IMG/VR virus record: IMGVR_UViG_3300036781_000230
Location: 15,072 to 79,071 of that record
DNA: 64,000 bases
From: a virus
Strand: one strand, 5' to 3'
In this document: piece by piece, positions 1-64,000 of the stretch
How positions within the stretch are numbered: the first letter of the stretch is position 1
Layout of the letters: each line of letters begins with the position of its first letter
Notes under the pieces: model-generated
The model's database searches: none
Seen by the model: the letters and a program-made list of their open reading frames with translations, nothing else
What the model was told of the DNA's origin: nothing
Position numbers and translations under genes: made by a program

Positions 1-2
1 AA

Positions 3-395
3 AATGCTTTAGCTAACGGAACTACTCTTGTTGTATATGAGACTCCTATGATACCTATAGGAGTAATAGCGATGTTCGTTACTCTTGCTGGTGCTTGTGT
101 TATGTGTGCTAGATATCATGAAATGTGGCCTTTTATGATGTCACTGTTTGTAGCTCACTACTGCACTCTCTATATGAGAACCGAAACAGCTTCTCCAAAT
201 GAGACTCCTTCACAGGTTGCTTCTTCTGGTCTTACAAAAGGTATTCTTATACACCGAGCGGCTGGCGATGTTAGTGCTACTTCTCAGTTAATTGCAGGAT
301 ATGAACAATGGGGAGCTTGGACTGAAACTCAGTACGGTGAACAGTTTATAACTATAGGAAGAGCTGTTAATTGTGGTCCAGTATGGGTGCCGTAA
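3..395 (+). CDS. Head-tail connector/adaptor (DUF4054-like), 5'-truncated by window edge
   Basis: Frame open back to position 3; motifs AHYCTL, AGDVS, WTETQYGEQF; first gene of neck module. Confidence 0.75.
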   Translation, partial: NALANGTTLVVYETPMIPIGVIAMFVTLAGACVMCARYHEMWPFMMSLFVAHYCTLYMRTETASPNETPSQVASSGLTKGILIHRAAGDVSATSQLIAGYEQWGAWTETQYGEQFITIGRAVNCGPVWVP

Positions 396-482
396 TGAGA
401 AAAAATCTCGATCTAGACGAACCCAATAACAGCTGGACTGACCGAGAAATTATGGTTTGGGCAGTCAAGAACGGAATAGCAG

Positions 483-1070
483 ATGAAGCCCACAGTATCT
501 GTAAAGAAAACCAGTCAGTCGGCAAAACTTCTGGCCAATCTAAAAGGCCTCACTAGAAAGGCAGTTTATGTAGGTATTCCTACTACTTCAACTAATGATC
601 GAATAGATCAACTTTTAGACATGACTAATAAGTTGAGTGGTACAAATACTCGAAGTAAAAATAAGAAGAAAAAACTTATCACAGCTGCTGTAAAAACTGC
701 AGCAAATCAGGTGAATAACGCAGAACTGCTATATACCTTCAGTAAAGGTTCTCCAGCTAATAAGCAACCTCCTAGACCAGTCATCGAGCCTGCTATTGTA
801 GCTCAAGGAAATAAGGAAGCAATATCTTTTGAATTAGGTCAAGCCACTAAGGCTCAACTATCTGGAGATTTTCCTGAAGCTAAACGTAGATTGAAGAGAG
901 CCGGTATGGCTGGTCAAAATGCCTCTCGTAAATGGTTTACTGATAGTCGAAACAACTGGGCACCTAACGCTCCGAGGACTATTGCGGAAAAAGGTTCTGA
1001 TGTTCCTGGTATAGACACAGCGGCTATGAGAAGAGCTATTATCTACGTTGTAAAGGATGACACACCATGA
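483..1070 (+). CDS. Neck/tail completion protein (HK97 gp10-like)
   Basis: VYVGIP, PPRP, WAPNAPRTIAEKGSDVPGIDT motifs; synteny. Confidence 0.7.
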   Translation: MKPTVSVKKTSQSAKLLANLKGLTRKAVYVGIPTTSTNDRIDQLLDMTNKLSGTNTRSKNKKKKLITAAVKTAANQVNNAELLYTFSKGSPANKQPPRPVIEPAIVAQGNKEAISFELGQATKAQLSGDFPEAKRRLKRAGMAGQNASRKWFTDSRNNWAPNAPRTIAEKGSDVPGIDTAAMRRAIIYVVKDDTP

Positions 1071-1459
1071 GTGAAGTTAGCGATCTTTCAGAGGTAGTGA
1101 ATGATGGGGTTCTATCAGAATCTTATTTTATTCTACGTCAGACGGGTCATTTCGGCTTAGGTGGATGGATCATAGATTCTTCAAGTAATCTTAACGGGTG
1201 GGGAGTAGTTTCAGTAGCCACGGAAGAAGACCTTTTGATGATTACAGAAGGTGATAGAGTTACCGGAATAATGGTCTTTCATTCCGAGAAAAGAATTTAC
1301 GAGACTCAATTAGACACTGCTCCTACTAATTCATCTAGTCTTCAGAAATTTAGCGATATTATGATTTGGAACCATCAACAGTGGAGAGTACTAGCTGTAG
1401 GTCCTTATCCTAACAGAAAATTCTGGAGAGCGTTAGCGGTCAGAATGGCTGGTGTTTAA
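1067..1459 (+). CDS. Head closure/head-tail joining protein
   Basis: DLLMITEGDRV and DIMIWNHQQWRV motifs; position in neck module. Confidence 0.6.
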   Translation: MSEVSDLSEVVNDGVLSESYFILRQTGHFGLGGWIIDSSSNLNGWGVVSVATEEDLLMITEGDRVTGIMVFHSEKRIYETQLDTAPTNSSSLQKFSDIMIWNHQQWRVLAVGPYPNRKFWRALAVRMAGV

Positions 1460-2280
1460 TGTCTATTATAACTTATCCAGACGGTTCACAATTAACATCA
1501 ACCGCTCTAACTGATTCAGAAATACAAACTCTGATGCAGACTATAAGTGCTCAGATGTTAGGAATTATAGTATCTCCATTCACAATAAACATTACAACTA
1601 CTCAAAACAGTAGTGTTTGTTCAGTGGTAAATACTCTTAATCTATATGCTGGAGAACTTGTAGTTTCTGCTGGCATTCCTGAGAATACCTTAATTATAGC
1701 AGTAGATAACGAAGCGAAAACCATTACTTTAAGTAATAGTGCTACTATAACTGGAACTGAAGAAGCTACAATTACAGATCCAAATTGTTATTTTAAAGTA
1801 AGAATCGGGTGGCAAATCGAGGGTCAACCAGGTCCACCCATCGATCAAGATACTGTTACTATATCGGCAGTTACTCTAGACACTGATTACTCTAGAATGC
1901 ACGATATTGTCAGTTCTGAATCTATGGATGGGACGCAGAGCATTCAGACTGATGTATACACTAGAGCGTGGAAGATAAACTGGACATTCTACGGGCCTAG
2001 TTCAGTTGACCACGCCAGAGCAATTAGATCAGCTCTAGTTACTATTCAATTTGTTACTGATTTTCTGTCTACTTCTAATCTGTATGTAAATCCAGACATA
2101 GAAGTACCCAAAAGATTTCCTGAAAATTTCCAGGGAAGATGGTGGGAAAGAGTAGATTTAGAAGTTCAGTTTAATGAACAAATTACTGAAACCTTTACTG
2201 TAGGGACCGTTCAGTCTGTCGAAGTTAAAATGTACACTAAAGACGGGCTACAATCTGATTTTACAGTTACAACGCCATAA
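1459..2280 (+). CDS. Tail terminator/neck protein with inserted beta domain
   Basis: WTFYGP and WWERVDLEVQFN motifs; immediately upstream of sheath. Confidence 0.6.
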   Translation: MSIITYPDGSQLTSTALTDSEIQTLMQTISAQMLGIIVSPFTINITTTQNSSVCSVVNTLNLYAGELVVSAGIPENTLIIAVDNEAKTITLSNSATITGTEEATITDPNCYFKVRIGWQIEGQPGPPIDQDTVTISAVTLDTDYSRMHDIVSSESMDGTQSIQTDVYTRAWKINWTFYGPSSVDHARAIRSALVTIQFVTDFLSTSNLYVNPDIEVPKRFPENFQGRWWERVDLEVQFNEQITETFTVGTVQSVEVKMYTKDGLQSDFTVTTP

Positions 2281-2292
2281 GGAGTTTAAGAT

Positions 2293-3726
2293 ATGGGATC
2301 ATCTACTTTGCCGCTGTCTATTATCGCCGATGTAACTGTAGTGACATCTTCACCTCAGGTAGCGGCTCCGACCTTTAATATAGGTTTGATTATTGGTCCT
2401 TCAACTGCTATTCCATCGTATGGAGCAAATTCAAGAGTTCGTACGTATCTTGCAGCTACGTACTCTACAGCTATGTTAGCTGACGGATTTACTACTGATG
2501 ACCCTGAGTTTATTTGTGCTCAGATTTATTTCAGTCAATCTCCTCAACCTCAGACACTTCAAATTGGTCGTCAAGATTTAACTGCTATTGCTGCTGCTGC
2601 TCCTGCTGCTTCAGAAGGTGGTACAGGATATGTGGTTGGAGATATCGTAGGAGTGACTCAATCGAGTGCCTCTTTCGGTGAGCTTCGAGTATCTACGATT
2701 GGTACCAACGGCGTAGTTACTGCGCTTACTACAGTTGCTGGCAATCAGGGAACGGGTTATTCTGTAGCTTCTGGCTTGGCTACAACTGGAGGTTCCGGTA
2801 CTGGACTTCAGGTAGATATTACCGCTATTGGAGAAACTCCTCTTCAATCTGTTCAAGTTTGCAGAAATGTTAGTGCTTTGTGGTATCCTTGCATGGTTAC
2901 CACCGCTGTCGACGCTGACCACATTGCTATTTCAGCTTGGGTATTGTCTCAAGTCGGTACAATCTACTTTGGTACTTCCTCAGCTGCTACCGTTCCTGCT
3001 GGAACTGCCGGTAATCCTTTTCTTACCATGTATGGCGCTGGCTCTAAGAGAACCTGGATGCAGTGGGCTACGACGCAAAGCGGACTCATCCCAACACAAG
3101 CATATTTTGTTGCTGCGGTCATGGGTCAAGCTATGGCTTCAAACACTCAACTTGCTAATTCTGCTTTCACTGAAAAGTTTAGCGGTGGAGTTCCTCTCGT
3201 CGGAGTATTCGTAGAACCCAATCTAACTACCACTCAGATTGCTAATATCGAAGGACAGAGCACTTCGCTTGGCCCCAATGGAAATCTTTATCTAAATTAC
3301 GGAAATTCATTCAATGTGCTTGAACAAGGCACCATGATGGCTCCCGGAGTTTTCTTTGATCAGATTTTAAATCTCGATATTCTAGCTTCTAACATTCAGT
3401 TTGCTATCATGAATCTTCTGACTTCATCTCCGAAGATTCCTCAAACTGACGCAGGTCAGCAACTCTTGATACAAGCAGTCGAGTCCGCTCTTACGCAGTC
3501 TGCTAACACCGGATTTATTGCTTCGGGAGTTTGGAAAGGACAGAATATCCTCAACCAGATTACTCCTGGTATGGCTCTTCCAACTGGATTTGCAGTAGTA
3601 TCTCCTCTTTATAAGACTCTTACTTCTGCTCAAATCCAAGCTCGTCAAGCGCCTCCTATTTATGTGGCTCTTATCGAAGCTGGAGCTGTTCACTTCGTGA
3701 CTATCGAAGTTCTTGTACAGGTATAA
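2293..3726 (+). CDS. Contractile tail sheath protein (DUF3383-like)
   Basis: YFSQSPQP, KIPQTDAG, ARQAPPIY, AGAVHFVTI motifs; strong AAGGAG RBS. Confidence 0.9.
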   Translation: MGSSTLPLSIIADVTVVTSSPQVAAPTFNIGLIIGPSTAIPSYGANSRVRTYLAATYSTAMLADGFTTDDPEFICAQIYFSQSPQPQTLQIGRQDLTAIAAAAPAASEGGTGYVVGDIVGVTQSSASFGELRVSTIGTNGVVTALTTVAGNQGTGYSVASGLATTGGSGTGLQVDITAIGETPLQSVQVCRNVSALWYPCMVTTAVDADHIAISAWVLSQVGTIYFGTSSAATVPAGTAGNPFLTMYGAGSKRTWMQWATTQSGLIPTQAYFVAAVMGQAMASNTQLANSAFTEKFSGGVPLVGVFVEPNLTTTQIANIEGQSTSLGPNGNLYLNYGNSFNVLEQGTMMAPGVFFDQILNLDILASNIQFAIMNLLTSSPKIPQTDAGQQLLIQAVESALTQSANTGFIASGVWKGQNILNQITPGMALPTGFAVVSPLYKTLTSAQIQARQAPPIYVALIEAGAVHFVTIEVLVQV

Positions 3727-3740
3727 TCTATAAGTCTCAA

Positions 3741-3831
3741 GGGTTATATGCAATTCGAGTATGAATATACATACATATTTGGGTTGCATATGATTCCATG
3801 GGAATCCAGGATATCTTAGTGATGACCCTGG
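3741..3831. repeat. Dispersed element copy A (ATGCAA-N30-TTGCAT with phased right arm)
   Basis: ATGCAA 3748-3753, TTGCAT 3784-3789, then CCATGG/CCAGG/CTTAG/CCCTGG about every 10 bp. Confidence 0.8.
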
Positions 3832-3878
3832 TGAATACTAATCATCATTTTACTGTTCGGTATTTGAAAGGATAACTC

Positions 3879-4322
3879 ATGGCTACAACCTATGCCTTCA
3901 AGAGTGTTGTCGGGGCTTTTGCTGATCCTGACGTTGGAAGTTTCCCTTTTGCAGGACAAGAGGGGGTCAAGCATATTACGATTGGAAATGCTACAGATCG
4001 TACTGTGCACGACACAGCTGCTGATGGTACTGTCATGGTATCCTATGTTTCAGGTGCTTCTGGTTACGCTGAAATTGAATGCCAACAGAATAGCACTCTT
4101 AATCAGTTTTTAGTTAACTGGGCAAATGCTAAGTTTACAGAGAGTGAAAATGGTGGAGCAGCTAATTTTGCTGCCGCTGTTCTTAAACTCGTAGATCTTC
4201 TATCTGGAGCCAACCATACTCTTACAGGAGTGTCTCCTCTGAAGATTCCAGATAAAGCTTATGGTCCTTCAGGAGCTTCTGTTACTTGGCGATTGATGGC
4301 AGCTCAAGTTGTGACTCAGTAG
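3879..4322 (+). CDS. Tail tube protein (DUF3277-like)
   Basis: 147 aa after sheath; TYAF...ADG...QNSTLNQFL...KIPD...W motifs. Confidence 0.85.
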   Translation: MATTYAFKSVVGAFADPDVGSFPFAGQEGVKHITIGNATDRTVHDTAADGTVMVSYVSGASGYAEIECQQNSTLNQFLVNWANAKFTESENGGAANFAAAVLKLVDLLSGANHTLTGVSPLKIPDKAYGPSGASVTWRLMAAQVVTQ

Positions 4323-4355
4323 GTTTAAAATCTTATTATCAAGGAGAATCAAAAA

Positions 4356-4745
4356 GTGGAACCCCGAGTAAATCAAAAGGAAGTTAAGGTAGGAGAACAA
4401 TCTTACTCAATTAAGAAGATGGACCCACGACTAGCTTGCTGGCTTTTCTCAGTCCTAGCAGGAAAAGCTCCCTCAGGGTCTTCTTTGTTGGCTGCCTTGG
4501 GAAACTGCTCCAAATCAGAGTTTGATGAAATTCAAGGTCATGCTCTTCGATTTGTGTTCCACTGTGATCTCCAAGATGGGGTGCTTCTAGAGATTCCTAT
4601 TCTCGGTTCTAATGGAATGTGGGCCATCAAAGAACTTAATGATGATCCATCAAAAGTTTATAAGTTGACTACTGAGAGTATCATGTTCAACATAAATCCT
4701 TTTTTAGAAGGAAACAAGTCGACCGACCAACCGTTGAATCGCTAA
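4356..4745 (+). CDS. Tail assembly chaperone (short form)
   Basis: Between tube and tape measure; ends near slippery site T TTT TTA at 4700-4706. Confidence 0.8.
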   Translation: MEPRVNQKEVKVGEQSYSIKKMDPRLACWLFSVLAGKAPSGSSLLAALGNCSKSEFDEIQGHALRFVFHCDLQDGVLLEIPILGSNGMWAIKELNDDPSKVYKLTTESIMFNINPFLEGNKSTDQPLNR

Positions 4746-4954
4746 ATTCTTTCGGATGGGAACCAGCTTTTTATACTAGTCTAAGTCCAATACTCATGAG
4801 ACCAGTAGAAGCTGGACTGTGGAAACTCCACGAAACATTCGATGGAACTTACATAGTGGATGACTTGTTTGACATCCTAGAAATGATGGATGTAAAGATG
4901 GAGAACGAAGCACGAGCCGAAGAATATAGGAGAAGAAAAGAAAATGTCCGCTAA
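4700..4954 (+). CDS. -1 frameshift extension of tail assembly chaperone (gpGT-like, DUF6889-like)
   Basis: -1 frame open from 4700 to TAA 4952-4954, encoding ...MRPVEAGLWKLHETFDGTYIVDDLFDILEMMDVKMENE... Confidence 0.75.
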   Translation, partial: FFRRKQVDRPTVESLNSFGWEPAFYTSLSPILMRPVEAGLWKLHETFDGTYIVDDLFDILEMMDVKMENEARAEEYRRRKENVR

Positions 4955-6575
4955 CATTCTCGATTCCTATTTAGTAAAACTCGGTGCTGTAGTAGATGGT
5001 AGTTCATGGCAGAAATTTTCTTACACTCTTAGAGACGCTGAGAAAAATGTCTTGTCATTTGCTGGTGGCACCATGCTCAATTTTCTCAAGGTTGAGGCTA
5101 CTATAGTAAGTGCTCTTTCTGCGGCTGGAACAGGAATCATAGCTCTAGCGGATAAAACCGCAATGGCTGATCAACAGTACAGACTCTTTGGTATGAGAAT
5201 GTTAATGACCAAAGAGTCTGCCAGAGCCATGAAAATTGCCCAAGATGAGCTCGGTGCTTCTCTTGATGAAATTGCTTACGATCCAGAACTTAATAAAAGA
5301 TTTCAATATCTCTATGAGCAAAACATAAAGCTCGGTAGAGCTATGGGCGACGGGTTTGACAGTAACATGCGTAGTATTCGTGATATTCGCATGGAATATG
5401 GAAGATTTACCGCCGAATTAGAATTTCTTGCTGGTGGAGCAGTTAGTAAACTTTTCGAAAAATTGGGATTTGGTTCTGGAGATGTTCTCAATAAGCTTAA
5501 TAAGCTTAATGATTGGTTCACAGAAAATCTTCCGGGAATATCAGATCAAGTAGCTAATAAGTTAATTCCAGTTTGGCAAGATTGGGTAGTGGTCGGTAAA
5601 GACCTTAAAAATACAGTTAAGGATGTTGCTGGAGAATTTCAGTTTTTAACTGGAGTAATTACTGGAGATGATTCACTTCAGACTAATACTCTAAATGTTA
5701 AAGACGCCACAAAGGCAGCTTTAGATTGGTTAGATGTACTTGCTGAAATTGCCCTTACTCTTCAACTGATTGCAAAAACAGGTACTCATGCTTTTGCAGC
5801 GGGAACTGAAGGATTAGCATCTTTGATGGCCAGATTTCATGGGAATACAAAAGAAGCAGATAGATTAAACTATCTTTCTCAGCAAGACATGAAAGCCGCT
5901 GTTAATAATGTTGGAGATTATTTCTCAGGTAACGGAGCTAATGGACTTAACAAAGATTTTAGTGGAATCAATGATTTCTTTAAGAAACAAAATGAAAGAA
6001 CTCAAGCAGAAAACACAACAAATCCAAACTTAGCTAATCTAGTAAATCAGGCTGGTAAAAAATACAACATCGATCCTAATCTTCTATCTGCTCTTATCCA
6101 TAAGGAAAGTAATTATAATACCGGTGCGATAAGCAATAAAGGAGCTAAAGGTTTGATGCAGATGATGCCAGGAACAGCTTCTCAATATGGAGTTGATAAT
6201 CCTTTCAATCCTGCTCAGTCTATAGAAGGTGGAACTCACTATCTTTCTGATTTACTTAATAAATATAATGGGAATGTTGAGAAGGCTTTAGCGGCTTACA
6301 ATGCAGGTCCTGGGAATGTTGATAAGTATGGAGGTATTCCTCCGTATAAAGAAACTGAAGACTACGTAAGAACTATCCTGAGAGACTATAGTCGGTACAG
6401 CAATGATGCCCATAGAGAAGGAGAAGCTGTTCATATAGGAACCGTTCACATTCATGTTCCCCATGACCTCCCATCTGATCAGTGGTCTCATTTCGTTAAA
6501 GAATCTATGGTTGATCTTACAAAGACTAACAACGCTAAGACCATGGCACAGACTGCGGGAGGAGCGTTCTTCTAA
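4944..6575 (+). CDS. Tape measure protein with C-terminal lytic transglycosylase (SLT) domain
   Basis: Helical N-terminal region; ALIHKES, GAKGLMQMMP, ALAAYNAG, ETEDYV motifs. Confidence 0.9.
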   Translation: MSANILDSYLVKLGAVVDGSSWQKFSYTLRDAEKNVLSFAGGTMLNFLKVEATIVSALSAAGTGIIALADKTAMADQQYRLFGMRMLMTKESARAMKIAQDELGASLDEIAYDPELNKRFQYLYEQNIKLGRAMGDGFDSNMRSIRDIRMEYGRFTAELEFLAGGAVSKLFEKLGFGSGDVLNKLNKLNDWFTENLPGISDQVANKLIPVWQDWVVVGKDLKNTVKDVAGEFQFLTGVITGDDSLQTNTLNVKDATKAALDWLDVLAEIALTLQLIAKTGTHAFAAGTEGLASLMARFHGNTKEADRLNYLSQQDMKAAVNNVGDYFSGNGANGLNKDFSGINDFFKKQNERTQAENTTNPNLANLVNQAGKKYNIDPNLLSALIHKESNYNTGAISNKGAKGLMQMMPGTASQYGVDNPFNPAQSIEGGTHYLSDLLNKYNGNVEKALAAYNAGPGNVDKYGGIPPYKETEDYVRTILRDYSRYSNDAHREGEAVHIGTVHIHVPHDLPSDQWSHFVKESMVDLTKTNNAKTMAQTAGGAFF

Positions 6576-7363
6576 TGGGATCAGGTATTATTTTTCCGCT
6601 AGGTTCTATAGCAGTAGCTGAAACTGAAGCTATAATAATTTCTAGTGAATATCAGAGTCCTCACGTAACTGTGGCTTCTCAGGGGGCCTGGACTCCTCCT
6701 CAATATTCAAAACCTGCCTTAACTATCTTAACTGTTCCAGCGACTTCAAATACCGCTACTGGCCAACCCTCTACTCCAGCAATTAATTACGTTTTCGATG
6801 CTGTTATGAGACTTAACCACAGCCGATCTCTAGTTAAGACTCAGCATCCTGTTCTTACAGGAGCTAATATCTCAGATCACGCTTATGTTAAACCTAGTGT
6901 AGTGGTCTTAGAAATTGGTATGAGTGATGCGATGAGTTCATTTAGTGCTGGAGTGTGGGTAGGGGCAGCCACCAAGAGTGTTTCAGCTTGGCAAATTCTC
7001 AAACAACTTCAGGTTAGCAGAACTCTTCTAACTCTTACAACTAGATTAGATACGTATTCTAATATGCTGATCGAGAATTTAACTTCTCCAGACGATAATA
7101 AAACTCTTCATGGTTTGAGAGCGACCGTGACTTTGGGAGAAATTCTTTCAGCTAGTGTATCTTCTGTTCCTAATGTTAGTGCCAGACCTCAAACATCTGG
7201 TAGTTCTTCTGGTGGAACTATTCAATCTGTTCCTCCTAATCCATCGCAGACTGAGCAGAATGTCATTCCATCTACGCTATGGCCTAACACTCCATTATTT
7301 CCATCAGTCCCAGGCGCTGGATTAGTCAGTAGCAACAGTCTGGGACAAGTCCCGACGGAGTAA
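6575..7363 (+). CDS. Baseplate/tail tube initiator (Dit-like)
   Basis: FDAV...H...TQHPV..GANISDHAY motif; follows tape measure. Confidence 0.75.
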   Translation: MGSGIIFPLGSIAVAETEAIIISSEYQSPHVTVASQGAWTPPQYSKPALTILTVPATSNTATGQPSTPAINYVFDAVMRLNHSRSLVKTQHPVLTGANISDHAYVKPSVVVLEIGMSDAMSSFSAGVWVGAATKSVSAWQILKQLQVSRTLLTLTTRLDTYSNMLIENLTSPDDNKTLHGLRATVTLGEILSASVSSVPNVSARPQTSGSSSGGTIQSVPPNPSQTEQNVIPSTLWPNTPLFPSVPGAGLVSSNSLGQVPTE

Positions 7364-7366
7364 GTC

Positions 7367-7792
7367 ATGAGTTTACAGCTTATACCTCTTACTAATTCTC
7401 CAAATCAACAATTCACGGTGTTACTACAGGTTGACGGAACTCCATTAACTTTAAATTTAACTATTAAATTTAATGAGATGTCTGGCTACTGGATACTTTC
7501 TATTTCAGATGTGAATAATAATCTACTAGTAGATTCTGTTCCAATGATATGCGGTAGTTATCCAGCAGCTAATCTTCTTCAACAACAAAGATACTTGAAT
7601 ATTGGTAGTTGGTATATAATCAACGTAGCTAACGGAACCCCAACTGGGGGTTCTGGAATAGGCTATGGTCAAGGTGGATATGGTCAAGGACCGTACGGCG
7701 GACAAGCCGGCCAAGGTGGAGAAGACTATCCAGATGCGAGTAATTTAGGAACTGATTTCCAACTATGGGTGGATGATACTCCTAATATTTAG
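7367..7792 (+). CDS. Baseplate plug-type protein
   Basis: IPLTNSPNQQF, NLLQQQRYLNIG, NLGTDFQLW motifs. Confidence 0.7.
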   Translation: MSLQLIPLTNSPNQQFTVLLQVDGTPLTLNLTIKFNEMSGYWILSISDVNNNLLVDSVPMICGSYPAANLLQQQRYLNIGSWYIINVANGTPTGGSGIGYGQGGYGQGPYGGQAGQGGEDYPDASNLGTDFQLWVDDTPNI

Positions 7793-7795
7793 ATT

Positions 7796-7887
7796 AGGTT
7801 TTATATGCAAATAATGACTAAGTGTATTATCATGAATAATTTGCATATAATTCCTGACGCAACCTGGATTAACTAGAGAATGACTCC
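7796..7887. repeat. Dispersed element copy B
   Basis: TTATATGCAA 7801-7810, N30, TTGCATATAA 7841-7850, then CCTGA/CCTGG/CTAG at 10-bp steps. Confidence 0.8.
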
Positions 7888-8988
7888 ATGAGCACTCAAT
7901 CAACTACACCATTCTTCGGAAGAGCATATTCACTAACTATTACTCCAAATCAAGGTCCATCAGCAGGAACTCCCATAGTTATTACGAGTGACTCTTTTGA
8001 ACCCAATGCCTTAAGGGTAACTTTTGATATAGTTCAATACGCTTTCTCAGCTTTCTGGGCAGCAGAAATAAACATCTGGAATGCTGATGGACCTATATCA
8101 ACTGGACCTTCTGCAGGAGTTGATTTGTACCAAGCTGTGATTCAAGAAGGTGACATAGTAACTTTAGCAGCTGGATATCAAGCTGACTATCCTTATCCTT
8201 CTGTTCCTCCAGCTATTTTTACTGGTCCAGTATTTTATACTATTCAAGATAGACTAGATGTCGTAGACAGAAGACTCACCATTCACTGTCTCTTGAATAG
8301 AGCACTAACTACTCAAAATTTTCTCAACGCTACTTTACCTGCTCTATCTACTCAGTTTACTCAAGCTCAGTTTATAGCCAGTCAGGCTCTCAATAAGATT
8401 GGATTGAATAATTCTCAGGTTCAGTCGGTTATAAATTCAGCTACTCCTCAAAGAGGAGCTAATAGATTACCTAGAGGAAAATCTTACTTTGGTAATCCTC
8501 ATCCTTATCTTAATGCGTTAGCTGACCAAAATAACCTATTATCGTGGTTTGATAATAAAGGATGGAATGTAGACTCTCTACAGCAACCTCTAGGAAATTT
8601 AGTAGCTACTTATGCTCCTATAGTTCCTCAAGGTGGACCTCCAGCTAAAGTTGGTGGAGTAACTCTGAGTCTCATAGGACAGCCTCAACAGACTCAACTA
8701 GGAGTGAATTTTAGAGTTTTACTAGATCCTAATGTTCAAATAACTGCGCCACTTCCTCAAGTGGCTGTTCAAAAACAGTTTATTAGACAGGCTCCTATTG
8801 CCTATCCATTACCCGTAGGACAGGGACCGCCGGTTCCTATTGTTGATAAGTATGCTGTAGTTGGAATTCGTTTTATCGGAGACACTAGGGGAAATACCTG
8901 GTACTCAGAAATTACTGGAATAGCTCAAATTCAGCAAGCTATTCAACTTCTTGGTCAAAGTCTTCAAGCCGACGCTACGGGGAATTAG
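7888..8988 (+). CDS. Baseplate hub protein
   Basis: LRVTFDI, AEINIWN, LAAGY, LIGQPQ, GDTRGNTWYS motifs. Confidence 0.8.
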   Translation: MSTQSTTPFFGRAYSLTITPNQGPSAGTPIVITSDSFEPNALRVTFDIVQYAFSAFWAAEINIWNADGPISTGPSAGVDLYQAVIQEGDIVTLAAGYQADYPYPSVPPAIFTGPVFYTIQDRLDVVDRRLTIHCLLNRALTTQNFLNATLPALSTQFTQAQFIASQALNKIGLNNSQVQSVINSATPQRGANRLPRGKSYFGNPHPYLNALADQNNLLSWFDNKGWNVDSLQQPLGNLVATYAPIVPQGGPPAKVGGVTLSLIGQPQQTQLGVNFRVLLDPNVQITAPLPQVAVQKQFIRQAPIAYPLPVGQGPPVPIVDKYAVVGIRFIGDTRGNTWYSEITGIAQIQQAIQLLGQSLQADATGN

Positions 8989-8992
8989 AAAA

Positions 8993-9703
8993 ATGCTATC
9001 AATTCAAGAGAGACTGGGACTACATACAGAACCTATTGCTGGGGCTGCCTGGCAATGGGCTTGTATGTTACGCTGCGCAGTTCCTGGAATTGTAGAATCT
9101 TTCGATCCAGTTAAACAAACTTGTGTAGTTCAGCCAGCCATTCAGGAAATGGTTCTTTTACCGCCTCCACCAACTCAACAAGTCACTAATCCTGGAAATA
9201 CTCAGAACATTCCCACATCAGTAACAATTGAACCTATTCAAGATGTTCCTATCATGATGATGAGAGTTCCTGGTTGGTCGATGACTTTTCCAATCACTAA
9301 AGGAACAGAGTGTCTTCTGATATTTTCTGATATGTGTATCGACGGTTGGTGGCAGAACGGTGGAATCAACCCCCAGTATGATCGCCGTAGACACGATCTT
9401 TCCGACGCTTTTGCGTGGTTTGGCCCATGGTCTCAACCGAATGTCTTATCAAATTATTCTACCAGTTCTGTTCAAATAAGATCAGATGATCAGACTGTAG
9501 TTATAGACTTAGCTTCTAGCACTATTACAGTTACTGCTCCTAGTGTAGAAATTAAAGCTCAAGGCGGAACAGCTAAACCGGTTCTCACTAAAGATTTATA
9601 TGACTGGGTGATCTCTACTTTATTGCCTGCTTTAGCTTCCCATAGCATTACAGTAACCCCTCCTCCAATTACTTCACTCACAACTATATTAGAGGCTGAG
9701 TAA
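8993..9703 (+). CDS. Baseplate central spike (Gp138 N-terminal-like)
   Basis: PGIVESFDP, DVP, FPITKGTECLLIFSDMCIDGWW, RRHDLSDAF; ATG 8993 preferred over the track start 8951. Confidence 0.85.
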   Translation: MLSIQERLGLHTEPIAGAAWQWACMLRCAVPGIVESFDPVKQTCVVQPAIQEMVLLPPPPTQQVTNPGNTQNIPTSVTIEPIQDVPIMMMRVPGWSMTFPITKGTECLLIFSDMCIDGWWQNGGINPQYDRRRHDLSDAFAWFGPWSQPNVLSNYSTSSVQIRSDDQTVVIDLASSTITVTAPSVEIKAQGGTAKPVLTKDLYDWVISTLLPALASHSITVTPPPITSLTTILEAE

Positions 9704-10104
9704 TGGCAACTATAACTGTAAGAAAATTAGATCCAGTTACTTGGGAACCTCAATTTGGTAACGGTCAAGAGAACTTCATCTCGGATCTAGAGGCTGTAAC
9801 TCAAATTATAGCTACTAGATTAAAATTATTTCAGGGAGAATGGTTTCTTAATCTAGAAGACGGATTACCTCTGTTTCAATCTATCTTAGGTTCTTCGGGT
9901 AGTCAGAGAAATATCACAGTCATTACCAACTTGATAGCAGCTAGAATTTTGGGAACTCCTTATGTTACGGCTATAGTTTCTATTACAGCTACCTATCAAA
10001 ATAGAAAATTTGTGTTTAGTGCAACGGTGGCTACTCAGTTTGGAGTTGTAACAGTGAGCAATTCTCCTGGAACCTCTGCTATTCTGACGAGTCCATCCTC
10101 CTAG
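9703..10104 (+). CDS. Baseplate wedge/sheath initiator (gp25-like)
   Basis: TRLKLFQGEWFLNLEDG motif. Confidence 0.8.
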   Translation: MATITVRKLDPVTWEPQFGNGQENFISDLEAVTQIIATRLKLFQGEWFLNLEDGLPLFQSILGSSGSQRNITVITNLIAARILGTPYVTAIVSITATYQNRKFVFSATVATQFGVVTVSNSPGTSAILTSPSS

Positions 10105-10115
10105 AAAGGGCTCTG

Positions 10116-11315
10116 ATGGCATATTTTCCTCCAGTAATTACGGCAGCAGGGCTCTCTATACCTACTTTCAATGATATTCAAGCTGTTATCCTGAGCGCCT
10201 TTCAGTCGATCTATGGATCGACTACTTACCTCGGAAATGACTCTGCTGATTATCAATGGATTTCTGCTCTAGCTCTTAAGTTAAATGACAATATGGGTCT
10301 CTGTCAGTTGGCCTATAATGCTCGATCCCCACTTACTGCTATAGGTTCTGATTTAGATTCTATACTTAAGATTAATGGATTAACTAGACTTTCTTCTTCT
10401 AATTCATCAGTAACTCTGTTACTTACTGGTTTATCTGGAACTCCTATTTACAGCGCCATTATAGCTGACGTGAATGGTATTCTCTGGCAACTTCCTCCAA
10501 CAGTAACTATCGGTCCTGGTGGAAGCGCTAGTGCTACTGCTATATGTCAGCAAGGTGGTCCGATTAGTGCTGCTCCAGATACTATCAAAACTCCAGTCGG
10601 TGGATTTACTGCTGGTTGGAACACAGTAACTAACCCTTCGGCCGCTAACGTAGGAACTCCTGTAGAATCTGATTCTAATGCCAGAGCTCGTCAATCTGTT
10701 TCGGTAGCTCTACCATCTAGTACTAGACTTGCTGGAACCGTCGCTGAAGTCAAAGCAGTGGCTGGAGTTACTCTTACTAATATCTTAGAGAATCAAACTG
10801 GAGTTACTGATGCTTACGGTAACCTTGGTCACTCTATGACTGCTGTTGTAATGGGTGGAACTGATTTAGATGTCGCTACTGCTATCTTCAATAATAGAGG
10901 AATAGGATGTAACACTATTGGAGCTACAGCCGTATCTATGGTTGAAGTTTCTGTAACTGATCCCAATTCTGGAAATGTTATGGTTATTGGTTTTGTTAGA
11001 CCTGTATCAGTTCCCATTTATGTCATGCTTGGAATTCACGGTCTAACATCTAATTATAATTCTGCTATGCAGACGAATATTCAGAATGCCGTAGCTAACT
11101 ATCTCAATAGTTTGCAAATTGGAGAAGAAGTTACTCAATCTGCTTTATATGGAGTGGCTTTGTCTGCTATGCCTAATCTGCTTCAGCCTGATTTTTCCAT
11201 TAGATCTCTTCAACTGGGAATTACTTCTTCCCCTACTGGAACTACAGATATTGATATGGATTTCTGGCAAGTTTCTTCTGGCTTATCAGCTAATGTTACT
11301 ATCAATGCGGTGTAA
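10116..11315 (+). CDS. Baseplate J-like wedge protein
   Basis: DSADYQW, AIGSDLD, NPSAANVGTPVESDSNARAR, VMGGTDLDVA motifs. Confidence 0.9.
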   Translation: MAYFPPVITAAGLSIPTFNDIQAVILSAFQSIYGSTTYLGNDSADYQWISALALKLNDNMGLCQLAYNARSPLTAIGSDLDSILKINGLTRLSSSNSSVTLLLTGLSGTPIYSAIIADVNGILWQLPPTVTIGPGGSASATAICQQGGPISAAPDTIKTPVGGFTAGWNTVTNPSAANVGTPVESDSNARARQSVSVALPSSTRLAGTVAEVKAVAGVTLTNILENQTGVTDAYGNLGHSMTAVVMGGTDLDVATAIFNNRGIGCNTIGATAVSMVEVSVTDPNSGNVMVIGFVRPVSVPIYVMLGIHGLTSNYNSAMQTNIQNAVANYLNSLQIGEEVTQSALYGVALSAMPNLLQPDFSIRSLQLGITSSPTGTTDIDMDFWQVSSGLSANVTINAV

Positions 11316-11318
11316 ATC

Positions 11319-11906
11319 ATGCCTGGACAACTTCCTATTCAATCACTTACTAATGGTTACTATCTAAACATATTAACCTCTGAATACAGAACAACCACCC
11401 AATTTAATCAGTGGTTTACTGTAGTTTTGAATATTGCTACTGATATTTCAAATTGTCTACAGTTTATTACGTCTGCTTTTGATTTAGATTTTGCTGTAGG
11501 AGTTCAACTAGATATTCTAGGTGTTTTAATTGGAGTTAAAAGAACAGTTCCTTTCCAGCCTAATAACGGAATAAGTCCTGTTCTCGATGATGACACCTAT
11601 AGAATACTCTTGAAAGCTACTATAGCTAATAATCAATGGGATGGAACACAGGGAAGTCTGTATCCTATCTGGAAACAACTTTTCCCTGGTGGTCAAATTA
11701 TTATCATAGATAATCAAAATATGACCGCAGACATCCTGATGACAGGGTCGTTCTCCTCTATTCTTCAAGACTTAATCACCAATGGAATGATTGTTCCAAG
11801 ACCACAGGCTGTTCAATATAATTATGTCTTCGGTACGCTTCCATTCTTTGGATTCGGATTTAACAATCAGTTCATAGCTGGCTTTGGTACAGGCCATTGG
11901 GGGTAA
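11319..11906 (+). CDS. Baseplate wedge protein (DUF2612-like)
   Basis: FDLDFAVGVQLDILG, LDDDTYR, NQWDGT, PRPQAV motifs. Confidence 0.85.
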   Translation: MPGQLPIQSLTNGYYLNILTSEYRTTTQFNQWFTVVLNIATDISNCLQFITSAFDLDFAVGVQLDILGVLIGVKRTVPFQPNNGISPVLDDDTYRILLKATIANNQWDGTQGSLYPIWKQLFPGGQIIIIDNQNMTADILMTGSFSSILQDLITNGMIVPRPQAVQYNYVFGTLPFFGFGFNNQFIAGFGTGHWG

Positions 11907-11915
11907 TAAAGAACA

Positions 11916-12488
11916 ATGGCTGGCTCAACTAATCTTCTTCAATTTAATCCCGGCGCAGCTAATCAAGAAACTGATGCTCAATATGCAGCAGATTCTCAAC
12001 GAGCTGGTGGAACTATTAATGGTCAAATCTTTAATGATCAACTGGCTAATAAGTTATTCTATCAGCTCTCTACTTTCTGTACGGCTTTTGGATTGATGAT
12101 GGCTTCTAAAGGCTATACTATTACAGATACGGATATATCCGCTTTAGAAGGTCAATTAGCTAACGTTATCACAGCTGCTGATCTTAAAGCAAATCTTCAG
12201 ATTTTAGGATTCTCTTCTACTACTAACTTTAACGCTGCTACTAGTAATGGTTTCCAAGTTACTCTTTCTGGAAATATGGTTGCTACAGCATCTGGAGTTT
12301 CTCCTGGTCAAGAGGTTACTTTCATAATCATTCAAGACGCAACTGGTGGTAGAGATATTACCTGGGGCTCAGGATTTGCTGGAGGTCCTAGCCCAGCTCC
12401 TAACCCTAATCAAGTGTCTATAATCACTTTTTATGGTGATGGTGGTGGAACTCTTCGATCTAAGGTAGCTGGCGCAGTAACGAATTAA
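11916..12488 (+). CDS. Short tail fibre/baseplate adaptor
   Basis: N-terminal LANKLFYQLS anchor motif; C-terminal IIQDATGGRDITW domain. Confidence 0.7.
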   Translation: MAGSTNLLQFNPGAANQETDAQYAADSQRAGGTINGQIFNDQLANKLFYQLSTFCTAFGLMMASKGYTITDTDISALEGQLANVITAADLKANLQILGFSSTTNFNAATSNGFQVTLSGNMVATASGVSPGQEVTFIIIQDATGGRDITWGSGFAGGPSPAPNPNQVSIITFYGDGGGTLRSKVAGAVTN

Positions 12489-12499
12489 GGGAGATTTTC

Positions 12500-13078
12500 A
12501 TGCGTAATTTTTTTAAGATTAGTGTCGTTGTGTTGTTTTTAGTCTCAGTAGCCTGGGCTATCAACTATGCAAATCAGTATAACACTCATCTACTTAATTC
12601 ACTAGTAGATAACACGCCAATTGGACAGAGTCAAGCAGCGGCCGGTACATTTACTACTCTTAATGGAAGTTCTTCTACTATTAGCGGAAATCAAAACGTA
12701 GGAAGTTTTCAGATAGGTGGAGGAGCCCCAAACGGTCAAGTTTTGATGGGTAATGGAAGTACTTACATTCCTCAAAATATAGTTATTCCTCCAGCTGGAA
12801 GTCAAGTAGTTAGCACAACTATTACCGGTTGTTCTTTCGGCGGTTATAGCAATCTTAATTCCTGTGCTGGTACATTCTTTTGGACGACTCCTTTTGGTGA
12901 TACTAATTATGATATAACGGGATGCATAGCAAATAGTAATAATGCTGCTTCTGTTATTGTAGCTCAGACTGGAACAAAACAAACGTATGGATTTTCGTAC
13001 GTAGCAACTTTGATTATGATTAATGGCGCTGGAGGAGGATGGGCTCCTCAAATTACGTGCTCAGCTTACCACCACTAA
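12500..13078 (+). CDS. Tail-fibre-like protein with Sec signal peptide
   Basis: MRNFFKISVVVLFLVSVAWA leader; VDNTPIG...AAGTFTTL fibre repeat; C-terminal beta domain FWTTPFGDTNY. Confidence 0.6.
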   Translation: MRNFFKISVVVLFLVSVAWAINYANQYNTHLLNSLVDNTPIGQSQAAAGTFTTLNGSSSTISGNQNVGSFQIGGGAPNGQVLMGNGSTYIPQNIVIPPAGSQVVSTTITGCSFGGYSNLNSCAGTFFWTTPFGDTNYDITGCIANSNNAASVIVAQTGTKQTYGFSYVATLIMINGAGGGWAPQITCSAYHH

Positions 13079-13101
13079 TAGTTAGAAACCAGGAGATTTA
13101 G

Positions 13102-16100
13102 ATGAGAAAGTTTTTGCTGTATGCGGCCCTAGTGTTTACTCTGGTTTCGACTGTTTCAGCTCAGTATGTCCCCACTCCTAACATTGGTTTAGAAATTCCA
13201 GCGAATGGTTCTAATAATTGGAACATTCCTCTTAACTATAATTTTAATAGATTAGATCAATTGCTTAGTGGGCAATTGTCTCTTCCTGGTCTTAGTGTTA
13301 GTGGAAATGTGACAGTAACTGGATCTGTTACAGCTAATAGCTTTATCGGCGCGGGTGGTGCTGGTCTTGCTACGGCTTCCATAGCTTCTCAGTGGAGTCC
13401 TGTATACTATTCTGCTTCTCCTACTGGAAATTCTTTTGCTGGAGTTTCTCCTTTTACTGGACTAGCAAAATATAGCGCTACCGGACCACCTTCTTCTGCT
13501 GTACTATCAGATATTAATTCTTTACTTCTAACTGGAAGTAATTGCTCTACCACAGGTACTGTTTATTCTCCAAAAAGTGGATCGTGTGTTGTTGCTGGTG
13601 GAGTAGCTGCTGGAAGTACGCAAGATGTTCAATTCAATACTAATGGGGCTTTTGCGGCTGACACGAATTTCTTTGGATACACTCTTGGGTCTCATACTCT
13701 TAGTACGACTAATCAAGTCAACAGCACTCTCTTTAGCTCAAAGAGCACAAACGACATACTGAATTCAGATATGTTCTTGACCAGCCCTACGAGTAATGAC
13801 GGTGTACCGAATGCATTCGCTAGTTCGTATTGCTCACCTGGACCTTGCTTAGTTACACGAAATACCAACAGCGCTGACAACTATGACGTCGGAACGGCGT
13901 TTCCTCCAAGTGGCGACACACTTGTAGATCACCAACTTGGGCGCGAAACTTACATCATCCATAATCCTCCTGCCATTTCTGCTCCTCATACAAATAGCCC
14001 CTACGATTGCAACGGATTCAATGCAGCAACCTGCCACACAGTTTTGTTTGATACTGTTGACCCTACTGCCACTGTACAACCTACTAGTCGTCCGGGGGTG
14101 GAAAGTGCTTCAGCAGCATTCAATATGTGGAGTTGGAACTACGGAAATTGTCCAAACTGTGGAAATACGCAATGGGGACCAGCAGGGAGTATGGAAAGTT
14201 TGTATGCTGGTTTTAGCTCACAAGGTATTACTCAAGTTCGAACATCTGATGTAGTCAAGCATGGAACAGGAGATTGGAGTTCTTTCTATGCCTATTTCTT
14301 CAGTGATGGCGGGCAACCCGACTACTCTGGAGAAGGCGGAAATAATGAAACGATTCAAGGTGGTGAAACCAGTGATTACGGACACTTTATCGTAGGATCT
14401 GGGGGAACTGCTAATACCATATCTCTTCCAATTGTTTACAATTCTGCATTTACTCCGTCCAGTATAAATCGCAATGCTACTAGTGGTGGCGGTTATATGA
14501 TAGATATTACTCAAGGATCAATTACTGGACATGTAACTGGAGTAGATCAGACTCTTCCTCAGAACGCTTATGTTGGAATACTTCCTATAGATACTTCAGT
14601 TACCCCTTCAACAGCATATGGAAACACAACTTGTGAAATGCCTGTTCCTGTATCCACCAATCCAAATCTGTACGGTTCAATTACCTGTACAATTAGTAAC
14701 ATTGGAGGAAGTAATTCAGCAGGTTTCACTACGGGGTTTGCGGAACTTTCAGGAGACTTTCCAGAGGGAGTAACTATTACATCTGCTCCAACTCCAGCAT
14801 CAGGAGGTAGCCAGACGGTAACTTTTACCTACGTACATCCACATGGTTCTACTCAAACGATGCTGTGGCAGGGAAGTAATGTTATTGGAGATTTTTTAAG
14901 TTGGGATTACTACACTGGACTTAACTCTATGAAATCTCCATTTCATGTGTATGGAGCTACTGACTCAACCCATATTGTAGCTCAACCTCGTTTTGGTGGA
15001 GTAGTTATAAATCCTTATAATGCTGGAGTAGTTCAAACTGTTTCTAGTTTGACTCAATCTGGAACTACTGTAACAGCGCTGATCTATCCATCTACTTCAA
15101 TATCTGCGATGCAACCATTTAATAAACAATCAGCAGTTATATCTGGTTGTTCTGACGCAGGATTTAATCAAACCGTAACTAATGTCACGCTTCATCCGGC
15201 TGCTTCTCCTAATCAGACAGTTACATGGACTTCTCCGGGAACTGGTTCTACTTGCGCTACTGCTTCTATAACTCTAGTTCCGGCAACATTCGCTTTTCAT
15301 TTGTATCCAGGCGCTGAGCAGTTTGGTCCTGCGATTGCAGCACCGGCTAATCTTCCTCTCCTCATAAATAATGTTAATTGGACTCCAGGCGATCTCATCG
15401 AAATGCCTCACCACTTCGACTGGTCTGGAACTGATTTACGCACAACTTGGATTGTGAATAATGCGACAGCTGTATTTGGAGGAAACAGTAATGGCGCTGG
15501 ACACACCTTTCAAGGTCCAGGAATCGGGGGTCAATTCAAACCATTCAATGTAGGTATCGCTAATCCATGCTCCTACTACGTAGGATGCGGGGGAAATATT
15601 CCTCCGGTTTACATGGTGATATTTGGAACTGGTGGTAATCCTTCTAATGGCGGTGTCAACGGAGGAGGAATCAGATTAGGAGAAGCTCCTATAAACGGTG
15701 GAGCTGGTCTAAGTATTGGTTGTGCCGATGCTGCTCTCGGAGGATGCTCAAGCATTGATCCAATTATCTTTCTCCAGACTAATGAAAACGCTCAAGGAAT
15801 CTTTGAGTTTTTGCCTGGTCTTTCTTCATGGGCACTCCCTAGTTTAACTGTAGGTCTTCCATCACCAAATTCACGGCCAGGATTAGGAACTATCACAGCA
15901 GGTAGTTATCACATTGCTGGATTCGAAGATAATACTTTAGGACTTAATTTCTACGGATACGGTAGCACAGTACTCAACACTCTAGGATTCTGTAACCATA
16001 ATTCCTTCACTTTTGCAATTTCGGTTGGAACCTGCACGAATGGGTCAAGGTTATCTACGTCGGTGGGAGAACTGGATGCTGGAGTCCTGAGGGCTGATGC

Positions 16101-17007
16101 TTCGGCTAGTTTGGCGAGTATTTCTGTTGGATTAGTTCCCCCAGTTAAGGCTCCTACTCTGGTATATACTGGAACAACTGGAACTACAGAAAGAAATTAC
16201 GGAGTTTCTGTAGTTAGTCCTCTTGGAGTAGAAGGTGCTCTCGGAGAATCGACATATGTGGAGAATACCGCATCAACTCTAGATGCTAGCGATTATGTAA
16301 CGATCACATGCCCCACATCATTACAGCCAAACTATCCAACCGGAACCACCTACAATGTGTGGTCTAGTACAGGCACTCCCTATCCCCTTGGGAATTGTCC
16401 AGTCGGCGGATCGATTGTTGATAATGGGACACACAGTGCAGGAACTTATCCAACTCAATTTGCCAACATGACGGCTTTGGCCCTACAGTGGCAAGTAGAA
16501 CTCGGAGGAGCTCTAGGATTCTGGAACTCTAATACAACTGGTAAAGCTCTAGACGTCTATATCAATAGACTTAGCGCTAACACTATAGGAATTGGTTCGA
16601 CCCCAGGAACGAGTCATAACGGCAGTTTTGAAGCAGCTACTATTACTGCTGATACTGGTTTTGCTGGAAGCGGATCGGCTCTTACTAATATTAATGCTGT
16701 AAAAGTTAATGGGGGTTCTCTTCCTACTTCCACTCCATATCTTGCCACTAACGGCACTGGTCAAGTAATTGCTTCAACCAATATTCCCGTTAGATATGTT
16801 GGGACAATAACTTCAGTTGCTGGAACTAGTGATACCCTATCTGTCACTGGTTTAACAACCTCGAATCATTGTTCTATACAATTTACAAACTCAGGATCAG
16901 CTGCTCTTACTGGGGATTTTGTTTCAGTAGGTACCGGCTCATTAACGTGGAATCATTCACTATCTGTAGGCGGTGAGACGGTGGATGCTTTCTGCAATAT
17001 TCCTTAA
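13102..17007 (+). CDS. Large tail fibre/receptor-binding protein with Sec signal peptide
   Basis: MRKFLLYAALVFTLVSTVSA leader, then TPNIGLEIP...WNIPLNYNFNRLD anchor motif; G/S/T- and Cys-rich. Confidence 0.7.
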   Translation: MRKFLLYAALVFTLVSTVSAQYVPTPNIGLEIPANGSNNWNIPLNYNFNRLDQLLSGQLSLPGLSVSGNVTVTGSVTANSFIGAGGAGLATASIASQWSPVYYSASPTGNSFAGVSPFTGLAKYSATGPPSSAVLSDINSLLLTGSNCSTTGTVYSPKSGSCVVAGGVAAGSTQDVQFNTNGAFAADTNFFGYTLGSHTLSTTNQVNSTLFSSKSTNDILNSDMFLTSPTSNDGVPNAFASSYCSPGPCLVTRNTNSADNYDVGTAFPPSGDTLVDHQLGRETYIIHNPPAISAPHTNSPYDCNGFNAATCHTVLFDTVDPTATVQPTSRPGVESASAAFNMWSWNYGNCPNCGNTQWGPAGSMESLYAGFSSQGITQVRTSDVVKHGTGDWSSFYAYFFSDGGQPDYSGEGGNNETIQGGETSDYGHFIVGSGGTANTISLPIVYNSAFTPSSINRNATSGGGYMIDITQGSITGHVTGVDQTLPQNAYVGILPIDTSVTPSTAYGNTTCEMPVPVSTNPNLYGSITCTISNIGGSNSAGFTTGFAELSGDFPEGVTITSAPTPASGGSQTVTFTYVHPHGSTQTMLWQGSNVIGDFLSWDYYTGLNSMKSPFHVYGATDSTHIVAQPRFGGVVINPYNAGVVQTVSSLTQSGTTVTALIYPSTSISAMQPFNKQSAVISGCSDAGFNQTVTNVTLHPAASPNQTVTWTSPGTGSTCATASITLVPATFAFHLYPGAEQFGPAIAAPANLPLLINNVNWTPGDLIEMPHHFDWSGTDLRTTWIVNNATAVFGGNSNGAGHTFQGPGIGGQFKPFNVGIANPCSYYVGCGGNIPPVYMVIFGTGGNPSNGGVNGGGIRLGEAPINGGAGLSIGCADAALGGCSSIDPIIFLQTNENAQGIFEFLPGLSSWALPSLTVGLPSPNSRPGLGTITAGSYHIAGFEDNTLGLNFYGYGSTVLNTLGFCNHNSFTFAISVGTCTNGSRLSTSVGELDAGVLRADASASLASISVGLVPPVKAPTLVYTGTTGTTERNYGVSVVSPLGVEGALGESTYVENTASTLDASDYVTITCPTSLQPNYPTGTTYNVWSSTGTPYPLGNCPVGGSIVDNGTHSAGTYPTQFANMTALALQWQVELGGALGFWNSNTTGKALDVYINRLSANTIGIGSTPGTSHNGSFEAATITADTGFAGSGSALTNINAVKVNGGSLPTSTPYLATNGTGQVIASTNIPVRYVGTITSVAGTSDTLSVTGLTTSNHCSIQFTNSGSAALTGDFVSVGTGSLTWNHSLSVGGETVDAFCNIP

Positions 17008-17095
17008 AAGATTTACGCTCAGACCTCAATAAAGCGTAAATAGGGCGAAGATATTCTTCGACCCAATCTCCTAATCAGAGAGAATCAAGGCAGAT

Positions 17096-17140
17096 GGGAA
17101 GTCATTCGTGAGGATGGCTTCCCGATTTTTCTTCACTTTT
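17096..17140 (+). terminator. Intrinsic terminator/attenuator before lysis module
   Basis: GGGAAGTCAT...ATGGCTTCCC stem followed by T-rich run. Confidence 0.6.
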
Positions 17141-17161
17141 AAAAGTATTGGGGAATAAGAA

Positions 17162-17509
17162 ATGATCAGAAGCATTCAACGAAACGGCCTGCTTTATATT
17201 CGATGCATGCTTTTGCTAACTTTTTTGTACATAGCTCTATCTGGTAATTATCCTCCGGCTCACGCTCAAGTTCCTACTCAGAGTTTTATACCGGTTATTA
17301 GTCAGGCTGATCCAGTTCAAAATGAGCAGATTTTAGAGTTGAATCGACATCTAGATAATACAGATAAAATAGTAGCTCAGCAAGAAACTGAAATTTCTAG
17401 TGTTAGAAATGACTACAGCCGAGGATACGGCATGGTCCAGGGATTTGGATGGCTTCTCACTTTTTTAGTTACTGCTAGCATTACAATTCAGGTTAGAAAG
17501 AAGGCATAA
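17162..17509 (+). CDS. Membrane protein of lysis module
   Basis: N-terminal hydrophobic segment, coiled coil, C-terminal TM helix. Confidence 0.5.
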   Translation: MIRSIQRNGLLYIRCMLLLTFLYIALSGNYPPAHAQVPTQSFIPVISQADPVQNEQILELNRHLDNTDKIVAQQETEISSVRNDYSRGYGMVQGFGWLLTFLVTASITIQVRKKA

Positions 17510-17805
17510 TGATTTCCGAAATTAGTTTCGGTATCATGAGTATTTTCTATCATCTTTGTGTTGTCATTTCCTGTGCTTCTTTAGTGGCTAACTTTCTCCC
17601 CAGCGCCAGACTACTTAATCACTATCCTAAAGTTAAAGCTATTTATCTTCTAATAGTTGACTGGATAGCTTTACTTGCTCTAAATTTTAGAGCCGATCTT
17701 CCCTCTTTGGATAAAGAAATTTTAGGATTTAAACGTAGATTCAGACACGCCTACAGAAACTGGAAACAAAGTAGACAGGATACTGTAGTTAGAAAAGGAA
17801 TATAA
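17509..17805 (+). CDS. Holin-like membrane protein
   Basis: Two hydrophobic segments and basic tail; directly upstream of endolysin. Confidence 0.5.
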   Translation: MISEISFGIMSIFYHLCVVISCASLVANFLPSARLLNHYPKVKAIYLLIVDWIALLALNFRADLPSLDKEILGFKRRFRHAYRNWKQSRQDTVVRKGI

Positions 17806-17807
17806 CT

Positions 17808-18353
17808 GTGATTGACCTAGACGCTGTAGTTCTATTTGTAATTAAACAAGAAGACTCAACTCTATCTGGAATAATTACGAATGATCCACTAGATAACGGT
17901 GGAACTACTAGATATGGGTTAACTCAGAAATTTCACTCCGAACTAAAGCGGCAAGGATTTTTTGATAGAGGAGTTGTTCCTGCTGATCGTGCGCTGATAA
18001 TGGCCCAACAGGCATATCAATCTCAATATGCACAACCTCTAATGTTGACGTCATTTAACTCTCAAGCCATAGCTACCGCCATGCTTTCATTCGCTGTAGT
18101 TGAAGGTAATCACGTTGCTGTAAAATGTCTTCAGACTTCAGTAACTAAATGTGGAATACCCATAACTGTAGATGGACTATTAGGTCATGCTACAGTAGAT
18201 GGAGCAAATACTATTGATCAGACTTCACTTCTTCAAGAGTGGATCAATCAAGAGAATACCTACTTTGAAACTATAGTAGAGCACAATTCGAGTCAGCAAC
18301 GATTTTTAAAAGGCTGGGAAGCCCGGGCTGAAAAACTTAAAACACTTCTGTAG
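17808..18353 (+). CDS. Endolysin, glycosyl hydrolase family 108
   Basis: NDPLDNGGTTRYGLT, VDGLLG..T, QQRFLKGWEAR motifs. Confidence 0.85.
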   Translation: MIDLDAVVLFVIKQEDSTLSGIITNDPLDNGGTTRYGLTQKFHSELKRQGFFDRGVVPADRALIMAQQAYQSQYAQPLMLTSFNSQAIATAMLSFAVVEGNHVAVKCLQTSVTKCGIPITVDGLLGHATVDGANTIDQTSLLQEWINQENTYFETIVEHNSSQQRFLKGWEARAEKLKTLL

Positions 18354-18361
18354 GAGTCATT

Positions 18362-18673
18362 ATGCATTATACTGCTTTCCAAATTTCTCTGTTTATGGTT
18401 CTGATCATCTTTGCTATAATGATTATCAGAGGTAAGACCGATCTTCCCCAGTTCATCGGTGCAATCAATAGTGTCGGCTCTCAGCCTACAGCCATAACTG
18501 TAATGATGATTGGTTGTATAATGCTGGTCATGTGTAAGATATACGGTTTGGATTCAACTATCGCTGGCGGTATTATCGGAGTAGCTTCTAATATGTTAAC
18601 TAACATGTTTGTGAAGACCCATACCGATAATGCTGGTAATAAGAGCCAGGATTCAGAAATCCCAAAAGTGTAA
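18362..18673 (+). CDS. Holin-like multi-TM protein
   Basis: About three hydrophobic segments; follows endolysin. Confidence 0.5.
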   Translation: MHYTAFQISLFMVLIIFAIMIIRGKTDLPQFIGAINSVGSQPTAITVMMIGCIMLVMCKIYGLDSTIAGGIIGVASNMLTNMFVKTHTDNAGNKSQDSEIPKV

Positions 18674-18714
18674 ATCAACCTTTAACGCTTTATCAACCAG
18701 AGAAAGAGAGTATC

Positions 18715-19125
18715 ATGTCTAACCCAGTCATTACATTCTTTGAAAAGATCGGTTCTAAGCTCGCCAGCATGTTCAAGAAGGCTCCATCCATAGAAGTACA
18801 GGTTTCTTCAGCCATTAACTACTGCGCTCCCTTTGTTGAAGAACTCGACACCTTGGTTGATCCCACATTGGCTCCTATCATCAACCCCATCATCGATAAG
18901 GTTAAAACTGGACTCGCTGCTCTTGCGGTGACTATTCAGCAAGCAAGTACCCCTACTGGTCAAACCAATCTTCAGAGTATTTTCTCTTCGCTGAAGAGCA
19001 ATCTCTCTTCGTTGGAGTCTGCTGCTCAAGTTAAGAATCCTGAGAATGCAGCTAAATTCTCTCAGATTGTTAACTTGATTATCGGAGAAATTTCCGCAAT
19101 CTCAACCTCTGTAATCAAGGCTTAG
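18715..19125 (+). CDS. Amphipathic helical protein in lysis module
   Basis: Good RBS; helical composition; function unknown. Confidence 0.5.
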   Translation: MSNPVITFFEKIGSKLASMFKKAPSIEVQVSSAINYCAPFVEELDTLVDPTLAPIINPIIDKVKTGLAALAVTIQQASTPTGQTNLQSIFSSLKSNLSSLESAAQVKNPENAAKFSQIVNLIIGEISAISTSVIKA

Positions 19126-19145
19126 TTTACTAAAGGAGATATCTG

Positions 19146-19820
19146 GTGGCAAAGTTACTCACTATCGCAAAGGTCGTGGCTCTCATTGCCATCAGTTTCT
19201 TCTTTGTGGAAGCTGGTCTATTCTTTAAGAATGGTATTATTTCTCTAGACAATACTTTAGTCTCCATTAATACAGCAACTGATTCTATATCAAAAGATTC
19301 CATTAAGCTTGGACAGACTCTTGATATGATCAACAATCCAGACCCTCGACTCGGAACTATTAAACTAGTGAACAAAGATCTGGTTAATTTAAAAGATACA
19401 CTAGTTCTAATAAACATGAGCGCTAAGACCTTCAGCGATACGTCAAGAACCCAAGCTCTATACGCTCAGAAGTGGGACGGTCAAATCACCGACACTCTAG
19501 GAAATGTGAATAAAATTGCAGTCACAGCTAATCAGAGTATATCAGATACTTCTTTAGCACTACAATCTTCTGTGGTAGCTATAAAGCCTGTTCTTCAACA
19601 GACGACTTCTACTTTAGTCGCCACTGAGAAACTTATAAGTAATCCTGAAGTTGTTGAAACTATTCACAATCTCAACACTAGTAGTAAGGCCTTATCTGGA
19701 ATAACCACAGACACTGAGACTTGGTGGCACAATACTCTCTATCCTAAGTGGCCAAGAAGAGTAATGAATGTCTTAACTAATCAGAGCATGACAGCAATTA
19801 AGTGGTTCACGGGGAATTAA
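19146..19820 (+). CDS. Membrane-anchored coiled-coil protein (i-spanin-like)
   Basis: N-terminal TM plus long heptad region; last gene of lysis module. Confidence 0.45.
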   Translation: MAKLLTIAKVVALIAISFFFVEAGLFFKNGIISLDNTLVSINTATDSISKDSIKLGQTLDMINNPDPRLGTIKLVNKDLVNLKDTLVLINMSAKTFSDTSRTQALYAQKWDGQITDTLGNVNKIAVTANQSISDTSLALQSSVVAIKPVLQQTTSTLVATEKLISNPEVVETIHNLNTSSKALSGITTDTETWWHNTLYPKWPRRVMNVLTNQSMTAIKWFTGN

Positions 19821-19920
19821 GGATGATGTGCAAAATTTGCGTGATAATTTACATTATTACGGTATGCATATTTATCCTTAGATAACCCAGGTTTCTCTAG
19901 TATACACTTTAAATTACTAG
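19819..19920. repeat. Dispersed element copy C
   Basis: GTGCAA 19828-19833, N30, ATGCAT 19864-19869, then CCTTAG/CCCAGG/CTAG. Confidence 0.75.
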
Positions 19921-19941
19921 TTTTTATCATTATATGCCATC

Positions 19942-19980
19942 GCCCGTACCCTTATCTCATCAATAAGGGTACGGGCTTTT
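19942..19980. terminator. Intrinsic terminator between convergent late and early arms
   Basis: Perfect 14-bp stem GCCCGTACCCTTAT/ATAAGGGTACGGGC followed by TTTT. Confidence 0.85.
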
Positions 19981-19992
19981 GGTGTTTAAGAA

Positions 19993-20250
19993 CTAGTGTT
20001 TAACTAGTGGACTTAAGGGTCTCTGTTTAGCTTTTACTTTTAACATGTTAGCTGAGATTACTTTCTCAACCATATTATTCACGTGTCGAATGGCTCTTTC
20101 ACGGCTTGAGAAAGGTTTTCCTGGAACTCTATCTTTTCCCATAGTTATGAACCATTCGTCCTTGTCTTTTACTTTTCTAATCTCAACTACTTCTCCATCA
20201 AATATAGCAGTAGAGAGTTCTGGATTCACGTGTTTGAATAGGATTACCAA
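19993..20250 (-). CDS. Hypothetical protein
   Basis: ORF colinear with the - strand operon. Confidence 0.55.
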   Translation of the reverse strand: MVILFKHVNPELSTAIFDGEVVEIRKVKDKDEWFITMGKDRVPGKPFSSRERAIRHVNNMVEKVISANMLKVKAKQRPLSPLVKH

Positions 20251-20268
20251 GGTCTTATCTCCGAGATA

Positions 20269-20697
20269 TTAAATGTGACGTGATTCTAATGTAGTTAAAT
20301 TACCAGGCTGGGCGATAATACCTTTGATATCAGGAGCTACATAATCAGGGCCTTTAGGAGTTTTTGTCCCGTATTTCTTGCCCTTTGTAGCTTTTACCGG
20401 AGTCTTAGTCATATTAGACCGATGAACTTCAGTAAAAATTCTATCGATAGGAATACCGTAGGAGATCATAGTACCAACCAACACATAAATAAGATCAGCG
20501 CAGCCATCAGCCATTTCAACAAGATCATTGCGAAGAAATGCTGTGAAGAATTCATTAAACTCTTCCATTATCAAATCTGATCTAAGTTGTTTTACCTCAC
20601 TAGGAACTTCATGATTAGGTTGACTACTTTTCATGTGACCGTACTTTTCGTGAAACTCAAGAACAGCTTTCTCCATGGTTAACTGAGAGACGAGCAT
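20269..20697 (-). CDS. MazG-like all-alpha dNTP pyrophosphohydrolase (candidate dCTPase)
   Basis: LIMEEFNEF, EMADGCADLIYV, EVHRSNMTK, KGPDY motifs. Confidence 0.85.
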   Translation of the reverse strand: MLVSQLTMEKAVLEFHEKYGHMKSSQPNHEVPSEVKQLRSDLIMEEFNEFFTAFLRNDLVEMADGCADLIYVLVGTMISYGIPIDRIFTEVHRSNMTKTPVKATKGKKYGTKTPKGPDYVAPDIKGIIAQPGNLTTLESRHI

Positions 20698-21148
20698 GGA
20701 CTTCCTTTCTATGGTTAATCATCAATTGAACTACTCTATTACTTCCATATCCTACCTGAAGTATGTCTGCGCTATTAAGCCATGGAATTTTAGCTAATGG
20801 ATTATTAGGACGAAGTTGTTCAACATTATCCATAGTAAGAATAGCTGTTTTTCTTATTTCCGGATAATAAATAGCATAAAGAACTAATGTATGTCTACTT
20901 ATCAGTTTACAAACTTCGTATTGTCTTATATCCTTTTTGATAACTTTCCAAGGTTGAATGTAGTGAAAACCTTCAGCTAAAGTATATTCATCTCCTATTT
21001 TAGTCTCTATATATGTAGCTATTCCTGTTAGGAGATGAATGTAGTCTGGGAGACCTAGAGTAGAGCGATCACTTATCTTAAAGATTTTTCCTCCCATTTT
21101 TCTTTCTATGTCACTTGAGAGCGCTCCACCAAAGGTTGCTTCTAGCAT
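20657..21148 (-). CDS. PD-(D/E)XK nuclease (VRR-NUC/resolvase-like)
   Basis: GLPD...YIETK motif. Confidence 0.65.
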   Translation of the reverse strand: MLEATFGGALSSDIERKMGGKIFKISDRSTLGLPDYIHLLTGIATYIETKIGDEYTLAEGFHYIQPWKVIKKDIRQYEVCKLISRHTLVLYAIYYPEIRKTAILTMDNVEQLRPNNPLAKIPWLNSADILQVGYGSNRVVQLMINHRKEVHARLSVNHGESCS

Positions 21149-21162
21149 CTTACCTCCTAGTA

Positions 21163-22164
21163 TTATTTCTTGATGAGTCTTTCAATCATCGTTTTCACGT
21201 GCTCTTTAGAAGATATGTTCTGATCAAGCCATATTTTCTGTCGTTCAACAATATCAAGATATTGCTTTTCAGTTTCGATATCCTCAAATTTACTAGGCTC
21301 ACCTTGAAAAGCAACGCCCATAACTGCGGCATCCTTCGGATCTGAGTATATGATACTCTCAGCCCAAGCAGCGTTAAGATATCGAGTTCTCCACCATCCT
21401 GATCCAGCAGATGGATAGCCAGTAGATAAGACTCCATAGCTATCAGCAAACAATCGAACAGTGTTACTTTCATTAAGAATCTGAGTTCCTACCATTCGTT
21501 TGTTTCCGACGTATAGAACTGGAATCTTAAAATTCTGTTTCTTCACCCATCGAGTGTGATCTGATAGCGCAGCCATTACCCACTGCCTCTTTTTCTCAAA
21601 AGGGGACGGAACTTCTACTGTAGGATACTTCAGCCATCGACTAGGGTCAACCGTAATGAGTTTAGCTGAGTAATTCTCTCTCATGAGAAATTTATGATCT
21701 CCCCAAGGAAACATAGGAGCGAGCATTGGAGCATTATTTCCTTCACTCGCTTCCATCATCATTTCGAGAGATTCTCGAGTTTTTTCGAGTATCTCAGATT
21801 GGTAAGGAAAGTTCTTATAACTTAGATATTTTCCCCAGCGCTCAAGAGCATATTTTACAGAATCTCCGTATCCACAGAAACTCCAATCATCAGCATAAAC
21901 AGCGTGACGACCTCTCATCTGATCCATCGCATAATGAGTCTCTGGTACACGGCCAGAAGTCATCGAACTAAGTGGAGCAACTCCACAAAAAGCAAAGTCA
22001 TAAATCGTTGGAAGTTCTTCTCCAATTTTTACTTTCTTTCGATGTACTACGTGTCCCATAGAGATTAGAATTTCTTCCAGGAGATATGAGAAAGTTATAT
22101 AGTCTCCCTGTACTCGATCACTACCGAACATTCGAGTAGTGTATCCGGTAATTAAAATCCTCAT
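21163..22164 (-). CDS. DNA glycosyltransferase (T4 beta-glucosyltransferase-like, GT-B fold)
   Basis: End-to-end resemblance to T4 BGT from memory (MRILI..., EILISMGHVV, YDF, VYADD, WWRTRYLNA...IIYSD, DIVERQKIWL); lies beside a dCMP-type TS homologue. Confidence 0.65.
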   Translation of the reverse strand: MRILITGYTTRMFGSDRVQGDYITFSYLLEEILISMGHVVHRKKVKIGEELPTIYDFAFCGVAPLSSMTSGRVPETHYAMDQMRGRHAVYADDWSFCGYGDSVKYALERWGKYLSYKNFPYQSEILEKTRESLEMMMEASEGNNAPMLAPMFPWGDHKFLMRENYSAKLITVDPSRWLKYPTVEVPSPFEKKRQWVMAALSDHTRWVKKQNFKIPVLYVGNKRMVGTQILNESNTVRLFADSYGVLSTGYPSAGSGWWRTRYLNAAWAESIIYSDPKDAAVMGVAFQGEPSKFEDIETEKQYLDIVERQKIWLDQNISSKEHVKTMIERLIKK

Positions 22165-22376
22165 GCTTTAGCCTCCACCTTAAGTTCAGGTATATATTTC
22201 TCAATTCTATTGGTGATAACTACTCCACATTCTTCCCATGTGGATCTGTAGTTCTGTTTAGATTTAACTAAAAATTTAACATCTTTCTCAGCTACGCTAA
22301 GACTTCCCAATTTTTCATTAAGATGTCTAGCTACTATTTCTCTTAGTTCTTTTTCGGTTAATTCTACTGTAACCAT
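22161..22376 (-). CDS. Hypothetical protein
   Basis: ATG 22376 just after upstream stop; colinear. Confidence 0.55.
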   Translation of the reverse strand: MVTVELTEKELREIVARHLNEKLGSLSVAEKDVKFLVKSKQNYRSTWEECGVVITNRIEKYIPELKVEAKA

Positions 22377-22378
22377 CA

Positions 22379-22693
22379 CTATTCTCCATCTATATTGACT
22401 TTGATGTTTACCCCATCTAATTTTCCAATAACAGTCAGTGGAGGGGTACACAGTTCCTCGAGAATACTCCTTGATCCACTAACAGTTACTGTACAGCTTT
22501 TAAATCCATGGTCGAGTTGAACTTCCACTTTAATTTCCTGAAATTTAGGTCCTAGTGAATCGTCCAAACATTTCAAATAGAGTTGTCTAAATTCTTCACA
22601 TCCCTTATTAGTAAGAGGAATTCTAGTTGGAGCCCAGTCCAACACATAAATTACTTGCTTCTTGATTTCTTCGGTTATTTCTTCGGTTGTCAT
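22379..22693 (-). CDS. Stand-alone tail sheath C-terminal-domain homologue
   Basis: RIPLTNKG and PPLTVIGKLDGVNIKVNIDG match sheath KIPQTDAG and PPIYVALIEAGAVHFVTIEV; ATGA overlap with polymerase stop. Confidence 0.6.
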   Translation of the reverse strand: MTTEEITEEIKKQVIYVLDWAPTRIPLTNKGCEEFRQLYLKCLDDSLGPKFQEIKVEVQLDHGFKSCTVTVSGSRSILEELCTPPLTVIGKLDGVNIKVNIDGE

Positions 22694-24591
22694 TCTGTAC
22701 AAGCCCTCCAGTTTGGTCCAGTTTCTACATCCCAAAGTAATGGCACGCGACACGGGATACGGCTATCAGGAGCTTCGAGAAGTTCTTTAAAGTTCTTCTT
22801 ATGTTTCGGATCCTTATCTATATCACCATCAAGTTCATCATGCACCGTGGCCCGTAAATCAATAGTGAGAAATTTACGATTGTTATAAGTTTCTAAGAGT
22901 TTAACTTTAAGAGTTTCAGCAGCCGTGCCCTGAATGATTTTATTAAGAGCTGAGTGTAGACGTTCTCCAGTAGGAAATCTACCTCTTCTCTTCATGATAG
23001 TTTTGACATAACCGCGATTTTTAGCTATTTTCATAGCTTCTCTAGTAAGAGCTTGAGCTTCAGGAAATTTAGTGTCATACTCTTTACTAATTGCAAACGC
23101 TTTGTGGATTCTGCAATCCATGTGGTGACTAGCTTTATTCCACTGATCTTTAGGATCGCACCCGCACTGACAACTTAAGCCGAGTTTTCTAGCCAACTTC
23201 GGAACGCCCATCGTATAGAGTTTTCCGAAATTATTATGTTTGGCGTCCTTTCGCTTTTGACCCAACATGTTTGCGACGAGTTGATGAAAATCCATCGTTG
23301 GGTCGGCATTATATTCTTTGATAAGTCGCTCTGACTTAGAATAATGAGCGAACCACCTGAACTCGATTTGACTAGCATCTGCAGAGACATATATCTTTCC
23401 TTGTACTGGAATCATGAGTTCTCGAACAATCCAATCTCGAATGAACTCTTCTTCTAGTTGACTCTCTACTTTCATTACTTGCTGAATATTGCATCCACCA
23501 CTCGAAGGTGCAGCTGACGCGTATCTTCCAGTTACAGTTCCAAAATCGTCATTCCTTAACTGATGAAGACTGTACCTCAAGATATTATCGCGGTCAAGAT
23601 TTTTCAGATACTTCTTCAAATACTTCGTATTTAGAGAATGGAGTTTTCTAGCGGCAATAACTAGTCGTATGCAAGGGTGCTCAACTCTTGAAAGATATTC
23701 TTCCTCAAATGTTTCTCCTCCACCTAGCTCTTCTTCTCTTTTAGGAATAGGAATACTATAGAAGTTAAACAACTTTCGAAGATCATTTCCAGAATTTGGA
23801 TTGATTTTCAACCCTGTAGTTCGGTGAAGTTCGAGAATGGCTGCTTGATGAGCTAGTTCAACTTCATGAACCCAGCGTTCAAGCTTAGGTCTATCAATGA
23901 GAGCTCCTGCTCTCTCCATAGCGCAGGTAGCATAGATGAGATCATCTTCCAGATTACATACATCTGTCAAATCTTGCTCGTCTATAAGTTTTTGTTCTAC
24001 TAAGTCTAGTTGAAGATGAAGGTAAGCATCGTATTCCGCGTACTCTCCAACTTCACTAGCGGCCATGTCTGCGATATTGCTTTTATCAGAATCGTGAGGA
24101 GATAACTCTGCTTTCTGTTCTCCCAGAAATTCAGTAGCTAGAATATTGAGATTAAATCTTCGACGATGCTCATCAAGTAAAGCCGCTTTGAAAGCCGGGT
24201 CATGAACCTTAGCTCCTATTTCTTCTAAATCTAATCCCCATGTTTTAGTTACATGAACATCAGCTTTTGCGTTAATGATACTTAGATGACGACCTTTAAG
24301 TTCTTTCTTAGCCCATCGTCTTACAGAATTCTCATCTATATTCCCGCCTCCCCGATGTCCATGAGGAAGATAATACTTCTTAAAATCTGGAGTACAAAGA
24401 GCTATTCCTACTTGCTGAGCAGTGAGAATGTTCTTGTCACTAAACGTAAACTCAGTATCGAAACCGAAATGTAGATCGAGAGGATACGCCGAAAGGTCAG
24501 GCAACTCTTGAGGAGCTGTCCAACCTGACGGAGCATGGTGCCCAGAGAACAAATTTCCTACCATACCTGGTTTAGGAAGGATTTTCGGCAT
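22690..24591 (-). CDS. polA: DNA polymerase family A with 3'-5' exonuclease domain
   Basis: FDTE, YAEYDA, TGR, DASQIEFR, RKDAKHNNFGKLY, VHDE motifs. Confidence 0.95.
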   Translation of the reverse strand: MPKILPKPGMVGNLFSGHHAPSGWTAPQELPDLSAYPLDLHFGFDTEFTFSDKNILTAQQVGIALCTPDFKKYYLPHGHRGGGNIDENSVRRWAKKELKGRHLSIINAKADVHVTKTWGLDLEEIGAKVHDPAFKAALLDEHRRRFNLNILATEFLGEQKAELSPHDSDKSNIADMAASEVGEYAEYDAYLHLQLDLVEQKLIDEQDLTDVCNLEDDLIYATCAMERAGALIDRPKLERWVHEVELAHQAAILELHRTTGLKINPNSGNDLRKLFNFYSIPIPKREEELGGGETFEEEYLSRVEHPCIRLVIAARKLHSLNTKYLKKYLKNLDRDNILRYSLHQLRNDDFGTVTGRYASAAPSSGGCNIQQVMKVESQLEEEFIRDWIVRELMIPVQGKIYVSADASQIEFRWFAHYSKSERLIKEYNADPTMDFHQLVANMLGQKRKDAKHNNFGKLYTMGVPKLARKLGLSCQCGCDPKDQWNKASHHMDCRIHKAFAISKEYDTKFPEAQALTREAMKIAKNRGYVKTIMKRRGRFPTGERLHSALNKIIQGTAAETLKVKLLETYNNRKFLTIDLRATVHDELDGDIDKDPKHKKNFKELLEAPDSRIPCRVPLLWDVETGPNWRACTE

Positions 24592-25042
24592 TCCACTCCT
24601 TCCCAGCTATTTCAATGTAGCAACCTCTTTCAGCCAACACAAGAAGTCCTTTCTTATCTGCGTAATCTTCAGCACAGATAATTACCTCAATTCCTGTATT
24701 AGCTAGCATTTTAGCACATACAAAACAAGGAACACAGCTACAATAGATAGTATGAGCCCTGTTAAGATCATTACACTGAAGAAGAGCGTTTTGTTCAGCG
24801 TGGACTGCCATACATGATGATGTATCCCCTGGCATATCAGAAGCACCCAAACAAGGAACATCGATACAGTGGTCAAAATCCTTTGGTACACCGTTATACC
24901 CTGTGCTAAGTACATGACCTTCCTTATCCGTTATAATTGCTCCTACTGCTCTTCTAATACAAGTACTACGAGCTGCTACTAGCTGTAACATTGCAAGATA
25001 GTACTCATGCCGTTGTAAACGATCTGGTCGAATTGAGTCCAC
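24572..25042 (-). CDS. dCMP deaminase
   Basis: RSTC, STGYNG, HAEQNA, PCFVC motifs. Confidence 0.92.
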   Translation of the reverse strand: MDSIRPDRLQRHEYYLAMLQLVAARSTCIRRAVGAIITDKEGHVLSTGYNGVPKDFDHCIDVPCLGASDMPGDTSSCMAVHAEQNALLQCNDLNRAHTIYCSCVPCFVCAKMLANTGIEVIICAEDYADKKGLLVLAERGCYIEIAGKEWNAENPS

Positions 25043-25883
25043 GTAACACCTCCAAACAACTTTTCTTATTACTAGTTAGTGATTGAGTGTATTCTTTCCA
25101 AGGACTATCAAAGACTTCTAGGTCAGACGGATGAACTCTTCTACTTAGAATTCTTTTAATTTCTTCCTGAGTTGGTTCCATTATATCTGGAGTAAATTGA
25201 GGAGAACGAATATTCTCTACATTACTCTGAACTGAAGCTTCAGTTCCAATCATCCAATTAGTTGAATAGATATGACTAGAAGCAAGATTCATAGTCACTG
25301 AACCAACCTCTATCCCAAGTCTAGAAGATATGAGATTAGTTAACTGACTAAAAGTAAAGAAATCATATGGAAGTCCCAACCAAACATCTGAACTTCTCAT
25401 ATTTGCAGTACAGTGAAGTTTACTTCCACGAACCATCCACTGCAGAGAAATAGTACAAGGGATATCTTTTGAATCAGATGGATTGGGAGTCCAAATAGTT
25501 GCTACAGCTTGACGTGAATCAGGTTTTCTCAACGTCTCGAGTAGATAAGGAAGTTGAGGCATAAGCCGTGGACCATATGCGCCTGATAGTATTTGATCAT
25601 CATCACTAAATTTACGCATAACTGAATTGTAAATAGCTAGACTCTCAACATCATTGAGCCCAGCTTGAATCCACAACCACTCAGCAATCATAAATCTATA
25701 GTTAAGGTCTCTGGTCTTACTTACCATGATGTTATTGAGGCCGTCTTCAATCTCGAGTGTTACATTGAGAATTTCTTTAGTTCTTAATCCTCTGGGTTGA
25801 TATTCTTTTCCATCTCCTAATAGTGTTCCAAGTAACTGGAGCCACCCGAACGCAATACTTCTTTGACGAATATGAAGAGCCAT
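25005..25883 (-). CDS. Thymidylate synthase homologue, probable dCMP hydroxymethylase
   Basis: AYGPR, SRQA, DIPC, MRSSD, GLPYD (Asp at the nucleotide-specificity position), HIY. Confidence 0.8.
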   Translation of the reverse strand: MALHIRQRSIAFGWLQLLGTLLGDGKEYQPRGLRTKEILNVTLEIEDGLNNIMVSKTRDLNYRFMIAEWLWIQAGLNDVESLAIYNSVMRKFSDDDQILSGAYGPRLMPQLPYLLETLRKPDSRQAVATIWTPNPSDSKDIPCTISLQWMVRGSKLHCTANMRSSDVWLGLPYDFFTFSQLTNLISSRLGIEVGSVTMNLASSHIYSTNWMIGTEASVQSNVENIRSPQFTPDIMEPTQEEIKRILSRRVHPSDLEVFDSPWKEYTQSLTSNKKSCLEVLRGLNSTRSFTTA

Positions 25884-25895
25884 TACCCTGTCTTT

Positions 25896-26849
25896 CTATT
25901 TTTTCATGGAGTCGAGGATGAGGTCAGACATAACTCGAGGATTATGCCCCTTAAATCTCTTAAGGAAAGACGGGTGAGGTAATCGATCTACTTTAAAAGG
26001 TAAGTCAGTATTTCCATCAGTCTGTTTCCAGAACCATTCTTTTGCTTTATTACCTAGAAGAAAAATTCTTTTCAGATGTGGAAGGTTACACAGAATAGGT
26101 CCTAGAGAATGTTGTTCCCCAGTAACTGAATAAGCATTAGACAAGGCCAACTGGGACTCTTTGATGCCAGCGAATTCAATAGCTTTGTTAAGGTATCCGC
26201 TAGAACCGTTTAGAGCAAAAAATGGTATATCAATAGAATCGTGATTTGGTTGGTCACCTATAAAAAGATACTCAGCCCAGTGAGTGCCAATAGTTCCATT
26301 CGGTAAGACTACTCTCTCGGTGGATAGAGATTCTCTGTGAATTCTCTCAGGAGCATCTTTGGTATAGTCATACATCATGCCCATATTTCCAAAATGATAC
26401 ATCCACTCAGCATATTTCATGAAAACTTTTTCCCACATAACCATTGGGCTTAAGGTTTGATTCTTAACTCCCTTAAGGTAGTCATCTTTTTCTTTTAGTT
26501 TTTCTTTATAGTTTTGTCTAGCAATATCTATATTAGGCATAACTATATACATGTTAATGTATTTTGATCGATGAAGTCTATAGAATAGATTTTGACCTTC
26601 TATTCCTAGATTGTCTTTTCCTCTGGCTATAGGGCCATATATTCTTTCTCCGAGCCATAACCGGTCGTGAACTACAGGTTTTGGAGATCTTAAAGAGTCA
26701 TCAATAATTTTCAAGTAGTGAGCTACTTGATCTACCCCAGGTGAAGGTGGACCTTCATGACGATAGTCAAAGCCCATGTCCACGAGCTTTTTAGCTATTG
26801 TAGTTTTTCCTCCACCATCCGGTCCTTCAAGAATCACAATTCTACCCAC
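25896..26849 (-). CDS. dNMP kinase fused to uracil-DNA-glycosylase-like domain
   Basis: EGPDGGGKT P-loop and HDR; C-terminal FIGDQPN, SGYL, LLGNKA, LPHPS. Confidence 0.75.
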   Translation of the reverse strand: MGRIVILEGPDGGGKTTIAKKLVDMGFDYRHEGPPSPGVDQVAHYLKIIDDSLRSPKPVVHDRLWLGERIYGPIARGKDNLGIEGQNLFYRLHRSKYINMYIVMPNIDIARQNYKEKLKEKDDYLKGVKNQTLSPMVMWEKVFMKYAEWMYHFGNMGMMYDYTKDAPERIHRESLSTERVVLPNGTIGTHWAEYLFIGDQPNHDSIDIPFFALNGSSGYLNKAIEFAGIKESQLALSNAYSVTGEQHSLGPILCNLPHLKRIFLLGNKAKEWFWKQTDGNTDLPFKVDRLPHPSFLKRFKGHNPRVMSDLILDSMKK

Positions 26850-26875
26850 GTCTGTTGCCTCAATCTTTCAGTTGT

Positions 26876-27271
26876 TTACTTTTTTTCTGGGATGGCTAAT
26901 AAGAATTGCTTCCCGCAACATTCGCACCCTACGTGAAAATGAGGCACCATAACTCCAGCACAAGTTACTGGGTGTTTGTGCTTATCTCTAAATAGTCCGA
27001 TGTGCTCTATTTCAGCTGGTTGATTTCCTCCACAGTAGGCAGACTCAAACTTACCGGTCTTTTCTCTACTATAAAAATCGTCAAGAGCGAGACACGTGGG
27101 ACACTCTAGATTAGCAATTCTATGATTGACCCTACGAGTTTCATCGGGACCAATAACAGTTCCGTTAACTGTAAAGTTTTCGATAGAAGGGAAAGGGTGA
27201 ATCTTGATGGAGGGAATGATTGAATCTAAGTTGTAGTCTTTCGTCATCGTTATTCCTCGTGTAATTCTCAC
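26876..27271 (-). CDS. Cys/His-rich hypothetical protein
   Basis: CPTC and HFHVGCECCG motifs; start uncertain. Confidence 0.55.
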   Translation of the reverse strand: MRITRGITMTKDYNLDSIIPSIKIHPFPSIENFTVNGTVIGPDETRRVNHRIANLECPTCLALDDFYSREKTGKFESAYCGGNQPAEIEHIGLFRDKHKHPVTCAGVMVPHFHVGCECCGKQFLLAIPEKK

Positions 27272-27305
27272 ACCAGAGGTTATACTGAGTTAATAAGCTG
27301 ATATA

Positions 27306-27333
27306 GGTAGTCTCCTCGATTAAAGAGACTACC
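27306..27333 (-). terminator. Hairpin downstream of wHTH gene
   Basis: GGTAGTCTC/GAGACTACC 9-bp stem. Confidence 0.5.
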
Positions 27334-27370
27334 TGTACCAGATGAATCACACAAACTGCTTAATTAAGAA

Positions 27371-27769
27371 TTAAGCAGCAGCCTTGTCTTCAGTTCCAGC
27401 AACTTCAGCAGCAGGGGCGGCTGGCGTAATCTGCTCGACTTCCTTGTCAGCCACGAGACCCTTGAGGTGATAGGTCGCGGAAGCAACCACAGGCGTCTTG
27501 GAGACCAGACCTTCGCACTTGGCAGCGATCTGCTCAGCAGTAAAGCTTCCATCGCCCAGACTCTGAAGAGCCTTCACGACGATCTGACGCTGTCCACGGA
27601 ACTTCGCAGCATCAACTCCCGCAAGGATGCGGTACTGAACATTCGCAGGAGTACGGGGCGTACGCTCTTTCTTCTGAGCTCCATCAACTGCGGTCTCAGC
27701 CTTGTCTCCCTGCTTGGTTTTACCCTTCTTTGGCTCTTCAGCAACAACCTTCTCAGTAGCTTCCTTCAT
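27371..27769 (-). CDS. Winged-helix DNA-binding protein with Lys/Ala-rich tails
   Basis: AGGAG RBS at ATG 27769; KFRGQRQIV...TAEQIA...YHLKGL; paralogue of 50886-51269. Confidence 0.7.
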   Translation of the reverse strand: MKEATEKVVAEEPKKGKTKQGDKAETAVDGAQKKERTPRTPANVQYRILAGVDAAKFRGQRQIVVKALQSLGDGSFTAEQIAAKCEGLVSKTPVVASATYHLKGLVADKEVEQITPAAPAAEVAGTEDKAAA

Positions 27770-27788
27770 GGTATTTCTCCTTTCGCTC

Positions 27789-28406
27789 TTAGGCGATAAT
27801 CTCAAGGATTCCTTGAGATGTAAGTTTATTGACAAAGTAGGTCACCACCCTACCAAGATCAGATTTAGTTTCCAGCTTTCCTTTTACGCGTGAGGTGAGT
27901 TGGTAAATAGAAGCTGGGCCATGCTCTTTAAAATCTCTAAGCAAAGCTAACTGCCTGCCATTGAACATTGTTATATCTACATTTGCTTTAAGAGCATATT
28001 CTCTGTTAGCCTTATCAGATAGACGAGATATAGATTCTCCATACTCATTTACTGACAAACTACCAATGAACTGCATGGCTTCTTCTATGGTAATTTCTTC
28101 CATATCAGCCAAGGCCCTTGCCACAGTGTTGACAGGGAAAGGGCGATTATTTTCTAAGAAGAAAGCAATTCTCTTCTTAAAAGAGTCCATGAATCTAGAG
28201 GCTGAGAACGTAACTCCTGTAGTATTCATGGGCCAGATTGATTTTCCAGAATTTCTGGCGAAATCATACTCACTAACTATTAGTTCAGTTAGAGTAATCG
28301 GATGAAGAAGATGAGCTTTACGATCTTTCTCATCGAGTACAATCCATACACCGTAACCGGTGATTGGAGATTTCTCGTGATAGGTGGTAAACTCTCTGAT
28401 TTCCAC
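27789..28406 (-). CDS. Protein with C-terminal winged-helix domain
   Basis: GTG 28406 with AAAGGA RBS downstream of promoter; FNGRQ...SIYQL...YFVNKL..QGILE. Confidence 0.6.
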   Translation of the reverse strand: MEIREFTTYHEKSPITGYGVWIVLDEKDRKAHLLHPITLTELIVSEYDFARNSGKSIWPMNTTGVTFSASRFMDSFKKRIAFFLENNRPFPVNTVARALADMEEITIEEAMQFIGSLSVNEYGESISRLSDKANREYALKANVDITMFNGRQLALLRDFKEHGPASIYQLTSRVKGKLETKSDLGRVVTYFVNKLTSQGILEIIA

Positions 28407-28440
28407 TTCAGTAATCCTTTCAGTATCAATCAATCTATTA

Positions 28441-28486
28441 ATACTATAATATGTGATACCGCTAGTTGTACACAAAATAATGAGCG
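28441..28486 (-). promoter_or_regulatory. Early promoter (conserved family)
   Basis: GCTCATTATTTTGTGTACAACT...TATAGT on - strand. Confidence 0.7.
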
Positions 28487-28526
28487 AGTTTTCATTTATT
28501 TTTGCTAGTCACTATTGCACAAAATT

Positions 28527-30008
28527 TTATACTCGATAAGAATATGTCCCATCCGGAAGAAGAAACATTAGCCTCTCTTTAGCTCTAGTGACTCCAACAT
28601 ACCACACTCTATGCTCATCGTCAGGATTAGCTAGAAGACTATCATATACCGCTCTACTAATCTCAGTATCAATAATAACTGTTTGGGCTTCTCTACCTTT
28701 GGACTGATGTATAGACAGTAATTCAGTATTTGGTCTAGCTGTATTAAGAAACCCTACTCTCCTAGCGCACGACTCTAAGTAATCTTTTCCTGGAAGATTG
28801 TGCATTATTCGTGTCCACTCGTGCCACTCTGGACGATTGATAAAAACATCCTCTAACTTAAATGTTTTTTGAGAGGTTATGCGTTTCTTGATATTCAGGT
28901 GAAGAAATCCAGGATCACAGTACTTTACTACTTTACGAGCAGCTGCTTGAGGAATTTCTTTATTCTTGATTAATTTATACCAAGACAGTAAAGCAGTTCG
29001 TACTCCAGCATCATATAAAGGGCTTCCGTGTCCTATGAACGGAACACTTTCTTCTTTAAGTTGACGAGCTAATTCTTGTCCTCGATAGTGATTTCTAAAA
29101 AGTACAAAAGTTTTATCTTTAAACTCATGAGTTCGAAGATATCCGATATCAGCTACTTCTCCATCAGACTCAGTGGGAGCATACTCTTTCGTCAGCCGTG
29201 TCCCTATCCTACTTACCACTTTCATCGCGGCCTTATGTACAGCTTTTGATACTCGGTAAGATTGATCTAGAGTCTCAATCATATCTACCTTTAAGTCTTG
29301 AAATGCTGTAGCATCAGCACCAGCCCAATGAAAAATAGCTTGATCATCATCTCCAGCTATAAACCATCTCTGAGCATTAGCTCCAAGCTTACTAACTACT
29401 TCCCACTGTAAACTGGATAAATCCTGAGCTTCATCTACAAATATAGTGTCGATGTCGAGTGGTTTGCCGTGATCTAGATACTGAGTAAGGAGGTCTGTGT
29501 AATCCAACATCCCTTCCATGTTCTTCCAGTTACGGTATGCTTTCGTGAACCAAACCGCGTATTTGAAGTCAACGTCAAGACTAATTTCTTGTAAAGCTTC
29601 TTTAAGTAAAATACCTCGGTGTCTTCCACAGTGGTTTGCTTGGAGCAGAAAATCATCTCTTGTTGGGGGATCGAAAGTTCGTTCAAATTCTTCAACCCAT
29701 GGGTCTGTAGTATTTCCATTAAGCTTAACTCCAAGAAATTTTCCGAATGTTCTGAGGTCATGAGGCTTAACAATTTGGTCCTGAGTAATTCCGAGCTGAC
29801 GATAACAAATAGCATGAATAGTCCTCAAGTAAGGGAAGTCTGCTTCAATACGTCCTGTTCTTTGTAGAGCTTCTTCTCTAGCAGCTCTAGTGAATGTTAA
29901 GAAAGCCACGCGATCAGGTCGTGTTCCAAGAGTTAGTTCCTCTTCGAGAAGTTCCATCAATCTGGTCGTCTTGCCTGTACCTGGAGGGCCGAGTAACTTT
30001 AACTTCAT
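28527..30008 (-). CDS. UvrD/Rep-like SF1 helicase
   Basis: GPPGTGKT, DEAQD, GDDDQAI, SYR, IHQSKGRE, YVGVTRA motifs. Confidence 0.92.
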   Translation of the reverse strand: MKLKLLGPPGTGKTTRLMELLEEELTLGTRPDRVAFLTFTRAAREEALQRTGRIEADFPYLRTIHAICYRQLGITQDQIVKPHDLRTFGKFLGVKLNGNTTDPWVEEFERTFDPPTRDDFLLQANHCGRHRGILLKEALQEISLDVDFKYAVWFTKAYRNWKNMEGMLDYTDLLTQYLDHGKPLDIDTIFVDEAQDLSSLQWEVVSKLGANAQRWFIAGDDDQAIFHWAGADATAFQDLKVDMIETLDQSYRVSKAVHKAAMKVVSRIGTRLTKEYAPTESDGEVADIGYLRTHEFKDKTFVLFRNHYRGQELARQLKEESVPFIGHGSPLYDAGVRTALLSWYKLIKNKEIPQAAARKVVKYCDPGFLHLNIKKRITSQKTFKLEDVFINRPEWHEWTRIMHNLPGKDYLESCARRVGFLNTARPNTELLSIHQSKGREAQTVIIDTEISRAVYDSLLANPDDEHRVWYVGVTRAKERLMFLLPDGTYSYRV

Positions 30009-30020
30009 GTCTTGCTCTTT

Positions 30021-30518
30021 CTAGAATAAACTCAATTGTGTTTCTGATACAGGCAAAACTATTTTTGTTTGTGTGATTACCTCTGGCTTATTTATTTTAG
30101 GAGTTAGATGTATTCTTCCTCCCATCTTAATTTCAGTTTTTACATTTTCTTTATATAGCGGTAATCCTTCAGATTCTGTCTTAGAGAATCTTATAATTCC
30201 CTCTTCTAGATCACCTACTTCCATTACAAATCGATACAGCATGCACAAACTTATAGCAGCCCAGTGTCCACTTCCTCGATGAAACACTTGAATCAAAGAA
30301 GTATGAATCGCGGCGGACATAGCTATATCTAAATCTATGACACTTAAAGTTTTAGTAGGTACAGCAGCTACTAATCCTTTTTCAGTAATAGCCCGAATTT
30401 CTTCTGATAATTTCTTTAGTGGCTCATTATACTTAGCTTCGTGATAGAAATCAGGATCGAGATTTCTAGCTGCATAGCAATCATTAAAGACGTCATACAT
30501 TTTCAAGTTTGTTGACAT
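30021..30518 (-). CDS. Hypothetical protein
   Basis: Colinear ORF, 165 aa. Confidence 0.6.
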   Translation of the reverse strand: MSTNLKMYDVFNDCYAARNLDPDFYHEAKYNEPLKKLSEEIRAITEKGLVAAVPTKTLSVIDLDIAMSAAIHTSLIQVFHRGSGHWAAISLCMLYRFVMEVGDLEEGIIRFSKTESEGLPLYKENVKTEIKMGGRIHLTPKINKPEVITQTKIVLPVSETQLSLF

Positions 30519-30954
30519 CGGGACATCTCCTCAAAAAATCATTAAGATAGTCTTCGTACCATTTTGATTTAGCATGATCCTGAGTTCTTTCATACTGATT
30601 TTTCTTTCCTGCCCTAGCTGTATACTTGATTATATTTCCTTTTAGGAAACCAATGAGTTCATCTCTTGATAGCCAAACCTCAAGAACCTTAATGACCTCA
30701 TAAGGGTTGTCTCCACCATAGTGAGAAGGATGGTTTACTTTATCTATGATTGGCTCTACTGGAGTATTTTCTATCATATAATTCCATCCTCTAGGTAATT
30801 CTTCATTAGCGAACCTAATCACAGAGTCTTGATTAGCATCTCCGAGTAAGATAAGCAGTTCTCTTTTTATATTATCTACTTTAGAAGTTAATCCACTTCC
30901 TCTAAAATTACAAAATAAAGTATGAGTAAAGTGTTCAATATTAGAATAAGCCAT
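30493..30954 (-). CDS. DUF3310-like domain protein
   Basis: VNHPSHY, GFLKGNIIKY..RAGKK, D..K..WY motifs. Confidence 0.8.
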   Translation of the reverse strand: MAYSNIEHFTHTLFCNFRGSGLTSKVDNIKRELLILLGDANQDSVIRFANEELPRGWNYMIENTPVEPIIDKVNHPSHYGGDNPYEVIKVLEVWLSRDELIGFLKGNIIKYTARAGKKNQYERTQDHAKSKWYEDYLNDFLRRCPDVNKLENV

Positions 30955-31115
30955 TATTCCTCCTTATTATTAGATGGGCACTTTTTATTGTAGCAATCTC
31001 CATCACACCCTAAGGGATCGCCGCACTCATCGCAAGTATACCCATCAGCATCTCCAAAATGCTCTTCTATATCGGCTCCCGTTACTCCAGGAGGATAATT
31101 AGATAGATTGCTCAT
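30954..31115 (-). CDS. Small Cys-rich protein (not in ORF track)
   Basis: MSNLSNYPPGVTG...CDECG...C...C; TAATG coupling at both ends. Confidence 0.6.
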   Translation of the reverse strand: MSNLSNYPPGVTGADIEEHFGDADGYTCDECGDPLGCDGDCYNKKCPSNNKEE

Positions 31116-31864
31116 TATCTTCCTTTCGATATATTCTCGACCTGCCGTGATTCAGGTATAATATCATTATATAATACGGGAATCAGAGTTTGAAATTCTT
31201 TTAACAACGGAATTGTAATCTGTCTCATTTGCGGGTGAGCTTCTTTTGTGGTGCGCATTAACAAGAAGTGTCTCCACGAACGAAGATTCATAGTGACTAA
31301 AATCTTAGAAGCAAGAGCATTGGGAAATACACTCCGTGCTTCTTGAGGACGCCACCCTTTAGCTAAAAGTTCTTTATACGATTTTTCTGATTCTAGTATA
31401 GACTTAACCCAGAATGGATCGTATAGACAAGTAGTTCCGTTATGTTCTGAGGTATTTTCACAGTAGTGTAAACAGACGTTATCATTTTCTAAACGCGGCT
31501 CACTGTCTCCTTCTAAGCAATAAAAACACTCAATATCAGGAATCGGATAAATGAAAGAAGGAGGCATCTTCTTTACATAATTCACAAAACGAGTAGACTC
31601 CTGAGTGTAAGACGCTATTCGATGCCTGACTATTTCATGAGTAATTCCACGGTCTACTAACATCTCAACAGATACTGATACGTGCTCGACTACAGACCAA
31701 TCACCGTGGTTCAAAACGACCGCTGTAAGAAATCGTTCAGATGATCCTTCTTTCATATCATCTTCTGATCGATGAGAAATACGAGCAGCATACTCGATTT
31801 TCTTTATACAATCTTCCATATAATCATTGGTAAGAATTTTAGCGTACGGTTTTACTATTTTCAT
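31115..31864 (-). CDS. thyX: Flavin-dependent thymidylate synthase
   Basis: SVVEH, RHRIASYTQESTR, EARSVFP, NLRSWRHF motifs. Confidence 0.93.
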   Translation of the reverse strand: MKIVKPYAKILTNDYMEDCIKKIEYAARISHRSEDDMKEGSSERFLTAVVLNHGDWSVVEHVSVSVEMLVDRGITHEIVRHRIASYTQESTRFVNYVKKMPPSFIYPIPDIECFYCLEGDSEPRLENDNVCLHYCENTSEHNGTTCLYDPFWVKSILESEKSYKELLAKGWRPQEARSVFPNALASKILVTMNLRSWRHFLLMRTTKEAHPQMRQITIPLLKEFQTLIPVLYNDIIPESRQVENISKGR

Positions 31865-32030
31865 TTAGTTTCTACCTTTATTAGTCCTTCAAGAACTATT
31901 TTCTTCCAAGCCTCTTCTATTTCAAATTGAATATCTTCATCAATACGGCTCCACTCATGCTTGAGGCCTCTTCTGTCTTTAAGGTCTCTAAGAATAGCTG
32001 CTACTATACTATCTGCTATTTTAGAATTGT

Positions 32031-32741
32031 TCATCCAATTACCCTCGTTTTGAATGGAAAATTCTCTTTCTCAATCTTATGTTTCTTGATAGAACGCACC
32101 CACATCTTAGTCGTGGCATCCCAACGGAATCGCTTCTCTTTAGCTTTTTCACGGTCATCATAAGACACTAGAGCCTGAAGCACGATGGTCGGCTGTTGAG
32201 CGGAGTATAGAATCTCATCAATCTTATAGTTTTCAAGAACTTTAAGCATCGTCAGAACGTCGAATACTGCACGATGGGCGAACGGATTAAGGAACCCATG
32301 TTCCGCTGCAAGATATGTAAGTTTACGGCTTCGAATCTCTTCTGGATAGTCGATGTCATTCTGAGTATCAATCCAAGGTTTATCATCTCGTTGATCCCCA
32401 AGATCTGTTGCTGTTACCTTCTTGCACCATTCTCGATAAAACTTACGATCGAAGAGTTCTCCATTATGAGCAACTACAGCATCAGCTATATGAACCTGTT
32501 CTGATAGTCTATAGAAAGCTGTTTCTGAATCTAAACCAAATTCATTAAGATCTGCCTGTTGAATTCCAGTGATCTTAGTAATTTCTTCTGTGAGTTCAAT
32601 TCCATCATGCTTTACAAAATAGCTGTCGATTGAGATAGGTCCACGACGCTCCGTGTCCCACAGTACTACACCAACCTCTGTAACGTAATCTTCTACAGGA
32701 TCGAGACCAGTAGTCTCGAAATCTAGTCCTAAAAGACGCAT
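32031..32741 (-). CDS. DEDDh 3'-5' exonuclease (DnaQ-like)
   Basis: DFETTG, AHNG.FD, HRAVFD motifs. Confidence 0.88.
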   Translation of the reverse strand: MRLLGLDFETTGLDPVEDYVTEVGVVLWDTERRGPISIDSYFVKHDGIELTEEITKITGIQQADLNEFGLDSETAFYRLSEQVHIADAVVAHNGELFDRKFYREWCKKVTATDLGDQRDDKPWIDTQNDIDYPEEIRSRKLTYLAAEHGFLNPFAHRAVFDVLTMLKVLENYKIDEILYSAQQPTIVLQALVSYDDREKAKEKRFRWDATTKMWVRSIKKHKIEKENFPFKTRVIG

Positions 32742-32762
32742 TTGTTACTCCGTTTCGGTCAT

Positions 32763-32859
32763 CCCAGGTTAATAATGCAAATAATTAATGAGTATACCTA
32801 TTATAATTGTACGCATATTTTACCTGATTAACCCAGGTTACTCTAGGATACACTCAGGA
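32763..32859. repeat. Dispersed element copy D
   Basis: ATGCAA 32775-32780, N30, ACGCAT 32811-32816, then CCTGA/CCAGG/CTAGG/CTCAGG at 10-bp steps. Confidence 0.75.
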
Positions 32860-32869
32860 TAATGAGTTT

Positions 32870-33058
32870 TCATTTATCTATTGAATTTAACAACACTTTA
32901 CCTAACTTATCACGTAATTCAATAGGTAGTTTACTGATTTCTACTGATACTCCTTTAGGACAGATCGACTCTCCTACGACGGCTTCTCTGAAGGACTGTT
33001 TTTCTTCTTCAGTAAAATTATCTCGAATTTTATTCCACTTCGTATCAAGCATCAACAT
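32870..33058 (-). CDS. Hypothetical protein
   Basis: GGAG RBS; colinear. Confidence 0.5.
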   Translation of the reverse strand: MLMLDTKWNKIRDNFTEEEKQSFREAVVGESICPKGVSVEISKLPIELRDKLGKVLLNSIDK

Positions 33059-33181
33059 ATCATCTCCAATTTACGGTAAGGGGGAGCAGTCCCAGATGTT
33101 GCCCTGCTCCCTTTTCCTCTCCGTTCCCGATGCGCATTATGCTAGTAATCGGGTTCTTATGAGTGAGTCCACTCATAAACT

Positions 33182-34672
33182 TTAAATTTCACTTTCCTCG
33201 TGATCAAACACTGCATCACTAAATTCTTCTTCTTGTCTATTGACTAGCTTAGCTGGAATAGACCAGGCTCTGACAACCTTACCTTTGATTTTGATCATGT
33301 CATAGTTACACTGACGTCGGTGAAGAATAGAAAAAAGATCTTTGTTGTCGATCATTACTTTCTGAGAAGCTAAGTACTTTTGAAGATAAGATACTTGGAA
33401 CAATATCTTTTCTTTCTCAACTATTGGCATACCTCGTAAAAGGTCTTCTCTACTCTTTGTTCTCTCACTTAAGCAAAGAAAATCATCTATCTTAGCACTG
33501 ATTGCTCCATATTCTGAAGCGTCATCAGGAGCTTGAATTTCAATCTTAGAAGCCAGTAATTCTCTCAATTTCTGTTCCCATTGAGCTTGTTTCATTGGTC
33601 TGATAACAGCATCATGAATTTCAAAAACTCTTTTACGGAGTTTGTCGTATCCTCTTAATTGATCCGAACTAAGATGTAAATCTATACTATTTACTTCGAG
33701 AATATACGTAGGAGGATCAGTGAGAATTTTTCTAAGATTTCCTACTACGATTTCATCAAAATTATTGTCGTCTTCCCAGGGTTTGTTACCTATTCCATAG
33801 GGTAAAGTGAGACACGTTTTTCGATCACAGTGAGAGCACAGCGGTTCCTCATCACACTTGTATTGATACTGTCGATCCCCGATCGATTTAATGAGAGCTT
33901 CCACTTCACGAGAACCAAGAGGAGGGCTAACGTAGTTTTGATTATGATAACGAAGCTTATCTGCCCATCCGTTGGGCGAAGATTTTCGATAGAAAACTCC
34001 GTAACTAAATAATCCGACGTTTCTTGTTCCTGGGGGTAATCCTTGTTCTGTAAGAGTCTTGAGACAAGGTGGCATAGAATCAATCTGAATGAGGTTTTCA
34101 TTGACGTTTTCATCTATTTTTTCCTCTCCAGTGAAATACCTAATTGATGAAAGAAATTCTCCGATTTCGATGGAACCTCTATCATTAACACAGTATCTGA
34201 CTGTATTTTCTCCATTAAAATATGGAAGATTGATCCAGTTGCCAATATTGTTAGAGGTCGATTTCGTCTGCTTAGGAAATATCTCAGTCTTAGAAGGAAA
34301 CCCCAGAAGCCCAGCCCACTTTTTGAGAATAGTTTGGACGGATACAGCAGGATGAGGCTCCTTAAAGAAGAGATATAAATGAGCTCCACCCGATTTACTT
34401 CTACACACCGACAACGGGAGATTTCTTGTGCGAACACGAGCATATAAATCCTTATGATCGATGGTATCGATGTCAATATCGATAGCACCAAAGTAGCATT
34501 TTCCTTCTTCATTTACAGGAACAATTCCTAAACCAAGGGTTCCATCTAGATGTTTTTTATAGTCTTCTTCAGTTGCGGGCGATAGAGTAGTAGCCATGTT
34601 ACCGGTCGCCTTTTCCCAGGTACCGTGTGCTAGGCTGCTCCCGCGAAACAGTTTACTAAACTCACTCAACAC
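33182..34672 (-). CDS. Archaeo-eukaryotic-type primase with PriCT-like domain
   Basis: IDID, RSKSGGAH, EIFPKQ, INLPY, PPC, GTRN motifs. Confidence 0.85.
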   Translation of the reverse strand: MLSEFSKLFRGSSLAHGTWEKATGNMATTLSPATEEDYKKHLDGTLGLGIVPVNEEGKCYFGAIDIDIDTIDHKDLYARVRTRNLPLSVCRSKSGGAHLYLFFKEPHPAVSVQTILKKWAGLLGFPSKTEIFPKQTKSTSNNIGNWINLPYFNGENTVRYCVNDRGSIEIGEFLSSIRYFTGEEKIDENVNENLIQIDSMPPCLKTLTEQGLPPGTRNVGLFSYGVFYRKSSPNGWADKLRYHNQNYVSPPLGSREVEALIKSIGDRQYQYKCDEEPLCSHCDRKTCLTLPYGIGNKPWEDDNNFDEIVVGNLRKILTDPPTYILEVNSIDLHLSSDQLRGYDKLRKRVFEIHDAVIRPMKQAQWEQKLRELLASKIEIQAPDDASEYGAISAKIDDFLCLSERTKSREDLLRGMPIVEKEKILFQVSYLQKYLASQKVMIDNKDLFSILHRRQCNYDMIKIKGKVVRAWSIPAKLVNRQEEEFSDAVFDHEESEI

Positions 34673-34702
34673 TTTAAAGGGCCTCTAGCTAAAAACAAGT
34701 AT

Positions 34703-34735
34703 GGTAAGCGGGTCTCTGTCAAAGACCCGCTTGCT
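34703..34735 (-). terminator. Hairpin terminator after SSB-like gene
   Basis: GGTAAGCGGGTCT/AGACCCGCTTGCT stem with T-rich tail on - strand. Confidence 0.55.
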
Positions 34736-34750
34736 GTGAGTGGTTAAAGT

Positions 34751-35560
34751 TTAGAGTTCAGTTTCTGAGTTATTTCCGTGGTCGAAAGAAGCGTCTCCCT
34801 CTTCTTCACCAGTCGTATCAACCTTGATGTTAGCTGCCTTAAGGGCTTCAAAATTGCTCTTCATCGATTCAAAGAGTTCTGGCTCTACGAAGCCACCTGG
34901 AATGACTTTCTTTTCAAACCACTCATTGTCACCCGATCGCATATCTACAACTGTGACTTTCCAGTACTTTGCGTACATCGGAAGCCGAGTCATGCGAACC
35001 CCAGACAAGAGTTGTTTAGATAGTTTAAGCCCAGTTGACTTATAGCTAATAGCTATTGGACTGTTTTCCTTTGGGATGAATGCCATGAAGTTATGATACA
35101 AAGTACATAGAGGGGCATCGTTTCCATGCTCATCATCTTTCTCGCCATTTCCCCAGGTGCTAAACTTGCAAATACTGCAACCATCTGGAGAAATTCGTCC
35201 TCCATCAATTCCATTTGCAGAGATACAGTCAATTCCACCACCATCGTCGATGTCGATGTACTTGATTCTGTTTTTGAAGAAAAACAAGGAAACGATGGTA
35301 ATCTCTTTTCCATAGATTTCTTGAGTCACCGTATTGAATAAATCTCCCTCATTGAGGCCCTCAATATAGGCAGCGTGACTCTTACGCTTCTGTGGAGAAA
35401 GAGCTTGACACAAGCCAAGACGAGGGATAAGAATATCTCCCTGCTCTACATTTTCCATGCCTTCTTGATGACCAATTTGAGAACGAAGCCACTCAGGAAT
35501 TTCTTCCTTCGTAGACAGGGCCGAATTACCTGCTGGTATGATATCTTTATTCTTGCTCAA
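34751..35560 (-). CDS. Putative ssDNA-binding/annealing protein
   Basis: IPRL.L.QALSP motif, acidic C-terminal tail, replication context. Confidence 0.6.
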   Translation of the reverse strand: MSKNKDIIPAGNSALSTKEEIPEWLRSQIGHQEGMENVEQGDILIPRLGLCQALSPQKRKSHAAYIEGLNEGDLFNTVTQEIYGKEITIVSLFFFKNRIKYIDIDDGGGIDCISANGIDGGRISPDGCSICKFSTWGNGEKDDEHGNDAPLCTLYHNFMAFIPKENSPIAISYKSTGLKLSKQLLSGVRMTRLPMYAKYWKVTVVDMRSGDNEWFEKKVIPGGFVEPELFESMKSNFEALKAANIKVDTTGEEEGDASFDHGNNSETEL

Positions 35561-36068
35561 GGTTTTTCACTCCTCTTACTTGGATGCTCTGTTTGAAGTA
35601 CACGTCAATTCCCGGAGGAATAGGATCGCCATCGATGAGATTCGTCTTAGTCATCGAAGACATTGTCTGGTAGTTGACAGAGAATAGATCTTCTTGCCCT
35701 GTGCTCCGAATCCAACTATGGAATTTCGGTTTATCTTTCACAGTGCAATAAACATCATCCTTAATGGTCAAAGAAATGTTATTGCTTAACTTCAAGCTTG
35801 TATAACTCTCTGATTCCATTCTTTCGACCAACATCTGATCAAGAGCAGCAATGATGAGATTCTCTTCTTTCACCAGACTTTCAAGTCGAGCCTTTTCAAT
35901 TCTCGACTCTACCATTAGAGCACCAAGATTGGAAGTGGTTACCTTTTTCTCCTGGTCTTGGAGAATCTTGATAATTTCTTCTTTCTTAGAATTTACCCTA
36001 TCCTGGTATTCCGGCTCGCCTGAGAAACTCGTCAGCTGCCCTTTAAGGTGGCTATACTTTCCTGGCAC
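35547..36068 (-). CDS. Conserved replication-module protein
   Basis: GTG 36068 with AAAGGA RBS; W.R..G.EDL...PPGI motif. Confidence 0.6.
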   Translation of the reverse strand: MPGKYSHLKGQLTSFSGEPEYQDRVNSKKEEIIKILQDQEKKVTTSNLGALMVESRIEKARLESLVKEENLIIAALDQMLVERMESESYTSLKLSNNISLTIKDDVYCTVKDKPKFHSWIRSTGQEDLFSVNYQTMSSMTKTNLIDGDPIPPGIDVYFKQSIQVRGVKNLEQE

Positions 36069-36345
36069 AGTTTTCCTTTCTATTCTTCCGTGGACATTCA
36101 AAATCATCCAACGTTGTCAACGGAACTTTATATTTCGTGGTGTGCCCACACGAACATTTAACCACAGTATACTGAGCAGTCATTTTCTTATTGATTGATT
36201 TCGGTCGATTTTCCCACCATACCGGTCGATGCCCAGAAGATCTCAGTTGTTTCAACTCAATGAGTACTGATAGATATTCTTCAGTTTTTTCAATGAGTTT
36301 ATTGAGGTCGTCACCACTCACATTTTTGTTAAAATGGGATGTCAT
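36052..36345 (-). CDS. Small Zn-binding hypothetical protein
   Basis: CSCGH...CP..C motifs. Confidence 0.5.
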   Translation of the reverse strand: MTSHFNKNVSGDDLNKLIEKTEEYLSVLIELKQLRSSGHRPVWWENRPKSINKKMTAQYTVVKCSCGHTTKYKVPLTTLDDFECPRKNRKENCARKV

Positions 36346-37840
36346 CAGCTTCCTCCTGCATTATTTCTGCTACCCACTTTGAACATGTCCAATTAGCCAT
36401 GTTTTCGTGATCTTTAAGAGCTTTCAGGATGATTCCACTCATCGTTCTCTCTCGATTGGGACCAACCACTACGTAATTCTGAAATAACATACTATTCTTC
36501 TGACCAGGTCTATCTACTCGATCATTACTCTGAGAATAAGTTAGATAAGAATGATCATAGGATAAGCGATCGACGTTAGAGCATTTAGTGAAGTTAAGAC
36601 CAAACCTTCCCGCCTGAGGCTGACCGATAAGGAGAGCTTGCCCTGGCGGATCAGGAGCGTCTGGATGGAAGAGAGACTTAGCTTCTTCTCGATCAGTTTT
36701 GGATAATCCTCCTTGGAGCACACGTACCAGTAATTTAGGAAATCGTTCCCTTGCTCGTCTCTCAAGACGAGCAATTTCTGGTCGAAATCTACACCAGACA
36801 ATGAGCTTATAATGTTCGTCATTCTCGAGTCTAAACCCGAGATGATCCAAGAAGTGATTGGTGAGCTCGGAACCAATTTCGACTGTGTCTGTTTCTGAAT
36901 TCTCGTCATTTGTTACTCCTCCCAGGAAACCTGAGCAAATTTGAGCTAATCTCAGTGCTTTTACCGGAGCAGCAGATACTATAGATGCTCCTTCATTTTC
37001 TCCAATATATGCTACGAATTCTTCTCTCATCTGAACGTATTTAGCCCAAGAATGAGCAGATAGTTTAACTTCTCTAAGAGGAGCATCGAGTCTCTCAGGA
37101 AGATCAAGGCAATCTTTTTTCAATCTCCTAAGAGCATACGGTTTTATCTTATTTTGAATTTCTTCAAGATTATAAAATCCGATGACTTGCTTATTCATAT
37201 AGCCACCCATCTGAGCGTGACGATTACGAAAAGCATAGAAATTCTTAAATCCTAAAATTGAAGGACTTAGGAATTGAAATTGAGAAAATAAATTGAGAGG
37301 AGATTGTCCTACAGGTGTACCATTCAGTATTGATCTTCGTAATACTTTGGGAGCTATAGTAAGAACTCCCTTGGTTTGTGAAGCTTTTGGATTGGAGATG
37401 GTTGAAGATTCATCTACTACAGCCCAAACTTTTCTATTCTTCAAGAGATTGAGTAATCTCTTGACGTGATCCATGTTTCTTAGAAGTTCAACTGAGGTCA
37501 CTATCCAAAGAAGACCTTTACTTACAGGTGGAATCTCTACAGACTTACTTGTATATTCGTGAATGATACCTTTTTTCCAAGCATGCTCGATGATTTGAGA
37601 AAACTGAGGATGCACCCACACATCCTTTACTTGAGCTGGGCAAATGATAAGAACTACATCTATCTGATTATCCTCAAATAAGAAACACCCAGTATCGATA
37701 ATCTGCTTTGTCTTACCGGCTCCCATCTCATCCAATAAGGCAAAATACTTATTCTGTATAAGTTTCTTTACTCCATCTATTTGATGATCAAAAGGAGGGT
37801 ACTTGCATCGAGACCAATCGAGATTATCTAGATCAATCAT
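36329..37840 (-). CDS. SNF2-family SF2 helicase
   Basis: EMGAGKT, DESS, NGTP, GLNF, QSNDRVDRPGQ motifs. Confidence 0.9.
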   Translation of the reverse strand: MIDLDNLDWSRCKYPPFDHQIDGVKKLIQNKYFALLDEMGAGKTKQIIDTGCFLFEDNQIDVVLIICPAQVKDVWVHPQFSQIIEHAWKKGIIHEYTSKSVEIPPVSKGLLWIVTSVELLRNMDHVKRLLNLLKNRKVWAVVDESSTISNPKASQTKGVLTIAPKVLRRSILNGTPVGQSPLNLFSQFQFLSPSILGFKNFYAFRNRHAQMGGYMNKQVIGFYNLEEIQNKIKPYALRRLKKDCLDLPERLDAPLREVKLSAHSWAKYVQMREEFVAYIGENEGASIVSAAPVKALRLAQICSGFLGGVTNDENSETDTVEIGSELTNHFLDHLGFRLENDEHYKLIVWCRFRPEIARLERRARERFPKLLVRVLQGGLSKTDREEAKSLFHPDAPDPPGQALLIGQPQAGRFGLNFTKCSNVDRLSYDHSYLTYSQSNDRVDRPGQKNSMLFQNYVVVGPNRERTMSGIILKALKDHENMANWTCSKWVAEIMQEEADDIPF

Positions 37841-38301
37841 CAGAATCCCTCCTTAGTCGGCCAAAAATAAGGTAAATCTACACTTTCATCTGGCCAAAAT
37901 TTTCGATAGTGAATCGGTTGCTTCCTAACTAAATTAGAACGATGAGATTTGTGAAATGCTTCAAATCCCCACCACTTAGGACGAGATTGAGAATCTGTGT
38001 CATACTTTGGAATGATAATAGAATTCGTGAATCCGCGATACTCCCATTCTCCAACTGCGCATGCCATGTATAGTTTAAGCCATTCTTCATGACTTTTCCA
38101 CATTAGGACAGCAGGATGTCTATGCCATTGACTTAAAGTTCTATCGAATGGCGCTGCTGATTGTAAACTTTTTGGGAGAATTGGCTTATCTAGAAGAATT
38201 TCTAGTATTTGAGCAGCCTCAACCCTTTGTTTACCAAGACGAGCGTTATCTAAGTACTCCATTGACTTCACAAATGATATATCAGGCAGGAATGTCTGCA
38301 C
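37840..38301 (-). CDS. Pyrimidine-dimer DNA glycosylase-like protein (MSMEG_6728 family)
   Basis: MQTFLP, LD..RLGKQRVE, HPAVLMW, HKSHRSNL, YFWP motifs. Confidence 0.85.
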   Translation of the reverse strand: MQTFLPDISFVKSMEYLDNARLGKQRVEAAQILEILLDKPILPKSLQSAAPFDRTLSQWHRHPAVLMWKSHEEWLKLYMACAVGEWEYRGFTNSIIIPKYDTDSQSRPKWWGFEAFHKSHRSNLVRKQPIHYRKFWPDESVDLPYFWPTKEGF

Positions 38302-38518
38302 TCTGGTCGTCCTCTGGTTCTATAGATTCGATACTCCAAATGCTTTCCATCTTTTCATCGAGTGCTTCTGAGATTTTTAAAGCTGTACGAAGTGTTACGT
38401 TCTTACCGCTTCGAGCATTGAAAATTGTCATTCGTGGAAGTCCAGTTTTTTCTATAAGTTGATCAACGGTGATCCCTTTAGCTTCCATTATCGCATCGAT
38501 TTGTGATTCAATATTCAT
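38282..38518 (-). CDS. XRE-family HTH regulator
   Basis: ITVDQLIEKTGLPRMTI...TLRTALKISEAL. Confidence 0.8.
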   Translation of the reverse strand: MNIESQIDAIMEAKGITVDQLIEKTGLPRMTIFNARSGKNVTLRTALKISEALDEKMESIWSIESIEPEDDQSADIPA

Positions 38519-38529
38519 GGTTATCCAAT

Positions 38530-38578
38530 AAAATAATTGTATAATACATTGTACATAGTTGTAAACAACTTTTTTTCT
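38530..38578 (-). promoter_or_regulatory. Early/middle promoter for replication operon
   Basis: TTGTTTACAACT...TACAAT on - strand. Confidence 0.65.
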
Positions 38579-38611
38579 GATAGAATATCTAAGTTATTCA
38601 GAATAAATGAC

Positions 38612-38875
38612 TTAGCGTGGATCATTTTCTAACATAGTCAATCTTAGTTCGAAAATTCTACGTCTAATAGATCTTTCAGAAATGTTCAGTAATAGTGACA
38701 TTTCTCTAGCGTTGTATCCAGCAACTATCAAGAATAGAAAATTCTCCTCTAGTTTAGTTAACTTGTCCGACTGTTTACAAAAGTCTACATGGGCTATTAC
38801 CATCAAATCTAAATTAGAGGCATAGAAAGGATGATACCGGTATTTCATCTCTCTTTGAATATCTGTTATTATCAT
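38612..38875 (-). CDS. LuxR/sigma-region-4-like HTH protein
   Basis: LT..E...GYNAREMSLLLNISERSI motif. Confidence 0.7.
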   Translation of the reverse strand: MIITDIQREMKYRYHPFYASNLDLMVIAHVDFCKQSDKLTKLEENFLFLIVAGYNAREMSLLLNISERSIRRRIFELRLTMLENDPR

Positions 38876-38884
38876 TGCGCCCTC

Positions 38885-39127
38885 TTAGAAATCTGATGTA
38901 GCAGCGTACATTTCTTGATGTCTATCGGCTCGTGTTCTTATTGGCTCGACTATCGTTTCCCGTACTCCTCTAACTGTCGATGTTATTCTAAGAGTTCGTG
39001 GATGATTAAGATCTTTTAAAATAGCCCCTCTAAACTCGTGGGCTTGCTTGAATGTGGGTAACGGTTCTACGTTCCACACATCATTGAACTCATCCTTCAC
39101 AAAATAGTCTCTCCTAACTGTGGCCAT
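38885..39127 (-). CDS. Hypothetical early protein
   Basis: Colinear ORF. Confidence 0.55.
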   Translation of the reverse strand: MATVRRDYFVKDEFNDVWNVEPLPTFKQAHEFRGAILKDLNHPRTLRITSTVRGVRETIVEPIRTRADRHQEMYAATSDF

Positions 39128-39305
39128 TAGGATCTTTCCACCTGTGGTCTTCTCTTACAATTACGTCCCAATCGATAGATCTTCCAAGGTCTATACCTTT
39201 TGATCTGGCCTCTTCTTGAATGGCTATATTGATAGCCGTAACAAGAGTTCTCTCAGTGAACTCACTTGGAAGAACTATTGTAGCGTTAAAGCTTTTTCTG
39301 TACAT
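39114..39305 (-). CDS. Hypothetical early protein
   Basis: AAAGGA RBS; colinear. Confidence 0.55.
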   Translation of the reverse strand: MYRKSFNATIVLPSEFTERTLVTAINIAIQEEARSKGIDLGRSIDWDVIVREDHRWKDPNGHS

Positions 39306-39321
39306 TCTTTATCCTTTCAGT

Positions 39322-39378
39322 TTAATTTATGCAAAATTTTCATGATAATTCTATCACTCTAATATTGCACATCATTAT
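39322..39378. repeat. Dispersed element copy E (core only)
   Basis: ATGCAA 39329-39334, N30, TTGCAC 39365-39370. Confidence 0.65.
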
Positions 39379-39663
39379 TTAAGCTCCGCCCTTACGTATA
39401 CTGCGTTCCTCAGGTGGTTCAGGTGGTTGTTCTTTTGATTGAACTATATCAAAACTACCTGTAGACATCCATCTTGTAAAGGCTACAGCGGCACACGTTT
39501 CACTGCACGCATCTTTTATAGGATTTTTAGTGTCATCAGCTACAAATAGTTCAGCAGCGCATGCTCCGAATCTTTTATTTCTTATCCAGAATTTCCACCA
39601 ATGATTCGTTGTCTCCTTTTTCTTGCTACAAATATCACATGTTACCTGCATAGTAGTAGCCAT
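39379..39663 (-). CDS. Zn-finger hypothetical protein
   Basis: CDIC...DACSETC motifs. Confidence 0.6.
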   Translation of the reverse strand: MATTMQVTCDICSKKKETTNHWWKFWIRNKRFGACAAELFVADDTKNPIKDACSETCAAVAFTRWMSTGSFDIVQSKEQPPEPPEERSIRKGGA

Positions 39664-39665
39664 AA

Positions 39666-39932
39666 CTAAACTCCCAAGAATTCTTTGAGGTTATTCTTCT
39701 GTTTACTTACCACGATTTCTTTCCACTGCTTCATCAGTGTGTCAATAACGCTCGCTTTCGACACCGAGGATTTGCAGCTAGTGACAACTTGACGATTACT
39801 ACCATTTCCTACCTGATAGCGATGAACTGCGGCATACCAACACTGCTTATCACTAAGCCAAGCTAATTGAATACCAGGAGCATGAGCGTCTCCCTCATAA
39901 AACTCAGTAAGAGATTTCAGAAAAAGATCCAA
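39666..39932 (-). CDS. Hypothetical early protein
   Basis: Colinear ORF. Confidence 0.55.
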   Translation of the reverse strand: MDLFLKSLTEFYEGDAHAPGIQLAWLSDKQCWYAAVHRYQVGNGSNRQVVTSCKSSVSKASVIDTLMKQWKEIVVSKQKNNLKEFLGV

Positions 39933-39998
39933 CCCATCTCTCTTGTTTACTATTTTTACTTTCTTTTTGGACGCTTTTTTTTAAGGCCATAACTGATC

Positions 39999-40475
39999 CT
40001 ACCTTTCACTTTCCTTAGTATAGCGCCCTAAGATGTAATCAGGACGACGTTGAGCATTAGGAGGACATACAGCTATTATCCTCCACCGATCATTCAACAT
40101 ACGTTGAATCTCATCAGTACAACAATCATCTAAATTAGTGATTTCATTGTACGTAAGCAGAGCCATGTCGGGAATGTGTATCTGAATTATTTGTCCCTTA
40201 GCATAATTCTCTATTTCCTCAATCTCACGGTCGTACTTATCTTTAATTTTACAAAGAGCTTGGTGAGGAGAGAAAGCCTCTACCATAACTTTAAAGTTTT
40301 TTCCAGCTATCACAGCCATAACTGTATCTATATCTGCAGTAATGGAACTATCATACCAGTAATTAGGTTTTTCTTTATCTCTGTGTTCAGGAAACAATAA
40401 CTGAATAGCACTCCACTGCTCATCATTCGGGGTATTCGAGTAATTTCCCAGACTTATATTCATCTTCGCAATCAT
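39999..40475 (-). CDS. Conserved phage hypothetical protein
   Basis: DCCTDEIQ...WRIIAVCPP...RRPDYILGR motif. Confidence 0.65.
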   Translation of the reverse strand: MIAKMNISLGNYSNTPNDEQWSAIQLLFPEHRDKEKPNYWYDSSITADIDTVMAVIAGKNFKVMVEAFSPHQALCKIKDKYDREIEEIENYAKGQIIQIHIPDMALLTYNEITNLDDCCTDEIQRMLNDRWRIIAVCPPNAQRRPDYILGRYTKESER

Positions 40476-40479
40476 GTCT

Positions 40480-40713
40480 CTACCTTGGAATAAAGAGTAA
40501 GTGCATCACTACTTGTGCTGCGTACACCCAAGCTTTTTCTTCACTAAATGCTGTTGGACCAATAGGTTTGCTTCCTGCTTTAACTGTGTATTCTTTTCTA
40601 GAGGGGGCGCCTACGACGTTGATTATTTCCTCTAGGCAAACTGCTCCTTCATGAACATTTTGTACTATGTCCATAAGCGTCTCTTGCTTGAGTTTAGTGA
40701 TGTCGAGGTTCAT
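40480..40713 (-). CDS. Hypothetical early protein
   Basis: AAAGGA RBS; colinear. Confidence 0.55.
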   Translation of the reverse strand: MNLDITKLKQETLMDIVQNVHEGAVCLEEIINVVGAPSRKEYTVKAGSKPIGPTAFSEEKAWVYAAQVVMHLLFIPR

Positions 40714-40858
40714 TTCGTCTTTCCTTTCGGTACATACTTATAACTAAGAACTCTTTCACACGCAGCACACCACCAGTTTATTCGACTCGCAAGACAAAGG
40801 CCTTGAGAATTACAATGAATGCAAAATGCGACCCGCATTCCAGATGGTGTGGCCATAA

Positions 40859-41020
40859 CTAATACTCCCATTCTGGGGAAAGTCCCCTTTTACACCGAGA
40901 GCATACAAGATCAGATTCTTTAAGTTCAATGTCAGCCCATATAACCATAGGTCTTCCACACTCTTTGCAGTGTATCTGATCTATTGGTCGATCTTCATCA
41001 TTCTCGATAATACGAGCCAT
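40859..41020 (-). CDS. Small Zn-ribbon protein
   Basis: CKECG...CSRC; ATG 41020 after GAGGAG. Confidence 0.55.
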   Translation of the reverse strand: MARIIENDEDRPIDQIHCKECGRPMVIWADIELKESDLVCSRCKRGLSPEWEY

Positions 41021-41022
41021 AG

Positions 41023-41235
41023 TTAAGCTCTCCTCTTCACGAGTAAAGTAGGAACACCGTGATACTTTAAGACTGATCTCCAACTGTCGATACATCGAAC
41101 TTTATCGTGTTTACCGTACACTACTATAGGAACCCAAACTCTATAATTACGGTTCCAGTAAAAGCTGTCTAGAGACACTAGAATCGTGTTTCCAGTTTCA
41201 TTCTGAGTGTCGGAAGTAATAAGTTCTATTTTCAT
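41023..41235 (-). CDS. Hypothetical early protein
   Basis: Colinear ORF. Confidence 0.55.
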   Translation of the reverse strand: MKIELITSDTQNETGNTILVSLDSFYWNRNYRVWVPIVVYGKHDKVRCIDSWRSVLKYHGVPTLLVKRRA

Positions 41236-41243
41236 GATTTATC

Positions 41244-41540
41244 CTAGTGCTTGAATGAAATTCGATAAGGTGGTTTCTTTCCACTCTTTATTGCTTCGAG
41301 ATTTAACTCTACTTCAATCAGTGTAATGAGATTTGCAAGACACTGTAGAGCATTACTGTAGTTTTTACCGAAGTAACCTCCTTCGATTAGAGGAGTTTCT
41401 TTATTAGAACCAGAAACCTGATGAAACAGATGGTATTCTGCTCTCACTAGAATCTCACGACCAGCGTCTAAATGCCGACCTGGATTAGTTTTCTGTTCTA
41501 AATCTTTGGTTGTTTCAACTAATTTACTGAAAGCATCCAT
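41244..41540 (-). CDS. Hypothetical early protein
   Basis: First gene after leftward promoter. Confidence 0.6.
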   Translation of the reverse strand: MDAFSKLVETTKDLEQKTNPGRHLDAGREILVRAEYHLFHQVSGSNKETPLIEGGYFGKNYSNALQCLANLITLIEVELNLEAIKSGKKPPYRISFKH

Positions 41541-41561
41541 TTGTATTATCCTAGTATTACT

Positions 41562-41730
41562 TGTATCTATATTATACTATGTAAAATGAGTTGTACATAA
41601 CAGTTTATAACTTTATTTCTTACGCGTACGCGCGCGCCTATATAATATTGATAAGAATAATACAGAAACAAAAATGCAAACACCGTCATTTTATTGTGTA
41701 CAACTTGATTTACAAGGTATATACTATATT
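41562..41730. promoter_or_regulatory. Divergent pair of early promoters
   Basis: TGTACA-N17-TAATAT on - strand and TGTACA-N17-TATACT on + strand. Confidence 0.7.
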
Positions 41731-41752
41731 TAGATTAATTCTGGAGATGAAC

Positions 41753-41947
41753 ATGAAGACTTTTCGAATTACTATTAAGCCCGTGGAATCTCAACCTACT
41801 ATGACTATTTCTTTCTACATCAATGGTGAAGATGAAGATGAGGTCCTCATGGGACTCAATCAGAATTTTCATGAATTTCATTGTGTAGTCAATGAAGTCA
41901 TTATTCAGAATAGTTTTTCTCAAGCTCGTAAGAATTCTGGACTGTAG
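41753..41947 (+). CDS. Hypothetical early protein
   Basis: GGAG RBS before ATG 41753; track start overlaps promoter. Confidence 0.55.
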   Translation: MKTFRITIKPVESQPTMTISFYINGEDEDEVLMGLNQNFHEFHCVVNEVIIQNSFSQARKNSGL

Positions 41948-41972
41948 TAAAATAAAATAAGGAGAAATAAAC

Positions 41973-42170
41973 ATGGAAATGATCGTGCTTGTTGAGGGTC
42001 TTCAGGATTCAGGTTTTCTAGCCACTGTTAAGTTTGGTAGAAATTCAGCCTTTCACACTGGTTTCACCTCGAAAGAACAAGCAGAGAACTGGTCAAACAT
42101 CGTTTCTAAGAAAATCGAGAAACAACATAAGGAGTTGATGAAGCATGAATACCAAGCTCTACAGAGTTAA
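41973..42170 (+). CDS. Hypothetical early protein
   Basis: AAGGAG RBS. Confidence 0.6.
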   Translation: MEMIVLVEGLQDSGFLATVKFGRNSAFHTGFTSKEQAENWSNIVSKKIEKQHKELMKHEYQALQS

Positions 42171-42363
42171 CATCTTCGAAATGTCAGATGGAGAAAGAGA
42201 GAATGTTTTCTCTGAGATTATTGAAACTAACAATGTCGCTTCGGTGGAGTTTTCTCTTGTGATGCTCACTAAAGGTACGTGTCTTGAGTGGGAGCTTAAG
42301 CCACTCGAAGCGACGATTACTCTTGAATCTCTCACCAGTAGAATTCAAGGTCTCCTAGGATAG
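42145..42363 (+). CDS. Hypothetical early protein
   Basis: AAGGAG upstream; colinear. Confidence 0.55.
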   Translation: MNTKLYRVNIFEMSDGERENVFSEIIETNNVASVEFSLVMLTKGTCLEWELKPLEATITLESLTSRIQGLLG

Positions 42364-42499
42364 TCATGTCTCGATTCGCGTGGATGTCTAAACAAAACGT
42401 AGTAGCTACCTGTAAGAAGTGCGGTGCTCTTCAAAAGGGTGCCGCAGGTTGTTCTCACGTGTCATGCGGTGGAATCTTTGTTATAAAGAAGGTAAATAA

Positions 42500-42694
42500 A
42501 TGACAACATTTGAAGCTCTTACGCTTCCTTTAACGGTAAAGTGTCCTCGTTGTACCCGTAGAAATGTCATCAAAGATGAGGTTTGCTTCGTATGCAGAGG
42601 TACTGGACAAACTATGCGCCTCAAAACTGAAATGGCTGAGATTATCGTAACTCTTCGCGCTGAATTAGAGAAAAGAGTGTGGAAACAAAAATGA
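42500..42694 (+). CDS. DnaJ-type zinc-finger small protein
   Basis: CPRC...CFVCRGTG; paralogue of 49564-49764. Confidence 0.6.
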   Translation: MTTFEALTLPLTVKCPRCTRRNVIKDEVCFVCRGTGQTMRLKTEMAEIIVTLRAELEKRVWKQK

Positions 42695-42701
42695 TTTCTC
42701 T

Positions 42702-42745
42702 GTCATTATTTTATGTACAACTCGTTATACACATGATAATATTGA
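42702..42745 (+). promoter_or_regulatory. Early promoter (conserved family)
   Basis: TCATTATTTTATGTACAACT-...-TAATAT. Confidence 0.65.
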
Positions 42746-42787
42746 ATCAGATTGATAGAGTAATTCTGATATAAAGGAAACTAACTA

Positions 42788-42952
42788 ATGAAGATTGACA
42801 TCAAGCAGCTTTTAACCTCCTCAACGCTTGGTAGCATTATTCTACTTCATGCTGCTGATTATCTCTTCAGACAGAATGAAGAAGATAAAGTAAATCTAGA
42901 AGCAGTTGGTGTTCTCGATATGCTCAGGAAAGAAATTGTAATCTTTTGCTAG
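42788..42952 (+). CDS. Small hypothetical protein (not in ORF track)
   Basis: AAAGGA RBS, ATG 42788, TAG 42950-42952. Confidence 0.5.
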   Translation: MKIDIKQLLTSSTLGSIILLHAADYLFRQNEEDKVNLEAVGVLDMLRKEIVIFC

Positions 42953-42962
42953 GAGATTCACT

Positions 42963-43148
42963 ATGTATGATTTGTTTGTAGTACCTGTTATCTGCATTGG
43001 GATAGTAGTTTGGTTAGCTCTTAATGAGAATACTTGGTTTGCTTCGAGTGATATACCAATGCTTGAGCAAATTGAAAATGCTCGTTGTCAAGCCGCAGAA
43101 GAACGTAAACTGTTGGAAAATCCAGTAGTCTATACTTTGGAGTACTAA
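42963..43148 (+). CDS. Small membrane protein
   Basis: AGGAG RBS; N-terminal TM segment. Confidence 0.55.
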   Translation: MYDLFVVPVICIGIVVWLALNENTWFASSDIPMLEQIENARCQAAEERKLLENPVVYTLEY

Positions 43149-43680
43149 ACTCATCTTGTATGATGAGTGATGCTCATAGGAAAGCATGGGGAACCATGAA
43201 ACCTTTTGCAATGGGGTGGTTCGTTTTCTTCATGGGAAAAAAACGGAGTAAACTCATCCTATGAGTAGCACTGGTTGTACAAGCAACCAGCAAGGGAGGT
43301 AATAGTGATCTTTAGTAGGCCACTGATAGTCACGTTTATCGTTCTTGCATTTGTAATTGGAGACACAGACCACGACATCGCGCGGTCGGGGAAGCCTTCC
43401 CATAGTGTCTCATCAAATGCAGATCGACATATTTCGCCCGGCTTGGCGGGCGCTATAAATTCCAAGGGATGACATATAGATAGTAAAATTAGATAGCAGT
43501 TTGATACCCTGCTTAAGCGCCGGATAAATATCAAGCACTAAAGAGTCTTGACGCGTAAGTGGGGTATTTCGTAAGTTGTATGATGAGTGATGCTCTTGAA
43601 TCTAACCAAGGCTCGGGACTGACGTACCCAATACGTTCGCGGAAAGCCCCGTTAGATAGAGAGCATCACTGGTTGTATAA
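43149..43680 (+). ncRNA. Cassette of structured non-coding RNA elements
   Basis: 20-nt exact repeat at 43156-43175 and 43576-43595, each pairing with a downstream GAG(C/T)A(T/G)CACT; nested stems; no convincing ORF. Confidence 0.6.
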
Positions 43681-43695
43681 TTGAAAGGAGCACGA

Positions 43696-43962
43696 ATGGC
43701 AAAGTGCGTAGTATGTACATCTCTCAATGCGGAGATTGAACACAACCTCAGGAGCAAATCTCTTGACAAGAAGAATGCCGATGGTTCAACATCCAAAGGT
43801 TTTCATCACCCAACTGGAGCAGTCTTGAAAGCTCTCAAGCGTCGTCGAGCTTTTTATTCTCCTCGTACGAGCCCCCACAAGTTCTGCATACATCATGCCC
43901 CAAAGGGTGAACCTAATTTCGAAGGCGGTACTGGCCGTGCCACCTGGGCAGGAGCCAAGTAA
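43696..43962 (+). CDS. Basic Cys/His-containing early protein
   Basis: AAAGGAG RBS, ATG 43696; CVVC...FCIHH. Confidence 0.6.
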   Translation: MAKCVVCTSLNAEIEHNLRSKSLDKKNADGSTSKGFHHPTGAVLKALKRRRAFYSPRTSPHKFCIHHAPKGEPNFEGGTGRATWAGAK

Positions 43963-44128
43963 TGGCGAGAATCTTTCTTAATAAGAACAACTGGAAATAT
44001 CACGCGAAAGAATTACTAGGTGCTTTGATGATGGCTGCTCTATTTCTTTGCTTGGCTCTTACTCCATTGCTGAGTAAATAAAAGAGTGTAAAATATCGTC
44101 ATTCATCATATTTAAAGTTGACTCCTAG

Positions 44129-44153
44129 TGACCCTGGCATTATGCCAGGGTCA
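44129..44153. terminator. Palindrome between convergent transcription units (overlaps dispersed element copy F)
   Basis: TGACCCTGGCAT-T-ATGCCAGGGTCA. Confidence 0.6.
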
Positions 44154-44179
44154 TTTAGTTTATGAGGATGATATAACAC

Positions 44180-44422
44180 TCATCCTTTATTTTGCATACC
44201 GCCAGGGTCAACCGATATACAGTTTCTATTATTATCGAAGCTTAAAGTGTTGATGTGCGTCAATTCAATTGAGTCGAATATTGCTTGATTGTGCATATCC
44301 TCAAACATAATCTTAGGAAACACCTCGATACACTTCACTTCTCCTGTCTTGAGTATTTCTGCTACTATGTAATATTTCCCATTAGTGTGTTTAACTATTT
44401 TGTTGATGTCTTGTGAGGTCAC
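44180..44422 (-). CDS. Hypothetical early protein
   Basis: Translationally coupled ORF. Confidence 0.5.
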   Translation of the reverse strand: MTSQDINKIVKHTNGKYYIVAEILKTGEVKCIEVFPKIMFEDMHNQAIFDSIELTHINTLSFDNNRNCISVDPGGMQNKG

Positions 44423-44613
44423 TGTTTCTTTACCTTCTCTCCTTCACTGTCTCTAACTGATTTAGCCCTCTCAGTGTGGGTGCCAGTGAGAGCAGTACCA
44501 TCAGTACGACGGCACTTAGAACCAATAGCAGCAAAACAACGAGGACATCTCTTAGTAAGATGAACCTCTCGAAAGCTTACTCGAGTAGTATTACTTCTGA
44601 GTGTGATTTCCAC
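44419..44613 (-). CDS. Small zinc-finger protein
   Basis: CPRC.A..G..C...H.ER motif. Confidence 0.6.
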   Translation of the reverse strand: MEITLRSNTTRVSFREVHLTKRCPRCFAAIGSKCRRTDGTALTGTHTERAKSVRDSEGEKVKKQ

Positions 44614-44773
44614 TATCTACCTTCTTAGGAAGTTCGATTTCTTTCCAAGTTCCGTTAAACCGCTCATATAGTTCTCCCTCATCGGTAAGAACATATAGAC
44701 TCGGAGTAAGAGCTCCGTGTGTTTGAATAGCAGCAATCTGAATTACTTTAAGCATGCTTCGTGCCCCTTTCAT
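44591..44773 (-). CDS. Hypothetical early protein
   Basis: Colinear ORF. Confidence 0.5.
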   Translation of the reverse strand: MKGARSMLKVIQIAAIQTHGALTPSLYVLTDEGELYERFNGTWKEIELPKKVDSGNHTQK

Positions 44774-45099
44774 TTCTTTGTAGTGCAGACGTACATGAAA
44801 CCTTGGTGATCCTGAATTTCAAAAGCTTTACAGTCTAGTTGATCTTGAGGATCAGTAACTTCTACAGTTCTCATACTATTGGAAAAAATAGCTGTCCATC
44901 CAGAGTAATTTAAAATGCTCGAATTAGCAATGAAAGCATCGAAACACTCCTTTGTTGTAGTTACTTTACCGTTCTTATCTAATGAAGAGGTTTTTCCTTC
45001 ATATGTACAAGGTTGAACAGGCGGTGGCATTGACTTTGCTTTGACTTGAAATAATAGTCCTAGCACTAATAAGTTTATCATTCTCCTACCTCTTTCCAT
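44770..45099 (-). CDS. Putative secreted Cys-containing protein
   Basis: MINLLVLGLLFQVKA leader; four Cys. Confidence 0.5.
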   Translation of the reverse strand: MERGRRMINLLVLGLLFQVKAKSMPPPVQPCTYEGKTSSLDKNGKVTTTKECFDAFIANSSILNYSGWTAIFSNSMRTVEVTDPQDQLDCKAFEIQDHQGFMYVCTTKK

Positions 45100-45392
45100 C
45101 CGTAAACGTGTTTGATTGTAGTTCCAATACTCATGATGAAACAGAACTGTTCGAATTCTGTATCTTTTTTCAATTCACAAAAACAGATGAATTTCTCTAA
45201 CTTACCAGTTTTTCTATCTATGGAGTCTACAAGATAAGCTATAGATACACTACAAGGTACATCAGTAGTTTTCCATGTAGATATTGGAAGTTTGAGAAGT
45301 TGTTCAGCTTTTAAATTAGCGTCTCTAACCTCATCTTCACTGGCTTTTATCTTATTAGTATGACTCTCTTTAAACCACTCTTCGGTTATCAT
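45078..45392 (-). CDS. Hypothetical early protein
   Basis: Coupled ORF. Confidence 0.55.
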   Translation of the reverse strand: MITEEWFKESHTNKIKASEDEVRDANLKAEQLLKLPISTWKTTDVPCSVSIAYLVDSIDRKTGKLEKFICFCELKKDTEFEQFCFIMSIGTTIKHVYGWKEVGE

Positions 45393-45658
45393 GAAATCTT
45401 CTCTTCATCAATTTCTAAGTACATATTGACTATTCTTCTATTACTATAAATATCGAACCACAATTTAGAAGAATTAGGTGTGTGTGGAGTTCTTAGGAGA
45501 ATTTCTGGAAAGATTCTTAAATGAGATTTAAGTGGGTCATGCTTTACGAGTTGATTTAAAGTTATTACAATTTCACTACCATCCCACTTAGGTACAGTTT
45601 CTAATCGAGTCATTACGCACTGTATTTTAACTCTAGCATTACTCACAGTTTGCTCCAA
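45389..45658 (-). CDS. Hypothetical early protein
   Basis: Coupled ORF. Confidence 0.5.
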   Translation of the reverse strand: MEQTVSNARVKIQCVMTRLETVPKWDGSEIVITLNQLVKHDPLKSHLRIFPEILLRTPHTPNSSKLWFDIYSNRRIVNMYLEIDEEKIS

Positions 45659-45796
45659 TATTTACAGGCTAATATCAATAGCGAAGAAGGGTTCATCTCA
45701 ATCTGATGAGTCACTTTAAGTTTAACTAGAAAATCGAACATATTGATAATTGTGTTGCGGTTTGTTCGTCCCATGATCCAGAGTCCCAGAGTAGCT

Positions 45797-46216
45797 CTAA
45801 ACATACACCACTCCAAAGGTAGGAAGATCAAACTCATATTTCCAGTTGTCTGAGTCTTCATCACATGTCATTACAAAATTAAGACGCTTGCTCTTGCCGT
45901 AAATATCATGAAGTTGTTCTTCGCAGTGTCTGATAAGATTACGAAGCTTCGCTACTGGTACTCCTTTCGGTACCCTCACCATCGCTATACGAGGAAGATT
46001 TTCTGGCTCTTGCTCACCAAAATCAACTTTGTCTTCGGCACCTTCACCTGGTATAACAAAGAGTAGCTGCAGCTTAATTTTCTTCTTAGTTAACTGAGTA
46101 GGGTGAATCCCCTCAAAATCTCGATCGACGTATCCTGTTGAAATTGACTCAGTGCGTAGAGGAAATGAGCTAGTGATGTGACTCATATTCTCGATTACGA
46201 TGTTGCTACCCAACAT
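45797..46216 (-). CDS. Hypothetical early protein
   Basis: GGAG RBS; colinear. Confidence 0.55.
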   Translation of the reverse strand: MLGSNIVIENMSHITSSFPLRTESISTGYVDRDFEGIHPTQLTKKKIKLQLLFVIPGEGAEDKVDFGEQEPENLPRIAMVRVPKGVPVAKLRNLIRHCEEQLHDIYGKSKRLNFVMTCDEDSDNWKYEFDLPTFGVVYV

Positions 46217-46430
46217 TTGGTTCTCCCTTTGATTTACTTACAAATAAGTAAGTCCGTTCATCTAACTTTAAACTATACAAATGAAGACCATTCTCAACTT
46301 CATCTTTAATTATCGTAGCGCCAGAAGCTAAGAGCAATCTTTTGAACTGCTCCGCTCTCCATGATTTACCGTATCTTTCTCCTCTAGCAATAGGCGTGAA
46401 CCGTCTCCTGTCAACACCATCCCACGTCAT
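46206..46430 (-). CDS. Small protein with terminase Walker-A-like peptide
   Basis: IARGERYGKS; coupled to 46427-46738. Confidence 0.45.
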   Translation of the reverse strand: MTWDGVDRRRFTPIARGERYGKSWRAEQFKRLLLASGATIIKDEVENGLHLYSLKLDERTYLFVSKSKGEPNVG

Positions 46431-46738
46431 TGTAACTTTAACTTAGACTGAATAAATCTTCGAACATTGTGATTGACGTTTTGTAAACCTATTGCTCTAT
46501 CGAATCTCTGTCCTTGTAATTTTTCGAGTGATTCGTCTCCATTGTGTGCCCACACGATAAATGTGTTACCGCTAAAGTCTGTTAATTTTGACTGACTATG
46601 GTTATAACTATACTTATGTTGATCGAAAGTCTCAAAGTGCTCATTTAACCACTCACGCTTAAACATCTCAGCTTGAAAACAAACTACACATAATAGTTTT
46701 TTCTCTTTAAATGTTATTTCGAGGATATCTTTGAGCAT
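46427..46738 (-). CDS. Truncated terminase large-subunit ATPase-domain homologue lacking Walker B
   Basis: Colinear similarity to own TerL segment KRVICG...YSYN...LGMTIGIALCDE. Confidence 0.6.
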   Translation of the reverse strand: MLKDILEITFKEKKLLCVVCFQAEMFKREWLNEHFETFDQHKYSYNHSQSKLTDFSGNTFIVWAHNGDESLEKLQGQRFDRAIGLQNVNHNVRRFIQSKLKLQ

Positions 46739-47076
46739 TAGAACTCCTGATGGTGCAGGTTAGACCGAACAGTAATAGTTTTAGAAGCAGAGCTTTCCAT
46801 CATAGTCTTAGAAGATAAATCGTTAGCAAATTGCATGATACCTATCGCTGAGTGTACGTGCCCTAATTCTTCGCATAGATTCATGCGGTTAGAGCGACTA
46901 TTTTCTTTATCTGGATTTTTACTCCCGTACCCATGCCTCAAAATCTTACCGATTGCGTGGATCACCTCGCCACACTCTTCAGAGAGCCAAGCAAGACGCT
47001 CAGCTTCAGCAGCTGATAAACCATTTGTAAAGGGCTTAACTTTCTTCTTACTTTTCTTATCGATTTTCTTCGACAC
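46738..47076 (-). CDS. MazG-like nucleotide pyrophosphohydrolase
   Basis: LSEECGEVIHAIGKILRHG...EELGHV motif. Confidence 0.75.
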   Translation of the reverse strand: MSKKIDKKSKKKVKPFTNGLSAAEAERLAWLSEECGEVIHAIGKILRHGYGSKNPDKENSRSNRMNLCEELGHVHSAIGIMQFANDLSSKTMMESSASKTITVRSNLHHQEF

Positions 47077-47088
47077 TATGATTCTCCT

Positions 47089-47592
47089 TTAAATTGAATC
47101 TGGATTCGGTATTCCACGGCTCACCCGAATCTCTCGAGCCATCTTTTGAATAGTTTTAAGATTTGGTACCAGTAAGCCTGAGTGAATAAGTTGGATAGTT
47201 GAGTCGTCAAGAGGTACGTCGACCTTGGCTTCAATTAGTTCACTGAGTATAGTATTCGAGTTTACACTCGAACACGATTCACTTGCGTGGCCTTGTACAT
47301 GTCTCTTAAAAAACAGATAAAGTTCTTTGGTGTTCTCGACTTCTGGAAACGGCACAAGAACTATCTGATTACAACCAGGACAAGCATATGTCGGTTGTAA
47401 GTAATTTGGTTTACGTGTCTGAGGATTTTCTACTGTTTCGATGTTATGAAGTCCATTAACTCTCAGATTACTGTAATACCAGACTAGTGTGAACACGTCA
47501 TGAAATCCAAGTTCCTGGATCGCGACATGCTCAGGCCATGCGTCGTCTCCCATCGGTTTAAGTGCCATTAGTAGCCTACTTTCAAGTGCCAT
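47089..47592 (-). CDS. Hypothetical protein with Zn-binding motif
   Basis: CPGC...H...H; C-terminus similar to 54581-54748. Confidence 0.55.
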   Translation of the reverse strand: MALESRLLMALKPMGDDAWPEHVAIQELGFHDVFTLVWYYSNLRVNGLHNIETVENPQTRKPNYLQPTYACPGCNQIVLVPFPEVENTKELYLFFKRHVQGHASESCSSVNSNTILSELIEAKVDVPLDDSTIQLIHSGLLVPNLKTIQKMAREIRVSRGIPNPDSI

Positions 47593-47759
47593 GCTGCGTG
47601 AAGTGAAGCACTCAGGACGACGCTAGAGCATACAGGACAGTGAGATACTCGTGAAGATACTCCCATCTCGTCACGTACTCTAAACGTATCCCAAGTATAG
47701 GGATTCCCTAGTCTTTCTTCTATACTCTTGGTTATCTTGACTTCAATACTCATTGCCAC
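47568..47759 (-). CDS. Small C2H2-like zinc protein
   Basis: CPVC...H..WH motif. Confidence 0.5.
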   Translation of the reverse strand: MAMSIEVKITKSIEERLGNPYTWDTFRVRDEMGVSSRVSHCPVCSSVVLSASLHAAWHLKVGY

Positions 47760-47929
47760 CTCAAGCTAATCGAGTATGCTGTCATGATAATACCGCAGTA
47801 TCCCACTCCGAACAGTATTCCCGCTATAAAGGAACTGCCAACGCCTAATTTTTTGTACATAGGACCTAGAGGCCACCCTATAATTAGTAAGAATACAGAT
47901 AATGTAGAAAGACAAAAGATTGAAATCAT
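47750..47929 (-). CDS. Small two-TM membrane protein (not in ORF track)
   Basis: MISIFCLSTLSVFLLIIGWP...FIAGILFGVGYCGII; ATGA coupling. Confidence 0.5.
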   Translation of the reverse strand: MISIFCLSTLSVFLLIIGWPLGPMYKKLGVGSSFIAGILFGVGYCGIIMTAYSISLRWQ

Positions 47930-48618
47930 CCGATTCTACCACATACGTCACAACGAACGTCTTTGATAGTCTGGCACTCATGTGGTCGACGCCACATATC
48001 GATCTTCTTTTCATAGTCGATGTGGAATATCTTCCACTCGTCCCCTTCTGGTGGCGGTGTGTTGAAGTCAGTCTGTACGAAGTCGTAGAGCATCAACTCC
48101 TCAGCAGGCTTCGGAAAGCCCAGCACTTTTGACAGTCGTTCGCTCGGAGTCAACAACCTTGGTACATCAATAGGTGCTGCAGACGCGACACTCTCGAGTA
48201 GGCTCTTCGGCCTGTACAGCGTCACCGCAATTGACTTGCAAGTTTGACACACCAGGTCACCACCCACATAGCCACCTTTCGAAAACTCCTGAACGAACCC
48301 TTCAAAGAGGACTTCCTTGACGTCCGCACAATTTCCACACCAAGCAAATTTAGAGTGAACAACGGTCTCTTGCGTAGCTTCATCTTTTGTTAAGAATTTA
48401 AACCCGAAGAATTCGGTCATGTTCAAAATGCCTTCGAGAGCGACTTTGAGAGCGTTTAGTCTATCTGGCGTAGGTATCGGGTTAAATATCATGTACATCG
48501 AATTCGGTCTGAACAACTGATCAAGAAGGCCCTTTACGTACGTCTCGGGATTCATCTTGGCTCGTTGAGACGTTAGCTTGAGTTGAGCTTTAGCTTCTGG
48601 GTTTAATGAGACTATCAT
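47926..48618 (-). CDS. Multi-domain protein (RHH-like N-terminus, Zn ribbons)
   Basis: MIVSLNPEAKAQL...; CGNC, CQTC, CDVC motifs. Confidence 0.55.
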   Translation of the reverse strand: MIVSLNPEAKAQLKLTSQRAKMNPETYVKGLLDQLFRPNSMYMIFNPIPTPDRLNALKVALEGILNMTEFFGFKFLTKDEATQETVVHSKFAWCGNCADVKEVLFEGFVQEFSKGGYVGGDLVCQTCKSIAVTLYRPKSLLESVASAAPIDVPRLLTPSERLSKVLGFPKPAEELMLYDFVQTDFNTPPPEGDEWKIFHIDYEKKIDMWRRPHECQTIKDVRCDVCGRIG

Positions 48619-48950
48619 GCTATGAATATATCCTTAGGAAGTTCTTTTACGATCTCGAATCTGTATTCTCCTAATTCTCTTACAAGAAACCACGGTGTTA
48701 TCATCGCGTGAAGAGAATGATTGAATCTTGACTTTGTGAGTCTCAGATTTCGTAGACAGTGTTGTTGGAATTCAGATATCTTCAGTGTGGATAAACCTTT
48801 CAGTACATCGATAGATCTAAATCCATTAGAAGACTCTAGTAGAATGCGAACATTCATACTGGTAAGTTTATTCGAGTGTAGAGATTTTACATACGTGAAC
48901 CGTTCCCCTAGTTTATTGTCCAATTGTATGACTTTACCGTCTATCATCAT
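48615..48950 (-). CDS. Hypothetical early protein
   Basis: Coupled ORF. Confidence 0.5.
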   Translation of the reverse strand: MMIDGKVIQLDNKLGERFTYVKSLHSNKLTSMNVRILLESSNGFRSIDVLKGLSTLKISEFQQHCLRNLRLTKSRFNHSLHAMITPWFLVRELGEYRFEIVKELPKDIFIA

Positions 48951-48954
48951 GATA

Positions 48955-49560
48955 ATCTTATTATATACCCCGTCATTCCTAATTAGCTAATGATTTTTAT
49001 GCACATCAAAACTTGTATTTGATGAATTTGGCGTATAAGGGTAAAAATTCAATTATCACATCACACGTGTAATGTGAGTATTGATTTTTAATGTTACTAT
49101 GTTACCTATTGACTAAGTGATTTATTATGTTATACATAGGTCTATTATTCTATGTTACCTTTAATGTGACTTGTTACCTTTAATACTCATATGCATAAAA
49201 CCAAGACTACAAGAGATATACAAGAATAACTCTTCTATGCTGAGTCAGTCTTTCAATACTCATGTTGGATGTGTGCTGCGGATATTGATTTTTACATAGT
49301 ATACCCGGGATAAACTAGATACACTAGCCATAACTAATAAGGCAGACTCTTCGATGCTGCCATAACTGTTGTAGCCATAACTATTATTAGCCATAACTGT
49401 TAGACAGAAAATGCAACTAGCGGAAAGTTTTATATACAGCCATAACTATGTATGATATAGTGCACATGTGAACTAAAATCTTAACAAAGAGTAACGAACA
49501 TCATTATTTGAAAAGTTGCTGAAGCGGGACGCGCGTCGACACATAAAAAATTCATTTTCT
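48955..49560. other. Candidate replication origin or packaging region
   Basis: About 600 bp non-coding, AT-rich, TGTTAC repeats and five GCCATAACT direct repeats. Confidence 0.5.
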
Positions 49561-49563
49561 AAC

Positions 49564-49764
49564 TTAAAGTTTTCGTCTAAGGAGTTCTACCATCAGAGTT
49601 AATTCATCTGCAGGAAGAAGCACGCGACCAGTACCGCGACACGTAAAGCACCATCTATTGATGTCTTCGTTACCTGAGAAGGAACCTTCCATTCGTGATC
49701 CAGTACCTTTACATCTAGGACACGTCGGATGTAACTCAGTAGTTAACAGTTCCTCGATAGTCAT
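49564..49764 (-). CDS. DnaJ-type zinc-finger small protein
   Basis: CPRCKGTG...CFTCRGTG; ATG 49764. Confidence 0.6.
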   Translation of the reverse strand: MTIEELLTTELHPTCPRCKGTGSRMEGSFSGNEDINRWCFTCRGTGRVLLPADELTLMVELLRRKL

Positions 49765-49773
49765 TGCTCGGAC

Positions 49774-49812
49774 CTCGAGCGGGTGTAAGGCCTCGAGGAC
49801 ACTTCCTCCAGG
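49774..49812. repeat. Left arm of long-range inverted repeat
   Basis: Reverse complement matches 51323-51362 at 34/40 positions. Confidence 0.75.
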
Positions 49813-49989
49813 AATACACAATCTAATATACAGTTATTAGAAAGTGTATATATTAGAAATGGAATCTGGTTATTAGAAAGTGTATTTTCTGAGAGAAGTT
49901 TAAGACCTACGGGACACGTCCTCTGGACGACTCGAGGAGAGTCTACGGTCCGAGTTGTTTGTCTACCAGGAATCATTATTCTCACTAAT

Positions 49990-50835
49990 TCAATTATATA
50001 CCATCTCAATTAAGTTGTAAACAAAATAATGAGCAGCTGTCACACTTAATTTCGTGTAAGAACTACTCATTTTCGATAAACTGTAAAATTGATTATAGGA
50101 GAATATTCAAAGTTTTAGCAGTTTCTTCTTTAGAATCACAAATAATAACAGAATCATCTAAAGGATCATAGATAGTGAAAAATCCATCTGAGTCAAAACG
50201 AACATTAAATCTTCCAATTTCAACTTCATTATTTTCTTCATTTTCTACTGGTTTATTTTCTAAGTTTGTGAGAATTTCTAAAATGTTCATGTTCAATCTC
50301 CTATATCTATAGTATCAAGAATAGAGAATATGTACACAGAAAAGTGAGCAGCCCTATCACTTTTGTTACTCGTCCCAGGATGAGCGAGGCAACTATTCAA
50401 TGTAGTAGCTATTGCCCATTTTCATGAGTTTCGTAGCGGTTGACCCGTGTCACGTAACCCAATTTTCATTAGTGAAAAGATGATAAAAGTAGTGTATCAA
50501 TATAGAGACGCGCACGGGCGCGTATATCATACAATCATTAAGTTGTACACAACTATTTTACTTTATTTTATGATACCCTAATATCATGTAAAAAGTCTAA
50601 AAACTGCTCATTATTCTGTTTACAACTGAAAATGTGATGATATATAGTTATCCTAGATTGATGCTACACAGTAACACACAAGGAGAAACAACAATGTATC
50701 TATTCCTTCTTCCTTCGATGATAGCAACTCTACTCATCAGTTTCATTCAACTTCGTGATCAGTTTCACTCTGCAAAATAATTCAAAAACTGCTCATTATT
50801 TTGTTTACAACTTCAGAATAACAATGTACTATAGA
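49990..50835. promoter_or_regulatory. Cluster of five early promoters (three leftward, two rightward)
   Basis: Repeated (CTGCTCATTATT)TTGT(T/G)TACAACT motif near 50010, 50330, 50540 (-) and 50610, 50795 (+). Confidence 0.7.
50093..50296 (-). CDS. Small acidic early protein
   Basis: AGGAG RBS, directly after a promoter. Confidence 0.6.
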   Translation of the reverse strand: MNMNILEILTNLENKPVENEENNEVEIGRFNVRFDSDGFFTIYDPLDDSVIICDSKEETAKTLNILL

Positions 50836-50885
50836 TACAGATTGATAGAGCAATACAAATCAAATTCGAAACTAGGAGAACTACA

Positions 50886-51269
50886 GTGAAGATCAAGAAA
50901 ACCACCGCCCCCGTCGAGTCCACCGCGCAGGATAACCAGGAAATTGTTTCTGCTGAGTACCTCGCAAACGATGCTCCTGCAGTTGCTACTGAACCGAAAG
51001 TCAAAGAGACACCAGTTGAGGAACGTCAGTATCGCCTCGTGACCCCCACGGATGAGCCTCTGAAGTTCCGTGGTAAACAGCGTCAAGTTGTATACGATGT
51101 TCTTCGTGCTCATGAGGGTGCTATGACGATTGCTCAGGTCGCAGAGCTCGCTGATAAGCTCGAGCTCAAAGCAGTAGGCGGCACGGAGCCCTCGGTACGC
51201 TACCACCTCCACCACATGACGAAGGATGGTCTCACTGAAGTCGTGAACCCCACGATCACCGTAGAGTAA
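50886..51269 (+). CDS. Winged-helix DNA-binding protein
   Basis: AGGAG RBS; KFRGKQRQVV...TIAQVA...VRYHLHHM; own promoter and downstream hairpin. Confidence 0.75.
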   Translation: MKIKKTTAPVESTAQDNQEIVSAEYLANDAPAVATEPKVKETPVEERQYRLVTPTDEPLKFRGKQRQVVYDVLRAHEGAMTIAQVAELADKLELKAVGGTEPSVRYHLHHMTKDGLTEVVNPTITVE

Positions 51270-51278
51270 CGTAACACT

Positions 51279-51304
51279 ATGCCTCAGTCTTCGGACTGGG
51301 GCAT
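51279..51304 (+). terminator. Hairpin with cUUCGg loop after wHTH gene
   Basis: ATGCCTCAGTC-TTCG-GACTGGGGCAT. Confidence 0.65.
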
Positions 51305-51322
51305 TCGTGGGTTTGCGAGCGG

Positions 51323-51362
51323 CCTGGAGGATCGATCCTCGAGGCCCTACACCCGTCTCGAG
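51323..51362. repeat. Right arm of long-range inverted repeat
   Basis: CCTGGAGGA-N4-TCCTCGAGGCCCTACACCCGTCTCGAG. Confidence 0.75.
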
Positions 51363-51528
51363 CGGCCTGGAGCGGGCTCATACGGCCTACAGGACATGTC
51401 CTCCAGGAATTGTGTCATTTCACGCGCTAATGGAAAACCAGCCCTCCCGACTGACATAATCCTGGGCCCGGCATTTTCTTAAGAAAAGCTCCCAGTATGG
51501 GGCACCAATCACGGAATATGTGCAATGA

Positions 51529-51900
51529 TCAAACGGCGTTCATAATAGAGAAGATTCTATCACACTCATCTTGAGTAAGAACACGACGATCAATGTAGGC
51601 TGGAGTAAGTTCAGTAAGTAGCCACTCAAGCCTAGAGTCATTTGAGTCGTAACCTACTTCTTTTTCTATTTCATTTGCGAGTTCTCTTAGGGCATCTGGG
51701 AGAGTATCCCCAAAACCCGCAAGTCCTTCCTGAATATCAGAACCTATAAGAGCCAAGACTTGATTACCATCACCTCTACAGTTAACAGCGCAAGGAACAC
51801 TTCTCATGATAGGTCTTTTAATGCTCATTTCTTCATCAGTCATGTTTTCCACTATACTTCTCCTTAATTCTTTTTCTAAGAGCTTCATCACTTTCAACAT
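51529..51900 (-). CDS. HicB-like fold hypothetical protein
   Basis: DGNQ..ALIG..IQEGLAGFGDT..DAL motif. Confidence 0.55.
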   Translation of the reverse strand: MLKVMKLLEKELRRSIVENMTDEEMSIKRPIMRSVPCAVNCRGDGNQVLALIGSDIQEGLAGFGDTLPDALRELANEIEKEVGYDSNDSRLEWLLTELTPAYIDRRVLTQDECDRIFSIMNAV

Positions 51901-52007
51901 AAAGTCCCCACAGTGGGTCCCAGCGAGCGTCAGGATGATCTTCAGGAAGAAACATCCTAGTTACCGAAGGCGGCCGCATAAGGTCATCTAATCTCTTGAT
52001 ATTATCT

Positions 52008-52277
52008 TCAGTCATAAAGTTTTCTATCGTGACTACAGTAGTCTACAGGCCTCTCTTGATCTTCTTGTGGAGTATCTGTTGGCATCCCACAAAATCTACA
52101 AGAGTATGGGTGATCCAGCAGGTACTGAATATCTCTGAGTTTCTGCTCTAAGGGACCTTCATTAAAGTGAGGTCTACTGACGAGATTCAGAATTCTATTC
52201 GTTAAAGTACGGTGACCATTCTTTGGAATACATTGCTTAACTCGCTCTTTATCTCGCTCAATTTTTCTCAGTAACAT
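52008..52277 (-). CDS. Hypothetical protein with C-terminal Zn motif
   Basis: CRFCG...YCSH. Confidence 0.5.
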   Translation of the reverse strand: MLLRKIERDKERVKQCIPKNGHRTLTNRILNLVSRPHFNEGPLEQKLRDIQYLLDHPYSCRFCGMPTDTPQEDQERPVDYCSHDRKLYD

Positions 52278-52279
52278 CT

Positions 52280-52648
52280 TTACGCTCTAGCATCTAATAT
52301 TCCTTTCCAATAACCCGCAGACTCATTAAAATAAGTATCGTATATAGTTCTTAGATTAGTACTAAATTTATCATCATATGATCTAGATAAAGAATCATAA
52401 TAAGACTGTACACTTATTTCTTTTCCAAATAGTGTCTTAATTGGAACTTGGTATTGACTGGCTAAAAATACTGCAAAGTCATAAAATTTCTGGGCCATTA
52501 TCCAGAGAAACTGATTGTCTGATGTGATAGGTCCCGTCACCTGTAATCCAGTTTCCTCAAAAGATGTTTCGGACGCAAGCGCCTTTGAATTGACGCAGAC
52601 GGCGATGGTGGTGGCCGCAAAGAGTCGGAGAAATGTTCTACGTTCCAA
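52280..52648 (-). CDS. Tat-signal protein carrying baseplate-J N-terminal-like fragment
   Basis: MERRTFLRL...ALA leader; SDNQFLWIMAQKFYD vs own ADYQWISALALKLND. Confidence 0.55.
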   Translation of the reverse strand: MERRTFLRLFAATTIAVCVNSKALASETSFEETGLQVTGPITSDNQFLWIMAQKFYDFAVFLASQYQVPIKTLFGKEISVQSYYDSLSRSYDDKFSTNLRTIYDTYFNESAGYWKGILDARA

Positions 52649-52841
52649 GTGAGCCTTCTTTCTGTAAAGCGTTTAATTCTTTTTCAGCGTCTGATTTTGC
52701 TTCTTCAACTGTTGCGAAATATTCACATGGGCCATAGAAGCGGTCGGGTGACGTGCCAAGCGTCCAGACGTACTTCGTGTGAAAACTATTAAACCAAATA
52801 TCTACCTGTACTCCAAGGTACTGATAACGAGCTACGAGCAT
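52638..52841 (-). CDS. Hypothetical early protein
   Basis: Coupled ORF. Confidence 0.55.
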   Translation of the reverse strand: MLVARYQYLGVQVDIWFNSFHTKYVWTLGTSPDRFYGPCEYFATVEEAKSDAEKELNALQKEGSLGT

Positions 52842-53032
52842 TATTTACCTATGCTTTTAAAGTATTTTACCATCAAGTCCATCGTACCAAAGTTTATTAT
52901 ATACGGTATAGCATCTGATTCATGATTAACGTTCGTATTCATCGAACTCTTAACTGCTAAAGGTCTACAATCGCAGCTAGGTTCTGGTTTTCCACACTTA
53001 CCACAAAGGGTCACAGGCATGGCTGTCCGCAC
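52841..53032 (-). CDS. Small Zn-binding protein
   Basis: CGKCG...CDC. Confidence 0.5.
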   Translation of the reverse strand: MRTAMPVTLCGKCGKPEPSCDCRPLAVKSSMNTNVNHESDAIPYIINFGTMDLMVKYFKSIGK

Positions 53033-53481
53033 TTTCCACTAAAACCAGGAGGTACCGGGGCACCACACAAAGAACACGTATTATAATCTTTCGCGTCCCA
53101 TTCTCCGAGTAGATATTTATCGTAGAAGTTAGTATTGTGAGGAAATTCTACGATTTCTGGAAGAGCGTAAGAACGCATAGCAGATTCAAGATCTTTCTTA
53201 GTGATATTTGGATTATCTTTTACTAGCATTACCTCATCTGGTATAAAGTATGGCTTATCTCGTTCTTTAAACCAAGCTCTGACTGCCTTAAGACTAGTTT
53301 CATTAGTAAGCCACTTATCTTTACGCCAACCATTAAAGTAAATAGTCCAATACTTACCTACACGTTTGGCTACGTATGTCGTGCCCCATCCCATTCTAAA
53401 CTCAAATCGGCGACTCGTCATCTGGACGACGGTGCTGACTGGACGAGGCGGTATAACTAGATTTACATTAACTATTCTCAT
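53011..53481 (-). CDS. Protein carrying terminase-like peptides plus Zn ribbon
   Basis: DNPNI and FYDKYLLGEW vs TerL DNPNI and YYQRYILGLW. Confidence 0.55.
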   Translation of the reverse strand: MRIVNVNLVIPPRPVSTVVQMTSRRFEFRMGWGTTYVAKRVGKYWTIYFNGWRKDKWLTNETSLKAVRAWFKERDKPYFIPDEVMLVKDNPNITKKDLESAMRSYALPEIVEFPHNTNFYDKYLLGEWDAKDYNTCSLCGAPVPPGFSGKCGQPCL

Positions 53482-53750
53482 TTTTCTACTATGACTGAAA
53501 TGGTGATGTGAGTCTTAGCCATTATCCTCTCATAACATTCTTTGAACATTTGCTGAACACGTTCATTACCTGCATCGGTGTAGGGAATTTTTTCTCCTGA
53601 GTTTAAAGCAATTAATAGAGAATGCTGAAGATCTGCAGCTAAAGCCTCAAGACCTTCCTCAGTTAGTTTACCTGGAATTTCTATGTAGATAGGTGAAGCA
53701 ATACGAGCATTTTTCTGTTGCTCTTTAAACTTTCGCTCATCTTCAGTCAT
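53478..53750 (-). CDS. Miniature, rearranged tail sheath C-terminal-domain homologue
   Basis: KIPYTDAG, ARIASPIY, HITISVIV all match own sheath motifs. Confidence 0.7.
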   Translation of the reverse strand: MTEDERKFKEQQKNARIASPIYIEIPGKLTEEGLEALAADLQHSLLIALNSGEKIPYTDAGNERVQQMFKECYERIMAKTHITISVIVEK

Positions 53751-54204
53751 ACGGCTCCGGTAAAGCTTTTTGAAGTTTACTGTCTAATTCAAATATCTCA
53801 GTTAAAGAAGGTCCATTAAATTCTATCTGATCAAAGTTTGTCTGATCATATTCCATTAGTACTCCCATAGGTCTGTAGCTATCAATTACCTGCTTAAGCC
53901 TACTCATTAGAGGAGGACTAACATAAGTAGGAACCGTAACTGTAATCGAAAACTTTTCACCGTTTTCTACGACTAACCAACTATCCCCAAGTAACCAAGT
54001 GAGCATTCGGGTCATTTGGTTTTGCCAGGGAATATATCTAGTAGTCAGATACTCATTAAATGGAATACCTACTGGATCTTCAAACATCCACTCAGATTCT
54101 TTTTCTACTATAGGTTCCAAAGGCTCCAGTAACTCCTTTGGAGCGATGGTAGCTATAGCAGCTACTCCAGCAATCTGCTTAAAGAATCCGCGTCTCGTAG
54201 TCAT
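53743..54204 (-). CDS. Tat-signal protein carrying DUF2612-like baseplate wedge fragment
   Basis: MTTRRGFFKQIAGVAAIA leader; W...LVVEN...RPMGVLMEY vs own W...IIIDN...RPQAVQYNY. Confidence 0.55.
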   Translation of the reverse strand: MTTRRGFFKQIAGVAAIATIAPKELLEPLEPIVEKESEWMFEDPVGIPFNEYLTTRYIPWQNQMTRMLTWLLGDSWLVVENGEKFSITVTVPTYVSPPLMSRLKQVIDSYRPMGVLMEYDQTNFDQIEFNGPSLTEIFELDSKLQKALPEPYD

Positions 54205-54329
54205 ATTTTCCTAGCCTTTTCCCACGCTCTTCTAATAGGAGGAGCTATCCAATTCGTAAATCTCTCCAGTAGCATTCCTAAGAAAAACCAAGTGGAGTTG
54301 CTCGAATTAAGCCACTGTCTGATGCTCAT

Positions 54330-54372
54330 AATTAATTATACAATCTATTGTACAAAGTTGTACACAACAATA
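54330..54372 (-). promoter_or_regulatory. Early promoter driving the 51.5-54.3 kb operon
   Basis: TTGTGTACAACT...TGTATAAT on - strand. Confidence 0.7.
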
Positions 54373-54440
54373 TTACTAAGCAGTTATGACGTGCAATAAA
54401 AACTTGCGAAAAAAGCCAGTGGTTGTTATATGATGAATTA

Positions 54441-54587
54441 TAAGCACTGAGTCATCCTTTAACCTTTCACGAAACACGTAAAACGAATCTCCTGACTAAG
54501 ATCGTTAGACGAAGCTATCCGGAGCTATAGCCGGAGCATTAGATCAGGTTGTACGTAGACTCGTGAGTGGAGGTTTAGTTATGCTTG
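54441..54587 (+). ncRNA. Long hairpin leader at start of packaging/head operon
   Basis: Nested complementary blocks; RBS and ATG 54581 lie in the 3' strand. Confidence 0.45.
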
Positions 54588-54748
54588 ATCCTCAAACAGT
54601 GTACTTAATTTCTATCAGTCAATATACTCCGACATTTAAAGAAGTCAGAGAAATGGCTCGCATACTTCATGCTCAAGAATGTTCAAGACAAGTTTTAACT
54701 ACTTCAAGCATTCTGATAGAATCAAATGTTCAGATTGGTCAAGCGTGA
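54581..54748 (+). CDS. Small hypothetical protein
   Basis: GGAGG RBS; similar to C-terminus of 47089-47592. Confidence 0.5.
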   Translation: MLDPQTVYLISISQYTPTFKEVREMARILHAQECSRQVLTTSSILIESNVQIGQA

Positions 54749-55022
54749 GAGGATGAAAATCTGTGATGCGGGAAACCATCTCTATTTTTTCCACTGTCCA
54801 GGTTGCGGTAATGCTCATGGGTTCTCTACTGAACCAGGTCGCTGGACTTTCAATAATGACTACGTCCAACCTACAGTCCAACCTTCAATTCTGTGCAACC
54901 GTGACGATCCACAGACTCGTTGTCACTCATTCATAGAGAATGGGAACATAAGGTTTCTCAATGACTGTCACCATGTCCTTAAAGGACTCACAGTGACGAT
55001 TCCTGATTGGGATAGTTTTTAG
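54726..55022 (+). CDS. DUF6527-like protein
   Basis: CPGCGNAH, WTFNND...PT..PSIL, CHSFI..G.I.FL.DC.H.L.G motifs. Confidence 0.75.
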   Translation: MFRLVKRERMKICDAGNHLYFFHCPGCGNAHGFSTEPGRWTFNNDYVQPTVQPSILCNRDDPQTRCHSFIENGNIRFLNDCHHVLKGLTVTIPDWDSF

Positions 55023-55164
55023 TTCATTGCTTCAAATGAGTTGCTAGCATACCTTTCTAGAGGGTTAACTCGAGTGCCGGCCGTTTGGAGTGTTGAACTG
55101 GGATAGAGCGTTTCACCTAGCCTATCTCAGATTTCTGTAACAATTAAGCCTATGGAGAAAGAGC

Positions 55165-55446
55165 ATGGACTGCTGTGTGTTGAGTTCTGAGGAAGTTGGA
55201 CAGTTAAAGCACTACAAAATTCTTCCTAATCATGAGAATCATCACCACATCCCATGTGAACAAGCTATTCTCGGGCTTAAAGATGAGGATTACGAACTCA
55301 TTAGTGGATTTAACGGTCGTCAGTATCTGACCAAAACTAAGTTGTTTTTCCTGCGCAAAGTACCTTCTGGTGGTAAAGGAGCTATTCCTATAATTCAGAG
55401 AGTAGTCAGTAACCACTTGAAGCATCTGATGCCGATCAAATACTAA
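55165..55446 (+). CDS. Hypothetical protein
   Basis: GGAG RBS; colinear. Confidence 0.55.
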   Translation: MDCCVLSSEEVGQLKHYKILPNHENHHHIPCEQAILGLKDEDYELISGFNGRQYLTKTKLFFLRKVPSGGKGAIPIIQRVVSNHLKHLMPIKY

Positions 55447-55459
55447 GGGAGGTTCAGCT

Positions 55460-55903
55460 ATGTCCCCTTCGAATAGATGGCAACCTGGACAGAGTGGAAA
55501 TCCTTCTGGAGCTCGTAAAGGTCCTCGTAAGAATAATCTCTTAAGTCCTGCTTACAAAGCAATTCTCGGAGATATTCTAGATCAAGAAACAAAAGAAGAA
55601 TTCAAGATGCCTGACGGTTCTACTTGGGCTGATCTTATTGCGAAACACGTAGTTAAACGAGCTGTAGGTAAAGTTCCAGATGAGAAAATTTGCTTTAGGG
55701 CTATTACTGAGCTTCGAGAGACGACTGAAGGAAAAACTCCTGAGAAAGTAATTGCAGCTGGAAGCAATGAAGAACTTGCTAATTTGGCTCGGATCATGCA
55801 GGGAGACCCGGCACCACCTGAGGGAGACGAAGCAGTTATTCAGGACGATGAGGTTACGGAAAATGCCGAAGCTGATTTTCATAGTTCGGCAAATGAGGAA
55901 TAA
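55460..55903 (+). CDS. terS: Terminase small subunit (DUF5681-like N-terminus)
   Basis: WQPGQSGNPSG motif; directly upstream of TerL. Confidence 0.8.
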   Translation: MSPSNRWQPGQSGNPSGARKGPRKNNLLSPAYKAILGDILDQETKEEFKMPDGSTWADLIAKHVVKRAVGKVPDEKICFRAITELRETTEGKTPEKVIAAGSNEELANLARIMQGDPAPPEGDEAVIQDDEVTENAEADFHSSANEE

Positions 55904-55908
55904 GAGTC

Positions 55909-57177
55909 GTGCCAATCTTTAAGCCATTCGGACAAAAAGCCCACGATTTCGTTAAGAGGCATCCGAGTCAGGATAAGAAGTACACTCTTCTAGAGGGTAG
56001 TGTTCGTTCTTCAAAGACGTTTGCTGTAGATGCTAAACTTATACTTCAACTTTGTAACTACAAAGTTAATGGAAAGAGAGTCATTTGCGGAGCTACTAAA
56101 CAAACCGTCTATAAGAACATGCTTCTGGATATATTCCAAGTAGTTGGTAAGAAAAACTACTCTTACAATCGAGCTTCTGGTGAACTCTGGTTATTCGGGG
56201 TTCAGTGGTTCATCATCGGAGCTCGAGACGAAGCAAGCTACAAGAACATTCTTGGTATGACCATTGGTATCGCGCTCTGCGATGAGTGGACTGAATTTCC
56301 AAGAAGTTTTACAATGCAGTTGTTTCTTCGACTTTCTCCCCCGGGCTCGAGGCTATATGCTACCACAAACCCTGGGACACCTCAGCACTATCTTTTCACT
56401 GAAGTCATTCATAACGAGAACTTTGCTCCTGATCTTGAAGTTATTCACTTCACACTTGAAGATAATCCCAATATTGAACCCGATCAAAAGAGACAGATTA
56501 TCGCCTCTCAGAAAGGTGTTTACTATCAGCGATATATTTTAGGGTTGTGGGTGGTGGCTGAAGGAGCCATTTACAAGGATGCGTGGTCTGATGATCTACT
56601 GTACAATGATCAAACTAGACCCGAAGGATTGTATGGTTCTGGTGGGTACAATAAGCATATTATAGCTATTGACCACGGGACGCACAATCCCTGTACGTTC
56701 TTAGAGTTCTTCGATGATGGTGAAGTAGCGTGGATGGATCGAGAGTATTACTGGGATTCAGTTAAAGAGATGAGGCAGAAAACTAATTCTGAATACGCCG
56801 ACGATTTAGAAGAGTTTATTGCCAGCTCTAGAGTCATAGGAGTTAACAATCCTATGATTGTAGTTGATCCTGCTGCAGCCGGTTTTAAAATTGAGCTAGT
56901 AAAACGCGGCTTATATGTAGTTGATGCGAATAATGAAGTTCTCGAAGGTATTCACCGAACCTCTGAAGTAATGGCTTGTAAAGCATTGAGGGTTCATGAA
57001 GATTGCGCGAATGAGCGTCGAGAATGTGGTCTATATTCCTGGGATAAAAAAGCCGGGGAAAAGGGCAATGAGCAACCACTCAAAGTTAATGACCATACTC
57101 AAGACGCTAAAAGATATGGAGTAATGGAACTGTTCCCAGAATGGAGAATGGTATCTACTCTTCAAAGAGCGGCTTAA
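55909..57177 (+). CDS. terL: Terminase large subunit (PBSX-like)
   Basis: EGSVRSSKT, CDE, TTNP, DNP, IDHG, VDPAA, NDHTQDAKRY motifs. Confidence 0.95.
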   Translation: MPIFKPFGQKAHDFVKRHPSQDKKYTLLEGSVRSSKTFAVDAKLILQLCNYKVNGKRVICGATKQTVYKNMLLDIFQVVGKKNYSYNRASGELWLFGVQWFIIGARDEASYKNILGMTIGIALCDEWTEFPRSFTMQLFLRLSPPGSRLYATTNPGTPQHYLFTEVIHNENFAPDLEVIHFTLEDNPNIEPDQKRQIIASQKGVYYQRYILGLWVVAEGAIYKDAWSDDLLYNDQTRPEGLYGSGGYNKHIIAIDHGTHNPCTFLEFFDDGEVAWMDREYYWDSVKEMRQKTNSEYADDLEEFIASSRVIGVNNPMIVVDPAAAGFKIELVKRGLYVVDANNEVLEGIHRTSEVMACKALRVHEDCANERRECGLYSWDKKAGEKGNEQPLKVNDHTQDAKRYGVMELFPEWRMVSTLQRAA

Positions 57178-57186
57178 GGAGCTAAA

Positions 57187-57516
57187 ATGGCACATAATTT
57201 TGGTGGTTTCTCAGCTTATGCTAATGATGAAGCACCCATCGAAGAAATGTCGAATGATGGTGGACTTCCTGGTTCTCCTTACTATGCTGGAGACGGTGGT
57301 GATGGTTCTGGCGTAATGAGACGTCATCATGTGGAAGGTCTTCCTGATCTCGATCGTAAACCGGCTGAAGACTCGATGTCTATTCCTGAGGGAATGAATT
57401 CGGGAATGAGTGGAGATTCACTTGGACCAAGCGGTAAGAAATTTACCGAACATCTTCATTCTCGTAAAAGTGATGGTAAATTTGAACCATCATCTTTACG
57501 AGGAAAGAACGAATAG
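57187..57516 (+). CDS. Low-complexity head-module protein
   Basis: AAGGAG RBS; HSRKSDGKF motif; several AxD sites. Confidence 0.6.
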   Translation: MAHNFGGFSAYANDEAPIEEMSNDGGLPGSPYYAGDGGDGSGVMRRHHVEGLPDLDRKPAEDSMSIPEGMNSGMSGDSLGPSGKKFTEHLHSRKSDGKFEPSSLRGKNE

Positions 57517-57544
57517 TAGTTAAATTCGCAGTACTGAAAGGGAA

Positions 57545-57832
57545 ATGATGAAACGCCTTGCCTATACTCTCTTGCTTCTAACGGTGGTTCCTCTGACACA
57601 AGCTCAGACTCCTACTCCGCCTCAGTCTCAACCGACCCAAACTCTGACGAATGATCCAGTTTTTCGACAGATGGTAACTGAACGTGAACTTCTATTTAAG
57701 AAACTCCAAGACATTACTGAGTTTCAACAGTTCATGCAGGTTGAGCGAAGCATCGAGCAATACATGGCTTCTCATCCTCAGGCTCCTGATCCTAAGAGTG
57801 CTGTTCCAGTAAAACCTGCTTCGAAGAAGTAA
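57545..57832 (+). CDS. Secreted small protein
   Basis: MMKRLAYTLLLLTVVPLTQA signal peptide. Confidence 0.6.
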   Translation: MMKRLAYTLLLLTVVPLTQAQTPTPPQSQPTQTLTNDPVFRQMVTERELLFKKLQDITEFQQFMQVERSIEQYMASHPQAPDPKSAVPVKPASKK

Positions 57833-57853
57833 TTCTAAAAGAAAGGAGGTCTG

Positions 57854-59503
57854 ATGCCACGCAAGAAATCTACCTCTAGTATCAGACCTCTTCCAGCCAA
57901 TGACGATGCTAATTACGTTCGTCGTCCTAGTGGTATTGCTACAGACAGTTATAGCAATGCTCCTGCTCGTCTGGGTACTGGTACTCCTAATCTTGTACAG
58001 GCTGGCAACTATCCTCTAATTCGTCTTACTGAGGATTATCCGCTTATACTCAGTCTTTATCGAAGTTCTTGGGTTATTCGTAGAGTCATAGACACTGTAG
58101 CTAATCACATTTACAGTTCTTTTCCTACTCTTACGGCTGATCTAAAGCCTGAGCAGATAAGAGATTTTGATAGAGTAGTTCGAAAGACAGGCACTCTTAC
58201 TAAACTGCGCTCAGCCCAGAAGTGGGGGCGACTCTTTGGTGGCGCAGGTGCTGTGATTGTAATTGAAGGTCACGACGACTTGATGCAACCACTTAGTTTG
58301 GATGATGTGGAAGTAGGTTCTTTCAAAGGACTTATTCCTTTAGATCGTTGGTCTGGTATCATTCCAGGACCTCAAATCGATTCTAACATCAATAACATCG
58401 GAAATTTCGGTTTACCTCTTTACTATAACTGTATAATGGATGCTGGAAATGTGAACATCCATCACAGTCGAATTCTACGGTTTACTGGTAGGGAACTTCC
58501 TCAGTGGGAAGTACAAGTTGAACTTTACTGGGGAATGTCAGAAGTTGAAATCGTTTTCGATGAGCTTCGAAAAAGAGATTATAGTTCTTGGAACATCGTT
58601 TCTCTACTTACTCGTGCTCAAGTCTTAAGTATTGAAGAACCGCAGTTAGCTACTCTGATGTCTGGAGCTGGTGGCAGCAATAAGTCCTACGGTGATTTCA
58701 TTAAGAGAATGGAATCTATTAGCCAACTTCTTAATAATCAAGGACTGTTAGTTCTCGGTAAAGACGGCAAGCTTCAACAGACTTCATACGGATTCGGTGG
58801 TATTTCTGACGTTTATCATGAGTTCATGAAAGACCTTGCGGCTTCCTGTGAGATTCCGTACGAAATCATCTTTGGAAGAGAATCTGGTCTTGGAAGCAAT
58901 TCTGAAGGTTCTCTTCAGCTTTATGATAATCTCATCGAAGAAAAACGTAAATCTGAAGCTGATCCTAATATGGATAGACTTATTCCTATTATAGCTCAGA
59001 GTACTTTCGGTTTCGTTCCCGATGATATCGACCACGCATGGTCGCCGTTTAGATCGCTATCGCAAGAGCAGCGTAATAATCTTGCTCGTGGAACTACTAC
59101 CTCTATTGTTGAGGCCTTCAATTCCGATCTAATTACTAAACGTGAAGCACGAACTGAACTCAGAAATTCTAGCTTAGTTCATGATCAATTTAGTAGCATC
59201 ACTAAAGAAGCTCTAGCAGCAACCCCAGATAAGTTCGCCTCTGAGCTTGGTATGGGAGAAGTACAGGTACCTGAAGGAGGAGGTGATCCATTCTCTGAAG
59301 GAAACAAAGAGGAAAAACCTGCTAAAGAGAAATCTGATGATGACAAATCCGACAAAGAAGAGTCTTCGAAGAAATCTAAAAAGAAGAAAAGTAAATTAGC
59401 AAAAGATTCCTATCCTTCAGTTGAGAGTGAATCTCTCAAAAATCCAATAGGCTTACTCGACTGGATAAGTAATAAAATTAATCTATTTAGGGCTTCGCAA
59501 TGA
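57854..59503 (+). CDS. Portal protein (DUF1073-like)
   Basis: LYRSSW, WGRLFGGA, IHHSRILRF, WGMS, IPYEIIFG motifs. Confidence 0.9.
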   Translation: MPRKKSTSSIRPLPANDDANYVRRPSGIATDSYSNAPARLGTGTPNLVQAGNYPLIRLTEDYPLILSLYRSSWVIRRVIDTVANHIYSSFPTLTADLKPEQIRDFDRVVRKTGTLTKLRSAQKWGRLFGGAGAVIVIEGHDDLMQPLSLDDVEVGSFKGLIPLDRWSGIIPGPQIDSNINNIGNFGLPLYYNCIMDAGNVNIHHSRILRFTGRELPQWEVQVELYWGMSEVEIVFDELRKRDYSSWNIVSLLTRAQVLSIEEPQLATLMSGAGGSNKSYGDFIKRMESISQLLNNQGLLVLGKDGKLQQTSYGFGGISDVYHEFMKDLAASCEIPYEIIFGRESGLGSNSEGSLQLYDNLIEEKRKSEADPNMDRLIPIIAQSTFGFVPDDIDHAWSPFRSLSQEQRNNLARGTTTSIVEAFNSDLITKREARTELRNSSLVHDQFSSITKEALAATPDKFASELGMGEVQVPEGGGDPFSEGNKEEKPAKEKSDDDKSDKEESSKKSKKKKSKLAKDSYPSVESESLKNPIGLLDWISNKINLFRASQ

Positions 59504-59949
59504 AAACTCTATTTGCAAATGCTCTCGATGGTCTTTACTGGGCTAATGACTCATTACCTACTAAGAAATTTCATGACTTAACTTTAGTCATCGAAACTCC
59601 TAAGTTCGAGATGAGACAAGGTCCTGGATGGATGTCCAGCCCACCGGCCGACTACGGCTATATCCTGGATACTACAGGTGCTGACGGTGACGAGATGGAT
59701 TGCTATCTAGGACCTAACCCAGAAAGTACTATAGTATACGTAGTTGATCAGAACAGAATGGATAGTTCTGAATTCGATGAGCATAAGTGTATGCTGGGCT
59801 ATAAGTCTATGGCAGAAGCCAAAAAAGATTACTATGATGGCCACACTCATGGTACTCAGATCTTCAGAGGTATAACTGCCATGACTCTGAGCGTATTTAA
59901 AGCTTGGCTTAAACATGGAGATGTCTCTAAGCCTATAATTTTACGGTAA
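59500..59949 (+). CDS. Inorganic pyrophosphatase-like domain protein
   Basis: IETPK..R, YGYI..T.GADGDEMDC, FDEHKCMLG motifs. Confidence 0.8.
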   Translation: MKTLFANALDGLYWANDSLPTKKFHDLTLVIETPKFEMRQGPGWMSSPPADYGYILDTTGADGDEMDCYLGPNPESTIVYVVDQNRMDSSEFDEHKCMLGYKSMAEAKKDYYDGHTHGTQIFRGITAMTLSVFKAWLKHGDVSKPIILR

Positions 59950-60108
59950 CAAGATTAAAAGAGACTTATATGACTAACGATGAAATCTATCGATTAGCAA
60001 AGGCTGAAGACGTACGTTGTATTAAGCCTCTTATGAATTTAGTTACTCTAGCTGCTCTGGAAATTCTTAAATTAGAAAGTAAAACTCCAGTACCAGAGGG
60101 AGTGAAAT

Positions 60109-60972
60109 TTGTCGACCTCTTTCCTCGTCCCTGATCGTATAGAATCTGCTTATAGATCAGCTATATCAAAAGTAGTTATGTCTTGGGTTCCTCCAAAGTT
60201 AAAAGGCATAAGTCCTTCTTATTGGCTGAAAGAACTAGCTGATGTTAGTACTCGTAAAAGTATTATTAATGCTAGTACTAATATAGCAGTAAATATGGTG
60301 AGTAGAGTCAATGTGGTAAATGTAAAGTCTTGGAGAGAAGCTGCTCTCAAGGCCCAAAGTAGCAGGTACATTTATGATCTTCTACAACAAGAGTTATCTG
60401 GTCCACTAGGAATACGAGTTAGACAATTAGTTTTAGAAAATGCTAGAATAGTAGGACAAATACCTGGCGATGTCGCTGATATTCTGTCTGAAGAAATAGC
60501 TAAAGCTCAACAGCAAGGAACTAGACCTGAAGCCCTCGAAGCCCTTTTGAAACATCGCTTCACAGACATAATGTCTTGGAAAATAGCTCAGGTAGCTAGA
60601 ACTCAGTCTGGGTCAGCTAGTACTGCGTTAACCAGAGCTCGAAGTGAAGAACTAGGACTTCCATGTTTTATCTGGGATACTTCTGAAGATAGACGAGTTC
60701 GTCATTCTCACCAGATCATGGACGGTGTTGTAGTTTTCTGGAATGATTTACCTTCTCCTGAATCTTTAGCCGGGCAAAAAAGTTCTTTCGGTCGTTATGC
60801 TCCTGGAGATTGTACTAACTGTAGGTGTTATCCTCGTCCAGTGTTAACCCTTGAAGATGTTTTCTCTAAGAAAACTAATCTTATTAAAGTATACACTGAT
60901 GGTCATATAGTTAAAATGACTAGAATGAATTTTTCTAAGAAATCTGGTATTGAATCCAGAATGGCTGCTTAA
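60109..60972 (+). CDS. Minor head morphogenesis protein (Mu gpF/SPP1 gp7-like)
   Basis: ARTQ, W.T..D.RVR.SH, PG...NCRC motifs. Confidence 0.88.
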   Translation: MSTSFLVPDRIESAYRSAISKVVMSWVPPKLKGISPSYWLKELADVSTRKSIINASTNIAVNMVSRVNVVNVKSWREAALKAQSSRYIYDLLQQELSGPLGIRVRQLVLENARIVGQIPGDVADILSEEIAKAQQQGTRPEALEALLKHRFTDIMSWKIAQVARTQSGSASTALTRARSEELGLPCFIWDTSEDRRVRHSHQIMDGVVVFWNDLPSPESLAGQKSSFGRYAPGDCTNCRCYPRPVLTLEDVFSKKTNLIKVYTDGHIVKMTRMNFSKKSGIESRMAA

Positions 60973-60983
60973 GGAGAATTACT

Positions 60984-61397
60984 ATGAAGAATTTGGTCCG
61001 AATTATCTTAGCTCTTTTGCTCGGAACATCTGTTTGTCTCGCGCAGTCTGCTGGTCCAGTTGCTGCGGTTCCTGGTACTCCAGGTGCTGTTGCTGTATAT
61101 GGAACTCCTATTAACGGAACTCCAGTCATTGTTCCTGGCACTGTGATTCCGACGAACGGTAAGAGTGTACTTACTGGTACTATTACGGCAACTACAGCAA
61201 CTACGGCTCCAGCAACTATTACTGGAGTAACTACGAGTTCGGTTTGTGTTTTCTCTGCTGCTAATGCTATAGCTGCGGCTGCTATTATAGCAGATAATGC
61301 TTTCATTACCCCTACTGCTAATACAGTAACTCTTACATTTAGCGCAGCTCCAGCGACTACAGGTGGAATCTTTAAAGTTCATTGTACTGTGAACTAA
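60984..61397 (+). CDS. Signal-peptide protein with beta domain shared with fibre C-terminus
   Basis: MKNLVRIILALLLGTSVCLA leader; AAGGAG RBS. Confidence 0.65.
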   Translation: MKNLVRIILALLLGTSVCLAQSAGPVAAVPGTPGAVAVYGTPINGTPVIVPGTVIPTNGKSVLTGTITATTATTAPATITGVTTSSVCVFSAANAIAAAAIIADNAFITPTANTVTLTFSAAPATTGGIFKVHCTVN

Positions 61398-61406
61398 GAG
61401 GATAAT

Positions 61407-61607
61407 ATGGCAATTGATCCTGGAAAATCAGTTTTTCCATCAGATAATCAAACTCCCTTTGAAGGTGTTGAGAATCTAAATCCTGGTAATGGTGGTGGAA
61501 ACAGTGGTGCTGTACTTAGTCCAGCTCCTGGTCTTGGTTTATCTGCTTATCAAGATCCTAGAGTTCCTGTGAAAGCACCGTTACCTAATCGTCAAGGAGG
61601 TAGCTAG
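61407..61607 (+). CDS. Small Pro/Gly-rich head-module protein
   Basis: GAGGA RBS; colinear. Confidence 0.55.
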   Translation: MAIDPGKSVFPSDNQTPFEGVENLNPGNGGGNSGAVLSPAPGLGLSAYQDPRVPVKAPLPNRQGGS

Positions 61608-61609
61608 CC

Positions 61610-61948
61610 ATGGCAAAAATCAATGGCGGATATAGCGCAGTTTCATGGGGTCCTACTGTGGATTTAACTCCACACGATAATGGACCTATTCCAGAAATGA
61701 GTACAAGCATTCCCAGTTCAATTCCTGAGCTTGGAATTCTCACTGATGGTGATCCCTATTCTGGAATAGGAAACTACGGTAGTTCTGAAATTCCTCCGGC
61801 TATGGATTCTGATTTTTCAAAGTTAGAACATAAGTTAGAGCATAAACCGGGAGTTACCAATCCTGCTGGCCTCGCAGCAAGTATTGGAAGAAAAGAACTC
61901 GGACAAGCTGAAATGACCCGTCGAAGTGAAGAAGGTCGTAAGCACTAA
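61610..61948 (+). CDS. Head-module protein
   Basis: AGGAGG RBS; F.KLE..L...GV.NP.GLAA.IGRK..G motif. Confidence 0.6.
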   Translation: MAKINGGYSAVSWGPTVDLTPHDNGPIPEMSTSIPSSIPELGILTDGDPYSGIGNYGSSEIPPAMDSDFSKLEHKLEHKPGVTNPAGLAASIGRKELGQAEMTRRSEEGRKH

Positions 61949-63348
61949 TGCCTAAGTATTACTCATTGATGCTTAGTCCCAACATCTCAAAAACTGTTGA
62001 GGGCTATCTGATATGTAAGGATGTTCCTCTTTGTCGTAGTGGCTATCAAGATTATCTAGGTAAAGAACTAGAAGATTTTACCGGCTACGAAAAATCCTGG
62101 GATTTGAATCCAAATCAAATCTACAGAGTATATCGACCTAAAGATGAAGTTCTTCATCCAGATTTCATTGCTAGTCTCGAGGGAAAGACTACAGTAGATG
62201 AGCATCCCGAAGGAAACGTAGTTCATGTTGATAATGAAAAAGAGGTCAACTGTGGACACGTTCAGAATGTTCGTCAAGGTCCCATTATTGATGGAGAAGT
62301 TACCCTCATCGGTGACATTATCATCAAGGATCTGGATCTTATTGAAAAAGTTCGACCAGAAAGCGATCCGGATAATGAATACGGAACCGCTGTTCGTGAC
62401 GTAAGTTGCGGCTATGGTCTTCACCTCAAGCGTCTCGATGATGGGACGATTGTGATGCATCGGTTGCGTGGAAACCACGTAGCTGTAGTTGAAAAAGGTA
62501 GGGCCGGTCCAAGGTTTGCTATCAAGGATTCTGCTCTGCCCGAAATCAAAATAATCAAGGAGCCGATTATGTCACTAAGAAAGACGATTATCGGGCGAGG
62601 AATCCAAGCACTCTTTGGAGATATCAGCCAAGCGGAAAAAGACAGCCTCATGGCTGAGCTTGACGCTTCTGGTACCGCTAAGATTGCGACAGATGCTGAA
62701 CCCAAGGAAATGCACCCTGCTCACGCTTGCTTGGATCGCTGCTTGTCAGCGATGAAAGCGGGAGACTCCGCAGCTCTTGAAGAGCATAAGAAAGAACTCT
62801 TCAAACACATCGGTCATCATGAGCCTGAGCACATGGATGATTCTGAGGTGGAAAAGCTCAAGGATGAAGAGAAAGAAGAAAAGAAAGAGCACAAAGCCGG
62901 TGATGAGGAACTCGAGCAGGAAGAAAAAACTCCTGCAGAAGAATCCGAAGAAACCCACGCTACTGACTCTGAAAAAGCTGAGAAAGAGATCAACGATCCT
63001 GGTGAATCTGTTCTCAAGGCCGCTAACGATTCTGTTCGTGATTACATTCGAAACACTCGTCCTTTGGTTGCAGTGATCGCAAGCAAGGATAAGAGCAAAC
63101 GTTCGAAACATGAGCAAGTTATGCTTGATAGTTACAACGGCGCTGTTAAAGGCCTTAACTCTCAGGTTGGTCGTCGATCTACTTATTCGGCTCTTGCTCG
63201 TACGAAGAAACCCGAAGGTATTCCTGCTTTGGCTACTGATTCTTCAGCAGTTACCAAAGCTCCTGAGACCTGCAATTGTTTTGATGGTGTTCCGTACAAG
63301 GTCGGTCTCAAACGTCACGAAACCGCTCATCAGAAGGGAGCTAACTAA
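61948..63348 (+). CDS. Prohead protease/scaffold (DUF2213-like)
   Basis: EGYL, RSG.Q.Y, VYRP.DEV, SCGY, NHVAVV..GRAG motifs; charged C-terminal scaffold region. Confidence 0.88.
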   Translation: MPKYYSLMLSPNISKTVEGYLICKDVPLCRSGYQDYLGKELEDFTGYEKSWDLNPNQIYRVYRPKDEVLHPDFIASLEGKTTVDEHPEGNVVHVDNEKEVNCGHVQNVRQGPIIDGEVTLIGDIIIKDLDLIEKVRPESDPDNEYGTAVRDVSCGYGLHLKRLDDGTIVMHRLRGNHVAVVEKGRAGPRFAIKDSALPEIKIIKEPIMSLRKTIIGRGIQALFGDISQAEKDSLMAELDASGTAKIATDAEPKEMHPAHACLDRCLSAMKAGDSAALEEHKKELFKHIGHHEPEHMDDSEVEKLKDEEKEEKKEHKAGDEELEQEEKTPAEESEETHATDSEKAEKEINDPGESVLKAANDSVRDYIRNTRPLVAVIASKDKSKRSKHEQVMLDSYNGAVKGLNSQVGRRSTYSALARTKKPEGIPALATDSSAVTKAPETCNCFDGVPYKVGLKRHETAHQKGAN

Positions 63349-63353
63349 CCAAT

Positions 63354-63914
63354 ATGCCAGCCTCAGTAATTCCTGTAAAAGGACTATACCTCGGCTTTGT
63401 CGGCAACATCAGCAACGAAGGTTTCTCTCTTCGTACTGCTCGGCAAGTCAATCCTTCGGATACGAATCCTATCGCCTTCGGCGAAACCTTCGTTCTGAAT
63501 GCCAACAACACCTACTCCAGTGTCAAGACCTTTGTTGCTGCTAGTGGAACCGTTACCGCTGCGACTCCGATGGGAATTGCTGTTAGTAACGTCAACATTA
63601 ATCCTACCTATAACACTCAAGGTACGGATGGCGTTAACACCCCTGGTGGAGTTTATTTGCCTGGGACCATCATGGATGGCCTTGTTCAAGGAACTATTAA
63701 CGTCAGCTGCAATAACGGTACTCCAACAGCTGGTGGAAATGTCTATATTCGGACAGTTCTCAACGGTGCTATTCCGAATGGAGTTATCGGTGGACTCGAA
63801 GCTCAGGCGGACGGCTCAAACAGCGTTCTCTACCCGAACTTCAAATGGAAGACTGGTTTCCTCGAGACGGATCTTACGGCTCAGGTTACTATCCTTCAGC
63901 GCACTATTGCCTAA
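63354..63914 (+). CDS. Capsid decoration/cement protein
   Basis: Between protease and capsid; IAFG, GTINV, GGNVYIR motifs. Confidence 0.7.
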   Translation: MPASVIPVKGLYLGFVGNISNEGFSLRTARQVNPSDTNPIAFGETFVLNANNTYSSVKTFVAASGTVTAATPMGIAVSNVNINPTYNTQGTDGVNTPGGVYLPGTIMDGLVQGTINVSCNNGTPTAGGNVYIRTVLNGAIPNGVIGGLEAQADGSNSVLYPNFKWKTGFLETDLTAQVTILQRTIA

Positions 63915-63932
63915 TCGGCGGAAAGGTAAGAA

Positions 63933-64000
63933 ATGAATCCCAGAGAATATCAACAGAGCCTAAACGCTCTGCGCAGTGGGAAGGTACTTTCCGATGCCGC
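63933..64000 (+). CDS. Probable major capsid protein, 3'-truncated by window edge
   Basis: AAAGG RBS, ATG 63933 (MNPREYQQSLNALRSGKVLSDA); assigned by synteny only. Confidence 0.55.
   Translation, partial: MNPREYQQSLNALRSGKVLSDA

Follow-up and report, generated by a model that had tools for sequence, protein, structure and literature searches.

The C-terminal inner domain of phage tail sheaths, also called the 'handshake' domain or domain I, has been described in several systems. For the Pam3 sheath, passages of PMC9942802 report three helices and two strands and give the domain the role of mediating contacts between hexamers. The accounts of the handshake domain in parts of PMC8195476 and PMC10491603 have its sheet completed by strands of neighbouring chains or of the terminator, and a section of PMC6088184 on R-type pyocin places one domain I helix in contact with the tube. 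The closest described free-standing counterparts are the gp25-like sheath initiators (T4 gp25, TssE and Pam3 gp21), small proteins with a core that resembles the sheath C-domain according to a portion of PMC9942802. Initiators excepted, we found no paper on free-standing sheath-domain proteins.

Here we analyze a 104-aa protein, P0001, encoded in the replication operon of a phage from soil (source record: a 79-kb IMG/VR virus contig, rated complete). 'The window' below means the whole 64-kb stretch of DNA that was analyzed. Like the initiators, P0001 is small, free-standing and probably related to the sheath inner domain; initiators, however, are baseplate parts that are encoded in the tail module and conserved among relatives, whereas P0001 lies in a replication operon and is dispensable in relatives. 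The gp25-like family (PF04965) is absent from Pfam scans of P0001, in which no family whatever reaches the gathering score. The probable relationship is instead to the DUF3383-type sheath of the same phage, and it runs through a second small protein of this genome, a 90-aa open reading frame (ORF) that we call the mini-protein.

The gene and its variable slot

The coding sequence of P0001, taken from the ORF list and its translation, spans positions 22382-22693 of the minus strand and is followed by a stop codon at 22379-22381, which agrees with the gene position given in the first-pass annotation of this DNA. Its ATG (22693-22691) overlaps the TGA (22692-22690) of the DNA polymerase gene immediately upstream, and the shared ATGA can be read from the sequence at 22690-22693 (minus strand). 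A GGAGG lies 11 nt upstream of the ATG, within the polymerase gene, and only 2 nt separate the stop codon from the start of the next ORF. The gene had been called translationally coupled to the polymerase; the overlap is indeed present, and coupling is what it suggests. There are two homologues, P0003 and P0004 (105 and 104 aa, with 66% and 52% identity), both with the same start methionine. An alternative GTG form of P0001 would be 124 aa long, but both homologues begin at the ATG form instead. Because there are two homologues of the same length with 46 columns invariant across all three members, and because of the ATGA overlap and tight packing, P0001 is a real gene. Its GC content (0.372) is similar to that of the neighbouring genes.

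The polymerase is a family A enzyme (PolA) of 633 aa at 22690-24591 on the minus strand (PF00476, E = 7.2e-44; phrog_17, 2.5e-74). Immediately downstream of P0001, and in the same variable slot, is a 71-aa ORF (22161-22376, minus strand; phrog_20484, 3.3e-5), the end of which overlaps the start of a 333-aa gene. The operon also encodes a dCMP deaminase, a thymidylate-synthase homologue, a kinase with a weak UDG-like tail and a MazG-like pyrophosphohydrolase. The ORF at 25896-26849 (minus strand) begins as a P-loop kinase (phrog_761, 7.4e-10) and continues into a tail with weak similarity to the uracil-DNA-glycosylase superfamily (PF03167, 0.006, below cut-off). A promoter and terminator scan finds nothing above shuffles within the operon. 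At 19942-19976 (plus strand), where the lysis genes (plus strand) and the replication operon (minus strand) converge, a 14-pair GC-rich hairpin is followed by a run of T, and this is probably a shared terminator.

PolA is found at 65-80% identity in six related phages (L002-L006 and L008), and the slot after it is different in all six. Between PolA and the 333-aa gene there is a 77-aa gene in L002, no ORF of at least 50 aa in L003, a 126-aa gene in L004, and genes of 139 and 69 aa in L008; in L005 the 333-aa homologue follows PolA directly, and in L006 a homologue of the 71-aa ORF comes after PolA along with three other ORFs. None of the six has a counterpart of P0001 in this slot. The interval is a swap site that holds unrelated small genes in each relative (L002-L006, L008); a C-terminal module of about 70 aa recurs there in L002, L006 and L008, and a cysteine-rich protein of about 70 aa is found there in L006 and L008.

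Further searches give the same picture of a rare gene. The three members were combined in an alignment and profile (A1), which is thin (Neff 1.6). A search with A1 of the relatives' whole records returns no match in any of five; four of these five are at least 93% complete and the match in the phage's own genome served as the positive control, and such an empty answer from a record search proves little on its own. Two protein libraries, one of 5.8 and one of 1.8 billion sequences, contain only three members of the family. A profile search of the 5.8-billion library adds none, and viral, metagenome and genome contigs contain no further ones. Megablast of positions 20000-25000 against phage records gives no match, and tblastn of P0001 against phage records gives one at chance level (E = 0.9, in a glutaredoxin gene). 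PADLOC reports nothing. Since the slot differs in six relatives, the gene is missing from five of five records and the family has only three members, P0001 is a rare accessory gene that shows the pattern of a dispensable one. Its slot, bounded by PolA and the conserved 333-aa gene within the operon for replication and nucleotide metabolism, is hypervariable.

These observations also bear on the idea that P0001, whatever its ancestry, works with its operon neighbours, for instance as a small partner to PolA or to the 333-aa enzyme, and has nothing to do with tails. Such a partnership would suit a gene that overlaps PolA by ATGA and is packed tightly against the 71-aa and 333-aa genes, in an operon that encodes PolA, the deaminase, the thymidylate-synthase homologue, the kinase and the pyrophosphohydrolase. 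The six relatives, however, have both PolA and the 333-aa gene and lack P0001, so neither enzyme needs it, and the polymerase is full length without it (380 of 381 positions of PF00476 are matched). We therefore consider this role very unlikely. That P0001 is a split-off C-terminal piece of the polymerase is ruled out by the same PF00476 match and by polymerases of the same length in relatives without P0001.

The sheath, the mini-protein and similarity searches

The tail sheath gene (477 aa, DUF3383 type) is at 2293-3726 on the plus strand (PF11863 DUF3383, 3.3e-44; phrog_205, 1.6e-67), that is, about 19 kb from P0001 and on the opposite strand, as first reported. In a profile search, its relatives in the PDB include the Pam3 sheath (8hdr, 4.4e-12), which is the closest solved structure, and 7kh1 (3.5e-8). 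The tail genes also include one for the tube protein at 3879-4322 and one at 7367-7792 (plus strand) for a baseplate 'plug' protein of the Pam3 gp18 type (PF22479, 1.7e-11); from the latter, the tail is of a minimal, Pam3-like design.

The similarity to the sheath was originally proposed from two blocks of aligned residues, the first of which pairs P0001 3-46 with sheath 361-403 (10 identities in 44 columns). The search suggested along with it, using the DUF3383 profile, is negative: P0001 matches neither Pfam DUF3383 nor the PHROG sheath families (205, 9590 and 38059) at E <= 1. Sheath profiles likewise find nothing in P0003 and P0004 at E <= 10 (Pfam) or <= 0.1 (PHROG), with the sheath and the mini-protein as positive controls for the curated profile searches. 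BLASTP of P0001 against the sheath gives E = 14. In a Smith-Waterman comparison with sheath 356-477, 83 of 1000 shuffles score as high as P0001.

More sensitive comparisons can be made with a custom hidden Markov model (HMM) of 111 sheath C-domains (the region of sheath 340-477), and with the 564 stop-to-stop frames of at least 40 aa in the window as the search space. This sheath-C HMM ranks the P0001 frame 16th of 564 (E = 10), and adding the mini-protein to the profile raises P0001 only to 4th (E = 2.5). With hhalign, the match of A1 to the sheath-C profile has a probability of 2.0% (P = 0.024), and its score is equalled or exceeded in 3 of 300 column shuffles. When A1 is compared by hhalign with the 564 frames, the sheath as a single sequence ranks 6th, with P0001 6-46 opposite sheath 365-404. 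Both hhalign and hmmsearch independently arrive at the register of the first block, and all three family members align at identical HMM positions. Among 1098 control frames, taken from the related loci, the A1 HMM places the relatives' sheaths at ranks 11, 150, 332 and 488. By itself, then, the direct link between P0001 and the sheath is weak and not significant.

The mini-protein is encoded at 53481-53750 on the minus strand (53478-53750 with the stop codon), in an early region of small genes, and is absent from five relatives. Among the 564 frames it is the one further significant match to the sheath-C HMM besides the sheath (E = 1.6e-7), and it doubles as a positive control for this approach. 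In curated profiles it matches phrog_9590 (1.3e-6), phrog_205 'tail sheath' (0.016) and Pfam DUF3383 (0.042, below cut-off). A search of its own genome, covering the entire record, yields no match other than itself and the sheath (3.2e-4); in related phage records only sheath ORFs are matched, in four of the five, and in viral contigs the single match is a full-length sheath. Residues 34-82 align with sheath 361-409. The R-x-A-P-P-I-Y piece that comes late in the sheath is found at the N-terminus of the mini-protein, before the helix-loop-helix, and thus the order is rearranged; the protein ends after the first strand. These significant matches indicate that the mini-protein is a stand-alone piece of the sheath C-domain. 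Flanking its neighbourhood are two small early-region proteins (53743-54204 and 52280-52648, both minus strand) that begin with twin-arginine-like signal sequences, in which an RR pair is followed by a hydrophobic stretch; in Pfam the former has only a weak, sub-threshold match to Phage_Mu_Gp48 (E = 0.01) and the latter has none.

When A1 is searched against the 564 frames with hmmsearch, P0001 itself is followed by the mini-protein (E = 3.9e-4, 15.8 bits), and the next ORF is at 0.038. This last is a 43-aa frame (55413-55541, plus strand) that matches residues 75-102 of the P0001 family; it overlaps two real genes and was taken as chance. With hhalign, the mini-protein again ranks 2nd (score 31.7, Prob 72.6%, P = 3.2e-5), well above the next frame (19.6) and the background (9.95 +/- 2.6). 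A profile search of the whole 79-kb record finds only P0001 and the mini-protein at E <= 10, the latter at 1.0e-3. Smith-Waterman scores against the mini-protein are 49 for P0001, 60 for P0003 and 51 for P0004, compared with about 25 +/- 4.4 for shuffles, and for each of the three members none of 2000 shuffles reaches the score. The alignment pairs P0001 3-59 with mini-protein 34-89, within which hhalign pairs 24-59 with 54-89 (P = 3.2e-5). The similarities of the mini-protein to the sheath and to P0001 fall on the same region, approximately its residues 34-82. BLASTP of P0001 against the mini-protein shows no alignment at E <= 100, presumably an effect of seeding, as the Smith-Waterman alignment contains no strong seed words. 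Overall, the link has an E-value of about 1e-3 to 1e-4, as obtained with a three-sequence profile against a single sequence.

Could the resemblance be due to chance, or to convergence on a short helix-loop-helix motif, with P0001 an unrelated orphan? Every curated profile search with P0001 is negative, direct tests against the sheath are at noise level, the family has three members and a thin profile, and the pairing of P0001 with the sheath was picked post hoc in the first-pass annotation. These points would carry more weight if the mini-protein were not the single outlier among the 564 ORFs of the window and, scored separately, above all 1098 control ORFs, the best of which reaches 6.3 bits with A1. 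The window contains just two sheath-domain proteins, and the mini-protein is one of them; no shuffle matches the score of any of the three members, and an independent tool finds the mini-protein with E = 1e-3 over the whole genome. We regard chance or convergence as quite unlikely. The evidence argues for a significant, if indirect, sequence link of P0001 to the DUF3383-type sheath C-domain via the mini-protein. Residues 3-59 or so of P0001 are likely to be homologous to the sheath core, as a strongly diverged copy. The claim made originally for the first block thus holds in part: the similarity is above chance mainly by way of the mini-protein as intermediate, but the direct signal is weak.

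Residues of P0001 compared with the mini-protein and the sheath

The part of P0001 that aligns with the mini-protein, and through it with approximately sheath 361-416, is encoded at 22517-22687 (minus strand) and is predicted to consist of a helix, a loop, a second helix and a strand. The corresponding sheath region, which would be the one copied, is encoded at 3373-3540 (plus strand). The helices of P0001 are assigned from residue patterns and a crude periodicity script, which is uninformative for the sheath profile. The loop, RIPLTNKG (residues 24-31; 22601-22624, minus strand), is the counterpart of KIPQTDAG in the sheath (381-388) and KIPYTDAG in the mini-protein (54-61). The conserved loop of the sheath domain, which joins two helices, has the form K-[IV]-P-x-T-D-x-G. 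In the P0001 family the loop reads R/K-I-P-L-T-N/G-x-G, with I25, P26, L27, T28 and G31 invariant in the three members and with N or G in place of the sheath-type D. The pattern IP.T..G is present in 59 of the 111 sheaths and in 4 of the 564 ORFs of the window; the strict form, [KR]IP.T..G, is present in 55 of the 111 sheaths.

Within sheath 361-416, 20 columns are at least 80% conserved among the 111 sheaths. At these 20 columns the P0001 family is identical in 5 and similar in 10, and the mini-protein is identical in 9 and similar in 14. The helix-loop-helix register of the DUF3383-type inner domain (PF11863; Pam3 gp13, 8hdr; 7kh1) is retained in P0001, along with the counterparts of sheath P383, T385, G388, I368 and L376 and hydrophobic positions. 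On the other hand, P0001 has other residues in place of Q369, Q384, D386, A399, G407, G412, W414 and G416, the terminal hairpin is not demonstrable, sheath residues 1-355 have no counterpart, and there is no significant direct match.

P0001 and the mini-protein have the helix, the [KR]IPxT(D/N)xG loop, the second helix and the strand in common, and both are small and acidic (pI 4.9 and 5.4), encoded outside the tail module and absent from five relatives. They also share features that the sheath lacks: a Glu two positions past the motif Gly, a Cys aligned with sheath A399 and an I-x-V strand. From their sequences, the two look like one stand-alone lineage. They differ in that the mini-protein has the N-terminal 'R-A-S/P-P-I-Y' strand piece of the sheath, which P0001 lacks, whereas P0001 carries 45 extra C-terminal residues and the mini-protein stops after the first strand. 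P0001 is in the replication operon and the mini-protein in the early small-gene region, and sheath profiles match the mini-protein directly but not P0001. In its helix-loop-helix-strand similarity, its small size and its location outside the tail module, the P0001 family has the properties of a stand-alone sheath-core mini-protein.

The remaining C-terminal half (residues 60-104; 22382-22516, minus strand) includes the second block, in which P0001 83-103 was paired with sheath 453-473 (6 identities in 21 columns, TPPLTV.../APPIYV...). The pair of strings exists, but the similarity is no better than chance: against the sheath C-domain profile the C-terminal half scores 8.5, compared with 9.6 +/- 2.0 for shuffles, of which 139 of 200 reach the score, and its best local register is off the proposed one by 4 residues. 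Comparison with the whole sheath gives a score that 51 of 150 shuffles equal or exceed. A resemblance to the 'SPIYIEI' piece at the N-terminus of the mini-protein (residues 1-33) was suspected by eye and rejected, with 643 to 1057 of 2000 shuffles reaching the score. A PDB profile search lists no sheath and only chance-level matches (an acyltransferase at 0.007, transaldolase and GnsA). The C-terminal half thus has no detectable relation to anything searched (sheath C-domain, whole sheath, mini-protein 1-33 and PDB). A swapped-hairpin (AbrB-like) reading of residues 53-104 was dropped, there being no supporting Pfam match. The ESM Atlas model of P0003 is poor (pLDDT 0.48) and its structural neighbours are meaningless (highest query-side TM 0.45); none is annotated as a sheath, and the Atlas contains neither a model of P0001 nor a usable feature match for P0001 or P0003.

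In principle, all 104 residues could represent a complete stand-alone sheath C-terminal domain, in which 52-72 and 83-103 would be the strands and terminal hairpin, the elements that in sheaths complete the sheet between subunits, diverged beyond detection. With permissive settings, hhalign produces a co-linear MAC alignment of 102 columns (P0001 1-103 with sheath 359-477) in which TPP falls opposite APP, but its confidence is about zero in the C-terminal half. The lengths are similar (104 aa in P0001 and about 118 aa), and the order of elements judged from residue patterns is equal (helix, helix, strand, strand, helix, PP, hairpin), the periodicity script agreeing for P0001 only; the three helices and two strands reported for Pam3 in the passages of PMC9942802 would also fit. 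The shuffle results just given place the C-terminal half under the shuffle mean for the sheath C profile and at chance for the whole sheath, and P0001 retains none of the conserved sheath residues G407, G412, W414 and G416. A complete domain therefore seems rather unlikely, and we continue with the reading in which only the first part of P0001 is derived from the sheath. The earlier description as a 'second sheath mimic' is fair for residues of about 3-59, counting the mini-protein as the first, but is unproven for a full C-terminal domain.

Possible roles and implications

How might such a protein act? The first 57 or so residues of P0001 would be a diverged copy of the conserved core of the sheath C-terminal inner domain. 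The statement that the gene is expressed before the structural genes draws on operon position, from which P0001 may be expected to be produced together with the replication genes. Since it lacks sheath residues 1-355, P0001 would be unable to build a sheath. Molecular mimicry is the likeliest way for it to act: it would show the surface of the sheath core to a usual partner of that core, whether the linker arms of the sheath, the tube, or some sheath-recognizing factor of the host or of a rival, and so serve as a non-polymerising cap or decoy. This mechanism is tentative, and we think it somewhat doubtful. The reading as a whole, in which an accessory gene carries a diverged copy of the sheath core, is paralogous to the mini-protein and acts as a non-polymerising mimic, is in our judgement evenly balanced between right and wrong.

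A more specific and more speculative suggestion is that the two diverged, free-standing copies of the sheath core, of which one lies in the early region and the other, in the polymerase operon, is fused to a new module of 45 residues, are made before the tail and serve in conflict. They would either be decoys for a host immune sensor that detects the conserved sheath core, or cap the growing chains and so poison the tails of rival phages in the same cell. We consider this improbable; if it were true, phages in general would use small early genes to mimic virion proteins, a strategy that we found described in no paper.

If the similarity is due to chance, P0001 is an ordinary orphan in a variable slot. 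If the relationship to the sheath is true, the core of a structural protein has, on two occasions in a single genome, been copied, trimmed and placed in an operon of non-structural genes. Genes of this kind could be regulators or saboteurs of tail assembly, or could blind a host sensor, and either would make them a new class of small phage effector.

What the first reader, a model, noticed from the sequence alone, without database searches (positions are those of the whole stretch)
43149..43680. Early ncRNA cassette: conserved closing stems enclosing different structured cargo
Seen: TTGTATGATGAGTGATGCTC occurs exactly twice, 420 bp apart. Each copy pairs with a downstream GAG(T/C)A(G/T)CACT followed by GGTTGTA (43263-43279, 43661-43677). 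The enclosed sequences differ but both fold into sub-stems. Between them is a third element (TGCATTTG/CAAATGCA, GAGACAC/GTGTCTC) capped by a three-way junction, plus further hairpins. The cassette lies downstream of early promoters in an otherwise gene-dense island. Inference: a polycistronic small-RNA precursor cut at repeated processing stems, possibly RNA decoys against host defence (antitoxin or CRISPR mimics).
Basis: partly seen in the sequence, partly recalled or inferred. Interest (0 to 1): 0.7.

Follow-up and report, generated by a model that had tools for sequence, protein, structure and literature searches.

The report
Structured RNA cassette between phage early genes
A 547-base gene-free stretch inside an early operon of an uncultured phage folds into a chain of strong RNA hairpins, two of them closed by the same long stem, and most likely marks where the long early message is cut or stabilised; this is a known kind of phage device in an unusually large form.

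Summary
The 20-mer TTGTATGATGAGTGATGCTC occurs only at 43156 and 43576 in the whole 79-kb phage. Each copy pairs with a matching 3' arm, giving two elements: 43155-43283 and 43574-43682. Between them lie three or four further hairpins, one predicted as a three-way junction.

The 547-nt gap (43149-43695) is the most structured of 19 intergenic gaps in the window. It is more stable on the gene strand than on the other strand, and it has no convincing coding signal. It matches no Rfam family, tRNA, ribozyme or CRISPR/ToxI-type repeat.

No homologous DNA could be reached, so covariation could not be tested. The closest relative phage (68% helicase identity) has an unrelated-in-sequence, same-design cassette. 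Its long stems have the same layout: 7-11 bp, one 1x1 mismatch (usually G.G), then 11-16 bp. All remaining non-Watson-Crick pairs are G-U on the gene strand.

Best reading (about 0.5): co-transcribed RNA structures whose shared stems are RNase III-type processing or stability sites. The nearest known cases are the T7 and SP82 early-mRNA sites. This scan has noted T7-like hairpin families before in other phages.

The decoy idea has no support. The rivals are trans-acting RNAs, DNA-level motifs and hidden micro-ORFs.

The parts
41697..41725 (+). Predicted early promoter P1 of the + strand operon (TGTACA, 17 nt, TATACT)
   Evidence: Promoter scan. The motif TGTACAACT recurs at about 8 promoter-like sites in the genome.
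42714..42742 (+). Predicted internal promoter P2 (TGTACAACT ... TAATAT), about 400 nt upstream of the cassette
   Evidence: Pattern listing; sequence read.
42963..43148 (+). Upstream 61-aa gene; its stop codon lies 6 nt before element 1
   Evidence: ORF with GGAG ribosome-binding site. Codon-usage score 0.44 bits/codon.
43155..43283 (+). Element 1 (129 nt): lower stem 43155-43164/43274-43283, G.G mismatch 43165/43273, upper stem 43166-43181/43257-43272, branched 75-nt interior
   Evidence: Free energy is -52.0 kcal/mol on the sense strand against -37.1 on the antisense, with 7 against 1 G-U pairs.
43290..43348 (+). Hairpin A (59 nt, 22 pairs); its 5' half holds a GGGAGG + GTG start signal
   Evidence: Free energy is -23.4 kcal/mol sense against -8.6 antisense.
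43305..43472 (+). Possible 55-aa micro-ORF (GTG start, N-terminal hydrophobic helix); status doubtful
   Evidence: The Shine-Dalgarno sequence GGAGG lies 5 nt upstream. Against a real gene: codon score 0.02 bits/codon, not in the protein collection, and a single marginal match (E 9.6e-5, to a 1776-aa protein) among 1.84 billion representatives.
43349..43424 (+). Element B: predicted three-way junction closed by TGCATTTG/CAAATGCA and GAGACAC/GTGTCTC
43435..43452 (+). Short G+C-rich hairpin C; no U-tract follows it
   Evidence: sequence.
43503..43569 (+). Hairpin D: a 13+3-bp stem enclosing a small hairpin
   Evidence: The 43425-43572 region as a whole reaches only z -1.7.
43574..43682 (+). Element 2 (109 nt, rod-like): lower stem 43574-43584/43672-43682, G.G mismatch 43585/43671, upper stem 43586-43597/43659-43670. 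Its 3' arm holds a perfect TATAAT (43676-43681) and ends 2-3 nt before the next gene's ribosome-binding site.
43696..43962 (+). Downstream 88-aa gene (CxxC ... CxHH, basic). Three homologues at 80-82% identity exist in metagenomes.
   Evidence: No Pfam or PHROG family. No fold match.
44127..44155 (+). Terminator-like hairpin that ends the + strand operon

Best explanation
The 547-nt gap is transcribed as part of the + strand early operon, from the predicted promoters at 41697 and 42714 to the terminator at 44127. It acts at the RNA level.

Elements 1 and 2 are long double-stranded stems of about 22-27 bp, each broken by a single central G.G mismatch. Both elements carry the same stem sequence. 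The most likely role is as recognition sites for a host double-strand-specific RNase of the RNase III type.

Cleavage, or simply binding, at these stems would separate the upstream message (ending 6 nt before element 1) from the downstream message (whose ribosome-binding site starts 2-3 nt after element 2). Each message would be left with a protective hairpin end. The structured middle piece might also be released.

Shown: the sequence, the predicted folds, the strand specificity and the operon context. Inferred: transcription, cleavage and the enzyme.
For: 1. The repeat and its pairing are far beyond chance.

2. The gap is the most structured of 19 intergenic gaps of 90 nt or more in the window, at -0.37 kcal/mol per nt. 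The whole-cassette z-score is -7.8.

3. The structure is strand-specific. The + strand folds 37 kcal/mol better than the - strand. The lower stems form only as RNA, through G-U pairs, and not as single-stranded DNA on either strand. Over 9 elements in this phage and its relative, there are 53 G-U pairs on the gene strand against 12 on the other, and all 9 are more stable on the gene strand. The background difference in coding windows is -1.9 +/- 5.8 kcal/mol.

4. The arms are not conserved as protein. In el1 the 3' arm overlaps and follows the stop codon of the small frame that starts in the 5' arm, in another frame; in el2 it is read in frame. Cassette ORFs score 0.02-0.10 bits/codon against 0.24-0.44 for the 8 flanking small genes whose frame was read correctly. 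They have no homologues apart from one marginal match, and no families.

5. Of the 3 differences between the two 3' arms, 2 keep the pair (C/U opposite G). The base pair at the foot of the stem changes on both sides, C-G to G-U.

6. The closest relative, L095 (68% helicase identity), has its own 415-nt ORF-free gap with z -8.8. It holds two adjacent long-stem elements of 111 and 129 nt, and a third lies in another gap. All are built as 7-9 bp, a 1x1 mismatch (G.G in two of them, C.A in the third), then 14-16 bp. All other non-Watson-Crick positions are G-U on the gene strand, and X and Y differ by many two-sided pair changes around a shared UUG-CCWWGG core.

7. Stems of at least 22 of 24 pairs: 6 in these two phages (about 100 kb). 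Block-shuffled copies of all the loci searched (1.19 Mb) gave 5, about 0.4 per 100 kb. One of the 6 is the inverted repeat at the divergent promoters, not a cassette element.

8. Mismatches or loops at RNase III target sites restrict cleavage to one strand and leave hairpin 3' ends that stabilise mRNA. T7's early precursor carries five such signals (PMC3867540, read). Phage SP82 early mRNA carries Bs-RNase III sites (Panganiban and Whiteley 1983, cited in PMC4838370).
Against: - There are no expression or cleavage data, and the host is unknown.
- No homologous sequence of this cassette was reachable, so there is no covariation test. Two paralogous copies give almost none: 239 of 500 shuffles do as well.
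- The elements are about twice the size of T7 sites and carry 60-75 nt branched interiors. The cassette holds four more hairpins that simple processing does not need.
- The lower stems could partly be a by-product of a direct repeat TTGTA (UGUA pairs with itself through wobble). The same TTGTATRAT word occurs at -10 positions of predicted promoters.
- The phage encodes no RNase III of its own, so a host enzyme must be assumed.
- The similarity to the relative's cassette is one of design only, not of sequence. The covariance model finds nothing there.
Confidence: 0.5

Rival explanations
1. Precursor of trans-acting stable RNAs. The shared stems are excision or handle modules, and the different interiors (plus the middle hairpins) are the functional products, for instance sponges or decoys for a host protein or defence system.
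For: - The interiors are themselves well folded and differ between the two elements.
- At 547 nt with six domains, the cassette is far more than cutting sites need.
- The relative phage also keeps two cargo-bearing elements of the same sizes.
- The 5' arm is identical over 20 nt while the 3' arm drifts, which suggests sequence-specific recognition.
Against: - No match to any Rfam family even at E up to 10.
- No tRNA-like or tmRNA-like gene.
- No antisense complementarity to the phage genome beyond 12 nt, with E of 2 or more.
- The cargo sequences are not conserved between the two related phages.
- No terminators, and no convincing promoters of their own.
Confidence: 0.2
2. DNA-level feature. 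The repeated arms are promoter -10 boxes or binding sites for a regulator, or are the ends of two small non-autonomous mobile elements (MITE-like or attC-like) that landed in the intergenic region. On this view the RNA folds are incidental.
For: - TTGTATRAT also forms the -10 region of predicted promoters at 54343 (-) and at genome position about 2760.
- The 3' arm of el2 gives TAGATA-17-TATAAT, a 10 of 12 match to the promoter consensus.
- The elements share ends but have unrelated interiors, and both are flanked by direct TTGTA.
- The relative L095 lacks the whole + strand island.
Against: - The 5' arms lack the phage's TGTACA(AC) -35 element at 15-18 nt upstream.
- As single-stranded DNA the outer stems do not form.
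- The mismatches are G-U on the gene strand only.
- No further copy exists in the 79-kb genome, in IMG/VR or in 185,579 species genomes, where the 2 hits are chance matches in coding sequence.
- The phage has no tyrosine recombinase.
- The attC core pair RYYYAAC/GTTRRRY is absent at the 5' end.
Confidence: 0.12
3. Hidden micro-genes with regulatory mRNA structure. Candidates are the 55-aa GTG ORF (43305-43472, N-terminal membrane helix, strong GGGAGG site) and/or the 34-aa ORF in element 1. The hairpins would sequester their start sites, as in type I toxin mRNAs whose 5' and 3' ends pair.
For: - A good Shine-Dalgarno sequence lies 5 nt before the GTG, and it is paired inside hairpin A.
- The 55-aa product has an 18-residue hydrophobic segment.
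- End-to-end pairing in element 1 encloses a 34-aa frame with a short hydrophobic core.
Against: - Codon scores are 0.02-0.10 bits/codon, below all 8 flanking small genes whose frame was read correctly.
- Neither the 55-aa frame nor the 91-aa frame on the opposite strand is in the protein collection, so the source did not call them as genes. The 34-aa and 41-aa frames were not looked up there.
- The 55-aa frame has only one marginal match among 1.84 billion representatives.
- No Pfam or PHROG match.
- The 34-aa and 35-aa frames have no usable ribosome-binding site and share only their first five codons.
Confidence: 0.1
4. Recent local duplication with no function: leftover non-coding DNA that happens to be palindromic.
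For: Only two copies exist and both are in one gap. Other short direct repeats lie in the gap: 43146/43249, and 43291/43463 at 74% identity.
Against: - The identity stops exactly at the arms, while the interiors are unrelated.
- Structure this strong and this strand-specific is not expected of neutral DNA in a gene-dense phage.
- An independent cassette of the same design occurs in the relative.
Confidence: 0.08

Closest known systems
RNase III processing signals of phage T7 early mRNA (R0.3, R0.5, R1, R1.1, R1.3)
   Same: Both lie between cistrons in a polycistronic early transcript. Both are roughly two-turn double-stranded helices broken by a central distortion. Several sites in one phage resemble each other. 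Each site sits directly next to the following gene's ribosome-binding site or the preceding stop codon. A host enzyme is presumed (PMC3867540).
   Different: T7 sites are compact hairpins of about 50-60 nt with an internal loop (own knowledge). Here the elements are 109-129 nt, have a 1x1 G.G mismatch and enclose 60-75 nt branched interiors. Two of them bracket four further hairpins in one 547-nt gap. There is no sequence similarity, and cleavage is untested.
Bs-RNase III sites in Bacillus phage SP82 early mRNA (Panganiban and Whiteley 1983, cited in PMC4838370)
   Same: Repeated intercistronic stem structures in a phage early transcript that share sequence with one another and are cut by a host RNase III-type enzyme.
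   Different: The paper itself was not read here; only the citation was. Host and sequence are unrelated, and the elements here are larger and carry cargo.
Processing stems of bacterial rRNA operons
   Same: Long stems formed by the sequences that flank a structured RNA, used by RNase III to excise different cargo (16S, 23S) from one precursor. This is the nearest analogue to the 'same kind of stem, different cargo' logic (own knowledge).
   Different: The cargo here is 60-75 nt of unknown function, and the two stems are sequence-identical. rRNA stems differ from each other.
Transcribed MITEs cut by RNase III (Neisseria Correia elements) and integron attC sites
   Different: No other copies were found anywhere searched. 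The outer stem needs G-U pairs and does not form as DNA. There is no recombinase, and the attC core motifs are not met.

Membership tests
T7-type RNase III intercistronic processing signal | Lies between cistrons of one polycistronic transcript | tested here: met
   It lies between the 61-aa and 88-aa genes of a + strand operon bounded by predicted promoters and a terminator. Transcription itself is inferred.
T7-type RNase III intercistronic processing signal | Double-stranded helix of about two turns with a central loop or mismatch | tested here: met
   10-11 bp, G.G, then 12-16 bp in both elements. The same layout occurs in three elements of the relative L095.
T7-type RNase III intercistronic processing signal | Cleaved by host RNase III | not testable with these tools
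   There are no RNA data and the host is unknown. The phage has no RNase III of its own.
T7-type RNase III intercistronic processing signal | Compact single hairpin (about 50-60 nt) homologous to the T7 sites | tested here: not met
   The elements are 109-129 nt with branched interiors. There is no DNA similarity to any of 50,697 phage records.
Any Rfam 15 RNA family (ribozymes, riboswitches, Y RNA, 6S, ROOL/GOLLD, CRISPR-DR and ToxI included) | Score at or near the family's gathering threshold | tested here: not met
   0 matches at gathering score over the 64 kb. In 42900-43900 the best match at E up to 10 scores 16 bits against a threshold of 50, and none of these matches is a plausible family member.
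tRNA / tmRNA-like | Cloverleaf found by ARAGORN | tested here: not met
   0 genes in the window.
Box C/D kink-turn RNA | Box C RUGAUGA paired with box D CUGA in the k-turn register next to a terminal stem | tested here: not met
   AUGAUGA is present in the 5' arm, but the 3' arm has CUGG. The k-turn register is shifted 2 nt from the register that gives the 10-bp upper stem (reasoned).
Hammerhead ribozyme | CUGAUGA ... GAAA core around three stems | tested here: not met
   The word is AUGAUGA (no C3), and no GAAA follows the stem. No Rfam hit.
Integron attC site | Complementary R''/R' cores (RYYYAAC ... GTTRRRY) that fold as single-stranded DNA | tested here: not met
   The 3' end GTTGTAY matches 6 of 7 positions, and the 5' arm has no AAC core. 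As DNA the outer stem does not form on either strand.
Integron attC site | Associated tyrosine recombinase, or an array of gene cassettes | tested here: not met
   PF00589 is absent from the complete 79-kb genome, and the controls matched. Only two sites exist.
MITE / Correia-like repeat | Many dispersed copies with the same terminal inverted repeats | tested here: not met
   Two copies only, both in one gap. None in IMG/VR or in the GTDB species genomes beyond chance. The host genome is unknown.
Type I toxin-antitoxin mRNA (hok-like end-to-end pairing) | Small hydrophobic toxin ORF with a start signal, plus an antisense RNA gene | tested here: inconclusive
   A 55-aa frame with a Shine-Dalgarno sequence and a membrane helix exists, but it has non-coding codon usage and only one marginal match elsewhere. 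No antisense promoter was called.

The most novel reading that the evidence does not exclude
This phage lineage may carry fast-evolving 'RNA cargo cassettes'. A shared, phage-specific stem with a central G.G mismatch would serve as a handle by which different ~60-75-nt structured RNAs are excised from the early transcript and used in trans, for example to titrate a host RNA-binding defence or nuclease. That would be a modular small-RNA operon without a described counterpart in phages.
Probability: 0.15. Interest if true: 0.75.

Novelty: new variant of a known kind. Interest (0 to 1): 0.45.

Why it matters
If the stems are processing sites, RNase III-type punctuation of early messages extends to an uncultured myovirus lineage, whose structural genes match the Pam3 gp33/gp34 families. 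The form is enlarged and cargo-bearing, with a recurring signature of one G.G mismatch in the stem, which could be searched for elsewhere.

If the interiors are released as stable RNAs, the locus would be a rare example of a phage operon of small RNAs.

Either way it is a clean, compact target of 547 nt for end-mapping and in-vitro RNase III assays.

Tried and rejected
Searches for homologues that led nowhere:
- blastn of the cassette against 50,697 phage records: no match.
- Exact 15-mer, 20-mer and 3'-arm patterns in IMG/VR and in the GTDB genomes: only chance hits without a partner arm. Two lie in coding sequence, one of them a probable aspartyl-tRNA synthetase gene by its conserved peptide.
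- Loci around homologues of the downstream 88-aa protein: only a distant GC-rich phage without a cassette.
- Upstream 61-aa protein: no relatives.
- The covariance model R1 found nothing in three related records.
- Eighty more distant relatives (28-40% helicase identity) showed no comparable cassette in an ORF-free gap.

Readings rejected:
- Box C/D k-turn, hammerhead, attC site, MITE, retron or CRISPR array, and group I/II intron. See the membership tests; there are no Rfam hits, no recombinase and no reverse-transcriptase-sized gene nearby.
- Replication origin. The gap is richer in G+C (45%) than the upstream genes (38%) and has no A+T-rich stretch or iterons.
- Terminator or attenuator. 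There are no U-tracts after the stems.
- Antisense regulator of phage genes. No complementarity beyond 12 nt.

Structure prediction of the 88-aa neighbour gave a weak model (pLDDT 66) and no fold match.

Full report
**Setting.** The window is bases 15072-79071 of a 79,071-bp IMG/VR virus record rated 100% complete. It is a tailed phage with a baseplate wedge protein, portal, family A DNA polymerase, helicases and primase. Proteins of the Pam3 gp33/gp34 families are present. No cultured phage shares more than 35% portal identity.

Most genes between about 20 kb and 54 kb are on the - strand. A small + strand island interrupts them. It starts at a divergent promoter region: TGTACA-17-TATACT at 41697-41725. 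That motif recurs at about eight promoter-like sites, one of them inside the island at 42714-42742. The island runs through tightly packed small genes to a strong terminator-like hairpin at 44127-44155. The finding lies in the one large gap of this island, 43149-43695. This gap sits between a 61-aa gene (stop codon at 43146-43148) and an 88-aa gene (ribosome-binding site at 43685-43691, ATG at 43696).

**The observation.** It is correct.
- The 20-mer occurs at 43156 and 43576 and nowhere else in the window, even with three mismatches; 0 of 100 shuffles gave a match. A covariance model of the stem finds only these two places in the whole genome.
- The downstream partners are at 43263-43282 and 43661-43680.
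- Register by register, element 1 has a 10-bp lower stem, a G.G mismatch (43165/43273) and a 16-bp upper stem with one A.G. Element 2 has an 11-bp lower stem, G.G (43585/43671) and a 12-bp upper stem.
- The interiors are unrelated in sequence but are themselves folded.
- Between the elements lie a 59-nt hairpin (43290-43348), the predicted three-way junction (43349-43424), a short G+C-rich hairpin (43435-43452) and a further long-range hairpin (43503-43569).
- z-scores: -6.3 for el1, -7.5 for el2, -5.4 for 43286-43430, only -1.7 for 43425-43572, and -7.8 for the whole stretch.
- Among the 19 intergenic gaps of 90 nt or more in the window, this one has the lowest folding energy per nucleotide.

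**RNA or DNA, coding or not.** Several independent lines favour an RNA structure on the + strand.

- Strand and chemistry. The + strand folds 37 kcal/mol better than the - strand. With DNA parameters the lower stems do not form on either strand, because they depend on G-U pairs.
- G-U bias. Over nine elements (six here, three in the relative below), the gene strand has 53 G-U pairs and the other strand 12. All nine are more stable on the gene strand. Ordinary coding windows differ by only -1.9 +/- 5.8 kcal/mol.
- Arm conservation is not protein conservation. Both 5' arms could start a small frame (MMSDA...). In element 1 the 3' arm overlaps and follows the stop codon of that frame, in another frame; in element 2 it is read in frame.
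- Coding signal. The cassette ORFs score 0.02-0.10 bits per codon. The eight flanking small genes whose frame was read correctly score 0.24-0.44, and long genes average 0.49 in frame.
- Homology. None of the ORFs matches Pfam or PHROGs. The two most gene-like frames are absent from the protein collection, so they were not called as genes in the source.
- The 55-aa GTG frame. It has a good GGGAGG site and an N-terminal hydrophobic helix, but among 1.84 billion representatives it gives only one marginal match (E 9.6e-5, to a 1776-aa protein in five stretches). I keep it as a doubtful part and as a rival reading.

**What it is not.**
- Rfam 15 gives nothing at gathering score over 64 kb and nothing credible at E up to 10 in the region. 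ARAGORN finds no tRNA or tmRNA.
- The word AUGAUGA in the 5' arm looks like box C or a hammerhead core. But the 3' arm has CUGG rather than CUGA, the k-turn register is incompatible with the upper stem, the hammerhead C3 and GAAA are missing, and Rfam's models do not fire.
It fails on the core motifs, on DNA folding and on the absence of any tyrosine recombinase in the complete genome.
- A MITE reading fails on copy number. There are no other copies in the genome, in IMG/VR or in 185,579 species genomes, beyond chance hits that lack a partner arm.
- No antisense match to the rest of the phage exceeds 12 nt.

**Comparative evidence.** Direct homologues could not be reached.
- The 88-aa neighbour has three homologues at 80-82% identity.
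- The only related locus found through that protein is a distant GC-rich phage without a cassette.
- The closest relative by helicase (L095, 68% identity) lacks the + strand island and shares no DNA with it.

L095 does, however, have its own 415-nt ORF-free gap on the gene strand (4420-4835). That gap folds at -171.6 kcal/mol, z -8.8. It holds two adjacent long-stem elements: X (111 nt) and Y (129 nt). These sizes match the 109 and 129 nt seen here. A third element, Z, lies in another intergenic gap.

Their stems have the same layout: 7-9 bp, one 1x1 mismatch (G.G in X and Y, C.A in Z), then 14-16 bp. Every other departure from Watson-Crick pairing is a G-U on the gene strand. Y folds at -69.8 kcal/mol on the gene strand against -36.7 on the other. 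X and Y share a core, UUG-CCWWGG paired with CCWWGG-GA, in which the WW pairs are swapped on both sides, and most other stem positions differ on both sides while staying paired. As in the window, the last element ends about 3 nt before the ribosome-binding site of the next gene.

A weaker element of the same layout (7 bp, U.U, 11 bp) lies in another + strand intergenic gap of the window, at 55021-55099. It folds at -27.3 kcal/mol on the gene strand against -12.4 on the other.

Counting stems with at least 22 of 24 pairs, the two phages have 6 in about 100 kb. One of these is the inverted repeat formed by the divergent promoters at 41580-41714, not a cassette element. Block-shuffled copies of all the loci searched (1.19 Mb) gave 5, about 0.4 per 100 kb. 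Eighty-one more distant relatives have 16 in 1.09 Mb.

This is evidence for a shared design in the lineage. It is not evidence of homology for this particular cassette.

**Mechanism.** Taken together, the anatomy fits RNase III-type intercistronic signals:
- a helix of two or more turns with one central distortion;
- a position between cistrons of an early operon;
- an upstream boundary next to the preceding stop codon and a downstream boundary next to the following ribosome-binding site;
- the same stem sequence repeated within one phage.

Known principle: mismatches or loops at target sites let only one strand be cut and leave hairpin ends that stabilise the message. T7's early precursor carries five such signals (PMC3867540). 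SP82 early mRNA carries Bs-RNase III sites (cited in PMC4838370). The phage encodes no RNase III or dsRNA-binding domain of its own, so a host enzyme is assumed.

Processing alone does not explain the large interiors or the four middle hairpins. This keeps open the reading that stable RNAs are released. The identical 5' arm against a drifting 3' arm (20 of 20 against 17 of 20, with two of the three changes keeping the pair) suggests that the 5' arm sequence itself is recognised.

**A caveat found on the way.** The word TTGTATRAT in both 5' arms and in the 3' arm of element 2 also occurs at the -10 position of predicted promoters elsewhere. The 3' arm of element 2 scores 10 of 12 as a sigma-70-type promoter in front of the 88-aa gene. 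The 5' arms, however, lack the phage's TGTACA(AC) -35 element at the right distance. Because UGUA can pair with itself through wobble, part of the lower-stem pairing in this phage could be a by-product of that direct repeat. The Watson-Crick-rich lower stems of the relative argue that the lower stem is a real part of the design.

**Verdict.** The locus is best described as a large, cargo-bearing variant of phage intercistronic RNA processing or stability structures, and it is not a member of any curated RNA family. Confidence in the RNA-level, stem-as-processing-site reading is about 0.5. The decoy idea is unsupported. This scan has noted T7-like RNase III hairpin families in other phages before; those notes were not tested here.

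Noticed in passing
window 43685-43734 and L094 3989-4039: The ribosome-binding site and first ~13 codons of the 88-aa gene are 86% identical in DNA over 51 nt to a distant, much GC-richer phage, although the two proteins are only 35% identical. This could be a mosaic junction or a conserved RNA/regulatory target at the gene start.
   Followed up: partly
window 41597(-), 41697(+), 42714(+), 28472(-), 50534(-), 50544(+), 54364(-); genome position about 2778: A recurring promoter-like module: (T)GTGTACAACT followed 15-18 nt later by a TATAAT-like box. The copy at 54364 (-) is nearly duplicated, including its downstream TTGTATAATTAATTATGAGCA, in the first 15 kb of the genome outside the window.
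   Followed up: partly
window 41618-41640 and about 50500-50525: Odd G+C-rich alternating CG tracts sit directly beside two of the promoter modules in otherwise A+T-rich DNA: ACGCGTACGCGCGCGCC, and TACGCGCCCGTGCGCG on the - strand. They are possible operator sites.
   Followed up: no
L095 4420-4835 and 9486-9580: The relative phage (IMGVR_UViG_3300036828_000354) has three long-stem elements of its own, of 95-129 nt. Element Y is extremely strand-asymmetric: -69.8 against -36.7 kcal/mol, with 12 G-U pairs.
   Followed up: yes
window 55021-55099: A 79-nt + strand hairpin (7 bp, U.U mismatch, 11 bp; 9 G-U pairs) in the gap between two + strand genes of another operon. It folds at -27.3 kcal/mol on the gene strand against -12.4 on the other.
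   Followed up: partly
window 32739-33181: A 443-nt stretch without an accepted gene inside the - strand replication operon. It is moderately structured (-115 kcal/mol on the - strand, z about -4.9 with few shuffles). A 106-aa + strand ORF overlaps it.
   Followed up: no
window 17005-17161 and 3724-3878: Two further + strand intergenic gaps in the structural module fold notably better on the gene strand (z -5.8 and -3.6). They may be terminators or processing hairpins.
   Followed up: no
window 43146-43168 and 43249-43258: TAAACTCATC occurs twice. ACUCAUC can pair with GAUGAGU of the 5' arm, giving element 1 an alternative local hairpin that competes with its lower stem; the global fold chose this alternative.
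   Followed up: partly

Follow-up and report, generated by a model that had tools for sequence, protein, structure and literature searches.

The early region of an uncultured soil phage contains a 103-residue ORF, here called ORF A, which raises the question of whether a phage may encode, besides its own terminase large subunit (TerL), a small stand-alone protein shaped like part of the TerL ATPase domain. A first-pass annotation had described ORF A as a catalytically dead mini-terminase and had proposed for it the role of a decoy for terminase sensors or of a dominant-negative inhibitor of rival packaging motors. We examined this proposal in a window of 64,000 nucleotides from one IMG/VR virus record, in which ORF A, its downstream neighbour ORF B and the peptides quoted from them were confirmed from the sequence, on the minus strand and at the positions originally assigned (Table 1). 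As the reference for comparison with ORF A we used the phage's own TerL, which has its P-loop at residues 30-37, its Walker B Asp-Glu at D125-E126 and, in R141, the counterpart of the trans-arginine finger R158 of D6E TerL, its nearest solved relative (phmmer 1e-57).

Table 1. Coordinates of the features discussed (the first row in positions of the virus record, all others in positions of the window)
Feature	Position	Strand	Remarks
Window	15072-79071		79-kb IMG/VR virus record, rated 100% complete
ORF B, 74 aa	46206..46430	-	Downstream of ORF A
ORF A, 103 aa	46427..46738	-	Predicted P-loop-less look-alike of the TerL ATPase core
MazG-like NTP pyrophosphohydrolase	46738..47076	-	Upstream of ORF A, same operon
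Shine-Dalgarno-like GGAG	46744..46747	-	5 nt upstream of the ORF A ATG; read from the sequence
156-aa early ORF	53011..53481	-	Stretch like TerL residues about 168-216, with lid-subdomain motifs
Phage's own TerL, 422 aa, D6E/PBSX type	55909..57177	+	Pfam Terminase_6N and Terminase_3

ORF A is a real gene of a rapidly diverging family

ORF A sits in a minus-strand block of closely packed genes which runs leftward from ~54 kb to ~20 kb and codes for a DNA polymerase A, a UvrD-type helicase, an AEP primase, an SNF2 helicase, ThyA, ThyX and an exonuclease. The local gene order is a 167-residue ORF, the MazG-like gene, ORF A, ORF B and a 139-residue ORF; the MazG-like gene matched phrog_4856 with an E-value of 2.8e-14, and its Pfam MazG match (E 2.4e-4, 21.7 bits) fell just under the cut-off of 22. 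The start of ORF A overlaps the stop of the MazG-like gene (TAATG), and ORF A is in turn joined to ORF B via an ATGA overlap. Since it is preceded by a Shine-Dalgarno-like GGAG, overlaps both of its neighbours and has homologues with an open frame, we conclude that ORF A is a real gene. The only sequencing run containing the window's DNA is a soil metagenome; the runs listed as containing the stretch include no RNA run, and no joint across ORF A was found among the contigs of the probable source DNA run.

Using phmmer exhaustively on 1.84 billion representative proteins, we found a sole full-length homologue of ORF A, P0002 (102 residues, 51% identity, E 1.9e-25), which shows neither an internal stop nor an indel relative to ORF A. 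A shorter protein of 61 residues, P0012, consists of about the first 23 residues of the 167-residue ORF fused in frame to about the last 38 of ORF A, and therefore represents a natural deletion taking out MazG and two thirds of ORF A; the deletion corresponds to 46427-47592 of the window. The list returned by phmmer also held long bacterial repeat proteins (E 1e-9 to 1e-4), which we judged to be repeat-motif noise and not kin of ORF A. These matches fell on ORF A residues 47-85 (46483-46600, SGNTFIVWA...GQRFDRA), several to each repeat protein, with a repeat unit of roughly D-[AS]-x-G-[DN]-[AF]-x-V-V-W-x-S-(5-12 residues)-G-Q-R-[FY], and they look like a short-motif coincidence amplified by repeats. 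A word-indexed homologue search with ORF A returned the query alone, and scanning viral_contigs and metagenome_contigs for loci related to ORF A, P0002 or ORF B yielded no relatives.

More distant relatives of ORF A were detected when we searched 20 related phage records, gathered via their TerL. Four of the 20 carry such a relative, 89-155 residues long and just 20-26% identical to ORF A, whereas for TerL the identity in these phages is 73-80%. A profile of ORF A and P0002 nevertheless matched a profile of the four distant members with an E-value of 2.9e-10, and F21, L74, G76 and G84 are invariant across the family. From these distant relatives, and from the absence of the family in five of the seven related records with a completeness of 90% or more, we conclude that the accessory family to which ORF A belongs is genuine, rapidly diverging and dispensable.

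Sequence similarity between ORF A and TerL is borderline

BLASTP of ORF A against the phage's own TerL gave one HSP of 32 residues (35-66 to 76-107, 10/32 identical, pairwise E 0.004). In agreement with the alignment originally drawn between the two proteins, hhalign against an 18-member TerL alignment placed ORF A residues 11-103 on TerL residues 54-143 in a constant register, with P between 0.003 and 0.023, and its score of 22.8 was higher than that of any of 300 column shuffles (12.8 ± 2.3, maximum 20.5). When single sequences were compared by hhalign, TerL came fifth among the 131 ORFs of the window in similarity to ORF A. The four distant members alone gave no significant match to TerL (E 0.45), their best alignment lying on the same diagonal as that of ORF A. 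Pfam and PHROGs returned no family at E <= 1 for ORF A or its five relatives; the family HMM found no terminase among PDB sequences, D6E TerL being missed at E <= 10; and for ORF A no TerL-like protein was listed at E <= 0.001 in the phmmer search of 1.84 billion proteins. Profile-level similarity to TerL, which the mini-terminase idea presupposes, was borderline with the ORF A profile, which beats its shuffles, and was seen neither in the Pfam and PHROG collections nor, at significance, with the distant members. We also rejected a further candidate similarity, to the TerLs of Brevibacillus phages, which were the only matches in a tblastn search of phage genomes (E = 3); they fall on TerL residues 175-254 and are not collinear with the structural register described below. 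Since it lies elsewhere on TerL, this match shows that one or more of the weak sequence similarities must be accidental. Taken by itself, the sequence evidence for ORF A as a terminase-like protein is borderline.

The predicted fold of ORF A resembles the middle of the TerL ATPase domain

We modelled ORF A with AF2 from a two-sequence alignment, and one of the five models was confident (pLDDT 82.7; the other four 40-52). A Foldseek search of the PDB with this model gave D6E TerL at all of ranks 1-10, with TMq values of 0.70-0.77, so that the comparison with the terminase ATPase domain suggested along with the first-pass annotation came out in its favour at the level of a predicted structure. 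The model could be superposed on D6E TerL residues 52-162 with all 103 of its residues aligned and an rmsd of 2.5 Å. This best match is well clear of the others and takes in the hairpin between two core strands, although the identity between ORF A and TerL in the structural alignment is as low as 8-12%. The predicted elements are, in order, the post-P-loop helix, beta2, a helix, a beta-hairpin, a strand, a helix, the strand equivalent to that of Walker B and a C-terminal helix. Their order is that of the D6E-type (PBSX family) TerL ATPase (PDB 5OE8/5OEA; Xu et al. 2017, PMC5727402), and the two families share a conserved 'L-x-G' turn ahead of the Walker B strand (ORF A G76, TerL G116).

The ESM Atlas holds its own model of ORF A (pTM 0.56, pLDDT 0.64), and the nearest structures listed for it were all TerL N-terminal clusters, with TM values of 0.70-0.75 over residues 1-103. 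In BFVD, the best matches of the ORF A model were likewise TerLs (TMq up to 0.78, E 6.8e-4), intermixed with several uncharacterised phage proteins of 95-160 residues. All of this evidence depends on predicted models whose underlying alignments are very shallow, and AF2 and the Atlas predictor are not fully independent, since both may read the same weak sequence signal. A prediction of the complex between ORF A and TerL residues 1-240 scored 0.01, below the mark for a verdict either way. BLASTP, hhalign and the structural superposition place ORF A on TerL in one common register. We consider the structural evidence for terminase likeness, predicted as it is, to be much clearer than the sequence evidence, and the TerL-like fold assignment to be probably right.

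A different account of these models would be that ORF A is an orphan fragment of a generic three-layer alpha/beta fold, RecA-like or flavodoxin-like, which does not descend from TerL and resembles it merely through the common fold and through a bias of the predictors toward the most abundant viral protein of that fold. The low structural identity, the lack of an HMM-level match to any terminase family, the silence of the distant members on their own and the failure of TerL to come top among the window's ORFs would all be expected if this were so. A common fold would, however, hardly make one match stand out over all 103 residues, hairpin included, nor draw it, with the whole of the ten best PDB matches, from the subfamily of the phage's own TerL; the agreement in register and a profile score above every shuffle also argue against such a coincidence. 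We regard a generic fragment as unlikely, though it has to be reckoned with, and descent of ORF A from the TerL ATPase domain as the likelier origin.

Several uncharacterised proteins of cultured phages in BFVD, 90-160 residues long, share the predicted ORF A fold with TMq values of 0.40-0.69. Examples are A0A7U3WJV5 of Stenotrophomonas phage Salva (0.56), A0A0K1LMK7 of Caulobacter phage Sansa (0.57), Q52PS0 of Xanthomonas phage Xp15 (0.40) and G3KB18 (0.68). Judged by their models, these proteins are possible further members of a class of terminase look-alikes.

ORF A lacks the catalytic elements of TerL

D6E TerL has R44 and K47 in its P-loop and R158 as its trans-arginine finger (PMC5727402). 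The structural alignment of ORF A begins at D6E residue 52, just past K47, and given these motif positions ORF A would start directly behind the P-loop and run as far as the finger helix. Its fold would thus take in no more of the TerL ATPase domain than its middle, beginning with the post-P-loop helix and ending with the trans-arginine-finger helix. Consistent with this, the pattern [AG]x4GK[ST] occurs nowhere in the 103 residues. The position of the Walker B Asp-Glu is occupied by L85-Q86, followed by N87, and DE is missing at this place from all six family members; the loss of the Walker B DE that had been noticed at the outset is therefore real, and it is accompanied by the complete absence of Walker A. 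A degenerate P-loop, sought in the N-terminal extensions of the longer members G003 and G004, was unsupported (hhalign E 0.55). At or near the finger position ORF A has a lysine and not an arginine, K101 being opposite TerL R141 in the hhalign alignment and K99 lying near D6E residue 158 in the structural range, and the residue is basic in most family members. An RNase H-like nuclease domain is also wanting, since ORF A is only 103 residues long and nothing like a nuclease fold is seen in ORF B, the next gene downstream.

With no Walker A, no Walker B DE, no nuclease domain and no family HMM match, ORF A falls outside the large terminase ATPases. Because the P-loop (R44/K47 in D6E TerL), the catalytic Asp-Glu, the C-motif strand, the lid and the nuclease domain are all missing by comparison with D6E TerL, the sequence and the model show ORF A to be incapable of binding or hydrolysing ATP in the TerL manner and of cutting DNA. 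As far as the predicted fold goes, the designation 'catalytically dead mini-terminase' is borne out, and more strongly than it was originally put, but it has to be limited to the P-loop-less middle of the TerL ATPase domain.

ORF B is unrelated to the terminase-like protein

The coupled downstream gene had been drawn in as additional, weaker support, for its peptide IARGERYGKS was taken to be Walker-A-like. We found that this peptide does not qualify. It reads as G-x3-GKS or A-x5-GKS, as against the P-loop pattern [AG]-x4-GK[ST], and its glycines vary among ORF B homologues, being replaced in P0018 (YSKS) and shifted in P0020 (ATGHERRGKS). In the model of ORF B, a disordered basic N-terminus (residues 1-22), in which the peptide lies, precedes an alpha-beta3 core, for which a HicA-like or dsRBD-like domain was considered, and no strand stands ahead of the peptide. 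The structural matches of ORF B include no P-loop fold, Pfam and PHROGs gave nothing, and the ESM Atlas provided no model and no usable match.

The distribution of ORF B is likewise its own. Three metagenomic homologues retain 80-88% identity to ORF B in places where ORF A is 51% identical or largely deleted; one of them, P0019 (84% identical), is reported, as is the deletion protein P0012, on a 1,477-bp JGI contig, probably the same one. Conversely, ORF B was not found in the related phages that have ORF A relatives. Because ORF B is kept where ORF A is deleted and is absent alongside the ORF A relatives, we conclude that it is a small protein with an evolutionary history of its own, neither related to ORF A nor belonging to a terminase mimic, and it therefore lends no support to the mini-terminase idea.

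A second strain is present in the source soil run as a 336-bp contig (46072-46407), whose identity to the window over ORF B and the first part of the 139-residue ORF is 83%. None of the ORF B differences shown for this strain falls at a second codon position (of 84 differences in all, 21 were usable). The contigs of both strains stop at about 46378-46407, that is, at the junction of ORF A and ORF B, which fits with ORF A being hypervariable between co-occurring strains.

ORF A resembles the known terminase look-alikes Ksap1, Ksap2 and vs.8

Small phage proteins with a likeness to TerL have recently come to light because they trigger the Avs2 immune sensor: Ksap1, Ksap2 and T4 vs.8, the sole proteins of the type studied by experiment, bind and activate Avs2 instead of silencing it (PMC11564622, PMC13601566). 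Ksap2, KpAvs2-stimulating protein 2, is the 111-residue product Bas60_0220 of Escherichia phage PaulScherrer, for which no significant homology with TerL proteins was reported (Bechon et al. 2024, PMC11564622), and its translation, like ORF A, contains no [AG]x4GK[ST]. Both proteins are small, stand-alone and about 100-110 residues long, and both are encoded in a nucleotide-metabolism setting, Ksap2 between the RNR beta and alpha genes and ORF A beside MazG in a block with ThyA, ThyX and polymerase genes. Each is confined to a narrow taxon, ORF A being demonstrably dispensable in one natural variant, and the top structural match is common to the ORF A model and Ksap2. The two differ in that no sequence relationship is detectable between Ksap2 and the ORF A family (hhalign E 0.36), and in their sources, an E. 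coli myovirus and an uncultured soil phage of a different lineage. Moreover, Ksap2 is an experimentally shown binder and activator of KpAvs2, whereas the likeness of ORF A to it is one of predicted fold, size and context.

At its N-terminus (LVVLPGATPQRRW), Ksap2 (L050:14605-14940, minus strand, phage Bas60) has its best local match to TerL, a non-significant one, at beta2 with its GAT motif (VICGATKQTVYKN), and its best local match to the ORF A family, likewise non-significant, is at the same place. This placement suggests that Ksap2, too, may begin at the strand after the P-loop helix.

T4 vs.8 is, like ORF A, a stand-alone protein resembling the ATPase domain of its own phage's terminase (Evans et al. 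2026, PMC13601566), ORF A differing in that it covers only the segment from after Walker A to the trans-finger helix. Ksap1, from a Dhillonvirus, can be likened to ORF A by description, for it is small (74 residues, fewer than ORF A), dispensable and taxon-restricted; it is sensed by Avs2 in place of or alongside TerL. Its original description reported marginal response-regulator-like structural matches only and no TerL, whereas Evans et al. (PMC13601566) describe in it, as in TerL, a central beta-sheet flanked by helices. ORF A, a small protein standing alone whose predicted structure is like the TerL ATPase domain, agrees in this with the Ksap2/vs.8 type, and going by its model it belongs structurally to this class of look-alikes as a new, sequence-unrelated member. 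It adds to the class an independent predicted example from an unrelated lineage of uncultured soil phages.

A second TerL-like stretch lies in the early region

A 156-residue ORF of the early region matched the TerL profile in hhalign with an E-value of 7.6e-5 and a probability of 62%, its score of 37.0 standing against a shuffle null of 14.4 ± 2.7 (maximum 25.4). The matching motifs, DNPNI ... Y-x-[RK]-Y-[IL]-LG-x-W, belong to the lid region, and the protein ends in a Cys-rich tail. It had no Pfam match and no homologue in the 20 related records. This local match, to another part of TerL, is statistically stronger than that of ORF A, and it makes the presence of TerL-derived material in the early region of the phage more credible.

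ORF A may act by binding

Putting these results together, we lean toward regarding ORF A as a fast-evolving accessory protein with a function in a soil phage whose terminase is of the D6E/PBSX type, and as a non-catalytic look-alike of the TerL ATPase domain. It would have arisen as a diverged, truncated derivative of that domain and would have to work through binding, with a TerL-like surface, as a look-alike of the same kind as Ksap2. The candidate partners are a host terminase sensor, which ORF A might either trigger or block, or the terminase itself. Should such look-alikes recur among phage accessory genes, a common function, namely TerL mimicry directed at sensors or at the motor, could be tested with a defined minimal fold.

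A more specific version of this view would make ORF A a TerL-derived mimic in genetic conflict, possibly together with the 156-residue protein. It might then compete with TerL for the host sensors Avs1-3 and Upx, or dock its finger-helix face, with lysine in place of the trans-arginine, on a terminase ATP site and so poison the ring assembly of a rival phage or satellite. We consider this quite unlikely; if true, it would give the Ksap2/vs.8 class a function for phages.

The roles proposed in the first-pass annotation were those of an immune decoy, which occupies terminase sensors (Avs1-3, Upx) without activating them, and of a dominant-negative protein capping the ATPase ring of a rival's terminase or of the phage's own. 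A predicted TerL-like surface devoid of catalytic ability would suit either role, as would a patchy and fast-evolving distribution, which is typical of conflict genes, and the retained face of the trans-finger helix, where the conserved K101, with K99 beside it, coincides with the finger position or lies no more than two residues from it. Evans et al. (PMC13601566) have moreover envisaged a possible anti-defence role for small TerL-like proteins. The characterised analogues do the opposite of a silent decoy, however, in that Ksap1, Ksap2 and vs.8 activate Avs2. Recognition by Avs2 and Avs3 uses the ATP-bound active site and an interface much larger than 103 residues can offer, the strands that Upx is modelled to bind (beta1 and beta4-6) are mostly missing from ORF A, and the P0012 lineage does without most of the protein. 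Since the known look-alikes trigger the sensor, a silent decoy is disfavoured, while an anti-defence or terminase-directed role is compatible with their behaviour; as proposed, the decoy or dominant-negative inhibitor is improbable. In all, the original observation is partly confirmed and its interpretation partly supported.

That ORF A is a decaying, functionless remnant of an old TerL duplication or capture, left open by chance, is very improbable, for although it is a highly diverged fragment of a domain, deleted in P0012 and missing from most related complete genomes, its frame is open and its length nearly unchanged at 51% identity, its core F21, L74, G76 and G84 and its hydrophobic pattern are kept down to 20% identity in five phage lineages, it has a good Shine-Dalgarno sequence and translational coupling inside an operon, and a compact fold is predicted for it. 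The functional accessory look-alike acting by binding is thus the explanation that we retain as the best.

Other features of the window

Matches to sigma-70-like promoters are clustered at 49990-50830 on the minus strand, the best being TTTACA-17-TATAAT at 50021-49993. The cluster is located upstream of the leftward operon with ORF A and may drive it. Farther along the same strand, 34751-35560 encodes a 269-residue protein that matches Pfam Pam3_Gp34 with an E-value of 1.2e-40; the family takes its name from a cyanophage, and the DNA run is labelled soil metagenome.

Follow-up and report, generated by a model that had tools for sequence, protein, structure and literature searches.

The block of small genes at positions 51529-54372 of the 64-kb stretch of DNA that we analyzed (hereafter, the window) proves to be a genuine accessory-gene island of an unusual kind, with domesticated virion-protein domains. 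It is the promoter-proximal part of the leftward (replication-side) transcription unit of a ~66-kb soil myophage, a unit that is presumably early, with the timing judged solely from its position. On sequence comparison, the product of one of its genes, B, is certainly a domesticated piece of a virion protein, namely, the handshake domain of the tail sheath, and up to four additional small genes of the window (A and C in the block, and the ORFs at 22379-22693 and 46427-46738) are probably derived from virion proteins as well. For the majority of phage accessory genes, neither origin nor function is known. In this phage, specific virion interaction domains can be identified as the source of at least one such gene, and probably of several, so that each acquires a concrete, testable partner (the arms of the sheath or whatever binds the wedge domain). 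We favor, with somewhat better than even confidence, the explanation that this is an accessory island with at least one domesticated virion domain (B), and probably more, that act as competitors or holders. The first-pass annotation had taken these genes for intact, selected derivatives of virion pieces, unlike decaying duplicates, a view that holds beyond doubt for B and probably for three or four others.

The block consists of nine tightly packed minus-strand genes (A to I; Table 1) downstream of a conserved regulatory region, and four of the nine have no link to any virion protein. All the ORFs named in the first-pass annotation are present and intact in the window, and the coupling claimed for them is borne out: neighboring genes overlap by 1-22 nt or are separated by gaps of 2-7 nt, with coupled start and stop codons. 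An early promoter had been placed at about 54350. A TGTACA-N18-TATAAT element is indeed present there (54364-54335), and the ~170 bp around it are ~92-95% identical to the sibling copy of the block (L001; the contig joins two sibling phages), with the downstream genes diverging, but promoter-like sites across the region are no more numerous than expected from shuffled sequences (8 observed vs 8.0 expected). ORF J probably is a leader, judging from comparison with the sibling copy, in which the gene A homolog begins at the ATG of J, 5 nt past TATAAT; in the window, the first codons of J are a corrupted copy, and the true start of gene A is 125 nt further downstream.

Table 1 Features of the accessory-gene island, related small ORFs and the reference virion genes of the same phage
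Feature	Coordinates	Strand	Description
Regulatory region	54330..54480	-	promoter-like TGTACA-N18-TATAAT (54364-54335) and two TGTACA palindromes
ORF J	54201..54329	-	42 codons; repeats the 5' end of gene A in degenerate form
Gene A	53743..54204	-	153 aa; Tat-type leader (TRRGFFK and hydrophobic stretch), then predicted alpha-beta-beta-alpha-beta core (residues ~49-125)
Gene B	53478..53750	-	90 aa; by sequence, a free-standing, circularly permuted mini-version of the sheath C-terminal handshake domain
Gene C	53011..53481	-	156 aa; conserved N-terminal part; stretch resembling terminase 170-215 (DNPNI, YxxYLLGxW); C-terminal CxxC...CxxxC, zinc-ribbon-like
Gene D	52841..53032	-	63 aa; GTG start; CxxC...CxC motif; absent from L001
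Gene E	52638..52841	-	67 aa; 64% identical to the L001 homolog
Gene F	52280..52648	-	122 aa; Tat-type leader (RRTFLR ... ALA); helical mature part
Gene G	52008..52277	-	89 aa; CxxC...CxH motif; homologs in L001 and L003
Gene H	51836..52015	-	59 aa; VESDEALRKR, similar to the conserved baseplate J motif
Gene I	51529..51828	-	99 aa from the conserved Met; ORF reaches 51900; most conserved gene of the block
Structured non-coding end of block	51277..51528	-	conserved; terminator-like hairpin 51455-51437
Probable mini-sheath paralog	22379..22693	-	104 aa; non-permuted; in the replication-gene block
Singleton ORF	46427..46738	-	103 aa; colinear with terminase residues 54-118
Own tail sheath (reference for B)	2293..3726	+	DUF3383 type; Pfam E 3e-44; phrog_205 E 1.6e-67
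Own gp25-like sheath initiator	9703-10104
Own DUF2612 wedge subunit (reference for A)	11319..11906	+	Pfam and phrog_587
Own large terminase (reference for C and 46427-46738)	55909..57177	+

The similarity of B to the sheath, already suspected at first pass, is confirmed by five independent sequence tests, namely, BLASTP against residues 361-403 of the phage's own sheath (E = 1e-4), the clade sheath HMM, for which B is the sole non-self match among 614 ORFs (E = 2.8e-6), phrog_9590 (E = 1.3e-6), hhalign against the sheath profile (1.6e-5), and the reverse search, in which the B-family HMM matches the own sheath (1.3e-6), itself a relative of the Pam3 sheath (8hdr). The clade HMM matches all eight B-family members and Pfam DUF3383 (PF11863) matches four of the eight (best E = 3e-4), whereas the Pfam match of B itself is local only and, at 13.2 bits, stays under the gathering cut-off of 34.9. 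A pattern scan with the B-family motif retrieved full-length marine sheaths, and B is nearer to the sheaths of marine phages than to that of its own phage. The B-family HMM matches nearly all sheaths of the relatives as two segments in swapped order, which implies that B is circularly permuted; it spans only sheath residues ~349-399 and 430-475, in the permuted order. Mapping of positions against the conserved sheath columns, for which the hhalign alignment and the second, weak segment of the clade-HMM match were used, indicates that L364, Q369, L376, K381, P383, T385, G388, and R451 are retained. The AF2 model of B comprises three helices (pLDDT 72.8), with two strand-prone segments left unmodelled; in a Foldseek search with this model, the Pam3 sheath ranks 50th (TMq 0.45), and the VIA list was uninformative.

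Like the DUF3383 sheaths (PF11863, phrog_205/9590; Pam3 gp13, PDB 8hdr/8hdw), B has, in its sequence, the two conserved helices, the KIPxTDxG loop, the ARxAPPIYV strand, and the terminal strand and, by position mapping, the sheath-invariant residues. Unlike these proteins, which consist of 370-480 amino acids, B is only 90 amino acids long, permuted, and the product of an accessory cassette. With neither the N-terminal domain nor the two exchange arms, it cannot polymerize as a sheath, and because it covers only the two sheath segments given above, it is a domain derivative rather than a sheath. There is also a likeness to the gp25-like sheath initiator (Pam3 gp21), which has a core similar to the sheath C-terminal domain and takes the sheath arms into a four-stranded sheet (PMC9942802), in that both are small stand-alone proteins with a sheath-C-terminal-like core. 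However, profile searches detected no sequence similarity between B and the gp25-like initiator of this phage, and the initiator clasps the wedge with its N-terminal strands, belongs to the baseplate module, and is universally conserved, whereas B is optional.

B is probably not the only mini-sheath of the window. The ORF at 22379-22693, which adjoins a large minus-strand ORF of 633 codons (22690-24591), is probably a second one, as its sequence suggests: the original sheath assignment is upheld by the B-family HMM (E = 4.3e-4 among 614 ORFs) but not by direct comparison with the sheath profile (P of 0.08 only). A relative (L006) encodes a 107-aa non-permuted mini-sheath (E = 3.7e-7) in a minus-strand block of small ORFs, ~2.7 kb upstream of the terminase gene. 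In the relatives surveyed, mini-sheath genes were the only virion fragments to recur: among their 4165 small ORFs, those that are virion-like are normal full-length small genes, genes cut at contig ends, and a single mini-sheath. The occurrence of permuted and non-permuted mini-sheaths at one locus documents the birth of new phage genes from fragments of old ones.

Structural modeling suggests that gene A is probably a Tat leader joined to the C-terminal domain of a fiber-docking wedge subunit. Of the initial assignment to DUF2612, the fold of the core holds up, but the sequence signal is weak: A reaches E = 0.01 with Pfam Mu_Gp48 (PF10076; 16.1 bits vs a cut-off of 37.4), E = 0.06 with phrog_587, to which the phage's own DUF2612 protein also belongs, and P = 0.08 with the own DUF2612 family in hhalign, does not match DUF2612 (PF11041) in the Pfam search, and scores under every curated threshold of the wedge families. 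The top Pfam and PHROG matches and the hhalign alignment are all colinear with the region of the C-terminal wedge domain. A is an orphan except for its copy in the sibling, and its homolog P0002 matched no wedge family in profile searches. When 48,161 chains were compared with the modeled core (pLDDT 70-80), a chain of the diffocin baseplate triplex came out best (Z 8.1, rmsd 2.0 A, 66 residues), although the fold is common, and a Z of ~8 alone is not decisive given that VIA Z values of 7-8 are typical top scores even for unmatched models. Nine baseplate entries are among the top 50 structural matches, and baseplate chains of PhiTE, A-1(L), phiCD508, Bas63, Mu, and a Streptomyces CIS match the core as well; the PhiTE chain (9mjn_dh, 'Wedge 1 protein') is also matched, weakly and in the same region, by the own DUF2612 protein (E = 0.5). 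Compared with the gp7/Mu gp48/P2 gpI-type wedge subunits (PF11041, PF10076; 9mjn_dh; Pam3 gp23), residues 56-125 of A superpose on the C-terminal domain (Z 5.2-8.1, rmsd 2.0-3.0 A), but the helical N-terminal part responsible for building the wedge triplex is missing, residues 1-44 being a Tat-type leader and a low-confidence linker.

The Tat leaders and the zinc ribbons reported at first pass differ in how well they stand up. In A and F, the motif S/T-R-R-x-F-L/F-K/R is followed by 12-17 uncharged residues; it is kept in all six homologs and confined to the A and F families among the 5178 ORFs scanned, with zero occurrences in reversed sequences. The two proteins thus have the twin-arginine motif and the hydrophobic region of Tat signal peptides, and their predicted export rests on these motifs: an AxA signal peptidase site is present in F only (A-L-A), and the best match to the curated Pfam TAT_signal model, from one homolog, is 14.4 bits vs a cut-off of 22.7. 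To our knowledge, small accessory proteins of phages seldom carry Tat leaders. Cys4 motifs are found in three ORFs, and weak zinc-ribbon matches come from the homologs of only one of these.

Gene C probably combines a terminase-like stretch with a zinc ribbon, as sequence profiles suggest. The terminase assignment made earlier is supported by hhalign against residues 170-215 (P = 2.4-3.5e-4, with ~0.06 such scores expected among 1220 comparisons; score of 33-34, above both the maximum of 24 in 110 shuffles and the bulk of the 1220 comparisons), with HMMER and Pfam silent, and a part of this stretch is an insert that is missing from the two homologs of C. For the singleton ORF at 46427-46738, also annotated as terminase, the case for a mini-terminase is marginal, with E = 0.0018 in HMMER, E = 0.005 in an unbiased six-frame scan, a non-significant hhalign match (P = 0.01), and zero homologs among 5.8 billion proteins. 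Neither C nor the singleton matches a Pfam or PHROG terminase even at E of 10, and no Walker A motif (GxxxxGK[ST]) was seen in either ORF or in the aligned stretches; both share with the large terminase only local stretches. An ORF in 43259-43534 scored P = 8e-5 against DUF2213, which means that relics also occur or that such scores can mislead.

The remaining two assignments within the operon are at noise level. D, taken for a portal fragment, and F show no signal with the own portal family (hhalign P = 0.09 and 0.015, respectively; HMMER E = 0.99), with four to six such scores expected among 1220 comparisons, and the match of F to the own baseplate J family, proposed as its source, is noise too (P = 0.022). 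A J-like motif is found in H instead, where the hhalign score (P = 8.5e-4 over 27 columns that include VESDEALRKR) is not reached by any of 110 shuffles but falls within the chance range, with ~1.2 such scores expected among 1220 comparisons.

The block genes evolve fast yet are under purifying selection. In comparisons of the window with the sibling copy, dN/dS is 0.02-0.33 for the block genes (A 0.23, C 0.22, E 0.20, F 0.33, G 0.08, I 0.02) and 0.02-0.09 for late genes; the product of I is 96% identical between the two copies. Block genes are also gained, lost, and replaced cassette-wise between the sibling phages: the sibling copy retains A and C but has an unrelated 66-codon ORF in place of B and lacks D. 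The terminases of the two phages are 98% identical and the portal and DUF2213 head proteins 91-96% identical; the sheath gene of the sibling lies outside the duplicated segment.

These observations make it very improbable that the block works as one coordinated early set of decoys or dominant-negative poisons, five to seven in number, each matched to a different conserved virion protein (wedge, sheath, terminase, portal, baseplate J) and produced ahead of the real triggers. Pieces of different virion proteins do co-occur in one phage, with A and B adjacent, and the genes are intact and under selection. However, the term 'panel' is an overstatement where two of the five in-operon assignments (portal and baseplate J) are noise and only the mini-sheath recurs in the relatives surveyed, and given that the sibling lacks B but has A and C, the genes are not passed on together as one set. 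Sensors such as Avs, CapRel, and those of the DSR2 type work in the cytoplasm, from which the Tat leaders of A and F would remove these proteins, a poor fit to decoys for such sensors; furthermore, a native epitope is hardly to be expected from pieces of 45-65 residues that come from the interior of an ATPase fold.

Alternatively, the late-gene pieces could be raw material only, caught in a recombination hotspot, fused to signal peptides or zinc ribbons, and turned into fast-evolving ORFans with functions, if any, unrelated to the interactions of the parent proteins. The cassette turnover between siblings is compatible with this scenario, as are the orphan or near-orphan status of most block genes, the short and internal nature of the fragments, the possible non-coding DUF2213 relic at 43259-43534, and ORF J, a partial duplicate of the 5' end of A that points to local duplication activity. 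Nevertheless, we consider it unlikely given that conservation of the B family extends over nine or more divergent members, which keep exactly the residues invariant in real sheaths, that dN/dS is well under 1, and that A retains a compact, confidently predicted domain.

Under the explanation that we favor, in which the domesticated domains serve as competitors or holders, fragments of genes would have entered accessory slots as copies made by illegitimate recombination, and would have been kept there. With the partner-binding surface of the parent retained and the polymerizing or catalytic parts lost, the mini-domains would work, in soluble form, as competitors or holders. B would present the helix/beta-strand platform onto which adjacent sheath subunits normally place their N- and C-terminal arms, with the result that sheath protomers would be capped or held; A, exported via Tat, would bind, outside the cytoplasm, whatever docks on the wedge domain. 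The mini-domains could be aimed at the phage's own assembly, at the contractile machine of a rival, or at a sensor of the host.

If help to the phage's own assembly were the sole role, B would chaperone own sheath monomers against premature polysheath formation, and A would hold exported fiber-like proteins in the periplasm. Recombinant sheaths can self-assemble into polysheaths without other viral proteins (PMC6357053), the sheath initiator and terminator start and stop polymerization through the handshake platform (PMC9942802), and three proteins of the tail-fiber region begin with Sec-type signal peptides. This role is, however, quite improbable because B is dispensable in a sibling with nearly the same terminase, portal, and head protein, its gene is far from the tail module, and it is nearer to the sheaths of marine phages than to the own sheath. 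A broader proposition, that phages routinely recycle their own virion interaction domains into small, early, cassette-borne competitors, B and A included, appears distinctly unlikely; in that case, B would cap sheath exchange arms and thus poison co-infecting myophages, tailocins, or CIS, or blind a sheath-sensing immune receptor, and Tat-exported A would engage those fiber-like proteins of this phage that reach the periplasm via Sec. Should the mini-sheath indeed bind the protomers of the sheath, contractile-tail assembly would have a natural inhibitor or regulator, one that could be put to use with phage tails, tailocins, and injection systems; conflict between phages, or between phage and host, would also gain a new mechanism.

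In its general features, the block resembles the fast-evolving accessory islands of phages, being likewise promoter-proximal, made up of small, rapidly diverging genes, and cassette-swapped between close relatives. The genes in such islands are described as for the most part uncharacterised and as likely antagonists of host defences or other viruses (bioRxiv 10.1101/2023.04.06.535777); an origin of accessory islands from virion-protein domains is not described in the parts of the literature that we searched. No block gene matched a known anti-defence family in the general family searches. The non-coding end of the block is strongly structured, with a fold z-score of -3.05 and none of 200 shuffled sequences equally stable.

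The minus-strand block that extends from 54329 to 20269 comprises small genes first, followed by large minus-strand ORFs. Adjacent genes within the set of small ORFs A to I overlap by 1–22 nt or are separated by gaps of 2–7 nt, as expected of a single operon, and a promoter-like sequence, TGTACA-N18-TATAAT, is present at 54364-54335 (-); the frequency of promoter-like sites in this region does not exceed that in shuffled sequences.

Genes of the small-gene block and the tail/head block, with window coordinates and dN/dS between the window and sibling copies
Feature	Coordinates	Strand	Type or location	dN/dS
Gene A	53743-54204	-	ORF	0.23
Gene B	53478-53750	-	ORF	
Gene C	53011-53481	-	ORF	0.22
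Gene D	52841-53032	-	ORF	
Gene E	52638-52841	-	ORF	0.20
Gene F	52280-52648	-	ORF	0.33
Gene G	52008-52277	-	ORF	0.08
Gene H	51836-52015	-	ORF	
Gene I	51529-51828	-	ORF	0.02
DUF3383 sheath	2293-3726	+	tail/head block	
Baseplate J-like protein	10116-11315	+	tail/head block	
DUF2612 wedge subunit	11319-11906	+	tail/head block	
Terminase	55909-57177	+	tail/head block	
Portal	57854-59503	+	tail/head block	
Late genes				0.02-0.09

The 79,071-bp contig that contains the 64-kb window carries, at contig positions 1-13235, a second, diverged copy of window positions 51353-64000 (L001), with identity of ~87% in the late genes and 67–75% in the small genes. A true terminal repeat was considered and rejected, given that the copies are just ~87% identical. 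Most likely, the contig is a metagenome assembly in which one strain continues into its sibling, such that two siblings are joined and the true genome size is ~66 kb; L001 thus serves as a natural close relative for this region. The sole public sequencing run listed with the region is soil metagenome DNA, a blastn search against phage records found no match to the window, the terminases of the closest isolated phages are less than 40% identical, and no Rfam family matched in the window.

The 170 bp around the promoter-like sequence are ~92–95% conserved in L001, in contrast to the diverged genes that follow. The L001 copy of gene A starts with an ATG located 5 nt past TATAAT, which suggests that the transcript is leaderless or that a promoter lies further upstream; in the window, what begins at the same ATG is a corrupted duplicate, 42 codons long, of the 5' end of A, and the real gene A starts 125 nt later. 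Two TGTACA palindromes (TGTA-N8-TACA overall), conserved in L001, overlap the -35/spacer region within window 54330-54400 (-). An NtcA site was considered for this box and rejected, its spacing to the -10 box being unlike that of an activated promoter. Past the last gene of the block, window 51277-51528 is non-coding, GC-rich, 90% conserved in L001 and strongly structured (MFE -102 kcal/mol, z -3.05), with no Rfam match in this segment. CUCCAGGCCGCUCG occurs in it as a direct repeat, alongside a terminator-like hairpin, and the first base of the contig falls within this stretch.

The first-pass annotation had described the block as an early operon of truncated mimics of the phage's own virion proteins. 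Profiles of the late-protein families were built from 64 related viral contigs and compared with all ORFs using HMMER and hhalign, the latter in 1220 comparisons, for which 50 early ORFs served as controls and early proteins were also used as targets, with significance estimated from column shuffles and an empirical Gumbel fit; in addition, the whole early region was subjected to an unbiased six-frame scan with 33 late profiles. In pairwise tblastn searches of the early region with the late proteins, the signal was not separable from the reverse control, with the exception of gene B.

The proposed resemblance of gene B to the tail sheath was borne out by BLASTP (E 1e-4), a sheath profile built from relatives (E 2.8e-6, the sole non-self match among 614 ORFs), the six-frame scan (E 9.9e-6), phrog_9590 (E 1.3e-6), which the phage's own sheath matches as well, and hhalign (1.6e-5). 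Gene B is certainly sheath-derived. An exhaustive HMMER search retrieved seven further representatives of this mini-sheath family, most of 86–92 aa and two with N-terminal extensions; all representatives match the sheath profile, half match Pfam DUF3383, and a pattern scan derived from the family retrieved full-length sheaths of marine phages. Neither viral nor genome contigs gave a match when scanned with the B family, nor did viral contigs when scanned with the C family. B-family members P0004, P0014 and P0006 are encoded on contigs of 16, 31 and 50 kb, respectively, and the longest contig listed for both P0004 and the homologue P0017 measures 16,361 bp.

In nearly all sheaths of the relatives, the B-family HMM matched two segments in swapped order, which identifies gene B as a circular permutant: the N-terminal R-x-A-x-P-I-Y strand of the family corresponds to the penultimate strand of the sheath, and the helices that follow it correspond to sheath residues about 350–400. 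By alignment position, gene B retains the invariant or nearly invariant sheath residues L364, Q369, L376, K381, P383, T385, G388 and R451. The matching domain of the Pam3 sheath consists of three helices and two strands and, together with arms of neighbouring subunits, forms a four-stranded inter-hexamer sheet that is also exploited by the sheath initiator and terminator (PMC9942802). The AF2 model of B contains three helices and leaves two strand-prone segments unmodelled; with this model, Foldseek and VIA yielded generic helical matches only, and the ESM Atlas yielded nothing usable for B.

The related phage L006, the terminase of which is 81% identical, encodes a non-permuted mini-sheath of 107 aa (L006:1565-1888 (-)) among small ORFs of the minus strand, ~2.7 kb upstream of terminase; it is matched by the B-family HMM at E 3.7e-7 and by the sheath HMM at E 0.011. 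The second sheath mimic proposed for the window, 22379-22693, is recognized by the B-family HMM (E 4.3e-4) but not convincingly by direct comparison with the sheath (P 0.08). In the literature searched, we found no description of stand-alone mini-sheath proteins or virion-domain decoys.

Gene A, originally read as a DUF2612 wedge, is probably wedge-derived. The sequence signals are colinear but weak (Pfam Mu_Gp48, E 0.01; phrog_587, the family to which the phage's own DUF2612 protein also belongs, E 0.06; hhalign, P 0.08) and were not reproduced with a 59%-identical homologue. Among 48,161 chains, the core of the AF2 model (residues 49–125, pLDDT 70–80, alpha-beta-beta-alpha-beta order) is matched best by one from the diffocin baseplate triplex (rmsd 2.0 Å over 66 residues, Z 8.1), with eight further baseplate entries among the top 50 structural matches. 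The matches include PhiTE 9mjn_dh ("Wedge 1 protein"), the same region of which is weakly matched by the phage's own DUF2612 protein (E 0.5); the structural matches of the phage's own gp25-like protein are a different set of chains. A Foldseek search with the gene A model returned nothing at E <= 0.001. The Pam3 counterpart of the wedge subunit carries two tail-fibre docking sites. Another carrier of a wedge-type domain may be encoded at 19146-19820 (+): this late protein of 224 aa, which has a hydrophobic segment at its N-terminal end, matches the DUF2612 family HMM (E 0.009, profile positions 97–168) and, in BLASTP, is the top-scoring partner of gene C (E 0.028).

Gene C probably resembles residues 170–215 of the terminase. 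The terminase assignment finds backing in hhalign (score 33–34, P 2.4–3.5e-4, shuffle maximum 24; ~0.06 scores of this size expected by chance in all 1220 comparisons) but none in HMMER, Pfam or PHROG, which gave no terminase signal. The common elements are DNPNI and YxxYLLGxW; a 10-residue insert makes their spacing in gene C exactly equal to that in the terminase, and two homologues lack this insert and part of the upstream stretch. The likeness of the other proposed terminase mimic, 46427-46738, to terminase residues 54–118 is marginal, being detected by HMMER (E 0.0018 and 0.005) but lying within the noise in hhalign. Profile comparison supports neither the portal likeness suggested for gene D nor the assignment of gene F to baseplate J or portal, and the baseplate J-like VESDEALRKR motif of gene H (P 8.5e-4) has a score of which about one is expected by chance. 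Outside the small-gene block, the TTG-initiated ORF 43259-43534 (-), unusual in composition and located where the GC skew is reversed, resembles residues 27–79 of the DUF2213 head protein, with 30% identity over 50 columns (hhalign P 8e-5); this may be a decayed relic of a gene fragment or else a warning on such scores.

The dN/dS values for the window and L001 copies, 0.02–0.33, indicate that the block ORFs encode proteins and evolve under selection that is purifying, though relaxed. Gene I, for which no family match was found, stands out as the only gene of the block under strong constraint, 96% identical between the sibling copies, with its neighbours at 55–82%. Turnover of the block is cassette-wise: in L001, the slot of gene B is occupied by an unrelated 66-codon ORF and gene D is missing. 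In a set of 5.8 billion proteins, A, C and 46427-46738 have few homologues or none.

Genes A (TRRGFFK) and F (RRTFLR ... ALA) encode a twin-arginine motif followed by a hydrophobic region; these motifs are kept in all homologues and occur neither elsewhere among 5178 ORFs nor in reversed sequences, and the leaders did not reach the thresholds of curated Tat models. Cys4-type motifs are present in C, D and G, with weak zinc-ribbon matches for the homologues of C; for C, the ESM Atlas gave nothing beyond zinc-ribbon leads; NCBIfam assigned the small proteins to no Tat or other family.

The block is an island of accessory genes, several of which are domesticated parts of virion proteins, certainly in the case of B and probably in the others. 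The kept pieces are interaction modules, namely, the handshake platform of the sheath and the fibre-docking domain of the wedge, and the polymerising and catalytic parts are gone, so that competitive binding by the retained modules would be the most economical mode of action. A coordinated panel of decoys, as originally envisaged, is not supported as such: two of the assignments do not hold up, the genes are not passed on as one set, the predicted Tat export would take A and F out of the cytoplasm, and mini-sheaths are the only type of fragment to recur in the relatives surveyed. Pure evolutionary debris is possible for the weaker cases but unlikely for B because the sheath-invariant residues are retained across its family.

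In the tail-fibre region, the proteins encoded at 12500-13078, 13102-17007 and 17162-17509 start with classical Sec-type signal peptides, with a positive N-terminus, a hydrophobic core and an AxA-like site. Sec signals are odd for virion parts, the assembly of which takes place in the cytoplasm; considered alongside the predicted Tat export of the wedge-like gene A product, these proteins suggest periplasmic steps.
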